Below are positions 1 to 64,000 of a DNA stretch of 64,000 nt, piece after piece. The stretch spans positions 544,001-608,000 of the forward strand of contig CBDEFO010000007.1 in NCBI GenBank assembly GCA_965237525.1. Reading direction: 5' to 3'. The notes beneath the pieces are model-generated. The model was not told where the DNA came from and ran no database searches. It saw only the letters and a program-made list of their open reading frames with translations. Source of the stretch: Candidatus Latescibacterota bacterium (GTDB taxonomy: Bacteria > Latescibacterota > CBDEFO01). The position numbers and the translations under genes were made by a program. Each line of letters starts with the position of its first letter. The first letter of the stretch is position 1.

Positions 1-1510
1 AACCGTCGGCCCACCTTCCGTACACCTTAGGCATGCCCCAGTCGTGATCGTCCAAGATCTGTTTGATCTCGTCCTTGAACGAGAGGTCACAGAACGAAGC
101 AAGCGGTACATAACCCAGAATGTACTCGTCCGCTTCCGACTCGGGTACTCGGCAGGCGACCTTGCGAACTATGAAGGCTAACTCCGCCCCAGCGTGGACG
201 GCCCGAGCCCGCGGTGGAACCTCCACCTCAGCCGGAGATCGGCTCAATGCAGAATTAGGACCGTTGAGGAATCGAGGGTATTTACCCACTGAGGCCCCTT
301 CCACCTTTTCGACATCTGTGTAATTCCCGTACAAGGTCCAAAGGTGGCGGGCATCCTCAATCCGCCATGCATCGGATTCGGGAAGCTCCGATGCATCTTC
401 CACGAACGAATCCCGCACGGCAGGGGCGGGATGCACCGCTCGTCCTACGTCATCGGCAGGTCTCCAGTCTCCTCCCTCATGATCTGGAATGACCACGGGA
501 TTGCGCAATACGCCGACTCTTTCAATCTCCGACTCTATGTAGTCATTCGGGCCAAAGCGCACGTCCTCGTCGCACGATAAGCCATCCACTCCCATCGTCG
601 CACAGTGGAGCACATCGCCAGGATAGAGGGTTGCGAAAGATGAGAACCAGTGGATAAGCCGCTCTACTCCCAGTAACGAGCCTGCTGTATGAGAACGGTC
701 TCGGAGCCAGCCCGACTGGCGGGTATAGACCAGCAGATCGTAGACATTACCGATTTCATCGCGAGTGACCAGATAAGGACCCATAGGGCACATAGTATCG
801 CACTTTTTGCCGCCCCACGATTCGGTGGCGCCATCCATAAAGTCAGCTTTGCCGGGCCCGGCTTGTATCTGGCAAGTATAGTTGTTGCCACACGCATCAG
901 TCACAACGGTAAAACCCGCAACGTGCTGCATCGCTTGGTCTACCGGGATATAACGTCCGCCCTGCCCTATAATCACGCCTAACTCGACATTAAATCCCCA
1001 TGGGAGGCCGTTTCTGGGCAGGACCAGAGGCTCGCCTGGCCCTATCACTGTCCCCTGAGGGCGCTGATGACCTTTTGGATAGAGGTTGAGGGAGACCCAA
1101 CTGGGTGCATGGCGGACAAAGGACGGGGAGTTACCAACCATGCCGTAGTAAAGCCGAGGGCGAGGGATCGGGGCGCGCAGCCGTACTTCGTTCAGTGGGA
1201 ACCCCGCTCCAATCATGAGAAACTGATCGGACTGCTCTAGAAATCGCTGCAGAAAGTCAAGGAGCCGGAGAGCAGCAGTCATGCCCGGTTCTCCCAAGGC
1301 CAGGAAGGTCTTCAGGTCCCTTGGCCAAGGTCTCACCTGAAGAAAATGTGGCCGATTGACACGATAACCGGTCGACCCACCTGATGTATACTGTTCCAGC
1401 CGTTGCTCAGTCTCTTCCGGATCGAAGATCCAGTCCGTTCCGCTTGCCGGATGGTTCACAATAATCCCGAACCGCTCCTTGCCCCGTTCTACAAATGTGG
1501 CGAGCTTCAT
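1..1510 (-). CDS. Fumarylacetoacetate hydrolase (FAH) family protein with two tandem FAH-like domains; 3' end runs off the window
   Basis: Not in the ORF track. Manual translation from ATG 1510 is open to position 1: MKLATFVERG...LRAPIPRP...FNVELGVIIG...GKKCDTMCPMGPYLVT...LYPGDVLH, then a second GAELAFIVRK...YILGY segment. Confidence 0.8.
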   Translation of the reverse strand, partial: MKLATFVERGKERFGIIVNHPASGTDWIFDPEETEQRLEQYTSGGSTGYRVNRPHFLQVRPWPRDLKTFLALGEPGMTAALRLLDFLQRFLEQSDQFLMIGAGFPLNEVRLRAPIPRPRLYYGMVGNSPSFVRHAPSWVSLNLYPKGHQRPQGTVIGPGEPLVLPRNGLPWGFNVELGVIIGQGGRYIPVDQAMQHVAGFTVVTDACGNNYTCQIQAGPGKADFMDGATESWGGKKCDTMCPMGPYLVTRDEIGNVYDLLVYTRQSGWLRDRSHTAGSLLGVERLIHWFSSFATLYPGDVLHCATMGVDGLSCDEDVRFGPNDYIESEIERVGVLRNPVVIPDHEGGDWRPADDVGRAVHPAPAVRDSFVEDASELPESDAWRIEDARHLWTLYGNYTDVEKVEGASVGKYPRFLNGPNSALSRSPAEVEVPPRARAVHAGAELAFIVRKVACRVPESEADEYILGYVPLASFCDLSFKDEIKQILDDHDWGMPKVYGRWADG

Positions 1511-1526
1511 GTCCCTCTTTCTCTTA

Positions 1527-1625
1527 GTGTGGGTTCCCCATTTTAGACTGCGCTTTCTTCCCCCTGCAAAGTTTCAAGCACTACCTTGGTCTTGAATTGT
1601 GGACTATACGTCTTATTTACTTTGC
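1527..1625 (-). mobile_element. IS3-family transposase OrfA remnant
   Basis: KTYSPQFKTKVVLETLQGE resembles the IS3 OrfA N-terminal HTH; stops immediately afterwards. Confidence 0.4.
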
Positions 1626-1795
1626 AATCTAAATCTAATAATTCTGTGTGCGGGCTATACTCGAGAGGAAAAATACCAAGAACAATCTTGGATGTCAACA
1701 AAAACTCAACATTTCGGTCTATTATGACATCTGGATATTTACCTGACTTATGTCTGTTCCCCTTCAAGTGAATAACGGCTAACCACAGTTGTGCA

Positions 1796-1966
1796 GCCCA
1801 GATATCGACCGTGGCAACATTAAAAAAACAGCGCCCCAACTTGATTTACGCTGGTTCCGGATATTCTTATCTGCAAGATTGGCTCCCTAACGTCGCGCAA
1901 GCCGTAGTGAGCGAAAAGATGGTCGACTTTGTCGGCTTGGGACGTATGGTCCTGGCTTACCCGGAT
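1796..1966 (+). pseudogene. NADH:flavin oxidoreductase (old yellow enzyme-like) internal fragment
   Basis: GSGYSYLQDWLPNVAQAVV...DFVGLGRMVLAYPD; homology ends at the junction with the inverted phyH copy. Confidence 0.6.
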
Positions 1967-2215
1967 GTTCGGGTCGATGATCGCGGCCACGCTATCCAGG
2001 ATCTTCGGATGCGTCGCAATCTCCCAGATGAACTGTTGATCAAAATGTCGGTCGAACAGCCCCGTCTGAGCTTTTTCACGTCCCCCTTTCGCCTCCAGTG
2101 TATCAAAACAATCCCGGTAATACTGCACCTCCTTCTTATCAGTCATCACCCAAATGCCAGACAGAAAACCATCCTGCTCGTACGCCTCAACTTGCCGCTC
2201 ACTTACCATGTTCAT
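1967..2215 (-). pseudogene. 3'-truncated second copy of the phytanoyl-CoA dioxygenase cassette gene
   Basis: 1967-2224 is a close copy of 3339-3596; ATG lies 2 nt after GTTAGGC. Confidence 0.85.
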
Positions 2216-2217
2216 TT

Positions 2218-2350
2218 GCCTAACGGTATGCCAATGAGCCGCCTGCGTTATTGGCATACCGAACTCTTGAACAATCGTAATGGCTCGATGCGGAAGTTCA
2301 ACTTCGAAAAATCTGGAACTCAGCAGGTCGGCTCGCTTGGCGTGTTCTAC
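2218..2350 (-). other. Integron attC site (133 bp)
   Basis: Minus strand GTAGAAC-ACGCC-AAGCGAGCCGACCTGC...GCAGGCGGCTCATT-GGCATACC-GTTAGGC: R'', L'', L' and R' boxes with the extra bases in the expected arm. Confidence 0.8.
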
Positions 2351-2398
2351 GGCGACGACCAACACTTCGCCGATGAAGACCAGGGCGACGCGACCACA

Positions 2399-2749
2399 TC
2401 ACGACCCTGGCCAATCGGCACCAGCACCCGGCCCGAGAACATGCCAGTGCATGTGCGGCGTCACACCAGGAGCCGCAGCATTGGCCCGCATGTAGAACCC
2501 CTCACCATCCAGGAGGCCGAGCGAAGTCGCGGTTGCTTGAATCGCTCGGACCATCGACGACAGGAGGTCACCGTCGAGGGCGGCCTCGTCGAGTAGTGAC
2601 GGGACGTGGCTCTTGGGGACCACAACGACGTGAATCTCGGCCGCGGGTCTGGGATGGTGGAAAGCGAGGACGCGGTCGTCCTCGTAGACGCGCTGCACGT
2701 CGAGCTTCCCCGAGAGGACATCTTCGCAATACCAGTCACGCTTAGCCAT
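2399..2749 (-). CDS. HIT family hydrolase, integron gene cassette
   Basis: HMHWH histidine triad, VYEDDRVLAFHHPRP; cassette bounded by complementary GTTCTACGG/CCGTAGAAC. Confidence 0.9.
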   Translation of the reverse strand: MAKRDWYCEDVLSGKLDVQRVYEDDRVLAFHHPRPAAEIHVVVVPKSHVPSLLDEAALDGDLLSSMVRAIQATATSLGLLDGEGFYMRANAAAPGVTPHMHWHVLGPGAGADWPGS

Positions 2750-2789
2750 CAAACCACCACATCCTTTCGGAAAAGAATAAGACCCGTCC

Positions 2790-2808
2790 GTAGAACGTCT
2801 GGTTAGGC
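2790..2808 (-). other. Collapsed attC (R''-5 nt-R' only)
   Basis: Minus strand GCCTAAC CAGAC GTTCTAC, 11 nt after the phyH stop codon. Confidence 0.6.
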
Positions 2809-2819
2809 ATGGACCATGG

Positions 2820-3587
2820 TTACCTTATAGGAAACGGATGTCCTTGTACCTTGAAGTTCTTTTCACGGTCTGTGCCCCTTACCAGAATGGGTCTCCACTT
2901 CAAATCGATGCCAAGCGGACCCGCCGCGATCGGCTTGACGTGCGTGGGAATATAACGGACTGTCAGTCCGCAGCGGCGCCGGGGCGATCGATTCGGCAAA
3001 CTACCATGGATAAGCATCCCATCGTGCAGCGAAATCTCACCCGCTCGCAGGATACAATCCACTGCGTCCTTCTCCTCTTGCTCGGTTAGCTCGACCTCTT
3101 GATTGATGCTTAGCAAGTTGCCTTGCTGCTTTGATTTACCGTGATTCATCAGTCGGTCCCGGTGCAGCCGTGGGATAACGCGCATGCACCCGTTGCCACG
3201 ATCGCTGTCGTCCACTGCATACCAGGCCGAGACTTCGATTGGCGGTTCCAGTCCCCAGTACCGCAGATCTTGATGCCACGCCACGAACTTCTCCTCCGGC
3301 CCATATTTGCAGAAGAAATGGGTGGAAAGTAGCAGCACGTTCGGGCCGATAATCGCGGCCACGCTATCCAGGATCTTCGGATGCGTCGCAATCTCCCAGA
3401 TGAACTGTTGATCAACATGTCGGTTGAACAGCCCTGTCTGAGCTTTTTCACGTCCCTCTTTCGCCTCCAGTGCATCAAAAGAATCCCGGTTATACTGCAC
3501 CCCTTTCTTATCAGTCATCACCCGAATTCCAGACAGAAAACCATCCTGCTCGTACGCCTCAACTTGCCGCTCACTTAACATGTCCAT
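2820..3587 (-). CDS. Phytanoyl-CoA dioxygenase (PhyH) family Fe(II)/2-oxoglutarate dioxygenase, first cassette
   Basis: WHQD (HxD), NGCMRVIP, IHGSLPNRS..RR motifs; ATG 2 nt after GTTAGGA. Confidence 0.9.
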   Translation of the reverse strand: MDMLSERQVEAYEQDGFLSGIRVMTDKKGVQYNRDSFDALEAKEGREKAQTGLFNRHVDQQFIWEIATHPKILDSVAAIIGPNVLLLSTHFFCKYGPEEKFVAWHQDLRYWGLEPPIEVSAWYAVDDSDRGNGCMRVIPRLHRDRLMNHGKSKQQGNLLSINQEVELTEQEEKDAVDCILRAGEISLHDGMLIHGSLPNRSPRRRCGLTVRYIPTHVKPIAAGPLGIDLKWRPILVRGTDREKNFKVQGHPFPIR

Positions 3588-3589
3588 TT

Positions 3590-3660
3590 TCCTAACTAGG
3601 GCTTATACAGTTTTCTATGCTAAAAACCTGTATACAGCTATTTGAGCTATATAAGACCCC
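3590..3660 (-). other. Probable attI region
   Basis: GTTAGGA crossover box at 3596-3590 with no attC upstream, lying between the intI 3' end and the first cassette; TATACAG/CTGTATA inverted repeats. Confidence 0.5.
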
Positions 3661-3738
3661 ATTGAAATATTAAGAAAAAACCTGCAATATTAAAAAGCTC
3701 ATTCTGTTAAGTCATAATTATCATAAGTTTTGTAGGAA

Positions 3739-4056
3739 TCATATACAGACTCCATAAAACCCTAATTCAATATCAATCCGCAAAAAATTGTCAGCAGGGC
3801 TTATCACTCCCTTTCCACAACCGTTTAGAACGTGAGTATAAATCATTGTCGTATTGACTTCCTTAAATGGCCGAGTATTTCCTGAACTGTGCGATTATCA
3901 TAACCATCTGCCAGCAAATGAGTCGCAAAAGAATGTCGAAAGGTGTGCGACGAGGCATGTTTTGTGATATCAGTTTTACGGACGGCCTCTTTCACAACTC
4001 TCTGTACGATCGTTTCATGAACGTGATACTGTCCCTCTTCGCCAGTCGTTTTATTA
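3739..4056 (-). pseudogene. intI: Integron integrase C-terminal remnant, 5'-truncated and frameshifted
   Basis: [21 protein letters not shown] (IntI-specific region), [17 protein letters not shown]; a frameshift then restores [14 protein letters not shown]...GVISPAD. Confidence 0.85.
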
Positions 4057-4359
4057 TCGGGTAATGGGGCATCTCCGATGGTGGGGTCACCGACATCGAG
4101 GACTAAGAGGACTAAGATGGTATCCGGCAGCTTTCCCCTGGATGACCTCTGCAAGAATGGACCCGAATTCGAACAATTGGCGCGTATAAAGAACGCGTTG
4201 AAAGCCTGAGTTTACGCGCTTCAATTAGCCGAACCCAGTCACCCATGCAAGCGTACAACATAACAAACATCGATCATCCGTAGATTTCACTGATACCGCA
4301 GATTTCATATTAGTGTTTTATGAGTAATCTGCGGATGTTAATGCGCCACACGGACAACG

Positions 4360-5109
4360 TCAGCGCGTGAAAAGTGTGCCTCGCACGTAGTCCGCAGCAT
4401 CCGACACCAGGAAGGCAATAACGCGTCCGACACCATCTGGTGACCCGAGCTCCTTCTTCGCTGCTTCGACAGCTTGATCAGGGGATCGACCTTGGCGCTC
4501 AGCCGCCTCCGCGATGATTTCTAGCTTCATGACCGTTTCAATCGAACCTGGACACAGCACGTTTACGCGAATATTTCGTGGTTCAAGATACTTGGCTAGC
4601 GTTATGCCAAGACCGTTGACACCGCCTTTGCTCGTAGCATACGCAATTGATGAACTCGGACCTGTGACGCCGGCGCCGGATGCGATCAGCACCACTACAC
4701 CACGCTGACTTGCTTCTAAAAGAGGAGACGCATACTTGGCACACAGAAAGCTGCCTTTAACGTTCACATCGATCACATCCTCGAAAACGTCAATAGGCAC
4801 TTCTTCTGGCTGCAGATACGCGCCGCGACACACGCCGGCGGCACACACTAACGCATCCAGCCGACCATGTTTTACTCGCACGTGGTCCATCAGATTCCCA
4901 ACTTCGTCCGCATGTCGCACATCGGTGCGTAAGAATCGGGCATCGCCACCCGCCTCTCGGATCGCTGCGGCAGCTGCTTCACCAACATCTTTCTCGATAT
5001 CGGCCATCATAACGTGGGCGCCTTGCATCGCACATAGTCTGGCCGCCGCCCCCCCAATGCCCCGGCCCCCGCCAGTCACAACAATCACTTTTTCGGCTAA
5101 ATCAATCAT
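4360..5109 (-). CDS. SDR family oxidoreductase
   Basis: TGGGRGIG, YATSK (YxxxK), VNVLCPG; AAGGAGG before ATG 5109. Confidence 0.9.
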   Translation of the reverse strand: MIDLAEKVIVVTGGGRGIGGAAARLCAMQGAHVMMADIEKDVGEAAAAAIREAGGDARFLRTDVRHADEVGNLMDHVRVKHGRLDALVCAAGVCRGAYLQPEEVPIDVFEDVIDVNVKGSFLCAKYASPLLEASQRGVVVLIASGAGVTGPSSSIAYATSKGGVNGLGITLAKYLEPRNIRVNVLCPGSIETVMKLEIIAEAAERQGRSPDQAVEAAKKELGSPDGVGRVIAFLVSDAADYVRGTLFTR

Positions 5110-5208
5110 TACACATAACCTCCTTCCGCAAGGGCCCAACGGAAATCCTGGGATCGACAAGCCGCGTTGCGTGTTGATCCCCTGAAATCCCAAAGAGCCT
5201 ACACAATA

Positions 5209-6072
5209 TTAGCCAGATCGAATCTCTATATCCAACTCAGCTAGCTTCCTCTTTACGAATGTAGATGCTTGTGGGACTAGACTCGCGGGCAAATGTTCGA
5301 TCAATCCGAAGCCATCAGGCAACAGGGCCTCAAATCGTCGAAAAAATGTGCCAAAGTCCAACAATCCATCGCCTGGCACCGTTCCGCTGATATGAACAGT
5401 CAATCGATCCTCAACATAGACATCATTGATATGCGCAGCAATAATATAAGGGCCAAGTGTATCAAACAAATGGTTCAACAGAGACGTTGTATCATAGAGC
5501 TTCTGAACATCACTCACAAAATTAACCGGATCTAGACTCAACTTAACCCACGGAGACTCGGTGCGTTCGATGATTCTCTTGATCCGCTCCGGACTATCTA
5601 GAGGACTGATGACGTGGGTTTCGAAAGCAAACGGAATGCCATGAACCTCGCAAGCAGAAACAGCTTCTCGCAGAATGTCAACAATGGCATCCTCTACTTC
5701 AGGTGAATGATTTGCAGGATGTGGTGTCCAGGCACCAGCCGGATTCATGCTTCCGGGTCGAATGCCGGCCATGTCTGCACCAAGATCGGCCGCGAATGTG
5801 ACTGTATTCTGCAACTGCCGAACGGCCTCATCACGATTTGAGTCACCAGGGGAAACAATGACCTGTGGCACTGTCCAGGCTTGCACGACCCGTATACCGT
5901 GATTAGCAAATACAGATCGTGCATTTTGAAATGCGGCCGGAGAAAAGGGCTCTCGATCAGTCGTCAGATGGATACCAATACCGCTAAAGCCTAAACTGGT
6001 AATTCTCGCGGCCGCACGATCATCAATGGCGTCTAAATCATTGGGAAAGAAGCCGACTATGCCAAGTCGCAT
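5209..6072 (-). CDS. Sugar phosphate isomerase/epimerase (xylose isomerase-like TIM barrel)
   Basis: FETH, LDPVN, AHINDV, PGDG.LDF, IEHL motifs; GGAGG RBS. Confidence 0.85.
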   Translation of the reverse strand: MRLGIVGFFPNDLDAIDDRAAARITSLGFSGIGIHLTTDREPFSPAAFQNARSVFANHGIRVVQAWTVPQVIVSPGDSNRDEAVRQLQNTVTFAADLGADMAGIRPGSMNPAGAWTPHPANHSPEVEDAIVDILREAVSACEVHGIPFAFETHVISPLDSPERIKRIIERTESPWVKLSLDPVNFVSDVQKLYDTTSLLNHLFDTLGPYIIAAHINDVYVEDRLTVHISGTVPGDGLLDFGTFFRRFEALLPDGFGLIEHLPASLVPQASTFVKRKLAELDIEIRSG

Positions 6073-6400
6073 CGCTACACCTCCGCGTGGTGGTGGACTG
6101 AAGACGTGAAACGAGACGCGTGACTTTGTACGTCAGTCACCAAATTACGAATCACGCAAGACAGCCGCTCGCACGGCCGGCGCTCCATATTTCCGAAAGC
6201 GACTTTGTACTTCGAATCTCGGTTTCATGTAAATATCTTTCGTCACATTAGAAATGGGAATCCCGTACGGGATAACGAGGAAATCTCGTCATTCAGCACA
6301 CAGGGCTCCATTATACAAGATCAATTATACAAGATCAATGCATATTGTCAAGCCAATTATGGTCGAAGAGTTGACCCAAGACACGGTTGAGAGGAAGATT

Positions 6401-6592
6401 ATGATTATTAAGCCATTTGTACAAGAAACTGATCTTGTGATTCAAACTCAGTCATCACAGGTCGACAACACACCATTTCTGAGCATCATCATTCCCACAT
6501 ACAACGAAGCCAGCCGGCAGCCGGCCACGTTTGAAATGGTCCCTTCCTTTCTCGATCAAGAACCACTTGATCTCATTCTAAGCTTCGCGTGA
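6401..6592 (+). pseudogene. Family 2 glycosyltransferase N-terminal fragment, cut by a MITE
   Basis: FLSIIIPTYNEA; ORF ends inside the MITE that starts at 6579. Confidence 0.6.
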
Positions 6593-6703
6593 AAATAGTC
6601 TGGACAAGATTATAGGATCCAAGATAGTAGACAGCTTAGAGGAAGAAGCAATTTCACCTATCTACTGACTTCATAAAGCCAACAAGTTTTATCAAACTAC
6701 TTA
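6579..6703 (-). mobile_element. MITE family B, short copy (TA-bounded, IS630-like ends)
   Basis: Shares both ends with 39255-39486: TAAGTAGYTTRAYAAAACTT...AATCTTGTCCAGACTATTTT..CTTA. Confidence 0.65.
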
Positions 6704-6804
6704 ATGTTGCATATTTCCACCAAATCCTTTGTTATAGCCTCCACAAGCCTTTTCTTCTGTTCATCTGTGCGTCCCCCTAACATCTTGACATTTATGTAAG
6801 GCAT
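6697..6804 (-). pseudogene. 4-oxalocrotonate tautomerase family protein truncated at 35 aa
   Basis: MPYINVKMLGGRTDEQKKRLVEAITKDLVEICNIK*: catalytic Pro1 and GR..EQK motif; stop supplied by the MITE end. Confidence 0.8.
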
Positions 6805-6864
6805 TTGAAACACCCTTTTCAGTGAGTAGATTGATGACTTTAGCTCCTCTTTAAAGTGGAGCAA

Positions 6865-7701
6865 TTATCCATCCTGTTGGGCGTGTAGTTCCATAATCTT
6901 TTTGGGCAGCTCTTTGATCTTGGGGAGGGCATCCACAGAGCGCGGCGGGGGAGCCACTTCAAAGTGGATGAATCCCTTATAGTCGATGTCGTAAAGCGCC
7001 TGGAAGATCTCCAGCCACGGCATATTGCCGTCGAACGGGGCGCGGTGATCTATCCCATCGTAGAAGTCGTGAAGGTGGACATGGCGCAGCCTGGAACCGA
7101 CCTTATGGAACTTTTCGGTTGGGACTCCAGAAAGTGTCATAGGGTTTTGACCTTCTGAATTGCGCACGTGCCCGATGTCGATGATCATCCCAAGCTGAGG
7201 ATGACCGATGGAGTCGATAAACTCTATGTTGTCCTCAATGGTCTGTCCCGGCCCGAAGTTCTCGACCAGCAGGTGCACGTCCTCTCCTTCAAAGTGCCGG
7301 AGGAGTTCTTCCAAGCTTTTCCAGGTGGCAGGTGTCTTGACGCGCCCGTGGCATCCCCAGATATTTCCGCCCATCCACAGCAGTGTGCCAATCTGCCTTT
7401 TGCAATTATCCACCCTTTTGCGCCTTTCGGCTTCGCTGTCCACCTCAAAGTTGGTTTGGCCGGAATGATACGTCCCGACGGCGAGTCCAAGATCATTGCA
7501 TATATCCTTGATTATCTTCATTGACTTGGGATCGTCCAATGCAAAGTGATCGGGATCCTCGGGGAAGCCGATCTCAATAGTCCCGATGTCGTTCTTTTTG
7601 ATCTCGCCCAACGTCTCTCGATCCAAAGGCCTTTTGCGGCGAAAAATAAATGTCGACACCGCCAGGCGATTCCTGATCTCTTTCTCAGTATAGAAGGCCA
7701 T
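6865..7701 (-). CDS. Sugar phosphate isomerase/epimerase (TIM barrel)
   Basis: LVEN, DIGH, HVHLHD, DHRAPFDG, FEV. Confidence 0.85.
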   Translation of the reverse strand: MAFYTEKEIRNRLAVSTFIFRRKRPLDRETLGEIKKNDIGTIEIGFPEDPDHFALDDPKSMKIIKDICNDLGLAVGTYHSGQTNFEVDSEAERRKRVDNCKRQIGTLLWMGGNIWGCHGRVKTPATWKSLEELLRHFEGEDVHLLVENFGPGQTIEDNIEFIDSIGHPQLGMIIDIGHVRNSEGQNPMTLSGVPTEKFHKVGSRLRHVHLHDFYDGIDHRAPFDGNMPWLEIFQALYDIDYKGFIHFEVAPPPRSVDALPKIKELPKKIMELHAQQDG

Positions 7702-7740
7702 GTTTTTTAAGTTTCCTCCTTAATATTACGGTCTGGTTTG

Positions 7741-7842
7741 AAGTGGAGCAATTATCCATCCTGATGCGCGTGCATTTCCATGATTTTTTTGGGCACCTCT
7801 TTGATCTTAGGGAGGGCATCCACAGAGCGCGGTGGGGGAGCC
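7741..7842 (-). repeat. Remnant 3' end of a paralog of the 6865-7701 gene
   Basis: Close copy of ~6854-6955, including the stop codon and downstream bases. Confidence 0.8.
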
Positions 7843-7965
7843 GGTTCGAGTGTACTTCTCTAGGAAAATCGGTGCCGCCTCATCTATGGTCTCTATCGAT
7901 TGCCGCTCCAGTACGGCCCAGACCGGTGCCTGTGTGCGCTCACAGCTTTCGATGATCTTGAACAT
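7843..7965 (-). pseudogene. N-terminal fragment of a hypothetical protein
   Basis: MFKIIESCERTQAPVWAVLERQSIETIDEAAPIFLEKYTR joined directly to the 7741-7842 remnant. Confidence 0.45.
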
Positions 7966-8210
7966 GTTCTACAACTCCCAGTGTGGGGTCTCCTCATGCT
8001 AATGATTCTTTTGGACAGCTCGTAAGACCAGACTAATTGAAACTTTTTCAAACTATAAGGAGGTCTTTTCGGTGTGATATCCAATCTACACTACTTTATC
8101 CAGTTGTTCTGCTACGGCTTGCAAGTCCGGACGCAAATGTCACCACCTTGAACTTAGCCTCCATTGACTCCTCAACTTGCTCGGCGTCCCGGGGTAAACG
8201 GAAGCCGCTG

Positions 8211-8882
8211 TCACGAAGACAAGGAGTTGTACGCCTCCACGAGCCCTTTCAGAAATTCAGGATCCATGACGATCCCCTTGATTCCATTTACCACAAACTG
8301 AACTCCCACGCATAACAAAAGAAATCCCATGATTTTAGTCATGGCATTCATGCCGTTTGCGCCCATAAAGGCTAGGATCTTGCTGGCGCTACGGAGCACC
8401 ACGAAACAGAACAGGCAAACGACAAATATGCCGCAGATTATAGCAACGTAATCCAACCAATGCTGGACCAGTGACGTGAGCCCGATGGTGACAGCTATCG
8501 CACCCGGACCGCTCAGGCTGGGCATGGCCAGAGGGGTAAAAGATATATCTTTCTTCTGTCTGGACTCTTCTTCTTCTTCCGGTGTCTGTTCGTCCTCTCA
8601 CGAAGGGTTGAGCATCTGGATGCTAATACGGACAATCATGATTCCACCGGCGATACGGAGTCCCGGAGTCGAAATCCCAAAAAAGTTTAGGATCATTGTC
8701 CCGGCAACCAGGAATACGACTAGAATGGCAAACATGTAAATAATGCCCATCCGGATCTGCTGCGCTCGCTTTTCTTCCGAGTCTCCATCCGTAATGGCCA
8801 GGAACACCGGTGCCGTGCTGAAAGGATTTGCAATAGGAAGCAGCGCGGTAAAGGTGGTCAGAGCCAGCGCTATATTTAACAT
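8211..8882 (-). pseudogene. marC: MarC family membrane protein with one in-frame TGA (8598-8600)
   Basis: ANPFSTAPVFL, FGIS...RIAGGI, FTPLAMPSLSGPGAI, KIMGFLL; both ORF halves are in the same frame. Confidence 0.85.
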
Positions 8883-8972
8883 CGTGGACCTCCTGTTTGT
8901 ATACCATCGACAGAGTACGTCTCAACGTCAGCTCATCCAGCCAATCGGATCATAATGTCTAACTGTCAATTC

Positions 8973-9246
8973 TAACCCAAATAATTCACAAAAAAAGCCG
9001 TGTATTAATTAAGGGATTGTATTATATTATAGTTATGCCGTTTAACCACCTTCGGTGTCATTGCGAGCCGAAGGCGAAACAATCCCCCCGATAGATTTAA
9101 TCGGGGGTTACTGTGGTAGATGTAATAGTCTCCGGCTCTCCTAGGAGACAACTATAAAACCTTGAGATTGCTTCCCCGATAGACTCAATCGGGGACCGCT
9201 TTGCTCCTCGCAATGACTCCAGCAAGTTTATGAATTAATCGGGTTA
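8973..9246 (-). mobile_element. MITE family A, copy carrying two 19-bp palindromic inserts
   Basis: Inverted copy of 43329-43561; TIRs TAACCC..ATAATTCA/TGAATTAATCGGGTTA; internal GTCATTGCGAG...CTCGCAATGAC palindrome. Confidence 0.8.
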
Positions 9247-9328
9247 GATAAACCTTATCACTACTTCCTTTGATCGGAATCCCATATAAGTTTCTATCGT
9301 AGATCCATGCTTTCATTTTTCCAATTTA

Positions 9329-10741
9329 CTACCTTTTTACCTCTTCAAATGCATCAAGAGCGTAATTTAAATCTTCTCTGGTATGTGCATCTGAAATCTG
9401 GACTCTTATTGTTTCATCCCCTTTAGGCACAACAGGAGCAACTAAACCAGTGACCAGAATTCCTCTCTTATAAAGTTCATTTACCATTCTCTTAACTTCG
9501 GCCGTGTCTCTTACTAGGACAGGAATAATTGGATGAATCCCTGGAACGGTACCAAATCCTATGTTTTGTATTCCTTCTCTAAAATTCTGGGTGTTTTCTC
9601 TTAATCGCGCAAGCATGCTCTTGCCTTCTTGACTATTTACGATATTTACAGCGGCAATTCCTGCATTAGCTTGACCGGGTGAAATGGGGTTTGTGAAGAT
9701 GTAAGTGTCCGCTTTTTGTCTGACAAGTTCGATTATTTCTTCACAGGCAGCAACATAGCCGCCTTCTGCTCCAAATGCTTTCCCTAATGTGCTTGTAATA
9801 ATATCAACACCATTTTCTTGAGTAACTTCTGGAGTACCTCTTCCAGTTTCTCCATAAGCTGCAGTACCATGAGAATCATCCATAATCGTTATCACACCAT
9901 CTTTGAATCTCTCATTATATTCTTTTGCTGAAGCCACTATCTCTGCCAAAGGTGCGTAATTGCCCCTCATACTAAAGACTCCGTCAAAGATTATGATTAC
10001 TCTTTCTATTTCGGGAGGCATAGTCTCTAATCTTTCTTCTAATCCTCTTATATTGCCATGTTGATAGATTCCGTGTTGCTCTGATGGAACTCCAGCGATA
10101 TCCAATGCGATATTTACTAAATCTGGTAAGGCACTTTCATCTTTTCCCATATGGAAGACTTGGTTAATCATTATCATTGCCCTGCTAAGCAGATCGGGGC
10201 CAGTTTCTAAAGCCTCTCTTAATTGCCCCACATCGTTGTGTTGGTAGATACCCTTATTCTCAGAGGGTACACCGGCAATCCTTATTGCTCTGGCAATGCT
10301 ATTATGATTAAGCTGATCACTGATCACATATGTCTGTCTATTCATTAAAGCTATTGCAACTCCTAAATTTGCCATATATGCGCAACTAAAGATCTTCGCA
10401 GCTTCTGTTCCATGAAAATCTGCTAAGTCTAATTCTAAATCTCTATGATAAACTGTTGTACCGTCAATAAATCTTACCCCTCCAGGATTAACACCCAATC
10501 TTTCTGATGCCGCTCTTTCTGCTTCAATTAATCTCCGATCTTGGGCTAATCCAAGATAATTATTTGAGTTCAACCTTAGAAATCTCTTATCCTCCTCATC
10601 TTCCAACAAAAATCTTGGACCCAAACCGTCACCTGGTGAGGCATATCCTACAATAACACGTTCGGGAGGTTTTAATCTTCCCTCTTTTCTTAATTCTTGA
10701 AGTTCTATTTGAAACGTTTCTTTTAGTTTATCTACCGGCAT
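9329..10741 (-). CDS. kbl: PLP-dependent alpha-oxoamine synthase (2-amino-3-ketobutyrate CoA ligase/BioF family) with an internal 60-aa duplication
   Basis: NSNNYLGL, SDQLNHNSI, DGVFSM, DDSHG, TLGKAFG; kbl versus bioF assignment is tentative. Confidence 0.8.
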   Translation of the reverse strand: MPVDKLKETFQIELQELRKEGRLKPPERVIVGYASPGDGLGPRFLLEDEEDKRFLRLNSNNYLGLAQDRRLIEAERAASERLGVNPGGVRFIDGTTVYHRDLELDLADFHGTEAAKIFSCAYMANLGVAIALMNRQTYVISDQLNHNSIARAIRIAGVPSENKGIYQHNDVGQLREALETGPDLLSRAMIMINQVFHMGKDESALPDLVNIALDIAGVPSEQHGIYQHGNIRGLEERLETMPPEIERVIIIFDGVFSMRGNYAPLAEIVASAKEYNERFKDGVITIMDDSHGTAAYGETGRGTPEVTQENGVDIITSTLGKAFGAEGGYVAACEEIIELVRQKADTYIFTNPISPGQANAGIAAVNIVNSQEGKSMLARLRENTQNFREGIQNIGFGTVPGIHPIIPVLVRDTAEVKRMVNELYKRGILVTGLVAPVVPKGDETIRVQISDAHTREDLNYALDAFEEVKR

Positions 10742-10975
10742 TTTTATCTCGCCTCGTCAATCGTTATAGCTCTACTTTCTTCTCGACTATGACCAACATC
10801 CACGTGGATGCCAGATGAAAAATAGTAATCACTGTTGCGGCTATTGTATGAGATGATCCGACAGGACTCACCGATCATCTGCTCGATATAGGAATGCCTC
10901 CCGGTGAAGTCAGTCAGCTACTCGATGAGGCAGCCATAGCGATGCAGACCACTCTCAAGAACTAAGAAGTTCGGC

Positions 10976-11971
10976 TCATCCGCTTCGACTTGATCTCATC
11001 CCCTCGATGAAACGCACGGCGTTCCGTGAGAAGTGATCCTCGATCTCCTCTTGAGTCAACCCTAATATGTCCGCCACCTGCCGTTCCTGGCGCAACTGCT
11101 CGTAAATCACAAACGTCGGTGTGGGATCGCAGTGAGAAACTTCCGGAGAACCTCCATAGTAGTCCCAGGCTCGGCCGTAGGTTATGTACTTGCCGCGAGC
11201 ACACCCGGCCAGGATGTTGTCCGAGCCGAACATCACTCGTTTTCTATCCTCATGTTTCATCAGCAGATAGTGCGAGTACATGTCGTTCACCGCTGAAGTG
11301 TCGTACCGGATATTCGGCATGTCCTTGAGTACGTGGATCGACTCCTCCATAATGAAGGCGTTGAAGGCCCGGGCACAGTGTGCTAGGATCCACTGGGCCT
11401 TCGGGTACTCTTTGGTATAGTACTGCAGATCCTTCAAGTTTTCGGGATCAGCAGCCCCGGTTTTCTTGGAAAGATGCATGGTGATCGCCAGCCCCATTTC
11501 GTGTGCTACCTCGATTAAGGACTCGGGGAGGAAGTCCTGAATCCGACAATTGATCGGATCGGGGGCGAAGATACGATAGGGCTTTAATCCAAGGAAGTTG
11601 TGCTTTTTTACTTGAGCCGCGACGTAGTCAGGACTCATATCCGGCGTGACCAACATGTTTACTGCCGACTGAGGATCTGGCTCCATCTGGGCAGCCATCC
11701 AGGCGTTGTGACCCTCTTTATCTATGCCCTGTATCGGATACCCCAGGATCAGGTAGTGTATTTCGCGACCGGGGTATAGTTCTGCCGCCCACGCCAGGTG
11801 GTCCTGGTAATCTACCTCCCAGCGTTGACCTGTGGGAGGGTCTTCCGATGCGCCTTTATGTGCCTCGGACCAGATGTGGGTGTGCATGTCGTAGATTACA
11901 GACGGTACATAGTTCTCCAATTCCTTTTCCCAGATATCGCGGTCCAAGTTCCGGTAATCGATAGTTTCCAT
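10976..11971 (-). CDS. Amidohydrolase family protein
   Basis: DMHTH, GLKPY, ILAHC, YDTSA, MFGSD. Confidence 0.85.
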   Translation of the reverse strand: METIDYRNLDRDIWEKELENYVPSVIYDMHTHIWSEAHKGASEDPPTGQRWEVDYQDHLAWAAELYPGREIHYLILGYPIQGIDKEGHNAWMAAQMEPDPQSAVNMLVTPDMSPDYVAAQVKKHNFLGLKPYRIFAPDPINCRIQDFLPESLIEVAHEMGLAITMHLSKKTGAADPENLKDLQYYTKEYPKAQWILAHCARAFNAFIMEESIHVLKDMPNIRYDTSAVNDMYSHYLLMKHEDRKRVMFGSDNILAGCARGKYITYGRAWDYYGGSPEVSHCDPTPTFVIYEQLRQERQVADILGLTQEEIEDHFSRNAVRFIEGMRSSRSG

Positions 11972-12337
11972 GAGTTTCTCCCCTCATCTATGCAGCATCA
12001 GCCCTGTTCAACTGCGGCGGTCACTATGAGGTGCTCTATCCAGTCCTCGTTGTCTTAATACTTGGCCTTCGGTGGTGGATGCGTCGAACGATCCAGATTG
12101 TTCAGGTTTACGCCTCCTATACACCCCTACTCTGTGCTAAGGAGTCATTCTTCCATATCTGAATGGCTTAAATATGGTGTAGAAGATGCCACGCAGTGGA
12201 TCGAAGGACTTTTTTCAGTTCTGGGAAAAACCAAATTTACAGCAACGGAAGCTGTCGTGCTTAAATTTGGCAACCCTAATCTTAACACAGTTTCTCCTTC
12301 GGATCAACAAAAATTTTGACTTTTCTGTCTTTTTGGC

Positions 12338-12600
12338 GGTCAAGTCCTTTTTTCCTGTAGAATCGCCTATCCGACGGTGGGCATTCCATCTGCCACGGTC
12401 AGTCATCACCACCTATGGAGGTTCTGCGTCCTGCACAAAGGCTCATATCCAGGTATCATCTACTGTTGGTTCACTCCCTGGGAAACTCGATTGGCATGGC
12501 TCCTGCCGGACGAGCTCAGTACTTTTCGCTGGGAAAGATGCCGGTCACATTGGTGCGGCGAGCCATCTCATGATGGAATCTTCCCAGTCCACGACAGAAT
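12338..12600 (-). mobile_element. IS256-family 3' relic
   Basis: Degenerate RFHHEMARRTNVTGIFPSE...YLDM resembles the IS256 transposase C-terminus; followed by a TTCTACAGGAAAAAAGGACTTGAC right-end-like sequence. Confidence 0.5.
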
Positions 12601-12876
12601 CTATCGGAGGAATGACCCCTGCGAGGTGAATACCAACGCCTTATCATTGCGTTGATAGCGAGCAAACTACTGTGTGTGGAATTTTCTCTGTCGATCCTGG
12701 GGCACACTCAAATCTAAGCGTCCCGTACGAGTCTTTAGGGTGCGCGGTCTGTAGCAGTTGCGATAGATTGTCCCTTATAATACTTCTAGGAGAATTGCAC
12801 AATACTCTTGACAATCTGTGAAGTGTTTATGTATATTAAGAGACTAAGTAAGTTCTCTAATTTCACGTTAGCTCAA

Positions 12877-13410
12877 ATGGTTGTCACATACTTGCACGAC
12901 TCACAGTGTACGAGAGGTCAACATGACAAACAAATAGGTAGACTGGTTATCTTCACATTGTTAGTATCTATTTATAGCTGCAGTGGCCCACAAGGACCTT
13001 CAGGACCAAGTGGCCCACGAGGACCTTCAGGCTCAGCAGACGATCTAATATTTATTGAACGTACGTTTAGCCGTCTCAGCTATGATGATGAGGGTGCTAT
13101 TAGCATTGAGGATGAGCGAATAATGCCTGAGAGCTTTGTCAATATCTATCTGAAGATCACTTTAGGAGACGGGCGTGAAGCCTATTCCCCACTCGATTCA
13201 ATCCTTATCGGGGTAGTAGGTATGCCTTCAGAACTTTGGGTAACTGGAGAGCCTACACCCTTCCTTATGGTTTTTGGTGGTGGCATTGTGATCGTGGATC
13301 CAAACGAAGTTCTATTGAATGTCGGGATTGTTTTTTCAGCTGCTTTTTCAGCCGTTTCGGGTGATACTTCGGTCATGTCTCTTGTAGTAAGTATCTTAAA
13401 AACAGGATAA
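12877..13410 (+). CDS. Putative lipoprotein with short collagen-like Gly-X-Y repeats (start uncertain, possibly frameshifted)
   Basis: Hydrophobic stretch + IYSC, then GPQGPSGPSGPRGPSG; the RBS-supported ATG 12923 is out of frame. Confidence 0.55.
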   Translation: MVVTYLHDSQCTRGQHDKQIGRLVIFTLLVSIYSCSGPQGPSGPSGPRGPSGSADDLIFIERTFSRLSYDDEGAISIEDERIMPESFVNIYLKITLGDGREAYSPLDSILIGVVGMPSELWVTGEPTPFLMVFGGGIVIVDPNEVLLNVGIVFSAAFSAVSGDTSVMSLVVSILKTG

Positions 13411-13512
13411 CCATAGTCGCACCACATGCCGACATGATTGTACTAAATGATTTCAAATTCCTCACATTGTATGGGAATCTAGACGATAAATTGAAAGAAA
13501 GGGTGAATTAGC

Positions 13513-13680
13513 TTGGACAACCTCTACACAATCCAGGAAACTGCGGTAAAACTCAGTACCCATGTGAGCACTGTCAGAAGATGGGTCAAGGAAGGAACAC
13601 TCGGGGCTGTTATCCTTCAGAAAGGGTAAAGGTAGAAATACAATAAGAATACCGGAAGCCGCCCTAAACTGTAAAATGTC
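13513..13680 (+). pseudogene. Excisionase-type helix-turn-helix protein, frameshifted
   Basis: LYTIQETAVKLSTHVSTVRRWVKEGTLGAV; shifted frame continues RNTIRIPEAAL. Confidence 0.65.
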
Positions 13681-13773
13681 GTGGAAAAGTAACCCAGTGA
13701 AGAATAAGGGAATTATATACTTGCCACACACGATTGATTGTTGTATATTATGAGTAGAAAAGGAGGTGTTCAA

Positions 13774-14694
13774 ATGCAACCCAGCACTTTTGAGTTCTTC
13801 GACCGGTTCCCCGATGAAGATTCGGCACGAGAGTATTTGATTAACGCGCGCTGGCCGGATGGCATCATGTGCGTTCATTGCGGACACGATGAGGTTTGGC
13901 GCATCAGGGACGGGAAGCTGTTCACGTGCAAGGGATGCCGGAAGCAGTTTACGGTCCGTCTGGGAACAGTCCTGGAGGATTCGGCTATTTCGATTCGCAA
14001 GTGGCTGTATGCCATGTATCTGTTCGCAACTCACTCGAAGGGCATAGCGTCAACAAAGATGGCTGAGATGCTAGGTATCACCCAAAAGTCAGCTTGGCAT
14101 ATGGGTCACCGCTTGCGCAGGGCTTTCGAGAATGCGGACATCATCCTTTCCGGTATCGTTGAGGTCGATGAAACTTACATTGGAGGAAAGGAACGGAATA
14201 AGCACGAGAAGAAAAAGGTTCACGGAGGCCGTGGTTCAGTAGGAAAAACGGCCGTGCTTGGGATGCGTGAGCGTGGCGGGCAAGCTATTGCCTTTCCCGT
14301 GGGCAACACCACCCAGAGAGCTTTGAGCGGCAATGTCAATGCCAAGATCGCTGCCGGAAGTAAGGTTTACACGGATGAGCATTTGGGATACGGTGGGGTT
14401 GCGCATCGGCATCAGACAGTAACCCATAGTGCGGGCCAATACGTACGCGGGAAGGTCCACACAAACAGCATCGAATCTATGTGGGCACTTCTGAAGCGAG
14501 CGCATTACGGTATCTATCATCAGTGGATGAGCAAACATGGCCACCGCTACGTGACGGAGATTATCGGCCGTCAGAACATGCGGAAAATCCCCGCCTTTGA
14601 CAACAGTAACGGGTCGGGTATTACGCTGATTCGATTCATGATGGCCGCATTGGACGGGAAACGGTTGACCTACGGGAGGTTGATCCATGCGTAG
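13774..14694 (+). CDS. IS1595 family transposase
   Basis: CVHCG..CKGCRKQF zinc ribbon, VEVDETYIGG, VYTDE, HTNSIES; AGGAGG RBS. Confidence 0.92.
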   Translation: MQPSTFEFFDRFPDEDSAREYLINARWPDGIMCVHCGHDEVWRIRDGKLFTCKGCRKQFTVRLGTVLEDSAISIRKWLYAMYLFATHSKGIASTKMAEMLGITQKSAWHMGHRLRRAFENADIILSGIVEVDETYIGGKERNKHEKKKVHGGRGSVGKTAVLGMRERGGQAIAFPVGNTTQRALSGNVNAKIAAGSKVYTDEHLGYGGVAHRHQTVTHSAGQYVRGKVHTNSIESMWALLKRAHYGIYHQWMSKHGHRYVTEIIGRQNMRKIPAFDNSNGSGITLIRFMMAALDGKRLTYGRLIHA

Positions 14695-15688
14695 TATCTT
14701 CGGAAGGTTGCTACGCAGTATCCCGAAAGACCTTCAGGCTGCTGATATGTCCACGTTCGCGGATTTGTTCTGTGGCATCGGGGGGTTTCATTATGCGGCG
14801 GAAGCCCTGGGGATGCGCTGCGTGTTTGCAAGTGACATAGATGAGGATTGTCAAAGGCAGTATGAACACAACTTCGCAAGACGTCCAAAGGGCGATATAA
14901 AGGGGGTCCGTGAGTCCGCCGTGCCCGACCACGATATTCTCTTTAGCGGGTTCCCCTGCCAGCCCTTTTCGATTATCGGTTCCAGACAGGGCATGTCTGA
15001 TGAGCGCGGCTCTTTGATTTTTGATATTGTCAGAGTGTTACGCGCAAAGCAGCCCCGTGCGTTTATGCTGGAGAACGTTGCCCAGTTGACAACAATCCAA
15101 GACGGAAAGGTCATGGCCAATATTCGGGAGATGCTGGAGGGTGTTGGCTACGAATGCGCCTATCGCGTGCTCAATGCGCTGGATTTTGGCTTGCCGCAGA
15201 AACGGGAGCGCGTCATAATCGTGGGCTTCCGGGATGACTCGATGAAGGGGTTCCAATGGCCGTCTAAAAAGAACGCGCATACACCCTTGTCAGAGATACT
15301 CGAAACGGACCCTGACAAGCGATTCTACGTCAGCAAACGCATACGTAACAAGCGCAGAGCAAAGCATACCGCAATGATCAAGCCAGCCATTTGGCACGAG
15401 AAGAAGGGCGGGGCTGTCAATAGCCATCCCTTTTCCTGCGCCTTGCGCGCGGGGGCATCCCACAACTACCTGCTCGTGGATGGGGAGAGACGCTTGACGC
15501 CCCGTGAGCAGCTTAGACTTCAGGGCTTCCCCGAACGCTTTGAAGTCATAGGGAACGATAGTCAAATCAGGAAACAAACAGGCAACGCTGTTCCGGTTCC
15601 CCTTGTTCGTTCCGTTCTCAAGCAGATACTTCATGCCGCGAGTCAGAATCTGAAGCAGGTTCGAGAAGCACGAACCCTTTCCGCTTAA
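14687..15688 (+). CDS. DNA (cytosine-5)-methyltransferase
   Basis: DLFCGIGG, GFPCQPFS, ENV, QKRERV, RLTPREQLRLQGFP, GNAVPV; alternative start at 14747. Confidence 0.93.
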   Translation: MRSIFGRLLRSIPKDLQAADMSTFADLFCGIGGFHYAAEALGMRCVFASDIDEDCQRQYEHNFARRPKGDIKGVRESAVPDHDILFSGFPCQPFSIIGSRQGMSDERGSLIFDIVRVLRAKQPRAFMLENVAQLTTIQDGKVMANIREMLEGVGYECAYRVLNALDFGLPQKRERVIIVGFRDDSMKGFQWPSKKNAHTPLSEILETDPDKRFYVSKRIRNKRRAKHTAMIKPAIWHEKKGGAVNSHPFSCALRAGASHNYLLVDGERRLTPREQLRLQGFPERFEVIGNDSQIRKQTGNAVPVPLVRSVLKQILHAASQNLKQVREARTLSA

Positions 15689-16245
15689 CCGGTTTCCGTC
15701 CTCTGTCATAGAGGGCTTGTGCCAGCGGTTGGTGCACTTAAAAGCCGTGGGCCATGCCGATATGACCGGCGAACAGTTTTCGCGGATTTTCGCCGACGCC
15801 ATAAGCGGAGAGGAATACGGCAAGCCTCTAGGCGTTGCCGATGTTGCTTGGAATGGCTGCTGCTGGTCTGTGAAGACAGTCAACAATACCAAGCCCCATG
15901 AGTCGAGTTTGCCCCTTGGGCTCATCAGTGGACGAAACAGCGTGGACTACTCGGCTGGGATCTCCGACCCACGATCGGACTTACAGGAGACAGGCCAGGC
16001 CGTGCTGGACATCTATAACCAGCGTATCGACGAAGCCCGGGACGAACATGACGACGTTCGGCTTGTGGTCCTGGTCCGCAATATGTAGACGCAGGAATTC
16101 ACTTTGTTCGAGTGCCCACCAGTGCGGGTGGTGACTGACAACTATTGGTGGAGTCTGAAACAGCGTAATAATGTGATAGGAACGGACGGCGGGCGGGTAT
16201 AGTTTAGGTGGCAGCCCGACGGGAGCCAGTTCACGATACACGAAT
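15633..16245 (+). pseudogene. Probable type II restriction endonuclease with three in-frame stops
   Basis: Overlaps the MTase 3' end; ADV...WSVKT resembles a PD-(D/E/S)xK core; stops at 15651 (TGA), 16086 (TAG), 16200 (TAG) in one frame. Confidence 0.6.
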
Positions 16246-16340
16246 TTTGGAGTAGTATGTGTCAAGTATATAGCTCCCTTAATTTTTTAATATAGTCCAC
16301 AGGCTAGATACATAAATATTTATCCAATGGAGGTAAAGAA

Positions 16341-16655
16341 ATGCAAAGTTATCCTGAAGGAAAAACAAAGATTCAGTATATAGGAGATGTAGAAACTAGG
16401 TGGAGATTAAAGGGGTTAGCAGCTGAGATGAAAATGGGATATGGTGAGTTAATAGATCTGATACTAAAGCAAGTTATAGATCAGTATAAGAAACATGGTA
16501 TTTCTTCAACTATATGTATTAATCTTGTATATGTATTAATCTTGATAGTAGAAATGTTAGTCGTGGCTTGTAAGCAAGGTTGTGCTCAATTCTCAAAGGA
16601 GGTATTCTATGGCTCGCGAGGAAGTTCACCACTATCACCACTATCACCACTATGA
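16341..16655 (+). CDS. Small hypothetical protein, possibly DNA-binding
   Basis: GGAGG RBS; N-terminal ~53 aa are ribbon-helix-helix-like, C-terminal part doubtful. Confidence 0.35.
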   Translation: MQSYPEGKTKIQYIGDVETRWRLKGLAAEMKMGYGELIDLILKQVIDQYKKHGISSTICINLVYVLILIVEMLVVACKQGCAQFSKEVFYGSRGSSPLSPLSPL

Positions 16656-16686
16656 CCAGATAGACCATACCAAGCATATGGGCTAA
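16609..16686 (+). CDS. Candidate 25-aa His-rich peptide
   Basis: AAGGAGG then ATG; MAREEVHHYHHYHHYDQIDHTKHMG*; (CACCACTAT)x3. Confidence 0.4.
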   Translation: MAREEVHHYHHYHHYDQIDHTKHMG

Positions 16687-16691
16687 AGAAT

Positions 16692-17117
16692 ATGTCGCAC
16701 AAAATTAATCGAAACTTTAGCGTCATTTGTTTGATCGTTCTCCTGTTTGCAGGACTTATGCCAAGGGACATGGAATGTCCCGCCTCTGCGGGGAAACACC
16801 CCGGTTGCTGTGATATAAAGGACATAGAGAACGGGTGTGATATGGAGAATGAGGAGCAGACCGGCAATATGAAACGTGGGAAGTTGTGTTTCAATGTAAA
16901 AATGAACTGTCTCAAGTCAGATATCGCTTTGGTTCGTAACAAGATAAACTATTCTCACCCGCAGGATAGGAGATATCCAGTTTCCTTGCAGATATACGGG
17001 CTCAACAGTTTTGATCCGAATAGAGCGTCTCAAAGTGGTGTATTCGCAGCCTTCAACACAGATGTTTCCTCTCACCATAGATCCGTTTTTCTCCTCAATT
17101 CGTCTTTTCTGATTTAA
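16692..17117 (+). CDS. Cys-rich protein with signal-like N-terminus upstream of the metal efflux operon
   Basis: Hydrophobic N-terminus, ECP..HPGCC..GCDM, C-terminal HHRSVFLLNSSFLI. Confidence 0.6.
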   Translation: MSHKINRNFSVICLIVLLFAGLMPRDMECPASAGKHPGCCDIKDIENGCDMENEEQTGNMKRGKLCFNVKMNCLKSDIALVRNKINYSHPQDRRYPVSLQIYGLNSFDPNRASQSGVFAAFNTDVSSHHRSVFLLNSSFLI

Positions 17118-17276
17118 GAAGTTTTCCTCCTCCGATTGGCCTTTTTTTGGGCTATCTCTATAGATTCAGATTCCCCTTGTTCACAAAGATTCCAGATAAA
17201 CGCAATAGATGCGTGTAGTTAAACATGAATCGGTACAGTTTGAGACAGAATCTAAAGCTGCTCTGACTGTGGAACG

Positions 17277-18551
17277 ATGAAGGGATGGTGTTGCATAGTG
17301 ATCGTTAGACGTTTGTTGTTTTCGATTCTGATAGTTTATTTAAGCTGGACATACACGGCGTCGGCTGATGATGGCGTATTTGCTCTGGATGAGGCTATAC
17401 ATAAAGCACTTTTAAGTAATCCGGAGTTGAAGGTATCGAAAGAAAGGTGGGATGTCTTTAAGGCTCGCCCGTCGCGCGCAGGGGCGTTCGATGATCCGAA
17501 GTTTAGCTTTAATTTTATGAATTTGCCCTCGGGGTCACTGGATTACGACAGATTCAATATGACCCAAAAACAGATTCTGTTTACGCAGAAACTGCCCTTC
17601 TTCGGTAAACGCTCCTTACGGAGAGAGGTGGCACAGAAAGAGGCCGAGGCGGTAGGGCAGGAGTATTCCGACAATGAGAATGTACTCGTAAGGAAGGTGA
17701 AAGAGACCTACTACGACCTCTACTTTATCAATAAGGCTATAGAGATTACAGAGCAGAACAAGGAACTTACCAAAGAATTTGTGGTGATAGCCGAGACAAA
17801 ATACGCTGTGGGGAAGGGCATTCAGCAGGATGTCTTAAAGGCTCAAGTAGAACTGTCCAAGATGATCAACGATCTTATTGTGCTCCAGCAAAAAAAGGAG
17901 ACAAAAGTAGCGAGGCTGAACGCCCTTTTATATAGGCCTCAGGATTCTCCTGTAGGGGAACTTGAAGAAGTGACAAAGGCAGATTTGGACCTGGACTTTG
18001 AGGAACTCCGGGATATAGCCAGAGAAAAGAGTCCGTTGCTCAAGGGGTTAGATATTCTGATTGAAAGGAGCAGATCTGCCTATTTTCTTGCACGGAAGGA
18101 TTACTACCCGGACCTGAACGTGGCCTTTGCATACGGTCAAAGGGAAAGTAGAGAGGATTTTATGACGGCTCTATTTACCATAAATATCCCCCTCTGGTAT
18201 AAAAGCAAGCAGAATTACAGGGTCAGGGAAGCCGAGGCACAGATTAGGCTCGATAAGGAGCGGTACAATACAATGGTAAACGAAATTTCCTTCCTTCTGA
18301 AGGACACCCTTGCGGAATTACAAAGGGACGAAAACCTGATCCAACTGTACAAAACCGGGATAATACCACAAGCTCAGGGTTCATTGGAATCTGCTATCTC
18401 CGGCTATCAGGTGGACAAAATTGACTTTCTGACGCTTTTGGACAATCAGATAACCCTTTTAAAGTTTCAGATAGACTACTACAGGTTCACCACAGACTAT
18501 CAAAAAAAGTTAGCCGAGTTAGAGGAAGTTATAGGGCAGAGACTATTTTAA
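17277..18551 (+). CDS. TolC/CusC-like outer membrane efflux protein
   Basis: Signal peptide, ALLSNPEL, QKLPFFGKR, DYYPD, NIPLW; first gene of the RND operon. Confidence 0.88.
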   Translation: MKGWCCIVIVRRLLFSILIVYLSWTYTASADDGVFALDEAIHKALLSNPELKVSKERWDVFKARPSRAGAFDDPKFSFNFMNLPSGSLDYDRFNMTQKQILFTQKLPFFGKRSLRREVAQKEAEAVGQEYSDNENVLVRKVKETYYDLYFINKAIEITEQNKELTKEFVVIAETKYAVGKGIQQDVLKAQVELSKMINDLIVLQQKKETKVARLNALLYRPQDSPVGELEEVTKADLDLDFEELRDIAREKSPLLKGLDILIERSRSAYFLARKDYYPDLNVAFAYGQRESREDFMTALFTINIPLWYKSKQNYRVREAEAQIRLDKERYNTMVNEISFLLKDTLAELQRDENLIQLYKTGIIPQAQGSLESAISGYQVDKIDFLTLLDNQITLLKFQIDYYRFTTDYQKKLAELEEVIGQRLF

Positions 18552-18574
18552 ATTTCCATAAGGAGATTGAAATC

Positions 18575-20023
18575 ATGTGGGCAAATCTGATAAAGATTAG
18601 GCGGACAACCCTTATAGGCGTTTTGACGCTTTTAGGCGTCATAGGGATTATGACTTTGAGCGTTATAGCCCGGGGGGAACCCAAAAAGGAGAGGAGAATC
18701 CTCTACTGGCAGGCTCCTATGGATCCTAACTACATCCGCTTTGAACCGGGAAAATCGCCCATGGGGATGGATCTGATACCGGTGTATGAAGACGAGGTCG
18801 GGGAAGTGGAGGCGGGGACGGTCCTGATAGACCCTGTAACGGTTCAGAACATCGGTGTCAAGACCGAAAAAGCGGAAAGTCGTCGCTTACACAAAGTCAT
18901 CAGGACTGTGGGACGGGTGGACTACGATGAGACGAAGATGACCGATGTGAACACCAAGATAGCAGGATGGGTGGAAAAGCTCTTTGTGGACTACACGGGA
19001 CAGAAAGTTAAAAAGGGAGATAGGCTCTTAGAGATTTACAGCCCCGATTTAGTCTCCACTCAGGAGGAGTATCTGACAGCTTTAAGATATAGAGAGACGC
19101 TATCTAAGAGTCCCTTTGCGGATATAGTCGCGGGAGCCGACGCTCTGGTGGAGTCCTCCAGAAGGAGGCTAATATACTGGGATATTACGGAGGAGCAGAT
19201 AGAGGAATTGGAGGAGACAGAAGAGATTAAAAAGACTATGACTTTGTACTCCCCTCAAAATGGAATCGTGGTCCACAAATCGGTCTTTGACGGGATGCAC
19301 ATAAAGTCGGGCGAGCATCTGTACAGGATAGGGGATATTTCGACAATATGGGTCTACGCGGATATATACGAATACGAACTTTCCTGGATAGAGGAGGGCC
19401 AAAAGGCACACATGACATTGGCTTACTATCCGGGTGAGACTTTTGAGGGGAAAATCACCTTTGTCTATCCCTTCTTGGAATCCAAGACGAGGACTGTCAA
19501 AGCAAGGATAGAGTTCCCCAACTATGACTGGAAGCTCAAACCTCATATGTATGTGAACGTCAACATTATGCCCGAAGTCGCAAAGGAGACAGTAGTAGTT
19601 CCCGATAACGCCGTGATCCATTCAGGGGAAAGACAGATAGTAATTGTGGATAAAGGCGGTGGAAAATTCCAGCCGAGAGAGATCACATTAGGGGTTGAGG
19701 CCGGTGGATATTATCAGGTGTTGGACGGAGTCTACGAGGGCGAGCGCATTGTCACATCTGCCAACTTCTTGATAGATTCTGAGAGCAATCTCAAGGCCGC
19801 TATAAGCACTATGATAAGCGCAAAGACTGAGGCGGCTGCCGAAGAAGGTGAGATGGAACATGAAGAGATGAAGATGGAAGAGGATAAGTCCGATACCACA
19901 GAGTTGAAAGACAACCAGAACGGTACTAAACATGAGGAAATGAAACATGAAGGGATGAAGATGAAGGAGAATGAGGCCGACACAACAAAGTCCAAGCACA
20001 ATCATAAAGATATGAAGCGCTAA
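18575..20023 (+). CDS. cusB: CusB-type periplasmic adaptor with heavy-metal-binding domain and Met/His-rich tail
   Basis: WQAPMDP...PGKSPMGMDL, IYSPDLVSTQEEYL, ANFLIDSESNL. Confidence 0.9.
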   Translation: MWANLIKIRRTTLIGVLTLLGVIGIMTLSVIARGEPKKERRILYWQAPMDPNYIRFEPGKSPMGMDLIPVYEDEVGEVEAGTVLIDPVTVQNIGVKTEKAESRRLHKVIRTVGRVDYDETKMTDVNTKIAGWVEKLFVDYTGQKVKKGDRLLEIYSPDLVSTQEEYLTALRYRETLSKSPFADIVAGADALVESSRRRLIYWDITEEQIEELEETEEIKKTMTLYSPQNGIVVHKSVFDGMHIKSGEHLYRIGDISTIWVYADIYEYELSWIEEGQKAHMTLAYYPGETFEGKITFVYPFLESKTRTVKARIEFPNYDWKLKPHMYVNVNIMPEVAKETVVVPDNAVIHSGERQIVIVDKGGGKFQPREITLGVEAGGYYQVLDGVYEGERIVTSANFLIDSESNLKAAISTMISAKTEAAAEEGEMEHEEMKMEEDKSDTTELKDNQNGTKHEEMKHEGMKMKENEADTTKSKHNHKDMKR

Positions 20024-20049
20024 GATGATTCCGTGGAGGTTGTGAGAAG

Positions 20050-23000
20050 ATGTTAGAAAAGATCATAGAAGCGAGTATCAACAACAAGTTCCTGGTTATC
20101 CTTTTTACCCTCTTTGCTGTGGGATGGGGGGTATATGCGATGCTCAATACACCCTTAGATGCCATACCTGATCTTTCGGACGTTCAGGTGATAATTTTCA
20201 CTGAGTATCCAGGTCAGGCCCCCCAGGTGGTGGAAGATCAGATCACCTATCCTTTAACGACGGCTATGTTGGCTGTGCCCTTTGCTAAAGTAGTGAGAGG
20301 ATATTCGTTCTTCGGTCTCTCATTTGTGTATGTGATCTTTGAGGACGGGACAGATATGTACTGGGCCCGAAGCCGCGTCCTTGAGTATCTGAACTTCGTA
20401 TCCGGGAGGTTGCCCGGAGGCGTGACTCCGAGTCTGGGACCTGACGCCACAGGTGTCGGATGGGTCTATGAGTATATATTAGAGAGCGACAGGCACGATC
20501 TGAGCGAACTCCGATCCATACAGGACTGGTACTTAAGGTATGAGCTTACGAGCGTGCCCGGAGTCGCCGAGGTGGCGAGCGTCGGAGGGTTCGTCAAGCA
20601 GTATCAGGTGACTGTGGACCCCAATAAGCTCATCGCCTACAATATCCCTCTGCACAAGGTTAAGATGGCCATCCAAAGGAGCAACAACGACGTGGGCGGA
20701 AGGCTCGTGGAGTTTGCTGAAACGGAGTTTATGGTCAGGGCGCTCGGGTATTTCAAGTCTGTGGGAGACATCAAAAAGGTGGCTATAGGCGTGGATATGA
20801 ACGGGACCCCTATTACGGTAAAAGATGTGGGGGACGTTCAGCTCGGCCCTGAGATGAGAAGGGGACTTGCCGAATGGGAGGGAGAAGGTGAAGTAGTCGG
20901 CGGGATAATCATAATGAGATATGGAGAGAACGCCCTTAAAGTTATAGAGAATGTAAAAAAGAAGCTTAAAGATCTCGAAAGGGGTCTCCCCGAAGGGGTG
21001 AAGATCAGGACCGCTTACGACAGGTCTGCCCTGATACTAAGGGCCGTAGACAACCTCAAAGAGAAACTTTTGGAAGAGAGTGTTGTCGTGGCAGCGGTGT
21101 GCATAATCTTTCTGTTGCACTTTAGAAGCTCCCTTGTGGCAATCCTCACTTTGCCTATGGGGATATTGATCTCCTTTATAATTATGCACAAACAGGGCAT
21201 AAACGCCAATATTATGTCTTTGGGGGGCATCGCTATCGCTATCGGAGTTATGATAGATGCAGCGATAGTTATGATAGAAAACGCCCACAAGCACATAGAA
21301 AGGGATAAAGGCGTAAAGGATCACTGGCAGATCATTATGGACGCATCCAAAGAGGTTGGTCCCGCCCTTTTCTACTCGCTTTTAATAATTACACTGTCGT
21401 TTCTGCCCGTCTTCACACTCGAGGCACAGGAGGGCAGGCTCTTTAAGCCCCTGGCGTTCACAAAGACCTATGCTATGGCGGCCGCAGCGCTTTTGTCTAT
21501 AACGATTGTGCCCGTGTTGATGGGATTCTTCATCCGGGGAAGAATACCAAAGGAGAATAAGAATCCTCTCAACCGTCTCCTCATATTCATCTACCGCCCT
21601 GTGATACATCTGGTTCTTAAGTATAGAAAGACGACCATACTTTTGGCTCTTTTGAGCCTCATGATTACCATTTTTCCGTTCGAGAGCCTCATAGTATCCA
21701 AAGTAGAGGATGGAAGGGTATTGAAGCTCTTGACATACGTGGATAAGGCGTTCCCTCTGGAGAAATTGGGATCGGAGTTTATGCCTCCACTGTATGAGGG
21801 GGACCTTCTCTATATGCCTACGACCCTTCCCGGAATATCGGTCACAAAAGCCAGAGATATATTACAGCAGACGGACAAGATAATCCGCACCTTCCCTGAA
21901 GTCCACCACGTCTTCGGAAAGATAGGAAGAGCGGAGACGGCCACAGACCCTGCGCCTTTTAGCATGATAGAAACTACGATCATGCTAAAATCTGAGGACG
22001 AATGGCGGGAGGGGATGACGCCTGAGAAGCTCGTGGAGGAGATGGACGCCGCCATCAAGTTCCCCGGCCTCACCAACGCCTGGACTATGCCTATTAAGAC
22101 CAGGGTAGATATGCTCTCCACCGGGATAAAGACCCCCGTGGGGATCAAGGTAGTAGGGGAAGACCTGGAGGTCCTTCAGGAATTGGGAAAAAAGATCGAA
22201 CAGGTCATAAGGGATGTCCCCGGTACACTAAGTGTATACGCTGAAAGAGTGGTCGGCGGAAACTATCTGGACTTTGAGATAGACAGGGATCAGATAGCCC
22301 GCTACGGTCTGACCGTTGGGGATGTCCAGGACGTGATACAGTCCGCCATCGGCGGGATGAACATCACCACGACCGTCGAGGGACTGGAGAGGTATCCCGT
22401 CAACCTGAGATACGGGAGGGAGCTGAGGGACAACATCCCTGCCCTAAAGAGGGTTCTGGTCCCCACACCGAGGGGCGAGCAAGTCCCCATGGGACAGCTC
22501 GCGGATATAAAAATAAGAAAGGGTCCGCCGGGGATAAAGAGCGAGAACGCCCGCCTGAACGCCTGGATATACATAGACATCAGGGACATAGATGTGGGCA
22601 CTTACGTGGAACGAGCTCAAAAGGCGGTCCTTGAGAACGTCCAGATTCCCGCCGGATATAACATCATCTGGAGCGGACAGTACGAATATATGCAGAGAGC
22701 AAAAGAACGCCTCAAGATCGTCATACCGATAACCCTGGGAATCGTATTCCTGCTTTTGTATTTCAACTTCAAGAACATCACCGAAAGCCTAATTGTGATG
22801 CTCTCACTGCCCTTTGCTTTAGTGGGCGGGATCTGGCTTATGCACATATTAGGTTACAATATGAGCGTGGCGGTGGGAGTTGGGTTCATAGCGCTAGCGG
22901 GCGTCGCTGCCGAGACAGGTGTGATAATGCTAATTTACCTGGATCAGGCCTACAAGGAGAAGCTCCTCGAAAAAGGCGGGTCTATGGGGATAAAAGATCT

Positions 23001-23244
23001 ATACGATGCGATTATCGAGGGAGCTGTGGATAGATTGAGACCCAAGATAATGACTGTAACAGCTATTATGGGAGGTCTTCTACCTATTATGTGGGGTACA
23101 GGCACGGGGTCTGCTGTTATGAGGCGGATTGCTGCTCCTATGGTTGGAGGGATGATCTCATCTACTATACTAACGTTAGTTGTAATTCCTGCTATATATG
23201 CGGTTTGGAAAGGATGGGAGATAAAGAAAAAAAGGCATGCTTAG
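20050..23244 (+). CDS. cusA: CusA/SilA heavy-metal RND efflux permease
   Basis: DAIPDLSDVQVI, ANIMSLGGIAIAIG, GSEFMPPL, SMIET, WTMPIK, RLRPKIMT. Confidence 0.95.
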   Translation: MLEKIIEASINNKFLVILFTLFAVGWGVYAMLNTPLDAIPDLSDVQVIIFTEYPGQAPQVVEDQITYPLTTAMLAVPFAKVVRGYSFFGLSFVYVIFEDGTDMYWARSRVLEYLNFVSGRLPGGVTPSLGPDATGVGWVYEYILESDRHDLSELRSIQDWYLRYELTSVPGVAEVASVGGFVKQYQVTVDPNKLIAYNIPLHKVKMAIQRSNNDVGGRLVEFAETEFMVRALGYFKSVGDIKKVAIGVDMNGTPITVKDVGDVQLGPEMRRGLAEWEGEGEVVGGIIIMRYGENALKVIENVKKKLKDLERGLPEGVKIRTAYDRSALILRAVDNLKEKLLEESVVVAAVCIIFLLHFRSSLVAILTLPMGILISFIIMHKQGINANIMSLGGIAIAIGVMIDAAIVMIENAHKHIERDKGVKDHWQIIMDASKEVGPALFYSLLIITLSFLPVFTLEAQEGRLFKPLAFTKTYAMAAAALLSITIVPVLMGFFIRGRIPKENKNPLNRLLIFIYRPVIHLVLKYRKTTILLALLSLMITIFPFESLIVSKVEDGRVLKLLTYVDKAFPLEKLGSEFMPPLYEGDLLYMPTTLPGISVTKARDILQQTDKIIRTFPEVHHVFGKIGRAETATDPAPFSMIETTIMLKSEDEWREGMTPEKLVEEMDAAIKFPGLTNAWTMPIKTRVDMLSTGIKTPVGIKVVGEDLEVLQELGKKIEQVIRDVPGTLSVYAERVVGGNYLDFEIDRDQIARYGLTVGDVQDVIQSAIGGMNITTTVEGLERYPVNLRYGRELRDNIPALKRVLVPTPRGEQVPMGQLADIKIRKGPPGIKSENARLNAWIYIDIRDIDVGTYVERAQKAVLENVQIPAGYNIIWSGQYEYMQRAKERLKIVIPITLGIVFLLLYFNFKNITESLIVMLSLPFALVGGIWLMHILGYNMSVAVGVGFIALAGVAAETGVIMLIYLDQAYKEKLLEKGGSMGIKDLYDAIIEGAVDRLRPKIMTVTAIMGGLLPIMWGTGTGSAVMRRIAAPMVGGMISSTILTLVVIPAIYAVWKGWEIKKKRHA

Positions 23245-23539
23245 AGACGTTTCAGATACTATGAAACGTTCGCTTCGGGAGGCTTGAGCTTTATGGTGCA
23301 ATGTTTGCGTGTTGACCGAGACAAAACGCGCAGGATGCGCAAAATTTGCATATCTTGAGAGCGGTGTGTTCAATCTTCATAGAAGTTGCTAATTATATAA
23401 GAGTTTGTAAAAAGGTCGCTTATCATCACATAAGAGGCCTTTTTTCTTATTTGCGCGCAGATGGCATGGCAGATGCTAATTCAGTCTACAGAGGATATAG
23501 GAAAACCTGCCAATAGGTTGCTGAATAAGGGGATAAAAG

Positions 23540-23796
23540 ATGGTCCTAGGCACGGACGTAACGATGGACAAAGACAGGAGTTTGAATAGATACCTGGAAG
23601 AGATTAAACCATATAAACGCTTGTCCACCCGGCAGGAGAGGGAACTTGCGGCAAAGACAAAAAAGGGAGACATAGAGGCCAGGGACAGGTTGGTCAGGGC
23701 TAATCTGCGCTTCGTCGTGAAGGTAGCAAAGGAATATCAAAACTGTGGGCTACCGCTAACTGATATCATAAGCCAAGGGAATATGGGCCTGATTAG
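23540..23796 (+). pseudogene. Sigma-70 (RpoD/RpoS-type) factor N-terminal fragment interrupted by IS1182
   Basis: LNRYLEEI, LVRANLRFVVKVAKEY, DIISQGNMGLI, then the IS left end. Confidence 0.85.
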
Positions 23797-24641
23797 AAGG
23801 CTTGTGAAAAACCCTTAAATGGAAAAAATAGTATAAAAACATTGACGGAGCAATCTCGATGTATTATATTATATGATTGATAATATTATACATGGAGGGA
23901 ATAATAACGCCACAAAAGAAGGAACAGACAAATCCGATATGTCACTATTTTCGGATGGAGGATTTAGTTCCCCAAGACCATATTCTCCGTCAAATTGATA
24001 AAGCGGTTGATTTTTCATTTGTACGAGACGTTGTGTCAACTTGTTATTGTACTGACAATGGCAGACTTGGTATTGACCCTGAGCTAGTTGTGCGTATAAT
24101 TCTTATCGGCTACCTGTATAATTTGAGTGAGAATAGACTTTGTCAGGAAGTGGCGATGCATGCGGCATATCGCTTATTTTGTCATCAGACATTTGAGGAC
24201 GAGGTTCCGGATCGGAGCACGATCAACAAGCTTCGCAATCACAAGTGGGCATCCAGTGGTTTGTTTGAACAGATAATGCATCAGATAGTCCAGCGCTGCA
24301 TAGATGTTGGTGTTGTGAGCGGTAGACACCTAAGTGTCGATGGCACTCAGATACAAGCTGATGTTTCAGTAAAGAGTATTGATCCCCGATTGAGTCTATC
24401 GGGGAAGCAATCTAAAGGTTTTATAGTGGTCTCCTATGAGAGCCGGGGAGTATTACATCTACCACAGAATCGAGATTGCTTCGCCTTCGGCTCGCAATGA
24501 CACCGAAGGTGGTTAAACGACATAACTATAATATAATTCAATCCCTTAATTAATGCACTGCCTTTTTTTGTGAATTATTCGGGTTAGCCAGTAGTTGGCA
24601 TTTTCGAGCGCTTTTTACATGGTGACTATTTCAGAAGGCTT
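23797..24641 (+). mobile_element. Internally deleted IS1182-family element
   Basis: Ends AAGGCTTGTGAAA / TTTCAGAAGGCTT, TTAG on both flanks; 5' part of transposase homologous to 35359-36714, start ATG changed to ATA. Confidence 0.85.
24384..24586 (+). mobile_element. MITE family A, left-truncated copy nested in IS1182
   Basis: Matches 43381-43561 including the right TIR. Confidence 0.8.
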
Positions 24642-24865
24642 TTAGTGCAGGTCATCGTTCCCTCCTCGGAAAAGGATGAATGTAAATACGACTTGCTTCC
24701 TAAATATATCATCCTGCCCCCGGATAGGCGATGACCTTTCTTATCTCAACCAAATTTACAGAAATTTACGGATTCAATCCATATTTCACGGTTGTGTATC
24801 AAACTTTAGACAAAGATGTCTATAAGATCATAAGTGTATACGAAAACAGATAAAGATGATGGAGA

Positions 24866-25234
24866 ATGAAAAGAACAAAGTGCGAGGAATGTGGTGGAAG
24901 AATCATAAGGGAGAAAGTGAACTATGACTATCTGGGAGAGCATATTGGCAGATTTGAAGCTGAGATATGCAGTAAATATGGTGAGATAGTCTTCGATAAA
25001 GAAGTGAGTGACGAAATAGAAAAAAGAGTAAAAGACAGGGAATTATATGGCCTTGCAGTAAACACTAAGGTAGGCATCGCTGGCTCGTCTTATGTAATTA
25101 GAATAAACAAAAAACTGGCGGAGTTCCTAAAACTCGAGAAAGGAGAAGAAGTCCATATTCATCCTGAGGGCAGGAAAAAAAATAGTAATCCAAACATCGA
25201 AATGACGCCAGAAAAAACCGGAAAGTTAAATTAG
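24866..25234 (+). CDS. YgiT-type zinc finger fused to an AbrB/MazE-like domain (probable antitoxin)
   Basis: CEECGG...CSKYGE (second CxxC damaged), KVGIAGSSYVIRINKKL; preceded by a toxin-like C-terminal scrap ending at 24852. Confidence 0.65.
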   Translation: MKRTKCEECGGRIIREKVNYDYLGEHIGRFEAEICSKYGEIVFDKEVSDEIEKRVKDRELYGLAVNTKVGIAGSSYVIRINKKLAEFLKLEKGEEVHIHPEGRKKNSNPNIEMTPEKTGKLN

Positions 25235-25303
25235 GAAAAGTAATTTACATAATAGAAAAGATAAAATTCATTACAGATTTCTCGAAAAGTAGACATTGCA
25301 TAG

Positions 25304-25733
25304 AACTACAGTTTTGCTGCATTGCTTCGGATTAAGCAAGCCTCTCGAACACCTCTTTGCGTGGGAGAAAATCTCTATTTGCGCTACGGTTTCCGTGATA
25401 TCTTGGAAAAGCAAGCTGTGGATGTGATTATGCCGGACATCTCGAAGTGCGGCGGTCTTTCGGAATGTCGCAAAATCGCGAATATGGCAGAAATTTACTA
25501 CATTCCGATGGCGCCACACAACAACAGTGGTCCGCTTTAAACTCTTGCGGATAGCCCTATATGCGCTAGCATTCCGAACTTCCTTGCATTAGGAATGGCA
25601 TCGCTTTGGTGATCGAACGTGGGATAACACGCTTCTGGCGGATGCGCCTTTAATACAAAATGGATATGTTTTACTGCCAGATAACCCTGGTCGTGGGGCA
25701 GAGCTGAACGAAGAATACAGTCAGCAGGACTAA
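25304..25733 (+). pseudogene. Mandelate racemase/galactonate dehydratase family C-terminal fragment
   Basis: GENLY, MPDISKCGG, MAPHN; in-frame TAA at 25538, later PGRGAELNE. Confidence 0.8.
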
Positions 25734-25820
25734 GGACCGCTGTTCCAGTAAACAGGATACCTTTGAGCTTGTACTATTTGGGAAATTATTACTATCTCAA
25801 AATAAAAGCGTGGAGATTCT

Positions 25821-26393
25821 ATGACAGGGACACAACGTGTATTGACGACTGGAGAAGTTGCAAAGTATTGTCAAGTGACACCAATGACAGTGCTGAACTG
25901 GATCAATTCCGACCAGCTAAAGGCCTACCAGACCCCTGGGGGACACTACCGGGTCCAACACGATGATTTTAAAGATTTCCTGAAGCGGCACGGCATGCCG
26001 ATAAGGATGGATCTCTTCCCGGAGGAACGGAAGAAGATACTTGTTGTCGATGATGAGCCTCAGGTCGTCGATTTTATTCTCAGGGTTCTCAGAGGGAGAT
26101 TCCCAGATTTTGAGTTTGACACTGCGTTCAACGGCTACGATGCGGGTTTTCAGGCGGCGGTATTGAGGCCAGATCTTGTCATTCTGGATATTCGGATGCC
26201 AGGGATAGATGGGTTTGAGGTCTGCCGGAGGATCAAGACATCTCAGGAGACGATGTCGGCCAGGGTTCTGGCGATCACGGCATTTCCTGAGGATCAGAGT
26301 GTTGAACGTATAATGGCGAGTGGTGCAGATGACTATCTTATCAAGCCGTTTGATGCGAAAGAACTGATCTCGAAAATTTTATCACTTACGTAA
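25821..26393 (+). CDS. Response regulator with N-terminal excisionase-type HTH, copy 1
   Basis: LTTGEVAKYC..TPGGHYR; ILVVDD, LDIRMP, KPF. Confidence 0.88.
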   Translation: MTGTQRVLTTGEVAKYCQVTPMTVLNWINSDQLKAYQTPGGHYRVQHDDFKDFLKRHGMPIRMDLFPEERKKILVVDDEPQVVDFILRVLRGRFPDFEFDTAFNGYDAGFQAAVLRPDLVILDIRMPGIDGFEVCRRIKTSQETMSARVLAITAFPEDQSVERIMASGADDYLIKPFDAKELISKILSLT

Positions 26394-26889
26394 GTAAGCA
26401 ACTTTATAAAAAATATCATCGATACGCTGTCACACGCCCTTTTAGTCTTAGATAAGGTTTAATCAAAAGATAGTTCTCCTTATAGACGTAAGTGAAATCA
26501 CGAGTCTCCAAGAACCTCCTAATGACTGCCGAGGAGACCCTCCCTTTCTGTCCAAAGACCCGCTTTAGAAAATCCGCTACGATTTTGTGATAAGCTACAT
26601 CATCCTGCCTTTCCAGTCTTTTGGTAATTTGATCTCCGATGAAAAAATACCGTTAATTTCTCGCGATCTATCCTCTCTTCCTCAGAATCCACCTTTCCCC
26701 TGGAAGTCCCTTCTCATATACAATGTTCTTTCTGTTTTCAACTTACCCTCAAATCGAGATAGGGATTCAACTAAGTGATCCCCATCACAGTTTTCCCTTG
26801 ATAAAGTGTGGTTAATTGTGTATATTATATCAAAAATACAAAAACAATAAACAATTGCCCTATAAAAAGACAAGATCTGGGAGGATTCT

Positions 26890-27498
26890 ATGTCAGACAC
26901 ATAACGTCTATTGACGACTGGGGAAGTTGCAAAGTATTGTCAAGTGACACCAATGATAGTGCTGAACTGGATCAATTCTGGTGGGTTAAAGGCCTATCAG
27001 ACCCCTGGGGGACACTACCGGGTCCAACACGATGATTTTAAAGATTTCCTGAAGCGGCACGGCATGCTGATCAGGATGGATCTCTTCCCCGAGGAACGGA
27101 AGAAGATCCTTGTTGTCGATGATGAGCCTCAGGTCGTCGACTTTATTCTCAGGGTTCTCAGAGGGAGACTCCCAGATTTTGAGTTTGACACTGCGTTCAA
27201 CGGCTACGATGCGGGTTTTCAGGCGGCGGTATTGAGGCCAGATCTTGTCATTCTGGATATTCGGATGCCAGGGATAGATGGGTTTGAGGTCTGCCGGAGG
27301 ATCAAGACATCTCAGGAGACGATGTCGGCCAGGGTTCTGGTGATCACGGCATTTCCTGAGGATCAGAGTGTTGAACGTATAATGGCGTGTAGTGCAGATG
27401 ACTATCTTATCAAGCCGTTCGATGCGAAAGAACTGATCTCGAAAATTTTATCACTTATCGATGAGTCCCCGCCCAGGATAATCGCGAGGGTGAGCTGA
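26890..27498 (+). pseudogene. HTH-REC response regulator copy 2 with TAA at codon 5
   Basis: Near-identical to copy 1; CAA in copy 1 is TAA at 26902; restart at TTG 26911 is possible. Confidence 0.75.
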
Positions 27499-27558
27499 GC
27501 GCATAGGAGCGTCTGTCGTTTTTCAATAAGACTGATTGAGAATAAGAGGGGTTGATTC

Positions 27559-29673
27559 GTGGATACAACAACGAACAGATCAATCGATACTGCCAGTGCC
27601 GACATCACCGAGCGCAAGCGGGAGGAGGAGGGGCTGAAAGAGTCAGAGACAAAGTATCAAGACCTCTACGATAACGCTCCGGATATGTTTGTATCAATAG
27701 ATGCTACGACAGCGAAAATTATCCGGTGTAACCGGACTTTCGCGACAGCTATGGGATACACCAAGGAAGAAATTATCGGACGCCCCATTTTCGATATGTG
27801 TCACCCCGATTGTATAGAGGATGTAAAAAAGGCCTTTCAGTTGTTTGTGGAGACCGGCGAGGTGCATGATGCTGAGCTTCAATTGAGACGAAAAGATGGA
27901 AGCAAAATTGAAGTTAGTTTAAATGTATCTGCTGTTCGCGATGATCAGGGTAATATCCTTCACAGCAGATCTATCTTGCGAGACATCACCGAGCGCAAGC
28001 AGGTAGAGGAGGCGCTGCAGGTGAAGACCAAACAACTGTCAGCAGTCACCAATGCAATGACAAGCTTCCTCATGAGCGGGAACTGGCAAGAGGCAACTGC
28101 TATTCTCCTGAGCAGCGCCTTAGAGCAGACGAACAGTGAGTACGGATTTGCAGGGGCTGTCGTGGATGAGCCGGGAGGGCAAGTCTTACGTATCCTTTCT
28201 CACGAAGGTATCATCTGGGATAAACATAGAGGGAGGAAGTTGTATGAGGACGCTATCGGTACCTATAAGCGGCTCGGCTACTTGACATTCCCAGACTTCG
28301 ACAATTTGTTCGGTAAAGTAATCACGAGCAAAGAGACGGTCATTGCTAACGATCCGGCAACTGATTCTCGTACTGGCGGCATCCCTGAGGGCCACCCATC
28401 CCTGAATCACTTCCTCGGAGTCCCCGTGCTCATGAAGGGGGAGGTCGTAGGGCTGATTGGCGTTGCCAATCGGTCAGGAGGATACACTAATGCTGAGCAG
28501 GCCAAGATCGAGATTCTGACTCAGGCAGCTGGAGTCCTCTACGATAGCTACCGTCAACAGCTCCGGGAGGATGTGCTCGAGAAGGAGCGCAAGCAGGCGG
28601 AAGAGGCATTGCAGGAAAGCGAAAGGCGTCTTCGCACCGTTGTTTCCAATGTGCCCATTGTCCTGTTCTCAATGGATAACAAGGGCGTGATTATGTTTGA
28701 AGACGGCAAAGGTATGAATGCTATAGGATTCAAGCCAGGCGAGAGCGTCGGAAAGTCGGTCTTTGAAGTGTACCGTGACGTGCCATATATTGTGGAAAGC
28801 GCTCGTCGCGCACTTTCCGGCAAAGAGTTGACTTTGATTGGGGAAGTGGGCGAGTTGACGTTCGAGGTTCGGTGTTCTCCGCTCCGAGACGAAAGAGGCC
28901 AAGTCACCGGCGTCATCGGCGTTGCTACCGACATCACCGAACGTAAGCACGTGGAAGAAACGCTGAGGCAACAGACGGCGGCTCTGAAGCGTTCCAATGC
29001 CGAACTGCAACAGTTTGCCTATGTGGCCTCGCACGACTTGCAGGAACCGCTGCGCATGGTATCCAGCTACACACAGCTCCTGGCGCGGCGCTACAAAGGC
29101 AAACTCGATGCCGACGAGTTCATCTCCTACGCCGTGGACGGCGCAAACAGGATGCAGATGCTGATCAACGACCTTTTAGCCTATTCTCGTGTGGGCACGC
29201 ACGGTAAGCCTTTCGAACCGACCGACTGCGAAGCCGTCTTTGACCGTGCCCTTGTTAATCTACAGACAGCGCTTGAGGAGAATAATGCGGTAGTGACCCA
29301 CAATCCCCTGCCTACTATAACGGCCGATGCCTCACAACTGGGGCAGCTATTTCAAAACCTTATTGGCAACGCCATCAAGTTCCACGTTGAGGAGCCACCA
29401 CGTGTCCACGTCTCAGCCGAGCAAAAAGGTGATGAATGGGTCTTTTCTGTCCGCGATAATGGCATCGGTATTGACCCGAAATACGCCGAACGCATCTTTG
29501 CGATCTCTCAGCGCCTGCACAGCAAGACCAAGTATCCCGGCACCGGCATCGGCCTTGCGATCTGCCAGAAGATTGTAGAACTCGACGGTGGACGAATCTG
29601 GGTGGAATCGGAGCCCGGAAAGGGCGCAATATTTTACTTCACAATCCCAACGAGAAAAGGTGAACAACCATGA
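27559..29673 (+). CDS. PAS-GAF-PAS sensor histidine kinase
   Basis: DITERK PAC ends, GIPEGHP GAF segment, [11 protein letters not shown]-box, NAIKF, DNGIG, GTGIGL; N-terminus looks truncated. Confidence 0.9.
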
Positions 29674-30116
29674 ATATTGGACAGATCGGTAAGCTGGTTG
29701 AGATTTTGTTGGCGGAAGACAATCCTGGAGACGTGCGCCTGACAGTGGAAGCCCTCAAGGATGCCAAGATGCGTAACAATGTGAGCGTGGTCGAGGATGG
29801 CGCGGAGGCCATGACCTTCCTGCTCCGGGAGGGCAAATACGCCGACGTATCGCGTCCGGATGTCATCCTGCTCGACTTAAACCTGCCTAAGAAAAACGGC
29901 TTTGAGGTATTGGCTGAGATTAAAGAAGACTCCAGTTTAAAACGCATCCCGGTGGTGATTTTGACGACATCGGATTCCGAACAGGACATTCTTGAGACTT
30001 ACGATCTCCACGCGAATTGCTACATCACCAAACCGGTTGACCTGAGTCAGTTCACCAAGGTAGTGCAGACTATCGAGGATTTCTGGCTGGCTATCGTGAA
30101 ACTGCCGTCGGAATGA
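29670..30116 (+). CDS. Single-domain response regulator (Rcp1-like)
   Basis: [29 protein letters not shown]. Confidence 0.92.
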
Positions 30117-30125
30117 GAGGACAAT

Positions 30126-31982
30126 ATGAACGCTGAGCCAATCAAAGTCCTGTTAGTTGAAGACAACCCAGGAGACGTCCGTCTGCTTAAAGAGATTTTA
30201 GCAAAAGCGGACAAAGATCAGTTCGAGTTGACGCATGTCGAGCGCCTCAACGAGGCCCTGAAACGTCTTGTTGAAGAGAGCTTTGACGTGATCTTGCTGG
30301 ATATCTCGCTGCCGGACAGCCAGGGGTTTGACACGTTCGTCAGGTCGCAAGCGCAAGCGCCAAGCGTGCCGATCATATTGTTGACTGGCCTTGACGATGA
30401 AGTGTTAGCAGTCAAGGCAGTACGAGAGGGCGCGCAGGATTATCTAGTCAAGGGTCAGGTGGATAGCAACCTGCTGAGGCGCGCCATACACTATTCAATT
30501 GAGCGACATCAGATGCTGGCAAAATTACAGGCCCGCGAAGCGAACTTCCGCAACGTCATAACCACTAATATTGATGGCATGATCATCGTAGACAAGAATA
30601 GAGTTATGCGTTTCGTCAACCCAGCTGCGGAAGCCCTTTTAGGCCGCAAAGCAGAGGAACTTCTGGGTGAATTATTTGACTTTCCTGTGGTGACAAGTGA
30701 AACAATGGAAGTTGAAATTATCCGCAAGGGTGGAGAAAGAGTCACAGTAGAACTGGGCGTGGTGGAAACAGAGTGGGAAGGTGAAATTGGCTACCTTGCA
30801 TCTCTTCGAGATATTACCGAACGCAAACACCTTGAGGATCAGGTTCGCCAGTCGCAGAAGATAGAGGCCGTCGGCAGACTGGCAGGAGGAGTGGCACACG
30901 ACTTCAACAACCAGATGATGGTAATTCTGGGCACTGTCAACTTAGCGATACCAGAACTTTCCCCCGATCATCCAGTCCACAGCGACCTGCAAGAGATTCG
31001 AAATGCCGGTCAGCGTGCTATGGATCTGACCAGTCGACTGTTAGCTTTCTCCCGACGGCAGATCGTTGAACCCCAAGTCCTCAATCCCAACGACCTGTTG
31101 CTCAACATCGACAAGATGTTCCGCCGTCTCATCGGTGAAGACATAGAACTTGTGATACTGCCAGAGCCAAATCTGGGGATGACCAAGATGGATCCTGGTC
31201 AGTTAGAGCAGGTTCTTGTCAACCTCGTCGTCAATGCGCGCGATGCTATGCCCGATGGGGGTAAACTCATAATTGAGACTGCCAACATCACACTGGACCA
31301 CGAGTATGCGCGCCAAGACCCTGAGATAACCCCCGGTGAGTATGTGATGCTGGTCGTTCGCGACACCGGTTGTGGGATGACCAAGGAGGTCAAGGAACAT
31401 CTTTTTGAGCCATTTTTCACCACGAAGGAGCAGGACAAGGGTACAGGGTTGGGTCTGTCGACTTGCTACGGGATAGTCAAGCAGAGTGGAGGTCACATTT
31501 TGGTTTACAGCGATCCTGGGAGAGGCTCGACATTCAAGATTTATCTGCCTTGTGTTGAGGGTGCCGCAGATGCCCTGCCTCAGCGTGACGAAGAAGGTAA
31601 CCCGCCGCGGGGGACTGAGACGGTGCTTTTGGTGGAAGATGAGCCATTGGTGCTAAAGCTTGTGTCCCGTGTGTTGGGCAGGCAGGGCTACACCGTTTTA
31701 GAGACGGCTAATGGTGAACAAGCTCTGCGCGTGGCCCGGGCATACGGAGAGGAGCCGATCCATCTCCTTTTGACCGATGTTGTGATGCCCCAGATGGGGG
31801 GTAAAGAGGTGGCTGACTGGTTTCAGGCTGTGTCCCCCAAGACGAAAGTGCTGTTCATGTCGGGCTACACGGACGACGCTATAGTCCGCCAAGATGTATT
31901 AGACACAGATGTTGCATTCCTGCAAAAGCCTGTCATGCCGGAAGTATTGGCGCGCAAGGTACGAGAGGTGATGGATACATAG
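30126..31982 (+). CDS. Hybrid REC-PAS-histidine kinase-REC
   Basis: LAGGVAHDFNN, VNARDAM, FEPFFTTK, GTGLGL, two receiver domains. Confidence 0.92.
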   Translation: MNAEPIKVLLVEDNPGDVRLLKEILAKADKDQFELTHVERLNEALKRLVEESFDVILLDISLPDSQGFDTFVRSQAQAPSVPIILLTGLDDEVLAVKAVREGAQDYLVKGQVDSNLLRRAIHYSIERHQMLAKLQAREANFRNVITTNIDGMIIVDKNRVMRFVNPAAEALLGRKAEELLGELFDFPVVTSETMEVEIIRKGGERVTVELGVVETEWEGEIGYLASLRDITERKHLEDQVRQSQKIEAVGRLAGGVAHDFNNQMMVILGTVNLAIPELSPDHPVHSDLQEIRNAGQRAMDLTSRLLAFSRRQIVEPQVLNPNDLLLNIDKMFRRLIGEDIELVILPEPNLGMTKMDPGQLEQVLVNLVVNARDAMPDGGKLIIETANITLDHEYARQDPEITPGEYVMLVVRDTGCGMTKEVKEHLFEPFFTTKEQDKGTGLGLSTCYGIVKQSGGHILVYSDPGRGSTFKIYLPCVEGAADALPQRDEEGNPPRGTETVLLVEDEPLVLKLVSRVLGRQGYTVLETANGEQALRVARAYGEEPIHLLLTDVVMPQMGGKEVADWFQAVSPKTKVLFMSGYTDDAIVRQDVLDTDVAFLQKPVMPEVLARKVREVMDT

Positions 31983-32015
31983 CCGTGCTGGACACAGGGG
32001 AGTGGAGATCGACAC

Positions 32016-32654
32016 ATGAATACCAGGGAGAAGTTGCAAAGAATCATTGAGGAAACCATCCATGCCCTGGCATTGGTAGTCGAAATGAGAGACTCGTACA
32101 CAGCCGACCATCAGCAACAGGTGTCCGAGCTTTCCTGTGCCATAGCCGAAGATATGAGCCTTTCAAAAGAAAAAATTGATGGAATCCTCCTATCAGGGAC
32201 TGTCCATGACATCGGCAAGATGCATATACCGGCTGAAATCCTCACCAAACCCGGTCGGTTAACTGAAATCGAATTTAATCTGATTAAAACTCACTCCCAA
32301 GTCGGTTACAATATATTGAAGACGATGGAATTTTCATGGCCAATCGCCCAAATCGTACTTCAACATCACGAAACAATGGATGGTTCTGGATACCCTTCAG
32401 GTCTATCGGGCGAAGACATTCTCCTGGAGGCACGAATCTTACATGTGGCTGATGTCGTTGAGGCTATGTCCAGTCACCGGCCTTACCGACCGGCTCTCGG
32501 TATAGATAAGGCATTAGAGGAGATTTCACAAAAAAGGGGTATACTTTTTGACTTTGATGTGGTGGGTGCTTGTCTAAAGGTCTTTGAGAAAGGGTTTAAG
32601 TTTGAAGACTCCTATTTGAAAACTCCTAATAGTGTTGAACGGATGATGGAGTGA
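32016..32654 (+). CDS. HD-GYP phosphodiesterase domain protein
   Basis: HDIGK, HHETMDGSGYP, ADVVEAM, RPYR. Confidence 0.9.
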   Translation: MNTREKLQRIIEETIHALALVVEMRDSYTADHQQQVSELSCAIAEDMSLSKEKIDGILLSGTVHDIGKMHIPAEILTKPGRLTEIEFNLIKTHSQVGYNILKTMEFSWPIAQIVLQHHETMDGSGYPSGLSGEDILLEARILHVADVVEAMSSHRPYRPALGIDKALEEISQKRGILFDFDVVGACLKVFEKGFKFEDSYLKTPNSVERMME

Positions 32655-32659
32655 TGAAA

Positions 32660-32848
32660 GTGCATAATAATGTCTTCAGCCTTTTTTACTGCCAAGACCT
32701 AAGGCACCGGGCTGGGCCTTGCTGTCTGTCAAAAGATAATAGACAATCACAAGGGGAAGATAGACATCCCACAGTACAAAGGCGAGCAGGACGACCCTTA
32801 ACTATCTGCTTCCCAACAGTCACCCTCCCAATTCTGGGATCAACCTGA
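32660..32848 (+). pseudogene. Histidine kinase ATPase-domain C-terminal remnant
   Basis: Alternative frame FTAKT*GTGLGLAVCQKIIDNHKGKI. Confidence 0.65.
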
Positions 32849-32863
32849 AGGAAGTGATCAAAG

Positions 32864-33238
32864 GTGAAGACTATATTAGTGGTGGATGACAACTTAAACC
32901 AGATGCTCCTCTACGAGCAGGAACTCACAGATGATGGCTACAACGTGGTCCTCGCATCCGGCGGACAGGAGGCTCTCGATAAAGTCCAACAAAGCCGACC
33001 TGATCTTGTAGTCCTGGACATAGCTATGCCCGGAATGGATGGCATAGAGACGTTAGAGAGGATACTTGGGAGGGACAACAAAATGCCGGTCATACTTAAT
33101 ACAGCCTATGCCAACTACAAGGACAATTTCATGAGTTGGTCAGCCGATGCCTACGTCTTTAAATCCTCAGACCTGATTGAACTCAAGGAAGAGATCGAAA
33201 AATCGCTTGCAAAAGCGGAAAAAAGGAGGCGTAGATGA
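32864..33238 (+). CDS. Single-domain response regulator
   Basis: ILVVDD, LDIAMPGMDG, ILNTAY. Confidence 0.9.
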   Translation: MKTILVVDDNLNQMLLYEQELTDDGYNVVLASGGQEALDKVQQSRPDLVVLDIAMPGMDGIETLERILGRDNKMPVILNTAYANYKDNFMSWSADAYVFKSSDLIELKEEIEKSLAKAEKRRRR

Positions 33239-33335
33239 AAGGAGGGTGCACTATCCTTTTTGCTCTGTCAAGTTTAGATTATGCGCACCCTTCAGTTAAA
33301 TGTCCACATCCTTAACTATTGAGGAGGAAAGACCA

Positions 33336-34118
33336 ATGTCAAAAGAAGATCAACAGACCAAACTGACCAAGCTTCCAACGCTTCCTGAAGAGATGAGAAC
33401 GCTGCTGACCGAGGTAGTCGCGCATCTGAGGGAGAACGGCACCCAACTTTGCCAGACGTGGACAGAGCACATCATCCAAGAAAAGCTAATTGAGGAGGAA
33501 AGACCAATGTCAAAAGAAGATCAACAGACCAAACTGACCAAGCTTCCAACGCTTCCTGAAGAGATCGATCCGCTGCTGAGCGAGGTGGTCGAGCATCTGA
33601 GGGAGAACCGCATCCAACTTTGCCCGACGTGGGCAGAGCGCATCATCCAGGGGGGGTTGCTCACGGCGATGAGCGAAGAGGAGATTTTCGCTGAAACCAC
33701 CACCATCTATGACAACTATGTTAGAGTGCTCGAGACAGGCAGCACTGAGGCACTGCAAGTCTACGCCAGTGACCTGTTCGAGCGCGTCATCCCGCGCGGA
33801 GTGGAGATACACGAGGTCTTGGGCATCGTGCTGTTATTGCGCGATGTGCTTGCGCGCTCACTGTTACAAAAATATCGACAAGACTTCGAGCTGCTCGACA
33901 GGGTACTGGATGCCTACGAGCCTGCTGCCAACCGCATTGCCAGCACAGTGGGTGTAAGCATCGTGGAAGAGCTCGAGCGCGTCATCCGCCAGCAGAAGGA
34001 AGACCTCTGCGAACTCTCCACCCATATCCTTTTCGAGTACGGCAAAGATATAGATGGTGCACTGACGCTGGTTGAGCGCTGTCTCAGAAATGGGTCAACC
34101 CCCGATAGTATCAATTAG
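33336..34118 (+). pseudogene. RsbR-like stressosome protein with duplicated 5' 171 nt and no STAS domain
   Basis: RVIRQQKEDLCELST linker, then homology stops; 33318-33478 is repeated at 33489-33649. Confidence 0.65.
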
Positions 34119-34259
34119 TATCAATCGGGGATTGACCCATGCGCGAGTTAGCGGAACAATATACGTCAGTGTTGCAGGATTACCTGACCGATGCGGGAGA
34201 AAGTGCCTTGCGGCGCGTATGAACTCGGACGCAGAGCCATCAACGACGGACGGGGTGTG

Positions 34260-34470
34260 GATGTAGTAATATCTCAGATGACCGGTCGTGAGTTGGTCGA
34301 ACGCCTGGTGCCACTGCACGGAAGATGAAGGTGCTGTTCATATCTGGCTACCTGGACAACTCTATTGTCCACTGCGGCGTATTGGATGTGAGCGTGTCCT
34401 TTCTCCCCAAACCCTTCACGCCGGATGTTCTGGCGTACAAGGTACGGAAAATACTATATATTTGGAATTT
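34260..34470 (+). pseudogene. Receiver-domain C-terminal remnant
   Basis: [14 protein letters not shown]...[19 protein letters not shown], with a frameshift upstream. Confidence 0.65.
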
Positions 34471-34479
34471 AATTTTTAG

Positions 34480-35262
34480 ATGAAACGCATCCTGTTTGTA
34501 GCAACTCCAGTTATCGTATATATGCTGTCGTTTGGGGATACGACTCTCCTTTCGTCGGGAAGTACGACGGATGTTCCTCTGATAGATGGTCTTCATGAGT
34601 CCCCGCTTGAATCCATGACTCCCGACTCTCTATCGGATGCCCCTGGGACAGTCGATCTGGTGATCTCCCGATACGACTCCCTGATCAAGAAATATTCGGA
34701 TCAGCACGGTTTTGATTGGATGGTTATCGCCGCCTTAATCTGGCAAGAGTCGCGGTTTAATCCAAAAGCCACCAGCCGCTCCAGGGCCAAGGGACTGATG
34801 CAGATTATGCCGCAGACAGCCCAGGAGTTGAAATTAGTCAAGATATACGATCCTGAATCTAATATCTGTGCAGGTGTGAAATACTTTAAAAGGCAGTATG
34901 AACTCTTCTCGGAGGAGGAGGGAGTAGAGCTTATACGCTTTGCTCTGGCGAGCTATCACAGCGGATTTGGCCGTGTTGTGGACGCCCAAAAGATAGCCCG
35001 GAACATCGGTCTTCCCACGGACAGATGGGAATCTTTGAGAAAGACGCTCCCTATGCTCGAGGGGAAATATAGTCAACTTCATCAGCGCATCTGGGGCGAG
35101 TCCAGACCGAAGCACGGATTCTACCGGGGTGCCAGAAAGACTATCGCCTATGTCGAATCGGTCGAGCGAAAATATATGGAATATCAAAAGTTAGCCGGTC
35201 AGGATGTTCAGAATCAAGGATTAGTTGCAATGGACCGACCTTCAAAAGAGGATTTGTATTAA
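34480..35262 (+). CDS. Lytic transglycosylase (SLT/MltF-like)
   Basis: [24 protein letters not shown]. Confidence 0.88.
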
Positions 35263-35305
35263 GCTGTTGCTGTGAAAGTAAGTACAACATTTGCACATGT
35301 TCTAA

Positions 35306-36824
35306 AAGCCTTGTGAAATAGTTATGTCCCAGGCAGCGTCTGAAGCGCCGATTATGGGTCAAAGAGAAGCATATCGTATCGTTTTGCTGTGGAATAAGCA
35401 AAATAGTCTTATCAGAGTTCTGGTCAGCAAGGAATAGGAGCTGTTTGAAGAACAGGATGCACTGTCTTTGACAGACAGGGCACACATAGACGCTTTCCCC
35501 CTTCTTATGAAAGATACAAGCCTCTTGAGATTCTGTACTGTTGCAACAAGATTCAACTGTTCATTCAGTGAGGCTGGTCCTCTGTAACGGGCTCGTCCCA
35601 TACCGTGTTGTTGCCTGGCTTCAGCAAAGATATGTTCACTGCGTTTACGGAGTCTCCGGGAGAGTTTGTAGTCAGCTGTTAATGAGATAGACCGTGCATG
35701 ATTTCTGGCTTTCGCCTCTCGCACTTTTCTATCCCGTTCGGCCTGAATATGTGCTGAATTTGTCTTGTTTTTCCATGTAGGAATCGGTTCAATCCTCTCA
35801 TCGGCTCGCAGAGGAATATGGGGTATGATTCCCCGGTCAAGTACATCAGCGATAAAATTACCAGAACCGTAACCGGTATCGGCACTAAGTGTCTGAATGT
35901 CTTTGGGCATGGTGTATGTTTCAAGGTCATCTACCATCTTAAGGGCACTTTCGGGCTCTGCTGTCCCTGTCGCCTGCGTGCCCTGAGTCTCAAGGATTAC
36001 TCTGCTTTTTGTGTCGATCAGATCATGGCCCATAAACGAGAGAAAAGCCCCTTTGCCCTTCGATTTGCTGTATAAGCGCGCGTCGGGGTCTGTAGTCGAA
36101 CGGTGTGTTTGGTTCGTCCACTTTTCACCATAAAAGTCTTTATCCTGAGGATGCCCGGACCTACCCTTTGTCTTATCACCTTCAAAACCGATTCCCTTGA
36201 GATAATCATCAAGAGAAACAGGGGGTTCTATCGGCTCAATACTTTTCACTGAAGCATCAGCTTGTATCTGAGTGCCGTCGACACTAAGGTGTTTACCGCT
36301 CACAAGACCGACATCTATGCAACACTGGACTACCTGACGCATTATCCGTTCAAACAACCCACTGGATGCCCACTTGTGATTGCGAAGCTTGTTGATCGTG
36401 CTCCTATCCGGAACCGCATCATCAAATGTCTGATGACAAAACAACCGATATGCCGCATGCATCCCCACTTCCTGACAGAGCCGATTCTCACTCAAATTAT
36501 ACAGATAGCCAATAAGGATCATTCGAACAACTAATTCAGGATCAATACCGGGTCTGCCATTGTCAGGGCAATAACAATCTGATACAACGTCTCGTACAAA
36601 TGAAAAATCAACTGCCTCATCAATCTGACGAAGGATATGATCCTCGGGAACTAAATCCTCCATCTGAAAATAGTGAAACATCGGATTTGTCTGTTCCTGC
36701 TTTTGTGGGGTCATTGTTTCCTCCATGTATAATATTATCAATAACATAGTATAATACATCGGAGCTGCTTTATCAATGCTTGTTCTATACTACTTTCTGA
36801 ATCTAAGGGTTTTTCACAAGGCTT
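35306..36824 (-). mobile_element. Complete IS1182-family element
   Basis: Perfect 13-bp TIR AAGCCTTGTGAAA/TTTCACAAGGCTT; 4-bp direct repeat CTAA (35302-35305, 36825-36828). Confidence 0.9.
35359..36714 (-). CDS. IS1182 family transposase
   Basis: DLVPEDHILR, GRPGIDP, VDGTQI, STTDPDARL, ADTGY, SEHIFAE. Confidence 0.92.
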   Translation of the reverse strand: MTPQKQEQTNPMFHYFQMEDLVPEDHILRQIDEAVDFSFVRDVVSDCYCPDNGRPGIDPELVVRMILIGYLYNLSENRLCQEVGMHAAYRLFCHQTFDDAVPDRSTINKLRNHKWASSGLFERIMRQVVQCCIDVGLVSGKHLSVDGTQIQADASVKSIEPIEPPVSLDDYLKGIGFEGDKTKGRSGHPQDKDFYGEKWTNQTHRSTTDPDARLYSKSKGKGAFLSFMGHDLIDTKSRVILETQGTQATGTAEPESALKMVDDLETYTMPKDIQTLSADTGYGSGNFIADVLDRGIIPHIPLRADERIEPIPTWKNKTNSAHIQAERDRKVREAKARNHARSISLTADYKLSRRLRKRSEHIFAEARQQHGMGRARYRGPASLNEQLNLVATVQNLKRLVSFIRRGKASMCALSVKDSASCSSNSSYSLLTRTLIRLFCLFHSKTIRYASL

Positions 36825-37101
36825 CTAAAGATCGGTGTAAATTCCATATCCTTTTGATTATTCTGGATTTAAGTTTCTTTTTTACTACAATTTGAGCGGA
36901 GACGCCGATTTTACGTACATATAGTTGCACTTCTTGTGTGACTTGGTCGGAGAATGAGGACATGAACCTACTGCATCATATCTTCGATACCGATCTATCA
37001 GCTTTTCCCCAAAAAGTTCTTCGACCACTTCGTGGCTTGCTACCTCTCCAGCAAAGTGGCCACGCCACCTTTTTGGGGGGGCATCCACTTTGTGAAAAAG
37101 C

Positions 37102-37938
37102 ATGTATCAATCAATTCTGTTATTCTTCCTGACACTTGCTGCAGGATCGCTGTTAGATGTCAGCAACTCTCGGGTTATAGAGAAAGAGCCTTTCGTTCTT
37201 GCCGACTTTTCGAATGTCGGAGAACCCGGTCAGTTCCCATCTGGATGGGGCTCCAGGGGAGGAGATGGGATAGAGGTGTATCGCCTCGAATCTGAAGATG
37301 ACAATCTCTTTTTGAGAGCAGAATCCAAAGGAAAGTCTGTAACTGCCGGGGTCAAGTGCAGGGTCAGCCTGAGGATTTATCACATCTTGCAGTGGAAGTG
37401 GAGGGTCCACAAAGTCCCTCCGTCCGCTGACGAACGAGACAGGGGAAAAAATGACAACGCCGCTGCTGTCTATATTGTCTTTGAGGGGGGAATGATACCC
37501 AAGACTCTAAAATACGTATGGAGTTCTTCTCTCCCTGTCAGAACTACGCTGGAAAGTCCCCGAAGCAGCCGCACGAAGATTGTAGTCTTGGAAAGCGGAA
37601 CCCAAAAGACCGGAATCTGGATAGAGGAGACTATCAACGCATACCAGGACTATAAAAAGCTCTTTGGAAGTGAGCCTCGGATGGTGAAAGCAGTTGCCAT
37701 CCTCAGCGATTCTGACGATACCAAAGAGCCGGTGATGGCCGATTACGATGATATTGTCTTTTTCACTCCAGATAGAGTTAATTCCAAAAAGGTGAAAACT
37801 GTAAAGATAGACAATGTTGATGCGATGTATAAAGCAAATTACATCAAAGACAGCTTAGGGTTCCTGCAGTCTGTGCAGAAAGGGAGGACATCGGAGGCAC
37901 AACAGTGGATAACGGTGTGGCTTTTCCCCACGCCATAG
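37102..37938 (+). CDS. Secreted DUF3047-like protein
   Basis: Signal peptide, LQWKWRV, DNAAAVYIVF, LKYVWSS, DYKKLFG, SDSDDT. Confidence 0.75.
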   Translation: MYQSILLFFLTLAAGSLLDVSNSRVIEKEPFVLADFSNVGEPGQFPSGWGSRGGDGIEVYRLESEDDNLFLRAESKGKSVTAGVKCRVSLRIYHILQWKWRVHKVPPSADERDRGKNDNAAAVYIVFEGGMIPKTLKYVWSSSLPVRTTLESPRSSRTKIVVLESGTQKTGIWIEETINAYQDYKKLFGSEPRMVKAVAILSDSDDTKEPVMADYDDIVFFTPDRVNSKKVKTVKIDNVDAMYKANYIKDSLGFLQSVQKGRTSEAQQWITVWLFPTP

Positions 37939-38018
37939 ATACGACAACCAACGAACCGAAGCAAAGTTAGGTATTGACGTACAGATACCCCCTGACACAA
38001 AGTTCGGGAGATAGGAAA

Positions 38019-38411
38019 ATGAAAACGAAAAGACATATCCTGATAGTTGATGATGAGCAGGGTACATAAAAGACCTTAGGCGACATCTTGAAGGATCAAG
38101 GTTTTCAGGTCGTCCCAATTTCCTGTGGTCGTCAAGCTGTCCAAAGCGCCAGAAAGGTTCGCTTCGATTTGGCTCTTTTGGACATCAGGCTCCTAAAAAC
38201 AGATGGTGTCGAGATCTTTAAACATATTAAAAGTATCGACTCGGACATAAAAGTGATTATGATGATCGCATATTCTGACACAAGGCTAATCCGAAGAACT
38301 CTGGATTATGGGGCTTGCGCAGTAGTCCGAAAGCCATTGGCTCCCGAAAAGTTGGTAAATTTCATCTGCAAGGTATTATCTATTGAGTATGTCACGGATC
38401 CAAAAGCTTAA
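38019..38411 (+). pseudogene. Single-domain response regulator with in-frame TAA (38067)
   Basis: MKTKRHILIVDDEQGT*KTL...LLDIRL. Confidence 0.8.
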
Positions 38412-38800
38412 GCGCTGATATTACCTTTTAACATGACGAGTTCGTTTTTTTTGATAAGCCTCGAGTACAAAGGGATAGCAGAACTCTTCAATATGTCCAC
38501 AGAGAAGGTTGAAAACAGCTTCCTAGAGGGCAAGACAGGAAATAAAAGCCTTTCTTGCTAGCTGATTGGAAATTCCAGAAGCAGACTTACACCGGCATAT
38601 TTTGAAAATCCTTAGTGGCGATCCCTATCTCCCATCTTTCATAACGATTCTTGTCAATTCCAAGTTCAGTTACTCAATTCATTGAAAAGGATTGATAAGA
38701 TAAACAAGTTTATGAGGGAATCGAACGAGTTCTAAAGGAGGAAAATGATTTAGAGGATGAGACTGTTCACGATGTAAGTTTGTAGGAAGAGATAAAAGAA

Positions 38801-38953
38801 TAGCTCCATCTTAGAAACTCGCAGCTTGAAGGAGGAACTTAACCAACTTTCAGGCCGGTTATTCCTCCCAAGCTCCACCAAAAAAGATCTTGGTAGCCCT
38901 TTCTCTGTGCCCGAAGGCACATACGGGGCTTTGTGTTTCTGAAGATGGAGCTA
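38801..38953 (-). ncRNA. Candidate structured non-coding RNA (multi-hairpin junction)
   Basis: Terminal stem of ~18 bp, C(UUCG)G hairpin, G-U pairs favouring the minus strand, upstream promoter, downstream U-rich tract. Confidence 0.55.
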
Positions 38954-38958
38954 ACCCA

Positions 38959-38987
38959 AAAATAGTTATTCCTGACCGCCTTGTCAA
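38959..38987 (-). promoter_or_regulatory. Sigma-70-type promoter for the candidate ncRNA
   Basis: TTGACA-17 nt-TATTTT, ending 5 nt before the stem. Confidence 0.55.
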
Positions 38988-39088
38988 GCTAAAAAGAAGA
39001 GTCTGACGAGTTAGAAATAGAGGTTAAGGAACGAATGGCTTGAGCTTTTAAAGGTCAATGCAATTCTGGGGGAAGGACTTAAACAAAG

Positions 39089-39255
39089 TTGACCAAGTGG
39101 CAAAGAACCATTGAGGAAACCATCCATGCCCTGGCATTAGCAGTCGAAATGAGGGACCCGTACACAGCCGGCCATCAGCAACAGGTCTCCAAGCTTTCCT
39201 GTGCCATAGCTGAAGATATGGGCCTTTCAAAAGACATGACTGATGGAATCCTCCT
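39089..39255 (+). pseudogene. Partial duplicate of the HD-GYP gene, cut by a MITE
   Basis: Close copy of ~32035-32192 (IEETIHALAL.VEMRD.YTA.HQQQVS). Confidence 0.85.
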
Positions 39256-39486
39256 AAGTAGCTTAACAAAACTTATCGGATATAAGTAGACAGGGATATC
39301 CCTTGAGATTGCTTCGGGGCTTTGCCCCTCGCAATGACAGAAAGCCCGGACGAGCACGGCATTGCGAGCAACCCCCGATTGACTCTATCGGGGGTCGAGG
39401 GGAAGCAATCTCACTTAGGTTGCCTCTTCCTGTATATTGCCCACTATTTTGGAAATCTTGTCCAGACTATTTTGACCCGATACTTA
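39255..39486 (+). mobile_element. MITE family B, long copy
   Basis: Imperfect TIR TAAGTAGCTTAACAAAA / TTTTGACCCGATACTTA; carries the GAGATTGCTTC...GAAGCAATCTC palindrome and one 19-bp insert. Confidence 0.7.
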
Positions 39487-39558
39487 GTTTTCTTTTGTAT
39501 CTTCTCTTCTAAATATGATCTATAACCCCTAGTCAAACCATAAGAAAGCGAGGCGGAT

Positions 39559-39765
39559 ATGAACAAGTCAGATAAAATTGCTGCCTATAAAGAAGGCGGC
39601 TTTCCGAGTGACAAAAGGAGAGTGAGCAATGGGACTGGACTTCCAGAGCAATTAAGGGTCACTCAACTTCAGGAACAGTTCGTAAATCTCATTAATCAAA
39701 AGCCTGAGGAAGTCGTACAGCTTATAAGGACATGGCTGGCCGAGACAGATGAACTTGTTAAATAA
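39559..39765 (+). pseudogene. fliF: FliF C-terminal remnant
   Basis: KPEEVVQLIRTWL matches the FliG-binding tail of FliF; directly upstream of fliG. Confidence 0.6.
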
Positions 39766-39795
39766 GACAGAAAGGCTCAAGGAGGATTGATCTTT

Positions 39796-40832
39796 ATGAA
39801 CGATTCTAATCTTTTCTTAAAAGGACGCCTGAGCATCACAGAAATACAGAAAGCCGCTATACTAACGGTCGTTATGGGAGGAGATGTAGCCTCCCCATAT
39901 TCAAGAACCTCAGAGACGACAAAGTCGAGCAGCTCACGGTCGAAATTGCCCAGTTGGGGGATATCCCCGCTTCGATCACAGAGTCTGTGCTGGAAGAGTT
40001 CGCGCAAATGATCCAGGCAAAAGAATACATCTCCAAAGGAGGTATCGACTTCGCAAATGAAGTGCTTCAAGAGGCATTAGGATCCCAAAAGGCAGCTGAG
40101 ATTATGGAGGGCGTCCAGAGCGTCATAAAAGTCACCGGGTTTAGAAGACTAAGGGAGGTAGACCCTGAAGAAATTTTGGACTTTATACGGAAAGAACACC
40201 CCCAGACGGTAGCTCTTATATTAGCCAACTTAAGACCCGAACAATCTGCCGCTATATTGGCCAAACTCCCAGCTCAAAAGCAGCAAGACATAGCATATCG
40301 CATCGCCACTATTCAGAAGATCCCTCCTGAGGTGATAGAGGGGATCGAAGTGGCACTTGAGGCCCAATTTGAATCTACGATCAAAGGAGAACTCACCATA
40401 CCAGAGGGCGCGAAGATAATGGCAGAACTTCTGAACTCAGCCGACAGAGCTATAGAAAAAAGCGTCCTTGCCGAACTCGGAACTAAGGATCCAGAACTGG
40501 CTACGGAGATCAAGGAGCTTATGTTCGTCTTTGAAGACATAGTCACTCTGAGTGCCAAAGACCTTCAAAGAGTACTGTTGGAGGTGAAAACCGAAGACTT
40601 GGCCATAGCTTTGAAAGGCACAACCGACGATCTCAAATCTTCAGTTTTTGCAAACGTCTCCAAACGTTTGGCAGCTATCATACAGGAGGAGATGGACCTT
40701 TTGGGCCCAGTCAGATTACAATACGTGGAAGAAGCTCAAAAGAGGATAGTAGAAGCTGTGCTGGACCTTGAAGATAGAGAAGAGATAGCAAACATAGGGG
40801 ACAACAAAAAAGGAGGCATAATTGTTGAGTAA
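39796..40832 (+). pseudogene. fliG: Flagellar motor switch protein FliG, frameshifted near 39895
   Basis: QKAAIL in one frame; EHPQTVALIL, MFVFEDI, GPVRL in the other. Confidence 0.88.
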
Positions 40833-41039
40833 TACAGCAAGACTTAAGTGGTCGACGGTATAAGATTCAAGAGAAGGTATTTTGTGTATTCTTGTTTTTA
40901 AGACTCTATCCGGTCTATTGGTTATTAGGAATGATCGTAGGATTGGGTGCCAGTAATGTCAAGCGTCTATGTCATCCCCGATAGCTTCAATCGGGGGTAG
41001 GGCCTGTTTTACCATCCCTTGAGCGGAGGAAGAACTAGG

Positions 41040-41491
41040 ATGAGCAAATATGCGTGGCAAATATTGACACTATTGAGGCCGGGGATGCAGGGAGGAGTTC
41101 CGAGGAAAGCCGGAACTTTGACTCGAAAGCCACAGCACGTGGATTCGGTGGAGTGTGCTCGGTGTGGCGGTGCCGGTATGGATCGAAACTCCCCCCACTC
41201 GGTGCTGGGTCTGCAGCGGGAAAGGGCACAAAAAAATGCGGCCGCCGGTGATCACCTGTGCCTTTTGCCGCGGGAAGGGACAGCCCCGAGGGACCGAGAT
41301 AACCTGTCCGGTGTGTTGTGGCCGTTGGTGACGTTTCCGTCCGGGAGCCTATAGTAAGGTGTCCAAAGTGCGGGGAAAGAGGTGGAAATAGAGGGGTCCG
41401 GCTCTAATGTATGGAGTGTAAGGGTCACGGCGTGGTCACTGCGAAAGCTAAAAACAAGGATGCCAACTTGGCCGAAGGGGCGATAACGTAA
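41040..41491 (+). pseudogene. DnaJ-type zinc-finger repeat protein (six CxxCxGxG-like units), frameshifted
   Basis: CARCGGAG, CWVCSGKG, CAFCRGKG, CPVCCG, CPKCGERG, CMECKGHG across frames. Confidence 0.7.
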
Positions 41492-41917
41492 AAATCGCTT
41501 CAACGGTCAGTTGCCAATAAAGAGGTAGCCCCTACTGCTGAAGTTGCTGAGGCGACTGGTCGTAAGGAGAGGGCTAACGAGATAACCATACGGTACTGAG
41601 GTAGACCCCCGGTCCCCGATCGAGTCTATCGAGGATCGGGGAAGAATCCTAAGGCATATGTGTTTATTAAAGTTATTGTTTAACCCCGCTGGGACAGTGT
41701 AGCTCTGGGCTGATTTATTGACTTTAGAAGCCGGTTTATGTCCCACACAGTGGACAAAGGGGGTGTTAATATATCAGCTGATCAAACCAGAGCATCCGTA
41801 AGGGCACTGGCTGAAGCGTAGTAAAAGCGGAAACAGGCAGCGAGGAGACTCCAGCTACGCGGTGATGGTCTCCCGCTCAGCGGGGATCCTAACCTAGAGA
41901 ACTGGAGGCTGGTAAAT

Positions 41918-41967
41918 GTGAAGCCACGTTGAGTCACCGCCTACGGCGCGGCTCGACGTGGCTTCAC
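41918..41967. repeat. REP-like 50-nt inverted repeat
   Basis: GTGAAGCCACGTTGAGTC...GGCTCGACGTGGCTTCAC. Confidence 0.6.
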
Positions 41968-42423
41968 TTGAGGACGGAAATCAGAACCCATAAGATCAAC
42001 GTTCCAGTTCGGGTCTACTGTGAAGCTGACATACGCCTTATTAACCGGAATCCCTTGATGTCTCTGCTGAAATGTAACATACCAGTTTCCAGAACCTTGG
42101 CTGGCCTCCTTAAACTCAACGTCAGACATATTCACCTTGAGCAGATCTTTGTAATCTGCAATGAAACTTCTGCTTATAGTTTCAACATTGCCTTTTTGCA
42201 GTGATACAGCACCGGCAAAATACCTATCCATCTTGACCCCATGGCCCACTATTCTGTGGGGGCTTTTGGTGATAGGATTCTGAAAGGCAGTAAGCTCGTT
42301 GCCATATATGCCCACGAGCATCTGTCGTTCCAACCCTCTCTGGGCATAGGAAGGACTGTTAAAAGTAAGGGATAAAACTACGCCCAATACTAAAGATAAG
42401 TACGTGCACGTTGAATGTCTCAT
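41941..42423 (-). pseudogene. Secreted metalloprotease propeptide (FTP-like) fragment
   Basis: Signal peptide, WYVTFQQRHQGIPV; no HExxH catalytic domain; ends in the hairpin. Confidence 0.55.
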
Positions 42424-43061
42424 GGTAACTTCTCCTTTCTTATTGCACTCCAGGTTCCAGCATCAATTGCAATTTCTTTCTGTGTTAGTCCAAATTCCTC
42501 ATACGTCCCATCCATCATAGGGCTGTTTACGATTCCCCTTGTTGTCAGACGATATTTGGCAGGGTAAAGCTCGCCAGCTCTGAGGGATATTACCAATGGC
42601 CACTTAAAAGAGAAACTTTGACTATCAGCTATCAACGTATCCACTTGGGCATCTGATAGTATTATGAGCACCCCGCCAACATTTAATGGAGTATCTGTAA
42701 TTTTTAGACGTCTCTTGAATATATCATAAAAGTACGGGGGCATTATGTGTAGATTACCAAAACTCAAGATGCCCTCAAAAGTCTTTTCATCCCCTGTGCT
42801 TTCGCTGATCAGGCTCCCTGTCCACAAGCCACTTATGATATTTTGAACCTCTTTCGGGTCAATATCTTGGTCTTCCGATAGCACCTTTATGACCTTATCT
42901 TCACCACAGGCCGCTAGGAATAGAGAGATTATAAAGACGCTAGTTGATGTTATGAAAGAGACTTTGCTCATCAAGCATTTCATGTGTCTGTCCACTGCAA
43001 TATTTCTTCTGATCGAGATTGAATTGTAGAATGGTGTTTGTAGCTTTAGGCTTTGCTTCAT
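42420..43061 (-). CDS. Hypothetical lipoprotein
   Basis: FLAAC lipobox after a hydrophobic stretch; true start may be a later ATG. Confidence 0.6.
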   Translation of the reverse strand: MKQSLKLQTPFYNSISIRRNIAVDRHMKCLMSKVSFITSTSVFIISLFLAACGEDKVIKVLSEDQDIDPKEVQNIISGLWTGSLISESTGDEKTFEGILSFGNLHIMPPYFYDIFKRRLKITDTPLNVGGVLIILSDAQVDTLIADSQSFSFKWPLVISLRAGELYPAKYRLTTRGIVNSPMMDGTYEEFGLTQKEIAIDAGTWSAIRKEKLP

Positions 43062-43328
43062 TGTAAACCCTCCTCCTTTCCGTTACCTGAAGCCACTGTC
43101 GCTTGCAGCTATGAAAGCTCTTTATGTTAATAGCAGTAGCCTTTGGGGGAGACAAATCTAGGTAAGCTATCGATGTTACATAGAATTCGTGAAAGAGACC
43201 GTACACAATTCCATAAGGCTCTTTGCTTGAATCAGGATAAGATTAGCAATCTATATCTCTCATATACTACAATTCCAACCCTTTGTCAAGCTGCTTTGAT
43301 GATATAATATATATATTTCACAACTATT

Positions 43329-43561
43329 TAGCCCGATTAATTCATAAACTTGGTGGAGTCATTGCGAGGAGCAAAGCGACGAAGCAATCTCAAGGTTTTA
43401 TAGCGGTCTCCTATGAGAGCCGGGAGTATTACATCTACCACAGAATCGAGATTGCTTCGCCTTCGGCTCGCAATGACACCGAAGGTGGTTAAACGGCATA
43501 ACTATAAATAATACAAACCCTTAATTAATACACGGCCTTTTTTTGTGAATTATTCGGGTTA
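43329..43561 (+). mobile_element. MITE family A, copy without inserts (233 bp)
   Basis: TIR TAGCCCGATTAATTCATAAA / TTTGTGAATTATTCGGGTTA, TA ends, no transposase. Confidence 0.8.
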
Positions 43562-44049
43562 GTATTTGTCAACTATTTTACAAATACGGTTCTTCTCCAA
43601 AAAGTGTAGTAGCGGGTAATTCTGTTTCATGTTGTCTTGAGTTTTTGTATAAGTTAATAGTGGTAGTAGCGGGTAAGTAGTGTAGTGGTTGTGGGGTCGC
43701 TTTAGGCGATTTAAAGGATATGGTTAAGTCGGGTACTTATTGCTTTATTCATATTGCTTCTCATTGCGAAAGACCTGCCTTATATAAGGGATACTGTATC
43801 AGGCATTACTGGCAGGTCAAGCGGTATGGAAGGCTAATCCCTGAGAGGGAAAGAGAGGTAGATCGGAGCAAAAAAGGAGAGGAGAGGAGCTAATGGCAGG
43901 AATAATTGCGTTTGACAACACTTTTTCAGACAACAGGAACAGATATCAGATTGTCTTTTTAAGAAGCTATGGCCAGCTTTTGTGCTACTACTATGCTACT
44001 ATTTAGGGAAAATAAGGACCAATATTGGTATTTAATGAACACTAATGGG

Positions 44050-44086
44050 AAAAAGAAATTCCTCATAACTTATTGACTATGAGGAA
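44050..44086 (-). terminator. Intrinsic terminator after tRNA-Lys
   Basis: TTCCTCATA/TATGAGGAA stem followed on the minus strand by TTTCTTTTT. Confidence 0.7.
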
Positions 44087-44091
44087 CTTAT

Positions 44092-44167
44092 TGGTGAGCC
44101 CGGCAGGAATCGAACCTGCGACCAACGGCTTAAAAGGCCGCTGCTCTACCGACTGAGCTACGGGCCC
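44092..44167 (-). tRNA. tRNA-Lys (anticodon TTT)
   Basis: GGGCCCGTAGCTCAGTCGGTAGAGCAGCGGCCTTTTAAGCCGTTGGTCGCAGGTTCGATTCCTGCCGGGCTCACCA, 76 nt with CCA. Confidence 0.97.
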
Positions 44168-44174
44168 AACGTCC

Positions 44175-45194
44175 CTACATTTTGCCTTTGCGAAATGCGG
44201 TTATGTATTCCATACAAAATTCGTCTGCCCCAACAAGAGCGTTGTATGCTAACTGGTATTGTGTAGATTGAGTGTCAATATTAGAGATACTTTCAGATTT
44301 GATCTGTAACGGATCTATTATTCCGCTGTCGCACCCGGCGTCTACAGACAAATGGATAAATACTTCGTTTAAGAGCCTCCGGTTGGGCATTCCAAAAGAG
44401 ACGTTGCTAAATCCTCCTGTAATATGAATCTCATCCCCGTAGAGGTCTCTTATCTGTTTGACTGCATCCAGGAAAAACCTCCCGTATCGAGAATCTACGC
44501 CTATGGGGAAGACGAGAAGGTCAACGAACACATCGTTGTGGGCGATGCTGAAGCGTTCGACAATTTCCATCAGCCTCTTTACGTTTTCCACTCTCTCCGT
44601 ATCATCGTCTGGCATTTTAGTTTTACCGAAGGCGGTAGCTATAATCTGGCAGTTTTTCTCCTTTGCCAATTCTACTATGTCGGGGCGTTCCAGAGATGCG
44701 GAGTTGAGGATAGACCCTCCTTTGGAGTAATCATAGACCTCAACACCTGATTTGATATTGTCCGTTGCGGAAGAATCTATGCTCAGGGGCAAATCTACGT
44801 GTTGTTGGATTGTCGGCACTATCCACTCCATAGCCTGAATCTGGACCTGGGGATTCGGTGCTATCTCATCTACATTTACGTCCAGGTAGTGTGCACCAGC
44901 CTCTACTTGCCTTCTGGCTGCGTAAAGGATATACTGCCGGGCTTCCTCCTGATCGTCTTTGTTTACTGATATTCCCTTGTCAACGGCGATCCTAATGTGC
45001 TTTATCTCATTTCGTTGATACTCCTGCGTTTCCTTGTAACTTTCAGGGATTGTCAAGTATCTGACATTCCCTCCAGAATCGGTGAACTTGATAGCTTCAG
45101 TACCGTCTTCCAGCGCTTCGACTCTCCTGCCATCCCTTCTGTAAACTCTGGTTGTATGTATGTTTTCGCCTATTATTATCAGATCACAAGACAC
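44175..45194 (-). CDS. Pterin-binding methyltransferase (methyl-THF:corrinoid, AcsE/MetH pterin domain-like)
   Basis: IIGENI, GAHYLDVN, PLSIDS, ILNS, GFSNVSFGMPNR, IIDP. Confidence 0.85.
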   Translation of the reverse strand: MSCDLIIIGENIHTTRVYRRDGRRVEALEDGTEAIKFTDSGGNVRYLTIPESYKETQEYQRNEIKHIRIAVDKGISVNKDDQEEARQYILYAARRQVEAGAHYLDVNVDEIAPNPQVQIQAMEWIVPTIQQHVDLPLSIDSSATDNIKSGVEVYDYSKGGSILNSASLERPDIVELAKEKNCQIIATAFGKTKMPDDDTERVENVKRLMEIVERFSIAHNDVFVDLLVFPIGVDSRYGRFFLDAVKQIRDLYGDEIHITGGFSNVSFGMPNRRLLNEVFIHLSVDAGCDSGIIDPLQIKSESISNIDTQSTQYQLAYNALVGADEFCMEYITAFRKGKM

Positions 45195-45305
45195 TTTTGA
45201 ATCTCCTGTTTTTACCCGGCATTGGCACGTCTATTGCGCAGGAGTGACGGCTTATCTTAAATATTAAACATGAACTAAAACTCCGGGAAAGTCAAAATAT
45301 AGGTG

Positions 45306-45830
45306 TTACAATTTTATGTCCTTTCCCTCTATGTAGTTCTTTATAAAGCTCACGAATTTAGTCAAGTCGCCTAAGTTCTTGCGAAGGAACCGATACACGT
45401 CCTCCACCGCAACCTCGGCGTATTCGTGGACCAATATATTCCTGAAGCCAGCCATGCCCGAAATAGAGTGAGCGAAGTCTTTGGGAATCGCCCCGATTTC
45501 TCCTAATCTCTCTATTATCTTCCCGTATTCTTCGTACCTGTTTACACCCTCAGCAGAGAGGATATGGCCTCCGATCTCTAGAACGTAGTGGATAGCTATC
45601 TGAAGACCATGCTCCCTTGCCCAGAGGATCTCTCAATTTCCTGCTGCATCCGCAAGACCATATCGCTTCAGCCCCTTGAGGGTCCTGAGTGTGCTATCAA
45701 TATTCCTATATGAGCCTTCAGCGTGTTAACATCATATATGATTTTGCACTTTGGCAAAGCGACCTCTCTCTATCCGTTTGTTGAGATAGTAGCTTTGTAG
45801 ACCTTATAAGTCGTCCCCTGAACTGGATAA
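45306..45830 (-). pseudogene. HEPN (DUF86/HepT-like) toxin with disrupted 5' end, preceded by a probable nucleotidyltransferase scrap
   Basis: MAGFRNILVHEY (RX4HXY); stops and frameshifts upstream. Confidence 0.7.
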
Positions 45831-46079
45831 TGTCGTCAAGTTTGAAAGCTTAGTAATAGTTCTGAAGATCGCTTGTAGTTATGCTGGTGACTTTAGACAT
45901 ATTGCTCTCCTTTGCATTGGCCTGCAAAGACTTCAGTGATCTTTATAACCTTCATAGAGTTCTTGAAGAGATGTGGGAAAATAGCGTCCTTGCAATCAAC
46001 GAGCAGTTGAATTTATTTGAATTGAATCTAGATGGAACTCGTACCATCCGTTTCCATGGAGCCCACTGAAGGTGGATTA

Positions 46080-48614
46080 TCAGGAACGGGTGGCGACAAA
46101 CTTGGAGTCTGGAGCAGTGATGCGGGCTAAAGTCTTAGCCAGGGGATAGGACTGTTCTACCTTTGCCGCTCCCACGCCCACGGGGATAAAGTTGCCCCCT
46201 TGAGCGTCCCAGATGGCCTTGTTGAGACTGTAGCTTCGGTCGCGGGCGTCATCGTACGCAGGATCGGCAAAGACGTCATAAAGACCCTGAATTTCGCCTT
46301 TAGCGTCCAGTTTAATGATCACCGACACAGCTACACCACGACTGTTGACGGTCGCTATCGCATCCTCAAGTGCAAGCGGCGTGGGGAACATATTGTGCGA
46401 CCCGCGTCCGTCCCCCTGAGTCATATAAAAGCCGTCTCTCATAAATAAGTTGAGTGCGTTGGCCAGCGGCTCTACCGCCAGGAGCACAGGATCGTCTTTG
46501 CCGCGATATTCTCCGCCTGTGATTACGGCTAGCTTCTCTGTGGACGCAGAAAGGAGAATATCGCCCAAGCTCTCAAGAACAAGCTGCGCATCCCACTCCT
46601 CTGTGGTTCTCGTCCAGATGCGCTTAAAGTTAAACTTCTCGGTGGCCCCCAGGAGGTTTTGTGCCTGGTGAGCCTCGCTTTCGAAATCCAGAAAGATGCG
46701 CTTGTGTCCTTCGACATCCCAGACCTCGACGACTAATCCCTTTGCGTCTGTCCCCTCCAAGTAATGGTTCAGGCTACCGTCTGCTGTGGTCTTGTTTAGG
46801 CTGTACCAGACTGGGAGATTGAAAGCCGAAGGGCCAGATTTATCTATAGCCAAAAGTCCTACATTAGCAGCTTTGGGCATCGGAAGCTCGGCAAAGCCCG
46901 GCCCTTGGCCAGATACGTTCCCTGCAAAGACGGGCTCAGGCTTGTGCCCCTTTTCTCGTCCTGTCTTCCATTGATTATATGCAGATTTAAGTTTATCTAT
47001 ATATATACGTTCGGATTCGGGCAGAAAATCGGGCAGAAGTTCTATGAACGCATCGTCTATTTCTGCTAATTCTTCAGTTGTTCGCCCCTCTGTCGCATCT
47101 CCCACCAGATCCTGTCCCAAGCCGTACCACTTATACCCGATAATTTCAGCCACCCACACCTGACGGAAAAAGGTCTTATATGCAAAAAGATGAATCGGAT
47201 TGCAGTCAACGCCTTTATCGTGGCTCATCAAAAGGTGTCCGTCGTCTCCCACTTCTAAGATTTTCGACGTTCCATATATAAGGCCTATATTTTTGGCCTC
47301 CTGGAGGCTCGCCTGTGCTACGTAGCGGAAGTGATTTGGCGGTGTGGTATGACCTATCTTTCCACCGCTGTCCGCCTTGATATCTGAGATAGTGAAGATG
47401 GACCGCTCGTTTGCTCTGACGACCACTCGATCTTCATGGTCAGGAATATCCATGAAGCGGTGCGACAGACGTTCGGCCTCTCCAAATGCGCGCCCTTCGG
47501 CGGTCTCGGGATTAAGGTAAGGCTCAAATTCCCCGTGCATTGTCATATAACGGATCAGGTTCCCTGCGTCTTTTTGGAGCCTTCGAGTCTCCGGCCTGTT
47601 CTGGGAGAAGATGTCCTCAACGTCTAGCCCCTGGGGGATGCGGCCCTGGTCGTAGGATTGATACGCGTACGCTGGGACCTTCGCGGTTCCTTCACTTATG
47701 GCTGTACTCTTTGCCTCTTCAAAGCTTACAGGCATAAGCCCCACTCGATATCCGCCGTCTTTACCCCCTGGTCCGAAGTAGAACTCTGCAGTGGACTGTG
47801 TGTACTCCCCTATAGCGGGTAGTCCCGATTGAGAGCGGCCGATTAAAATGGGTGAGAAATTGCCTTCTACCATAGCGGCTGGTTCGTCTTTAAGATCTCC
47901 TTCTCCAAAGCGTCCGCCAACTGCGTATACCTTGCTCAATCTCCATTCGTCGGCATCGGCAACAAGCGATTGCAGTTCATTCATCTGGCCCGGTCCAAAT
48001 TCGTAGGTTCGCACTTGAGATTTAGCGGACCTTAGGTCTTGGATGCTCTCTACGAGGGCGGAAAAATAGTTTCCCTCGATGCGTCTTCCCGATCCTTTAT
48101 CCGGGTTGAAAAATAGATTGAAGAGGGCTCGGTTGAAAAACCCCCAGCTTCCGTTTATGGCCTTTGCCACATAGATCGGTTCTGCGCCTCGCTCGGTGAA
48201 GGGGAAGTCCAAGTATCTTATGCCAAGGGCTTGAACCTGATCCTCAGGATCCATGTCTATTATGCTCTTACCGTCGTCGGGCTGATAAAGTCCCATTTCA
48301 TGAGCCTTTTTCAGAGCCTCTGTTGCCGCTTTGCGCGCCAGCTCAGCGGCACAAGTAGAAGGATTATTGCGGTAAGAGTTTCCGTCGAAGAAGTCCCCGT
48401 TATAAGTCGTAATATGCAGATGGAGATCCCCTCCAAATATGTTGGTCCACGCCCCTTTGAGCGTCCCGTTATCCACTTTGTCCCGCAAAAATTGATCGGC
48501 TACCTGGATGACTCCAATAGGTATATCACCGCCAAGAAGACTGCCCAGATCTATGCTGGCGATAATGACATTTGACTGAGTCGAAGGACGGTTTTCCATT
48601 CCTTTCAATCCCAT
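46080..48614 (-). CDS. fbp: Tandem two-domain class V fructose-1,6-bisphosphate aldolase/phosphatase
   Basis: C-terminal half: IKADSGG.IGH, GDD, YGLGQDL, GNVSGQGPG, DKSGP, YRGKDDP, RGSH; N-terminal half: ERGAEP, RSQSGLPAIGE, LMPV, HGEFEP. Confidence 0.85.
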   Translation of the reverse strand: MGLKGMENRPSTQSNVIIASIDLGSLLGGDIPIGVIQVADQFLRDKVDNGTLKGAWTNIFGGDLHLHITTYNGDFFDGNSYRNNPSTCAAELARKAATEALKKAHEMGLYQPDDGKSIIDMDPEDQVQALGIRYLDFPFTERGAEPIYVAKAINGSWGFFNRALFNLFFNPDKGSGRRIEGNYFSALVESIQDLRSAKSQVRTYEFGPGQMNELQSLVADADEWRLSKVYAVGGRFGEGDLKDEPAAMVEGNFSPILIGRSQSGLPAIGEYTQSTAEFYFGPGGKDGGYRVGLMPVSFEEAKSTAISEGTAKVPAYAYQSYDQGRIPQGLDVEDIFSQNRPETRRLQKDAGNLIRYMTMHGEFEPYLNPETAEGRAFGEAERLSHRFMDIPDHEDRVVVRANERSIFTISDIKADSGGKIGHTTPPNHFRYVAQASLQEAKNIGLIYGTSKILEVGDDGHLLMSHDKGVDCNPIHLFAYKTFFRQVWVAEIIGYKWYGLGQDLVGDATEGRTTEELAEIDDAFIELLPDFLPESERIYIDKLKSAYNQWKTGREKGHKPEPVFAGNVSGQGPGFAELPMPKAANVGLLAIDKSGPSAFNLPVWYSLNKTTADGSLNHYLEGTDAKGLVVEVWDVEGHKRIFLDFESEAHQAQNLLGATEKFNFKRIWTRTTEEWDAQLVLESLGDILLSASTEKLAVITGGEYRGKDDPVLLAVEPLANALNLFMRDGFYMTQGDGRGSHNMFPTPLALEDAIATVNSRGVAVSVIIKLDAKGEIQGLYDVFADPAYDDARDRSYSLNKAIWDAQGGNFIPVGVGAAKVEQSYPLAKTLARITAPDSKFVATRS

Positions 48615-49015
48615 GGTTTTTTCTCTCCCTAATCAAGATAATTTGACCACATTCCAACAGGTAATCCTACCTCAATATCGCTCTAGTGTTTGCTCCTTTT
48701 CCTAGGATCAGATAAACAAAAACCTGATGTGACAATATAAGACAATTCCAGTAAAAGGCAAGCAGTTTCTGCTTGGTGCAGGCATATTTAATTCTTCCAA
48801 AAACGCCAGTTGAGTCGGAGCCAAGCGAGGTTTTGAGATCAAGTGTGAGAACTGAATGATCCTATTTATTGATCTAAATACACTATTTCAATCTGGCGGC
48901 TGGGTACCCAGCCCTTGGGCGAGGGAATCTGGCACCTACACTATGTTCAATCAGTACTCGCTTACCATTGGAAAGAAAATTAAACGATCCTGGGCTGCTG
49001 TCCACGTTTCTATCT

Positions 49016-49462
49016 TTACGATGAGGCGGTCTCGGAAGACCAGCTTGGAACCACATTTTCGCCCTCAATCCAGCCTTCTCCTTTTTCCCACATCTCCTTC
49101 TTCCATATCGGAACAATCTCTTTCAGACGATCTATCGCATATTCAGAGGCTTGGAAGGCCTCCCTCCTGTGAGGTGATGCCACAGCGATAGCCACACTTG
49201 CCTCTCCTATATCTAATCTCCCTATGCGATGAACGATAGCCAAATCTTCTATTCCCCACTTCTCTTTAATTTCATCCGCTATCTGTTTCATCTTCGTTTC
49301 GGCCATCTGCTCGTAAGCCTGATACTCTAGGTACCTCACACCTTTACCCAGAGAGTTGTTCCTGACCACACCTGCAAAGGTCACGACAGCTCCATCTGCG
49401 TCCTTTCTGACCATCTGCGCCAGTTTTTCTACATCGATTGCATCTTTGACTATTTTAAACAT
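49016..49462 (-). CDS. moaE: Molybdopterin synthase catalytic subunit
   Basis: GAVVTFAGVVR, LEYQAY, HRIGRL, SPHR, VPIWKKE. Confidence 0.93.
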   Translation of the reverse strand: MFKIVKDAIDVEKLAQMVRKDADGAVVTFAGVVRNNSLGKGVRYLEYQAYEQMAETKMKQIADEIKEKWGIEDLAIVHRIGRLDIGEASVAIAVASPHRREAFQASEYAIDRLKEIVPIWKKEMWEKGEGWIEGENVVPSWSSETASS

Positions 49463-49509
49463 AATCAACCTCCAACGCCGAAGATATGACGGCAATCACA
49501 TTTTTACAA

Positions 49510-49755
49510 TTAACCGCCGCTTACCGGAGGTATAAAGGCTACCTCATCTTTGTCATTTAGCTTTGCTTCAAAGTCGGTGTACTCTTTATTCAGAGCCACA
49601 AAGAGATTCCCCTTGAGGTTCGATAGTTTCGGAAATCGATAGGCGACGTGGTGCCAGAGGTCGCCTATGGTTCCTTTTTCATTTAACTCTATTTCTATCT
49701 CATCTGTGCCTACAATATCCCTGCACGATGCGAAAAATTTTACGTTGATCTTCAA
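49510..49755 (-). CDS. moaD: Molybdopterin synthase sulfur carrier subunit
   Basis: VKFFA, DEVAFIPPVSGG C-terminus; TTG start. Confidence 0.92.
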   Translation of the reverse strand: MKINVKFFASCRDIVGTDEIEIELNEKGTIGDLWHHVAYRFPKLSNLKGNLFVALNKEYTDFEAKLNDKDEVAFIPPVSGG

Positions 49756-49774
49756 TTTGTCGCCCTTTGTACTG

Positions 49775-50875
49775 TCACTGATTTGTCCTTTTTCTCCCCA
49801 TTTTCTCCCAAAAGGTTCTTCGATACGCCCCTTTCCTCCAGCCCTCATAACCCACGACGAAAAATATGATCGTGGCCTGAATGACATAGACCATTACCGA
49901 CGAGACTCCGGCTGCTCTTTGCATGTTCCCGGCGCCTGCGTTCATAGCTCCGAACAGAAAGGAAGAGAAGATCACACCTATGGGGTTTAATCTCCCCAAA
50001 AGGGCGACAGCAATAGCGGTATATCCGTAGCCGGGTGAGAACTTTTCGTAGAGTCGATACGTCAATCCAACTAGCTCAACAGCTCCTGCTATCCCCGCAA
50101 GACCGCCGCTTATCAGCATCGTCAGTAGGATGTTTTGTTCGACCTTTATCCCTGCGTACCTGGCAGCCTGAGGGTTTAATCCCACGGACCGAATTCTGTA
50201 GCCCAAGACTGTCTTGTAGAGCAGAAAATAGGCAAAACACGCCAAGACTAAAGCTAAAATCACGCCTGCATGTAGACGCGTCGGAGGCGCTATCCTTGAG
50301 AGTCTTGCTGCCTCATATACAGCGTCACTTTGGGGGAATTTGCCCGCCTTTTCCATAAGGGGGCCGTGCACGGCCCAGCTCGCTATCTGGATAGCTACAA
50401 AGTTGAGCATTATGGTGCTGATTACTTCCTGAACGCCCCTTTTTATCTTCAGTATTGCCGCTATGCCTGCCCATAGACCTCCAGAGATGAACGATACCAA
50501 AAGGATCAGGGGAAGGAGGATAAATCCAGGAGTAGAACTTATCGATGTCCCTATCCAGGCCGCTGAAAGTGCGCCCATATACAATTGCCCCTCAGCCCCG
50601 ATATTCCAGACGCCGCACCTGAAAGCCAAAGCTACCGCAAGCCCTGTAAAAAGCAGGGGACAGGTCTTCAACAAGGTCTCTGAGAGGCTGTATCTGCTCC
50701 CGAAGGCTCCATCTAAGAGCGCCTCGAATGCGGCCGTGGGACTCTGTCCTGAAAGATGGATAATGATGCCGTTTACGATCAAAGCCGACACCACAGCGCC
50801 AAGTGGAGTCCCCAACGCTCCAACTGTCCCCCAAAGAGTTCTTCGATCCATAACTTCAAGCCGCCCTTTTTTCAC
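49775..50875 (-). CDS. Nucleoside/sugar ABC transporter permease
   Basis: WNIGAEGQ, EVISTIMLN, GYGYTAIAVALLG. Confidence 0.9.
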   Translation of the reverse strand: MKKGRLEVMDRRTLWGTVGALGTPLGAVVSALIVNGIIIHLSGQSPTAAFEALLDGAFGSRYSLSETLLKTCPLLFTGLAVALAFRCGVWNIGAEGQLYMGALSAAWIGTSISSTPGFILLPLILLVSFISGGLWAGIAAILKIKRGVQEVISTIMLNFVAIQIASWAVHGPLMEKAGKFPQSDAVYEAARLSRIAPPTRLHAGVILALVLACFAYFLLYKTVLGYRIRSVGLNPQAARYAGIKVEQNILLTMLISGGLAGIAGAVELVGLTYRLYEKFSPGYGYTAIAVALLGRLNPIGVIFSSFLFGAMNAGAGNMQRAAGVSSVMVYVIQATIIFFVVGYEGWRKGAYRRTFWEKMGRKRTNQ

Positions 50876-52388
50876 CCATCATCATCAAGCCTATTTCGTC
50901 CCTTGGCGTTTTGGGAGACACAATTCCCATCAGCTTGCCTTCGAACATAATTCCTACTTTATCGCTCAAGGACAGGAGTTCGTCTAACTCCGTAGAGATC
51001 AGGAGCACAGCGCTGCCCCTTTCCCTTGCCTCCGAAAGTTTGCTATGGACGCATTGCGCCGCCGCTATATCGAGTCCCCTCGTCGGGTTCACGGCTATCA
51101 GAATATCCGGCTTTCTTGACAGCTCTCTGGCGATGACGACCTTTTGTTGATTTCCCCCCGAAAGGGAATCCGCCGAATCGTTTGGCCCTTGGGCCCGAAT
51201 GTCAAAATCACGGATGGCCTGAAGGGCAAAATCCCTTGTCTTCCGGCTCTTTAAGATGCCCCACTTTGAATACGGAAGATTCCCGTGTGTCTCCAAAATC
51301 AGGTTCTCCAAGAGCGAAAATCCCAATATAAGGCCCATCTTACGCCTGTCCTGGGGTATATGCGACCCATTGTGTTCAATCAATTTCTGAACCGACCAGT
51401 CCGTCTGTTCTTTTCCCTTAATCAGCATCCTTCCTGAGGCTATTTTCCTCAACCCTGACAGGGCTTCGGCCATCTCGGCCTGTCCGTTTCCGTCCACTCC
51501 TCCTATGCCAAATATCTCTCCCGATCTGACCTGAAGGCTGATTCCGCCGACGACTGGGACGCCGATTTTGTCAAGAACTTTCATATCCGCTACCTCAAGG
51601 ACGACATCACCTCTCGGCACCTCCTTTTTTGTTATCTTTTGAGCGGTTTCTCGTCCTACCATCATCCGGGCTAACTTTCTTCTGTCGGTATCTTGAGGCT
51701 CCATTGTCCCTATTACTTGCCCTCCCCTTAACACGGTCACCCTATCGCTTATCTTCATAACTTCATCCAACTTGTGGCTGATGAAGACTATCGAACGCTT
51801 GTCCTTTTTGAGCTCCTCCAGAATGTCGAACAGGTCTTCCACTTCTTGAGGAGTCAATACGGCCGTAGGCTCGTCCAGGATCAATATCTTGGCATCTCGA
51901 TATAAGGCCTTGAGTATTTCCACACGCTGTTGAGCCCCCACAGAGAGGTCTTGCGCCAGGGCTTTGGGGTCCACCTTCAGTCCGAACCTCCCGGATAGGT
52001 TTTCCACGTCCTTTTGGGCCTCAAGTCTGTCGAGCATTATCCTTTTTAGAGCATTCCCCACACCTTCGCGTTGTACTCCTAATACGACGTTTTCTGCCAC
52101 AGTGAAGACAGGGACGATCTGAAAGTGCTGGTGGATCATCCCAATTTTCGAATTTATCGCATCCTTTGGAGACTTGGGATGTATTCTTTTGCCGTTCAGA
52201 AGTATCTCTCCTGAATCTGGCCTGTAGAGGCCGTAGAGGATGTTCATTAGCGTAGTCTTGCCCGCTCCATTCTCACCCAAAAGGGAATGGATTTCGCCCT
52301 CCTCAAGTGAAAAATGGACTCCGTTCAGGGCTATGTTCGAGCCAAATTTCTTATTTATATTTTTAAGTTGCAAAAGAGCCAACGTCAA
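50856..52388 (-). CDS. ABC transporter ATP-binding protein (two ATPase domains)
   Basis: GENGAGKT, LDEPTAVL, LSGGNQQK. Confidence 0.93.
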   Translation of the reverse strand: MTLALLQLKNINKKFGSNIALNGVHFSLEEGEIHSLLGENGAGKTTLMNILYGLYRPDSGEILLNGKRIHPKSPKDAINSKIGMIHQHFQIVPVFTVAENVVLGVQREGVGNALKRIMLDRLEAQKDVENLSGRFGLKVDPKALAQDLSVGAQQRVEILKALYRDAKILILDEPTAVLTPQEVEDLFDILEELKKDKRSIVFISHKLDEVMKISDRVTVLRGGQVIGTMEPQDTDRRKLARMMVGRETAQKITKKEVPRGDVVLEVADMKVLDKIGVPVVGGISLQVRSGEIFGIGGVDGNGQAEMAEALSGLRKIASGRMLIKGKEQTDWSVQKLIEHNGSHIPQDRRKMGLILGFSLLENLILETHGNLPYSKWGILKSRKTRDFALQAIRDFDIRAQGPNDSADSLSGGNQQKVVIARELSRKPDILIAVNPTRGLDIAAAQCVHSKLSEARERGSAVLLISTELDELLSLSDKVGIMFEGKLMGIVSPKTPRDEIGLMMMGEKRAA

Positions 52389-53401
52389 AACTTTCCTCTA
52401 GGGACCTGAAATTCGCCCGATCTTATCTTAGCCTCCATCAGGTCTATTCTATCTCTGACGTCTTTGGGTATTCTATCCTCTAACTTGGGATTATAGGCCA
52501 AGGAAACTATCCCTTCCTTCATCCCTAACCACATAATATCAGGTTTAAACTGTTTGTCTTTCACTTTTTTAGCCACTTGTAAAAAGCTACTCGGAATGTC
52601 TAAAACAGCGCTTGCCAGGATCACTTCCGGGGCAATGTGGTTCTGATCTGCGTTTGAGCCAAAGGCATAGACGTTTGCTCTTTCCTTAACGGCCTGAAAG
52701 ACACCCAGGCCCGCAGCGTCGGCATTGTGGAGGATGAAATCTGCGCCCTGATCGATAAGAGCCAGTGTCGCCTCCTTGGCCGCGCCTGCGTCCTCCCAGT
52801 TGCCTATGTAGGACTTAAGGATTTTAAAGTCGGGAACTGCATCTTTTGCTCCTCCTTCAAAGGCTATAAACGTGCTCTTGACGGAGGGAATTGCCACTCC
52901 GCCGACCACTCCAGCGACCCCTGTTTTGGACATCAAAGCCGCCATCATTCCCATGAGGTACGTCGCTTCCTCAAGTTCGAAGACCATAGGAGCCACATTG
53001 TCCCTTACAGTACTTCCTGACGTGGTTATAAAGACTGTGTTCACAAAATCGGGCGAAACGGCCGCGGCGGTGTCCTGAAACTCGAATCCGTGTCCGAAGA
53101 CTAAATCGAAGCCCCTGCTGGCGTAGTCTCTGAATCCCTCCTCAAACTCCGCAGGTGTAACGGTTTGGACCTGACTTATCTGCGCTCCGAGTTCGTCTCT
53201 TATCCTCAAGAGTCCCTCGTAAGCTATAGCGTTCCATCCTGCATCGCTGACCGGGCCGGGGCTTAAAAGGGCTACCTTGAATTCTTTCTCCTCTGCTTGT
53301 TGGTTCTTTTTTGAGCAGCCGATAGCAAACAAGAGTGAAAACAGAAGTAATACCGATAAGATAGCTCTGAAAATCGGACCCAAAACGCCTTTGTGTATCA
53401 T
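52385..53401 (-). CDS. BMP family ABC substrate-binding lipoprotein
   Basis: AIGC lipobox, DAGWN..AYEG, GHGFEF, IDQGAD. Confidence 0.9.
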   Translation of the reverse strand: MIHKGVLGPIFRAILSVLLLFSLLFAIGCSKKNQQAEEKEFKVALLSPGPVSDAGWNAIAYEGLLRIRDELGAQISQVQTVTPAEFEEGFRDYASRGFDLVFGHGFEFQDTAAAVSPDFVNTVFITTSGSTVRDNVAPMVFELEEATYLMGMMAALMSKTGVAGVVGGVAIPSVKSTFIAFEGGAKDAVPDFKILKSYIGNWEDAGAAKEATLALIDQGADFILHNADAAGLGVFQAVKERANVYAFGSNADQNHIAPEVILASAVLDIPSSFLQVAKKVKDKQFKPDIMWLGMKEGIVSLAYNPKLEDRIPKDVRDRIDLMEAKIRSGEFQVPRGKF

Positions 53402-53669
53402 CGAACCTTCCCTTCTTTGCCTCTCTAATGGACATATATAAGAGTGTAACAATTATAATAAATTTATTCTACCGGGTCAAGACCCTTTTTCTTGGATGAG
53501 CACCTGCTCTGAGGGGGAAGGAGTGGTACAGCGTACACTCCGCATGCGACCGGAAGAGAAAGTTGGCACCAAACAGCAGAAAGGGCGTCCTACCTAGGCT
53601 TTGTGTATAGATACATTATACTGCTCTGCTCGCTATAACGTTGCTTGCTGAAGCCTTCAATCCATGGCA

Positions 53670-53992
53670 AGTGCCTCCCGCAATGTCCCACAGCACGGTC
53701 TCGACCGCACCGATCTCGACGATCGCGCCTCCGTCGTTCCAAGAGTCTGATGTGGTGCATCTCTTGCCCATTCTGTTGGACCTGGAGAGGATCTTCTGCT
53801 GTAGGAATCTGTTCTAGTTCCCCGTCGGTCTGGACGATTGCGTCCCCTCTAGATTCAATCCGGGGATGACCAGAGACGGAGACTCGGCGTGCACGACCCC
53901 CTCGAAGCCCTCGTGCGTGTGCACCTGGACCACGGTCTCGATCGCCCGACCGGTCTTGAAAGTAAGATCGTCTCTACTTCCGCGATCTTCAT
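53670..53992 (-). pseudogene. Mandelate racemase-family N-terminal fragment
   Basis: MKIAEVETI, VQVHTHEG, GAVETVLWDIAG across frameshifts; contains a degenerate palindromic insert. Confidence 0.6.
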
Positions 53993-54056
53993 GACTTCGT
54001 CCTTCCTGCTATTCTCCGATCATCCGTCGCTGATACTCTTTCCCGCTTGCACAACG

Positions 54057-55280
54057 CTAATCATCTTTCAAAAATATCACGAACGGAAGCCCCAATAGCA
54101 TAACCGCTCCCGCAACGTAAAAGATCGTATTGAGACCATATGCATCTCCAATGAGCCCGAAGAGAGGCGGCGAAGCGGCGGCGGAGAGGAAGTTTAGAGT
54201 GTAGTATAGAGCATATCCCCGACTCCGACGCAGAGGATCGAACGTAGGCGCCAGCCCGATGTATATCACAGAGGACGTCCCATTGAGCATAAACCCGAAT
54301 ATCGGCAAAAAGAGTACCATAACCCATCCTGGAGGGACCGAGGGGAGGGCGTAACAGCCGAGTATCATCAGCAACTCTGTGATCAGGATGATCCTTTTTG
54401 CTCCCAATTTCCGGATCGGCATGCCGCACAGGAGCTTTCCGACCGCTCCGCCGAAAAAGGTCAAAGACATAAGCCACACATAGCCTGTCAGACTTACAGA
54501 GTCACCTTTGATTCCTCTTTTGATCAGTAGAAATCCCAAAAATGCCACAGCGGCATTCCGAACTGCAATATCGAGGAATCCGATGATGGAGTAGAGGGTA
54601 AACTGGCCCGGCCTTTTGATGCCCCAGTTGGCAAAAAAAGTTCTTCGATGTGCCTCATTTATTTTATGCTCTCTGTCCTTCAGGGCTTTCTGTCTTCTGG
54701 CGCTGATGTCCCTTCGAAAAAAGAAGAGATACAAAAGGGACGTTAAAAGTCCGATGATCCCCAGTACAGCAAGGCTCCCTTGCCATCCAATTCTTGGGTC
54801 GATGACCAAAACTCCCGCTAAAAGGGGGAATAGCACCTTTCCAACATCTCCGGAAAAATTCAATGTTCCTATAGCCGGACCAGATTTTTCAGGCGGATAG
54901 ACATTTGAGATCAGGGCGGTTCCCACAGGGTGATACGCGCCTCCCCCTATCCCGGATGCAAGTATCAGCATCAGCGTGATAGGGTAGCTGAACGCTAAAA
55001 GCAAAAGCATATAGCTCAGGCTGAACCAAGCAGTTCCTAAGCCCAGCGTTAGTATCTCTCCGATACTTTCGGACAGGAGTCCCGCCGGTATCTGAGCTGC
55101 GCTTATCGCTACGTAGCTAGCGGCCTTAAGGAGGCCGGACTGGGTGTAGGTCAGATCGAGATCGGATGCGATGAAGGGAAGTAGAAGGGCTAAACTTACA
55201 ACGTAACCGTCGTTAACGATATGAAGGAGACTGCACCACCAAAGCTGTCTTTTCGGATTATATTGAATAGGTCTTTGCAT
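54057..55280 (-). CDS. MFS transporter
   Basis: HIVNDGY, GIGGGAYHP, about 12 hydrophobic segments. Confidence 0.88.
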   Translation of the reverse strand: MQRPIQYNPKRQLWWCSLLHIVNDGYVVSLALLLPFIASDLDLTYTQSGLLKAASYVAISAAQIPAGLLSESIGEILTLGLGTAWFSLSYMLLLLAFSYPITLMLILASGIGGGAYHPVGTALISNVYPPEKSGPAIGTLNFSGDVGKVLFPLLAGVLVIDPRIGWQGSLAVLGIIGLLTSLLYLFFFRRDISARRQKALKDREHKINEAHRRTFFANWGIKRPGQFTLYSIIGFLDIAVRNAAVAFLGFLLIKRGIKGDSVSLTGYVWLMSLTFFGGAVGKLLCGMPIRKLGAKRIILITELLMILGCYALPSVPPGWVMVLFLPIFGFMLNGTSSVIYIGLAPTFDPLRRSRGYALYYTLNFLSAAASPPLFGLIGDAYGLNTIFYVAGAVMLLGLPFVIFLKDD

Positions 55281-55538
55281 TATTGGGAAACCTCCATCGA
55301 GTCTGGAAGGGGCCCTATCAAATCACGATAGTCTCCAGATTATGAAGCTTGTCCCCGAGTGATTCTATCGCGGACTTGACCTTTCAGTTCCTACAAGATC
55401 CCTGTAAGCCTACTCCACTTCTGGAACCGAAGTCCTTGTCTCCATACGTTGAAGGTCCTTGTCACTTTGATATGGCAGGTAATCTATTACGAAATGCTAT
55501 AGCTTTCTCTAATTTGCAAACATCTTAGTTCTGTTCCC

Positions 55539-57518
55539 TCAGTAGACCCCGAGGGAATTGTCCACCATTCCTGTACAGTAATCTATAATAAGCCATGTCC
55601 CTGCCACGACCATCTGCCCCAGGATCAGACCCAAGAAGAAGGGACGAGTTTTCCTGAATACTGTAGCGCCGCCGTATTTGAGTATGACTACTTTGAAGAG
55701 CCACGCTAAAAAGACGCTGAACCATTTGTGATTAATTATGGAGATACCGGTTAGTGTGTAGCCGATGGGATGGATAGGCCACCATATAAAGTGATAGCGG
55801 ATAAAGGTCAGAAGGGCCATAATAAATGCTCCTATGCCTGTGGCTATCCAGCCTCCGATATTGGGGTTAACGGCTCCCTCCACTCTTTTAGCTATGTAAT
55901 TGAACGGAGCTTTCGGAGCCCCGCCAAAAAACCACGAGTAGAGGTTGATTCCGCCTTCTTCGTATGCAAGGGTCATCACCATCCACATGGATCCTGCCAG
56001 ACTCACAACGATGGATAGCATCATAGCCCAGAAGAGCGGTCTTCTCTTACCCCGGACCACATTGATTAACTTGAGCCCATTGGCGCACGAAGCCATAACG
56101 AACGTCCTCATCTCGCCGTGCCAGATGTATGTATACGCCAGAGCCACTAATCCCGTCGGTCCCAAAGCGGAGGTTCCAAGCCCTGATACGACGAAGTCCG
56201 AACTGATCATGGGAGGCCACATATCGGGCATTCCTCCTTCTGCCACTATGCGGGTAAGCGCTATAAAGAGGACAAAGGCCCCGAACAAGAATATCGGGAC
56301 GATCCAAAGAGGCATTCCCGAGGCCCACAGCCACAAGCTCACAAAGAGTAATCCTCCGATCATGCCAAAGAGAGCTGTCCGGTAGGATAGAATCTCATCC
56401 GAATCGTCCACATTCGGATCGTTCTTAAAGGCTTTCCTGAGAACGCCTTTGAGGTGCTCCCGACCTGTCCACATCCCTAACACGACAAAGACTATCATAG
56501 CCCCCATGGTCTGATGGAGCATGTAAGGCGACCAGGAATGAGCATAGACGCTCATCCTTTCGGTACTGTGGAAGCCAATCATATTGAATATTCCCTGCTC
56601 CGCGATGGCTAACAGGGAGAACGACCAAATCGCAAGGGCGATGTCACGGGGTATAAGGTAAACGAATCCGATGACATGAAAGATGGTGAAGAAATTAAAT
56701 CGAATTGTGTTGCGAAACATCGACATAGAGGCCTCCAGGTTTACCCTTGGAATGAATGGGTAGTATCCGTGGAGCGCCGTTACGCTGCCTATGATGAAAG
56801 GGATGGCAAATCCAAGCCACATAATAGGATTTTTAAAGAATGGCGCAAGATAACCGCTTTTGTCATCCCTTATCATCTCCATAGGTGTCTGAATAAGAGG
56901 ATACGTCAGCCTTTCTCTCTCTACCCACTGCCTCCTTAGGATCACCATCATGCATATCATCACAAAATAGAGGGCAATGGCAAACGAAGACCAGTACAAA
57001 AGGGGCCTAATCCATATTCCCCAGGGTATGGTCTCTCCCCTGGGCAGACCTTCGTAGAAATACTTAATATACTCTGGATCACGGGGGGATATCCAATCGG
57101 GTATATATGGGTGAATCAAATTGACCCAATCGTTCTCATGGGTGGCAAAGTAAAATACGCCGACGACGACAGGAAGGAGATGTTCGGTGAAGCCTACGGC
57201 TACGATAGAGGACGATACGATCATCATAATGTAGATCGTGACCAATTCGGTGGCTTCGAACGCCATACCCCGTTTGACTATTTTCAAAAGGGTGTTTACT
57301 ATACCTACGAAGATAAATAGAAGGAAAAGAGCTGCGCCGGTACCAAAGGTCCCAGCCATCCAGGAGCCTTTGATAAGAGCGTCGCTGTATGGGGCGGCAA
57401 TGGATATAAAAAAGGAGAGCAGTGTACCTACAACAAAAGATCTGAAGGTGAAACGTCGAGGAGGCCTTTCCTGGTCAACGGCATAATCGGGACTGAACTC
57501 CTCAGTTGTTGTCGCCAT
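55539..57518 (-). CDS. Large polytopic membrane protein (DUF6785/DUF6784-like)
   Basis: RRQWVERERLTYP, RIVAEGG, WWPIHPIGY, PFFLGLILG. Confidence 0.75.
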   Translation of the reverse strand: MATTTEEFSPDYAVDQERPPRRFTFRSFVVGTLLSFFISIAAPYSDALIKGSWMAGTFGTGAALFLLFIFVGIVNTLLKIVKRGMAFEATELVTIYIMMIVSSSIVAVGFTEHLLPVVVGVFYFATHENDWVNLIHPYIPDWISPRDPEYIKYFYEGLPRGETIPWGIWIRPLLYWSSFAIALYFVMICMMVILRRQWVERERLTYPLIQTPMEMIRDDKSGYLAPFFKNPIMWLGFAIPFIIGSVTALHGYYPFIPRVNLEASMSMFRNTIRFNFFTIFHVIGFVYLIPRDIALAIWSFSLLAIAEQGIFNMIGFHSTERMSVYAHSWSPYMLHQTMGAMIVFVVLGMWTGREHLKGVLRKAFKNDPNVDDSDEILSYRTALFGMIGGLLFVSLWLWASGMPLWIVPIFLFGAFVLFIALTRIVAEGGMPDMWPPMISSDFVVSGLGTSALGPTGLVALAYTYIWHGEMRTFVMASCANGLKLINVVRGKRRPLFWAMMLSIVVSLAGSMWMVMTLAYEEGGINLYSWFFGGAPKAPFNYIAKRVEGAVNPNIGGWIATGIGAFIMALLTFIRYHFIWWPIHPIGYTLTGISIINHKWFSVFLAWLFKVVILKYGGATVFRKTRPFFLGLILGQMVVAGTWLIIDYCTGMVDNSLGVY

Positions 57519-58304
57519 AAATTGAAAAGGGTCCTTACACTCTTATGTGATATGTAGGCCATTATGGAATGGATCAAACAGCGTACTGATATGAAATCAT
57601 ACCGACAGCTCTGGGGATACTAAGTCTAATAATATTTCACCTGGATGTCAAGTCATTTTGCTCTCCACCTCTGGAAAAGTGGCATATCATACAATTGATA
57701 AATCCAAGTCTATGATCTCGGCAATGAGCCTGACGTCCTCTATCACGTCTCTATGAGATACGGCCGTTGTGACCTCTGGATTCCTGGGGCGTTGGAGGAC
57801 AGAGTGGTTCTCCTGCCGGGCATCGACAACCACTATCACGAACTTTACCTCCGTGTGGCACAGACCCCCATTCAATACAGGACTCTCTCTGCTCATGCCT
57901 TCTATAGCTCTTGCAAATTGCGCCTTCAGATCGTCGCAGGTCTTATCGTCGTAGATACCTGATATTGAGAAAGATCCTCTCAGAATAGCACAATCTGTTC
58001 TTGGATCAGCATATCTATCATCTTGCTTCTGTCCATTTGCGAGGAATGCAAGTCGTTTCAGGAGGAATGCTGATTTTTCTGGATAGAGATACACGATATC
58101 TAAAAGTTGTCAATACTTTTTAGGGGTCTGGCCTCTCCAGACTGTTGTGACAGGCTCTCTCGAAATCGTATCAAGGGCTATGGAAGGTTGATAAAACCAC
58201 AATAGAAACCCTTCATGCAGGGGGTCTGAACCAAGAATGCAAGGGAAAACTCCGACCTATCCCCTCAGATCCTAATAGTGCGGGGAGATTGGCTTGAAAA
58301 AGGG

Positions 58305-58333
58305 TTGACATTGACCCCAGTTTTTGGTATCTT
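58305..58333 (+). promoter_or_regulatory. Sigma-70-type promoter
   Basis: TTGACA-17 nt-TATCTT with TG extension, 51 nt upstream of ATG 58385. Confidence 0.6.
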
Positions 58334-58384
58334 AGCCTTCCGTTTGGTTGTCACAGTATAAACCCCAAATAAAAGGGGACTGAT

Positions 58385-59530
58385 ATGAAGTCTATTCGAT
58401 CTTCTAATCATAGATCGCAGTCAACGAAGGCCGCAGAACTCACCCGTCGTGAATTTATCCATAAGATGAGTGCTGCTGCTTTAGGGGCTGGAGCATTGTT
58501 AACCCCTGCTGTTGCAAGTTCCGGCTCTACGACTGCTTCAGGGGACATGAAATATAGAACAGTGGGTAAGACAGGAATCAGCGTCTCTGAGATAGGCTTT
58601 GGATCTCATGTCGCACGGGAAAATATGAATGATCCCCAGGCCAGAGCAGCTCAGATTAGAAAAGGCTTAGAGCTAGGCATTAACCTCTTCGACATCTACG
58701 AGCACGGTTATCATCAGTTTGATCTGATGAGCCAGGCGTTGGGCCCGGTGCGAAAGGATGTTGTGATATCTCTTGTTGCGGTTCAGTCTGACGTCCGAAA
58801 GGAGGTAGAATTTGCCCTGACTACCTTCAACACCGATTACATTGATCTGTATCGCATGAACGCGTCCGGGATTAAGTCCAAGAGCGCAATAGAGACCACT
58901 TTAGGGACTCTGCAGCAGGCCAAGGAGGAGGGTAAGATAAGGGCGATCGGGATAGTGAACCACGATCAGGCAAAGTTGGTGGAGATGCTTCATACCTATC
59001 CAGAATTGGACTATCTGTTCTTTGCGTATAACTTCCGGCATCAGAGACTCTCTCCTGTCAGCTCTGTCCAGGCCGCCTCCGGAGGACAGATCAGGTCTGG
59101 AGTGTCTGCTGCCTCATCACCGAAAACCGCTGGACAAACTGTCGACTGCGCGATCGTGCCTTGCCCGGATCCAGCGTTTCCCGCTTTGGTCAGAGAAACC
59201 GGCGTGGGACTCATAGCGATCAAGCCCTTTGCCGGAGGAGCTTTGCTGAAATTGCAACCCTCCGATCCCCTCTTGGCGGAGCTGAAGGGCGTCGAGGCAA
59301 GTCTCCCTCAGGCGGCATTGAGGTTTATCTTGGGGGACAAGGAGATTTCCAGCACGATCCCAGCGATGAATTCTATAGATGAGGTTGTGGAGAACGTAGG
59401 AGCGACGCAGGGTGGTGGGCTAGGTGAGTCGGAGGTTCGGCTTTTGCAGATCTATGCACAAGCAGCGGAGCAGTCCCAGGGAGGCTACCTGCCCGAGAAG
59501 TATAAGTGGCTTGAGGAGTGGACGGCATAA
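58385..59530 (+). CDS. Tat-exported aldo/keto reductase
   Basis: TRREFI twin-arginine signal, GKTGISVSEIGFG, DYIDLY, GKIRAIG, IKPFAGG. Confidence 0.88.
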   Translation: MKSIRSSNHRSQSTKAAELTRREFIHKMSAAALGAGALLTPAVASSGSTTASGDMKYRTVGKTGISVSEIGFGSHVARENMNDPQARAAQIRKGLELGINLFDIYEHGYHQFDLMSQALGPVRKDVVISLVAVQSDVRKEVEFALTTFNTDYIDLYRMNASGIKSKSAIETTLGTLQQAKEEGKIRAIGIVNHDQAKLVEMLHTYPELDYLFFAYNFRHQRLSPVSSVQAASGGQIRSGVSAASSPKTAGQTVDCAIVPCPDPAFPALVRETGVGLIAIKPFAGGALLKLQPSDPLLAELKGVEASLPQAALRFILGDKEISSTIPAMNSIDEVVENVGATQGGGLGESEVRLLQIYAQAAEQSQGGYLPEKYKWLEEWTA

Positions 59531-59615
59531 GGTTTCCGCACCTGCAGGATGTTCTCTTTGAGTGCACGAGGAAAGTCCCCTTCAAATGTGTCAGTGGGAA
59601 TAGGATAAGAATCCC

Positions 59616-60161
59616 TTGTACAAGATTATCGCTATATTGCTGATCCTAGGGGGCCTTTTCATCCTTGCGACTATAGGGAGCTTTTCTGACAGGGACATCA
59701 CGCCGGATGCGGTCACCATGGCCACCACGCACAATCTCTGGACAGGCGATGTGGCCTCACTCACCGATGGGCGTACGCCCGACAAGCACCCAGACGCTAC
59801 AGCTTTCGAGTGGGACTGGATCGGCTTGTTGGCTGTATCGTGGCCTGACACTGTACGCCTTGCGACTATCCGTGTCTATATCGGAACGATGGACCAATAC
59901 AGAGTGTTCGGCTATTTAGGCGGGGGCTTCACCGAAGAGGGCTTTCGCGTAGGAGTGGAGACGTCGGTCTACGGACACGAGGGGGTTGTGCCCGCTGGAG
60001 TCACCGGCTGGTACGAAATCACCTGTTCACCGGAATTTGCCATCGATAACATCAGCTTCCAGGTTGTCGGCGGCGCTGTCATTTATGAAATAGAGTTTCT
60101 CAGGCCGGAGAACACTGCCATCTGGCCTATCAACTTCGGCGCCATCAAGAAATTCTTCTGA
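59616..60161 (+). CDS. Secreted hypothetical protein
   Basis: Signal peptide, beta-rich body, C-terminal TAIWPINFGAIKKFF. Confidence 0.65.
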   Translation: MYKIIAILLILGGLFILATIGSFSDRDITPDAVTMATTHNLWTGDVASLTDGRTPDKHPDATAFEWDWIGLLAVSWPDTVRLATIRVYIGTMDQYRVFGYLGGGFTEEGFRVGVETSVYGHEGVVPAGVTGWYEITCSPEFAIDNISFQVVGGAVIYEIEFLRPENTAIWPINFGAIKKFF

Positions 60162-60266
60162 AAGGCAAGTGAAGTTATCGATCACAACCGAAATTAAAGA
60201 TGAAAAGGAAAGCGTGCCGTGTAACATAGCCTCTATCCCTTTTTCCTGCAACATATTAAGCAACTT

Positions 60267-60374
60267 AGCTTAACATCGTCATTGCCGCACGCATGTAGAC
60301 AAGGGCGTAAGCATTAGGCTCGTGGACTTCTAATCCGAGTTTCCTCACAGCTATCCTCCATAAACAAGTAGGCA
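60267..60374 (-). repeat. 108-bp direct repeat, copy 1 (contains a 27-codon sORF)
   Basis: Matches 61957-62064 apart from two short variable patches. Confidence 0.9.
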
Positions 60375-60416
60375 GCAAAGAGTGGTCAAGACATCCCCTC
60401 CTATTTACTCTTGTTG

Positions 60417-61919
60417 TCAGTCCTCGATCCAGAAAGAATAGAGTTTTGCGTTGCGCAGTGTGAAGTGAAGGGTCACTTCTCGACCCTTCAAGTTTGCCAT
60501 GTTCCCCTGCGTCCAGGTCACTTCTCCGTCAGGTCGATCGCCCGTCAGCGGTGCCGATGCGGCCAGCGCCACCCCCTGCCCGTCCAGTACCTCTGTGCAA
60601 AGCTCGCCCTTCGACGCATCAGCATTGACATACACCTTATCTCCGAAAAGTGTGAAAGGTTTTGTGACCAGCAAGCCTTCTGTTTCTCCTGCATCCAATG
60701 AAAAGAATCCGTCCCGGCGCAGCACGGCTAGGCAGATAGCACCGGTGTCAGGATCCAATGTGTGGACATCGGCCAATTCGTATGCCTCGCGATACTTCAG
60801 GCCGGTGTAGTAAAACCATAGCTCATCGCCGCGCACCACAGGGGCAGAGGGACCGATGATCTGTGTCAGGTCATAGGCACCGGCGTCTTTGGGAGATGGA
60901 CCGATGAACGGCTTGCGATCGCCCAGGCGTTTCCAGTTCTTCAGATCACGGCTGCAGGTCAGTTGAACCAGGTGGAAGCCCTCGGTGTTGGAACCGTCAG
61001 CGCTCGGGCCAGTGGCGTGGTACATCGCCGGCATCCCGATGTAGAGCCCCTCGTAGCCAAATACACCCATGTTGTACACGTCGACGTTGTAGGTCGCCGG
61101 GTCGTTCGAAAAAAGCTGCTGTAACGTCGGGTCGGCAAAACGGGCCTTGATATTCTCTCGTCCGAGCTCCTGATCCAGATCGTCGGCGTGAAAGATCATC
61201 TTGGGCTCTGTCCAGTGCTCGAAGTTCATACTGGTGGATAGCCAGACCGACCGGCCATAGGGACCAAGATGTTTTACCGTCCCCTGACACACTATCACCG
61301 CATGTTTTACCGTGAGGATAAACAGATGCTCCTGCTCGTCAAAGGAGAAGTTATATTCATCGAAGCTCGGCACACCGGGGACATCGAGCATCTTCCAGTT
61401 CACCCCGTCAGGCGAGACTATGAACCCGACGTTGGGTATGGCTCCTTTATAGCGGCGGGCCGGATCAGGATCGGTCGCATTATATACAACCAGTCCAGGG
61501 CGGAAGTAGCCTCGATCACTCTGGACAGCCACATAGTTGTTCTCCCGTGAGCCCCGGTATTCCACTTGACCCACAACCGGCTTCGACCAGTGGAGTCCGT
61601 CTTTGCTCTCGTAGTAACCGGAGCAATATATCCCTCCGGCATGCAAATCGTTCGGAGTTGTGATATCCCAGAGTTTATATGTCTTCTCCTCGGGGTCCCA
61701 AATCGGCGCGGTGCGCGTTTGGACGACACCTCCCTCAGGGTTATCCGGGTCCTGTCTAATCACAGCTCCCTTCTTGGCAGGCTGATGCATGGTGCGCGTC
61801 AGATTCTCGATCCTCGCAATTCCGTGATCGTCGAAGAAGAGTTGCCTTTGCCCTGTTGGGACATGAAACTCCAGTTCTCTCCCTACCATATTAGCCTCAT
61901 ATTTTGTCACGATTGCCAT
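60417..61919 (-). CDS. Beta-propeller glycoside hydrolase-like hypothetical protein
   Basis: Repeated Asp-box-like S.DG..W motifs, DELWFYYTG, LRRDGFFSL C-terminal domain. Confidence 0.7.
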   Translation of the reverse strand: MAIVTKYEANMVGRELEFHVPTGQRQLFFDDHGIARIENLTRTMHQPAKKGAVIRQDPDNPEGGVVQTRTAPIWDPEEKTYKLWDITTPNDLHAGGIYCSGYYESKDGLHWSKPVVGQVEYRGSRENNYVAVQSDRGYFRPGLVVYNATDPDPARRYKGAIPNVGFIVSPDGVNWKMLDVPGVPSFDEYNFSFDEQEHLFILTVKHAVIVCQGTVKHLGPYGRSVWLSTSMNFEHWTEPKMIFHADDLDQELGRENIKARFADPTLQQLFSNDPATYNVDVYNMGVFGYEGLYIGMPAMYHATGPSADGSNTEGFHLVQLTCSRDLKNWKRLGDRKPFIGPSPKDAGAYDLTQIIGPSAPVVRGDELWFYYTGLKYREAYELADVHTLDPDTGAICLAVLRRDGFFSLDAGETEGLLVTKPFTLFGDKVYVNADASKGELCTEVLDGQGVALAASAPLTGDRPDGEVTWTQGNMANLKGREVTLHFTLRNAKLYSFWIED

Positions 61920-61956
61920 GTCGCGGCCCGCCGTTCGACTACCGCATAGGGAATTC

Positions 61957-62064
61957 AGCTTAACATCGTCATTGCTACCCCCATGTAGACAAGGGCGTAA
62001 GCATTAGGTGCGTGGCATTCTAATCCGAGTTTCCTCACAGCTATCCTCCATAAACAAGTAGGCA
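61957..62064 (-). repeat. 108-bp direct repeat, copy 2
   Basis: Matches 60267-60374. Confidence 0.9.
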
Positions 62065-62184
62065 TCGAACAGCGGGCGAGGCAATCCAGGTGAGATCGTT
62101 TCGCCCACTTCGTGGCTTGCTGACCGGGAATAGGGCCATGGTGAGTGGCAATTACGCTTCAGGGAGGATGGGCGTTGCCTCCGT

Positions 62185-62934
62185 CTACTGTCTACTGTCT
62201 ACTGTCTTTAGCCACTCCTCGTACTCCTTTTTGCCCTCTTCGTTTAGAGGATAGTATTTTTCCACGTCCCCTGTCTCTTGGAGTTTTATCCTCTCGAAGA
62301 TCTCACGTGTCTCCCGGGTGCGGCAGTATTCGATAACGTCAGGTGCAACTTTCGGAGGGATTACGACTACACCGTCGTCATCTCCGACTATAATGTCCCC
62401 CGGCATGACCAATACGCCGCCGCAACCGATCGGTTCGTTGTAGTCCCAGGGATACATCTCAAAGTGACCGGCGTTGTGCGGCGTTGCTCCCCTTAAAAAG
62501 AGGGGAAGTCCCAACTTCTTGGCGCGCGGAGTATCGCGGACGCAGCCGTCAACTACCAGACCCTTTGAGCCTTTTGCATGGATAGAGGTCATCAACATGT
62601 CGCCCAGACATCCGGTCTGCATATTGGCGCGGGTGTCCACTACAAGCACATCCCCTTCCTGAACAGCTATTACCGCGGCCCACAGAGCGGAACTTACCTC
62701 CTGTTCCTCTTCGGCCCGTCCTTTGATAATGTCCTCTCGCTTTGGCAGAAAGCTTAACGTAACCGCCGTGCCGACGGCCCTAAGCCCCGGCGTGAAGGCC
62801 ACGGGTCCCACCATAAAGGCCCTGAGAATCCCGCATCTTTCGCGCAGAGCAGAGCTAATGGTCGCAGTACCGAAATCCCAGAAAGGCTCTATAAGTTCTC
62901 CGGGTGGACGATCTATCTCTTTGAGTTTTACCAT
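62185..62934 (-). CDS. RraA/HMG aldolase family protein
   Basis: GTAVT, LGDML, DGCVRD, PGDIIVGDDDGVVVIP. Confidence 0.88.
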   Translation of the reverse strand: MVKLKEIDRPPGELIEPFWDFGTATISSALRERCGILRAFMVGPVAFTPGLRAVGTAVTLSFLPKREDIIKGRAEEEQEVSSALWAAVIAVQEGDVLVVDTRANMQTGCLGDMLMTSIHAKGSKGLVVDGCVRDTPRAKKLGLPLFLRGATPHNAGHFEMYPWDYNEPIGCGGVLVMPGDIIVGDDDGVVVIPPKVAPDVIEYCRTRETREIFERIKLQETGDVEKYYPLNEEGKKEYEEWLKTVDSRQ

Positions 62935-62959
62935 ATCACTATCTCCTGACAAGAATAAG

Positions 62960-64000
62960 TTACCCCAAAGTTGAGGGATACGGACCGTATTCGACTACGA
63001 TTTCCACATCTTCAATTATCACTCCTCCTTTGAACCCATCGGGTCTCCTATCCAGCAACACCTCTAACAGGTTCTCACCCTTGTGCGGACGTTCCCCTTC
63101 CAGGAGGAATTCCAACCACTGGCCGGCGTACGGAACATTACTATCTGTGATCTTATGTGTTCCACCAAAGGTGCGCGTGCAAGTCTCTTCGGACAGAGAC
63201 CTCCCGTTCAGCAGGATCGCAAGGTTGTCCGCCGTCACCAGATTACTGACGTTGATCCTAAGTCGTACTTCACGCACGCGATCAGAAGAACCTTGTATAT
63301 CATCTGATACATAGAAGGGGATCTCATAGCTTATGTTCGGGTCAGCAGACGGGATTTCAATCGGAAGTGCCGCATCGTAGACAAGCCCGACGTCTACCAC
63401 ATTTTCGCACCGCCTCGCCAAAACGTAGTGCTTTTTCCCTGCTTTTGATAGTTCTGGATCGCCTATCTCCGTGAGAATTCTACGCTCTGCATCTCCTAAT
63501 GGCCACTTCAAAAACCAGGTGTAGAGTCCATCGACGCCGCGATCCCAGAAGTTTCCCGCAGCAGCTCGCATCATCTCAGGCGTGGCATAGTTTCTCAGAT
63601 GAGATCCTACGCTCTCGTCTTCTGACCAGGGTTGAAGCACTGGGTAGACAGATGCGCTGTCGTTTTGATGAGCCGATTGAATGAGCCAATCGATGGGCAT
63701 GTCAGGGTCGAGTATAAAGTAGCCGTACAAAAGCGGCACCACAAAGTCAACGATTCCCTCCTCAAACCACGTGCGTACATCTAACCCCGCCTCAAGACAC
63801 ATCTTTTCGGTGGGGAATACTCGAGCGCCGATCTGACCGGGGTTGCCGGGCCTGTTTCGGACCATTTGGGAGATCTTACCGACGTACTCTGTCATCAATG
63901 GAGTTTGCTTTTCCACTTCGTCGGGCTTGAAGAAGAACGGGGGGTAGCCGAAGTCGAGCTCTATCCCCTCTACAGAATACTCTGTGGCCAGCTCCTCAAG
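62960..64000 (-). CDS. Glycosyl hydrolase-like TIM-barrel hypothetical protein; 5' end outside the window
   Basis: Frame open to 64000; EGIELDF, GLDVRTW, GVDGLY. Confidence 0.65.
   Translation of the reverse strand, partial: LEELATEYSVEGIELDFGYPPFFFKPDEVEKQTPLMTEYVGKISQMVRNRPGNPGQIGARVFPTEKMCLEAGLDVRTWFEEGIVDFVVPLLYGYFILDPDMPIDWLIQSAHQNDSASVYPVLQPWSEDESVGSHLRNYATPEMMRAAAGNFWDRGVDGLYTWFLKWPLGDAERRILTEIGDPELSKAGKKHYVLARRCENVVDVGLVYDAALPIEIPSADPNISYEIPFYVSDDIQGSSDRVREVRLRINVSNLVTADNLAILLNGRSLSEETCTRTFGGTHKITDSNVPYAGQWLEFLLEGERPHKGENLLEVLLDRRPDGFKGGVIIEDVEIVVEYGPYPSTLG

Follow-up and report, generated by a model that had tools for sequence, protein, structure and literature searches.

A tandem aldolase/phosphatase gene

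The window, a stretch of 64,000 nucleotides from a Candidatus Latescibacterota genome, contains on its reverse strand (46080..48614) an open reading frame that encodes P0001, a tandem class V FBP aldolase/phosphatase of 844 aa. This exceeds the single-domain length of about 360-400 aa, and the protein comprises two repeats, as the initial annotation had proposed in anticipating two FBPase_3 matches. A genome profile scan matched PF01950 twice, with the N half aligned over profile positions 9-340 (E 1.4e-21) and the C half in two segments, 3-102 (E 1.4e-18) and 100-329 (E 5.5e-31). P0001 passes the curated PF01950 cut-off (250.4 bits vs 25) and misses the NF041126 equivalog cut-off of 520 bits, the whole chain scoring 236.2, the N half 75.4 and the C half 166.2. 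It carries no domain besides PF01950 and is thus a stand-alone protein. All features below lie on the reverse strand. The N repeat (residues about 10-392; 47439..48587), the predicted loop donor, has a full FBPase_3 fold in the model and has lost catalytic residues. A linker (residues about 393-403; 47406..47438), helical in the predicted structure, leads to the C repeat, which begins at about residue 404 (window position 47405), extends to residue 844 (46083..47405), and as the predicted catalytic half combines a full modelled fold with the catalytic set. A search for full-length homologs, suggested earlier, yielded 118 near-full-length relatives, 61-72% identical, which were aligned; the stand-alone family is widespread. 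In an independent run (X3) a single contig spans the entire stretch, differing at 7 positions and without gaps, and together with the aligned relatives this excludes an assembly artefact.

Both predicted halves match 1umg/3r1m/3t2x with Z 30-32. The N half model (residues 13-389) aligns with 1umg over 329 residues (Z 31.1, rmsd 2.9), which agrees with the FBPase_3 fold claimed for this half, a point on which the initial proposal had hinged. The C half model (residues 405-844) aligns with 3t2d over 350 residues (Z 31.9, rmsd 3.4). With a whole-chain pTM of 0.84, the model indicates that the two halves are packed in a defined way. Low pLDDT is confined to the N-terminus, the C-site loops and N residues 263-265, a pattern that is suggestive only. 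When the N half was modelled alone (pTM 0.80), residues 261-280 and 361-398 were less confident than in the full chain; the alignment consisted largely of fragments, and nothing is drawn from this.

Genomic setting

The source genome is 96.6% complete. GlpX, FBPase I, FBPase_2, class II aldolase and PFK were not found in it, and both of its class I aldolase-like genes are broken; one of them, L011, has several stops in its reading frame and looks decayed. P0001 apart, neither an intact FBP aldolase nor a dedicated FBPase turned up in it; an inositol-monophosphatase-family gene is present, as are matches to TIM, GAPDH, PGK, PGI, PEPCK and PPDK. The missing GlpX and FBPase I say little, since both are absent phylum-wide (0/31 each). 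The fused gene occurs in three genomes, none of which shows a single-domain copy. Among 250 other Anaerolineae genomes, 59 have single-domain matches and none has the fused form.

PPDK lies directly downstream of the fused gene at 3 loci, probably of one lineage. A conserved operon was not seen among 19 loci, whose neighbours are mixed; the exceptions, PPDK and a gene for ACP synthase III, come from loci that are related. Promoter and terminator scans remained at shuffle level (4 vs 3.5 and 5 vs 3.4, respectively). In one RNA run, two 151-base contigs fall on the P0001 gene, which is not evidence of transcription.

Complementary conservation of the two halves

Conservation was compared in 46 aligned tandem modules, in 41 distant modules, and in the stand-alone family of 119 members including P0001. 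The motifs that had been assigned to each half are all present in the P0001 translation. In the C half these are K413-A-D415...G421-H422 (47349..47378; Asp12/His19 equivalents), G456-D457-D458 (47241..47249; Asp53/Asp54), Y497-GLG-Q501-D502, which includes G500-Q501-D502 (47109..47126; Tyr91/Gln95), D591-K592 (46839..46844; Asp132/Lys133), Y703-R-G-K706-D707-D708-P (46491..46508 for Y703-D708; Tyr229, Schiff-base Lys232 and Asp233/234) and R737-G-S-H740 (46395..46406; Arg266). The equivalents of D12, H19, D53, D54, Q95, D132, D233, D234 and E347, which we take to be the Mg ligands, are each found in the C half of 119/119 family members. K706 and Y703, corresponding to Lys232 and Tyr229, are invariant and occur in the C half only. 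Over the 46 modules the metal ligands and the Schiff-base Tyr/Lys are kept in the C half at 96-100%, and D457, D458, Y497, Q501, D591, K592, Y703, K706, D707, D708 and E820 are each present in 41/41 distant modules.

The N half presents the converse picture. It lacks equivalents of H19, D53, Y91, Q95, N105, D132, K133, Y229, K232, R266 and E347, and in the stand-alone family the Schiff-base loop is deleted from it. The reported loss of catalytic motifs from this half therefore holds for most of them but not for the Asp54 equivalent, D63, which stays in 118/119 members and is the one presumed Mg-ligand position that the N half preserves well. Two stretches said to be retained are indeed in the translation: R260-S-Q262-S263-G-L-P-A-I-G-E270 (47805..47837), the R240/Q242 loop, found in N halves only, and H360-GEFEP365 (47520..47537), which corresponds to HGPFxP and from which the following Glu-Tyr is gone. 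A second N-only motif besides the Gln loop, E141-R142-G-A-E145-P146 (48177..48194; R121/E124 of the single-domain enzyme), had been missed. The Gln242 and Arg121 equivalents, Q262 and R142, occur in the N half of 46/46 modules (41/41 among the distant ones). The R-x-Q loop motif is found in 0/46 C halves, in keeping with the annotated absence of the QSG loop there, so that the Gln242 loop and the catalytic residues do not reside in one domain. The description of this element as a Q-S/H loop is apt for the conserved Gln but not for the next residue, which varies in single-domain enzymes (G 8, K 7, S 6, H 6 of 27).

When 100 columns conserved at 80% or more in 27 single-domain enzymes are taken as reference, 40 are retained in C halves only, 7 in N halves only (V48, G64, R121, E124, R240, Q242 and A247), 8 in both and 45 in neither. 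The complementary loss of active-site motifs, first noticed in P0001, thus extends far beyond P0001 itself. Comparison with a sister genome suggests purifying selection on both halves, with omega 0.35 for the N half and 0.105 for the C half from small counts. Sequence change is quicker in N halves than in C halves, as might be expected if the N half were an inert spacer or stabiliser beside a self-sufficient C half. We give this explanation almost no credence; Q262 and R142 are invariant in 46/46 modules at exactly the positions that C halves have lost.

A proposed composite active site

The reading that we favour, with modest confidence, is that P0001 is a gluconeogenic enzyme, a single-chain pseudo-dimer with one composite site to which the predicted loop would be lent in cis. 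P0001 is a duplicated class V enzyme, each half of which has kept residues complementary to those of the other; decay of the N half's own site and of the C half's donor loop would then leave one site rather than two. At this site, in the C half, triose phosphates would be converted to fructose-6-phosphate for gluconeogenesis. Mg2+ would be bound in the C half via D415, H422, D457, D458, Q501, D591, D707, D708 and E820. A Schiff base would form at K706, with Y703 as acid/base, followed by hydrolysis of the 1-phosphate; the catalytic roles, taken over from the solved enzymes, are presumably the same here. Q262-S263 of the N half, braced by R142, E145 and R260, would stand in place of the octamer's neighbouring subunit.

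Some observations count against the gluconeogenic composite-site reading. The NF041126 cut-off is not reached (236 vs 520 bits), the genome has an inositol-monophosphatase-family gene, and one genome of Anaerolineae with the fused gene, G061, still has its DeoC-family aldolases intact. A close homolog, CinF, is described in PMC8740755, in the part consulted, as having lost FBP activity at high similarity. The C half, moreover, has the named motifs but is not fully canonical, and differs from the solved enzymes at two substrate-side positions: Ser758 (46341..46343) stands at the Asp287 position in 119/119 stand-alone family members, and E820-x-x-Y823 (46146..46157) replaces Glu347-Tyr348, with the Tyr348 counterpart two residues further on (Y823, 119/119). 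The R266 position is Asn in 20/41 distant modules. The insertion reported after GQDL is real: a predicted helical segment of about 55 aa (residues about 506-560; 46935..47099) lies between GQD and GN, the span from Q501 to N566 being 65 residues in 111/119 members and 10 in 26/27 single-domain enzymes (+55).

These departures, with the insertion located in the lid region, could mean that the composite site acts on another ketose bisphosphate (e.g. sedoheptulose- or tagatose-bisphosphate) or on a CinF-like non-sugar phosphate. As far as the passages seen of PMC8740755 go, Tyr347/348 matters to ST0318 activity and CinF shows the family able to switch substrate. We nevertheless regard a changed substrate as improbable. 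R737 is kept in 119/119 family members, Asp287 is also missing in 12/27 single-domain enzymes, and P0001 is the sole intact candidate for the step in its genome, where it co-occurs with gluconeogenic enzymes.

The initial annotation had further supposed that the dead N-half site was free to become regulatory. An allosteric ligand site would be compatible with a composite catalytic site, and several N-half residues are nearly invariant in the stand-alone family: D63 (118/119), H65 (116), H67 (119), K151 (118), D172, K173 and R178 (119 each) and R290 (115). Across the 41 distant modules, however, the candidates vary; D63 is kept in 21, H67 in 18 and R290 in 4, and K173 is mostly replaced. Residues 1-140 are the least conserved part of the N half, with 4/140 columns at 98% or more as against 100/260 for residues 141-400, and their omega relative to the sister genome is 0.65, based on few changes. 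The loss from the N half of most catalytic equivalents, and in the stand-alone family also of the Schiff-base loop, points the same way. A regulatory dead site is therefore poorly supported by the alignments, and we judge it very unlikely.

Modules within giant proteins

The same tandem module is embedded in dozens of proteins of 1000-6400 aa, most of them signal-peptide-like, a connection that the initial annotation had not made. It shares its chain with TIM, GAPDH, PGK, PGI, PGM, TAL or PEPCK in 7/24 longer proteins scanned, and one protein, P0174, contains it twice. In a signal-peptide screen, which is crude since P0001 passes too, 33/38 proteins of at least 1000 aa passed. The large carriers are probably exported and P0001 is probably cytoplasmic. 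No stop-free frame above 2315 codons was found in the source genome.

The embedded modules bear on whether the division of labour might operate in trans, the N loop of one fused chain completing the C site of another, for example with four chains mimicking the octamer. The conservation pattern would be equally expected in that case, and the extra invariant N-half residues of the stand-alone family, D172-K173-G-S-G-x-R178-x-E180 (D172, K173 and R178 in 119/119), could form an oligomer surface. Against this, ring assembly is hard to picture for a module inside polyproteins of 1000-6400 aa, let alone one present twice in P0174. The linker is also short, P365 and K413 being about 48 residues apart in P0001 and this distance mostly 41-59 across modules, and the single-chain model (pTM 0.84) packs the halves together. 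Complementation in trans thus seems to us unlikely, though a serious alternative to complementation in cis.

N halves are monophyletic (21/21, SH-aLRT 100), and their branching order is broadly that of the C halves. The three earliest-branching modules, P0231, P0244 and P0238, lack the 55-aa insertion and retain Asp287 and Glu-Tyr. The ML tree nests the stand-alone family within the large proteins, but an AU test does not reject a sister relationship of the two (p 0.141). An AU test with p 1e-65 was dropped as evidence of origin, as it was driven by other stand-alone rows; the cleaner test is the one giving 0.141. It is likely that the two-copy design arose inside very large multi-enzyme proteins. 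A domain embedded in a polyprotein would hardly be able to form an octamer, and a tandem copy would provide the lacking neighbour within the same chain. Stand-alone versions of 830-900 aa likely broke away at a later stage, and their spread was patchy. A fuller scenario is offered tentatively, as one that we find somewhat doubtful. An obligate octamer enzyme would have become a self-sufficient monomeric pseudo-dimer inside exported giant polyproteins, with the steps of duplication and complementary loss, then of a helical cap and a readjusted C-terminal loop, each still represented among present-day modules such as P0231, P0244 and P0238, and the freed module would have been transferred to unrelated bacteria, replacing their gluconeogenic aldolase and FBPase. 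If this is true, new stand-alone enzymes would be able to originate from giant proteins, and the enzyme domains embedded in these would be functional.

Free-standing N halves were sought among 3738 candidates of 30-463 aa. Of 52 matches, 11 were examined and no intact split pair was seen among them; 9 were family-like and apparent fragments or frameshifted pieces, and 2 were ordinary single-domain enzymes. Among 204 pattern matches in viral contigs there was no relative.

Comparison with known systems

The class V FBP aldolase/phosphatase is a homo-octamer with its sites between subunits and is regarded as an ancestral gluconeogenic enzyme. Both halves of P0001 have the predicted fold of this enzyme (PF01950, NF041126; Sulfolobus tokodaii ST0318 1umg/3r1m; Thermoproteus neutrophilus 3t2b-3t2g). 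Like it, P0001 has the metal ligands, Tyr229/Lys232, Asp132/Lys133 and Arg266, all in the C half, and the Gln242 loop, in the N half. The solved class V forms that we found are all single-domain, whereas P0001 splits the own-subunit and partner-subunit residues between two repeats of one chain and differs further in its 55-aa insertion, Ser at Asp287 and ExxY for Glu-Tyr. Going by this conservation, R121, E124, R240 and Q242 would be the residues that the partner brings to the site. A natural single-chain, one-site form separates the two kinds of residue and allows asymmetric mutants of a kind that a homo-oligomer does not offer.

The Omnitrophota giant proteins called Archaeovorins are listed with fructose 1,6-bisphosphatase, TIM, PGI and PGM domains in the passages seen of bioRxiv 10.1101/2023.11.21.568195. 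The large proteins found here likewise carry the tandem module plus those domains, and from this likeness they probably belong to Omnitrophota. The word "tandem" is absent from the main text of that report, and complementary loss is not described in the same passages. P0001, unlike a giant protein of this type, is a stand-alone chain of 844 aa with PF01950 only. That catalytic and donor residues are so strictly conserved in embedded modules speaks for selection on the function of enzyme domains within giant multi-enzyme proteins, and P0001, small and probably cytoplasmic, offers an easy assay stand-in for them. Carriers of the family can look as if they had no gluconeogenesis, because automatic annotation scores it below the equivalog cut-off.

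CinF of Coxiella burnetii, of the same family, is a single 382-aa domain and a secreted protein phosphatase without FBP activity (PMC8740755, as far as consulted). The architecture and host of P0001 differ from those of CinF, and P0001 gives no sign of a CinF role. In our literature search no published description of a self-complementing tandem FBP aldolase/phosphatase was found. Eukaryotic PFK and the 100-kDa hexokinases are duplicated and fused enzymes in which one half is non-catalytic and regulatory. P0001 resembles them as a tandem duplication with catalysis lost from one half, but here the pattern of conservation points instead to a half that serves as loop donor.

A predicted tandem enzyme with two predicted FBPase_3 folds

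The open reading frame at 46080-48614 on the minus strand encodes P0001, a tandem FBP aldolase/phosphatase of 844 aa that was recognized from the ORF and by Pfam. PF01950 is the sole Pfam family in this protein (250.4 bits, three stretches), and in the genome scan it resolves an N repeat (profile 9-340) and a C repeat (3-102 plus 100-329), in keeping with the two class V repeats proposed in the initial annotation. The motifs named there are all present in P0001, and the insertion in the C half, put at about 55 aa, was measured at 55 residues. In an independent run the whole stretch lay within one contig.

Residue numbering follows the solved enzymes of S. tokodaii and T. neutrophilus, with which P0001 was aligned. 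On the S. tokodaii enzyme, ST0318, the alignments allow D12, H19, D132/K133, Y229, K232, D233/D234, Q242/H243, R266, D287 and E347/Y348 to be counted, and we take these to be the metal ligands, the Schiff base and the loop from the partner subunit.

An AlphaFold2 model of P0001, built from a 119-sequence alignment, has a mean pLDDT of 83.8 and a pTM of 0.84, and its top seven Foldseek matches are all FBP aldolase/phosphatases. When the predicted model was compared with VIA-align, the N half (13-389) matched 1umg with Z 31.1 (329 aligned, rmsd 2.9) and the C half (405-844) matched 3t2d with Z 31.9 (350 aligned, rmsd 3.4); the first unrelated row after the FBP aldolase/phosphatases scored Z 9.1. 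The N half is thus predicted to adopt the FBPase_3 fold, a point on which the original proposal turned. The pLDDT falls below 50 at the N-terminus, in six active-site loops of the C half and at N-half residues 263-265, which would fit a shared flexible site without proving one.

Complementary conservation of the two halves

When 1.84 billion representatives were searched with a profile, 418 matched at E 0.001 or better, and 150 of these were listed. Among those listed, proteins of at least 700 aa contained 57 modules in N-then-C order; 41 had adequate coverage and were kept, and 16 were dropped. With P0001 and four family members these distant modules make a set of 46. As a reference we used 100 columns that are at least 80% conserved in 27 single-domain enzymes, with a retention threshold of 70% in the halves. 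Of these columns, 40 were retained in the C half only as against 7 in the N half only, 8 in both and 45 in neither, which upholds the complementary loss of active-site motifs that had been claimed. The polar columns kept in N halves only are R121, E124, R240 and Q242 (ST0318 numbering). Across the 41 distant modules, R142 and Q262 (P0001 numbering) are invariant in the N halves, and D457, D458, Y497, Q501, D591, K592, Y703, K706, D707, D708 and E820 in the C halves. None of the 46 C halves contains the R-x-Q loop motif, and their D708-G734 segment is typically three residues below canonical length. The Schiff-base loop has lost about 12 residues in the N half of the stand-alone family (P0001 and its near-full-length relatives); in most distant modules its length is retained and its residues are not.

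Selection acting on a single composite site would be expected to leave this complementary pattern. Judged from these sequences, an active site to which the N half lends its loop in cis is on balance the reading that we prefer. The solved single-domain enzyme is an octamer, and formation of the composite site in trans is a minor but appreciable possibility. That the N half is simply inert seems most improbable, since the complementary conservation would be hard to account for.

The initial annotation also suggested that the dead N-half site was free to become regulatory, and here the data are unfavorable. Near-invariant columns in 120 sequences number 4/140 in residues 1-140, 100/260 in 141-400 and 111/284 in 561-844, and omega relative to the sister genome, based on few substitutions, is 0.65 (1-140), 0.24 (141-395) and 0.105 (C half). 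A cluster conserved within the stand-alone family (D63, H65, H67, K151, D172, K173, R178 and R290) could still mark a ligand or interface site, but the distant modules do not retain it, and we regard a regulatory role as improbable. The active site may form head-to-tail between neighboring subunits; if so, the second interface would simply have been abandoned and no pocket is required.

Substrate and class membership

All 119 family members carry Ser758 at the Asp287 position and E820-x-x-Y823 in place of Glu-Tyr; Asp287 is also missing in 12 of the 27 single-domain members. The R266 equivalent (column 737) is kept in the stand-alone family and is Asn in 20/41 distant modules, which suggests a sub-clade with altered substrate binding. 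According to PMC8740755, ST0318 needs Tyr347 for its FBP phosphatase activity, an activity that the homolog CinF has lost. In view of these deviations and precedents, action of the composite site on a changed substrate is a real but smaller possibility.

P0001 is predicted to work like a class V FBP aldolase/phosphatase, yet it is no ordinary member, because it departs from two features of the class (a single-domain chain, and a Gln loop within the catalytic domain) and falls below the NCBIfam equivalog cut-off. A literature search, with subscription journals mostly outside its coverage, found no description of a tandem FBP aldolase/phosphatase. The bifunctional enzyme is mentioned in PMC12965863, and the main text of bioRxiv 10.64898/2026.06.07.730766 does not mention fructose, FBPase or aldolase.

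Distribution and genomic context

Among 7996 scored candidates, 211 proteins of 464-1477 aa matched. The best 120 of these, the window's own cluster apart, are 61-72% identical and nearly all full length, and their source names include Acidobacteria and Nitrospinota. The full-length homologs sought were thus found: 118 near-full-length relatives were aligned with P0001, after the window's own cluster and a single partial sequence had been set aside. Fused copies occur in a Ca. Latescibacterota genome of the same genus (97% identical) and in Anaerolineae (65%). The distribution is patchy: in a phylum sample of 61 genomes the fused gene was present in 2, a single-domain enzyme in one and a fragment in one, and in Anaerolineae the fused gene was present in 1 of 251 genomes, with single-domain matches in 59 others. 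No single-domain copy was found in any of the three genomes carrying the fused gene.

The ESM Atlas cluster ranked first for the N half comprises 502 members with a 900-aa representative; 73% are bacterial, and Methanobacteriota is the commonest named phylum. P0266 (459 aa), a free single-domain homolog, has lost the equivalents of Tyr229/Lys232, Gln95 and Lys133 and keeps ERPSEP and an RAESG loop; from its sequence it is possibly a stand-alone dead subunit.

Searches of the window's own genome, G000 (96.6% complete), turned up neither GlpX nor FBPase I, and no FBPase_2, class II aldolase or PFK (PF00365). The absence of GlpX and FBPase I should not be over-read, because both are missing in 31/31 genomes of a phylum sample; class II aldolase was found in 20 of these 31, none of them in the window's genus. 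Both class I (DeoC/FbaB-like) aldolase genes of G000 are broken: one has in-frame stops (L011:1384-2260 = G000 C8:1648087-1648779), and the other is split over frames (L012/L013 = G000 C3:353602-354128), about 2-4 kb from transaldolase and PGI matches. In the sister genome the class I matches are likewise short pieces. With neither PFK nor class II aldolase found, upper glycolysis may have been lost in the window's genus. G000 has one inositol-monophosphatase-family gene, and the Anaerolineae carrier has intact DeoC-family genes, two further reasons for caution about the missing enzymes. In G000, tblastn gives matches to TIM, GAPDH, PGK, PGI, TAL, PEPCK and PPDK.

The neighbors of the P0001 gene (moaE/moaD, a BMP-type ABC transporter and a pterin-binding methyltransferase) are not conserved across loci. 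A PPDK-like gene lies directly downstream of the fused gene at L022:6560-9349, L024:7324-10302 and L026:7324-10317, the last assigned by the same position and length as the L024 copy; these three loci are probably one lineage. Just downstream of P0001 (about 45305-45950, minus strand) is what looks like a decayed nucleotidyltransferase and DUF86/HEPN toxin-antitoxin pair with broken frames, the family name being presumed from a motif. The methyltransferase (PF00809, AcsE/MetH-like, 44175-45194, minus) is under all NCBIfam cut-offs. A FliG gene lies at 39954-40832 (plus), with no further flagellar ORFs evident within 38000-56000, and a short ORF at 41941-42423 (minus) with a weak fungalysin/thermolysin propeptide match is possibly a truncated protease.

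Origin of the tandem module

Among the matches listed, the tandem module turns up repeatedly in proteins 1000-6400 aa long. One, P0174 (3495 aa), contains two complete modules and hence four FBPase_3 repeats. A crude screen found a signal-peptide-like start in 33 of 38 large proteins, but also in P0001. In a tree of the halves of 21 modules and 11 single-domain rows, the N halves form one clade (SH-aLRT 100), and P0231/P0244, then P0238, are the first branches in the N-half and C-half parts alike. In these three proteins the insertion is absent and Asp287 and Glu-Tyr are still in place, with the N/C split already present. P0272, taken as a single-domain row, is placed within the C halves and is possibly a fragment. 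In the maximum-likelihood trees the stand-alone family lies nested within the large proteins; the sister alternative was not rejected (AU p 0.141, 38/73 rows used), and the nesting is not required under a mixture model. Since the earliest branches have signal-peptide-like starts, we infer that an origin of the module in large signal-peptide-like proteins is favored.

TIM, GAPDH, PGK, PGI, PGM, TAL or PEPCK domains accompany the module in 7 of 24 longer matches scanned. For the giant proteins of Omnitrophota, bioRxiv 10.1101/2023.11.21.568195 lists FBPase, TIM, PGI and PGM domains, a list that the large tandem-module proteins match, the likeness being one of domain content.
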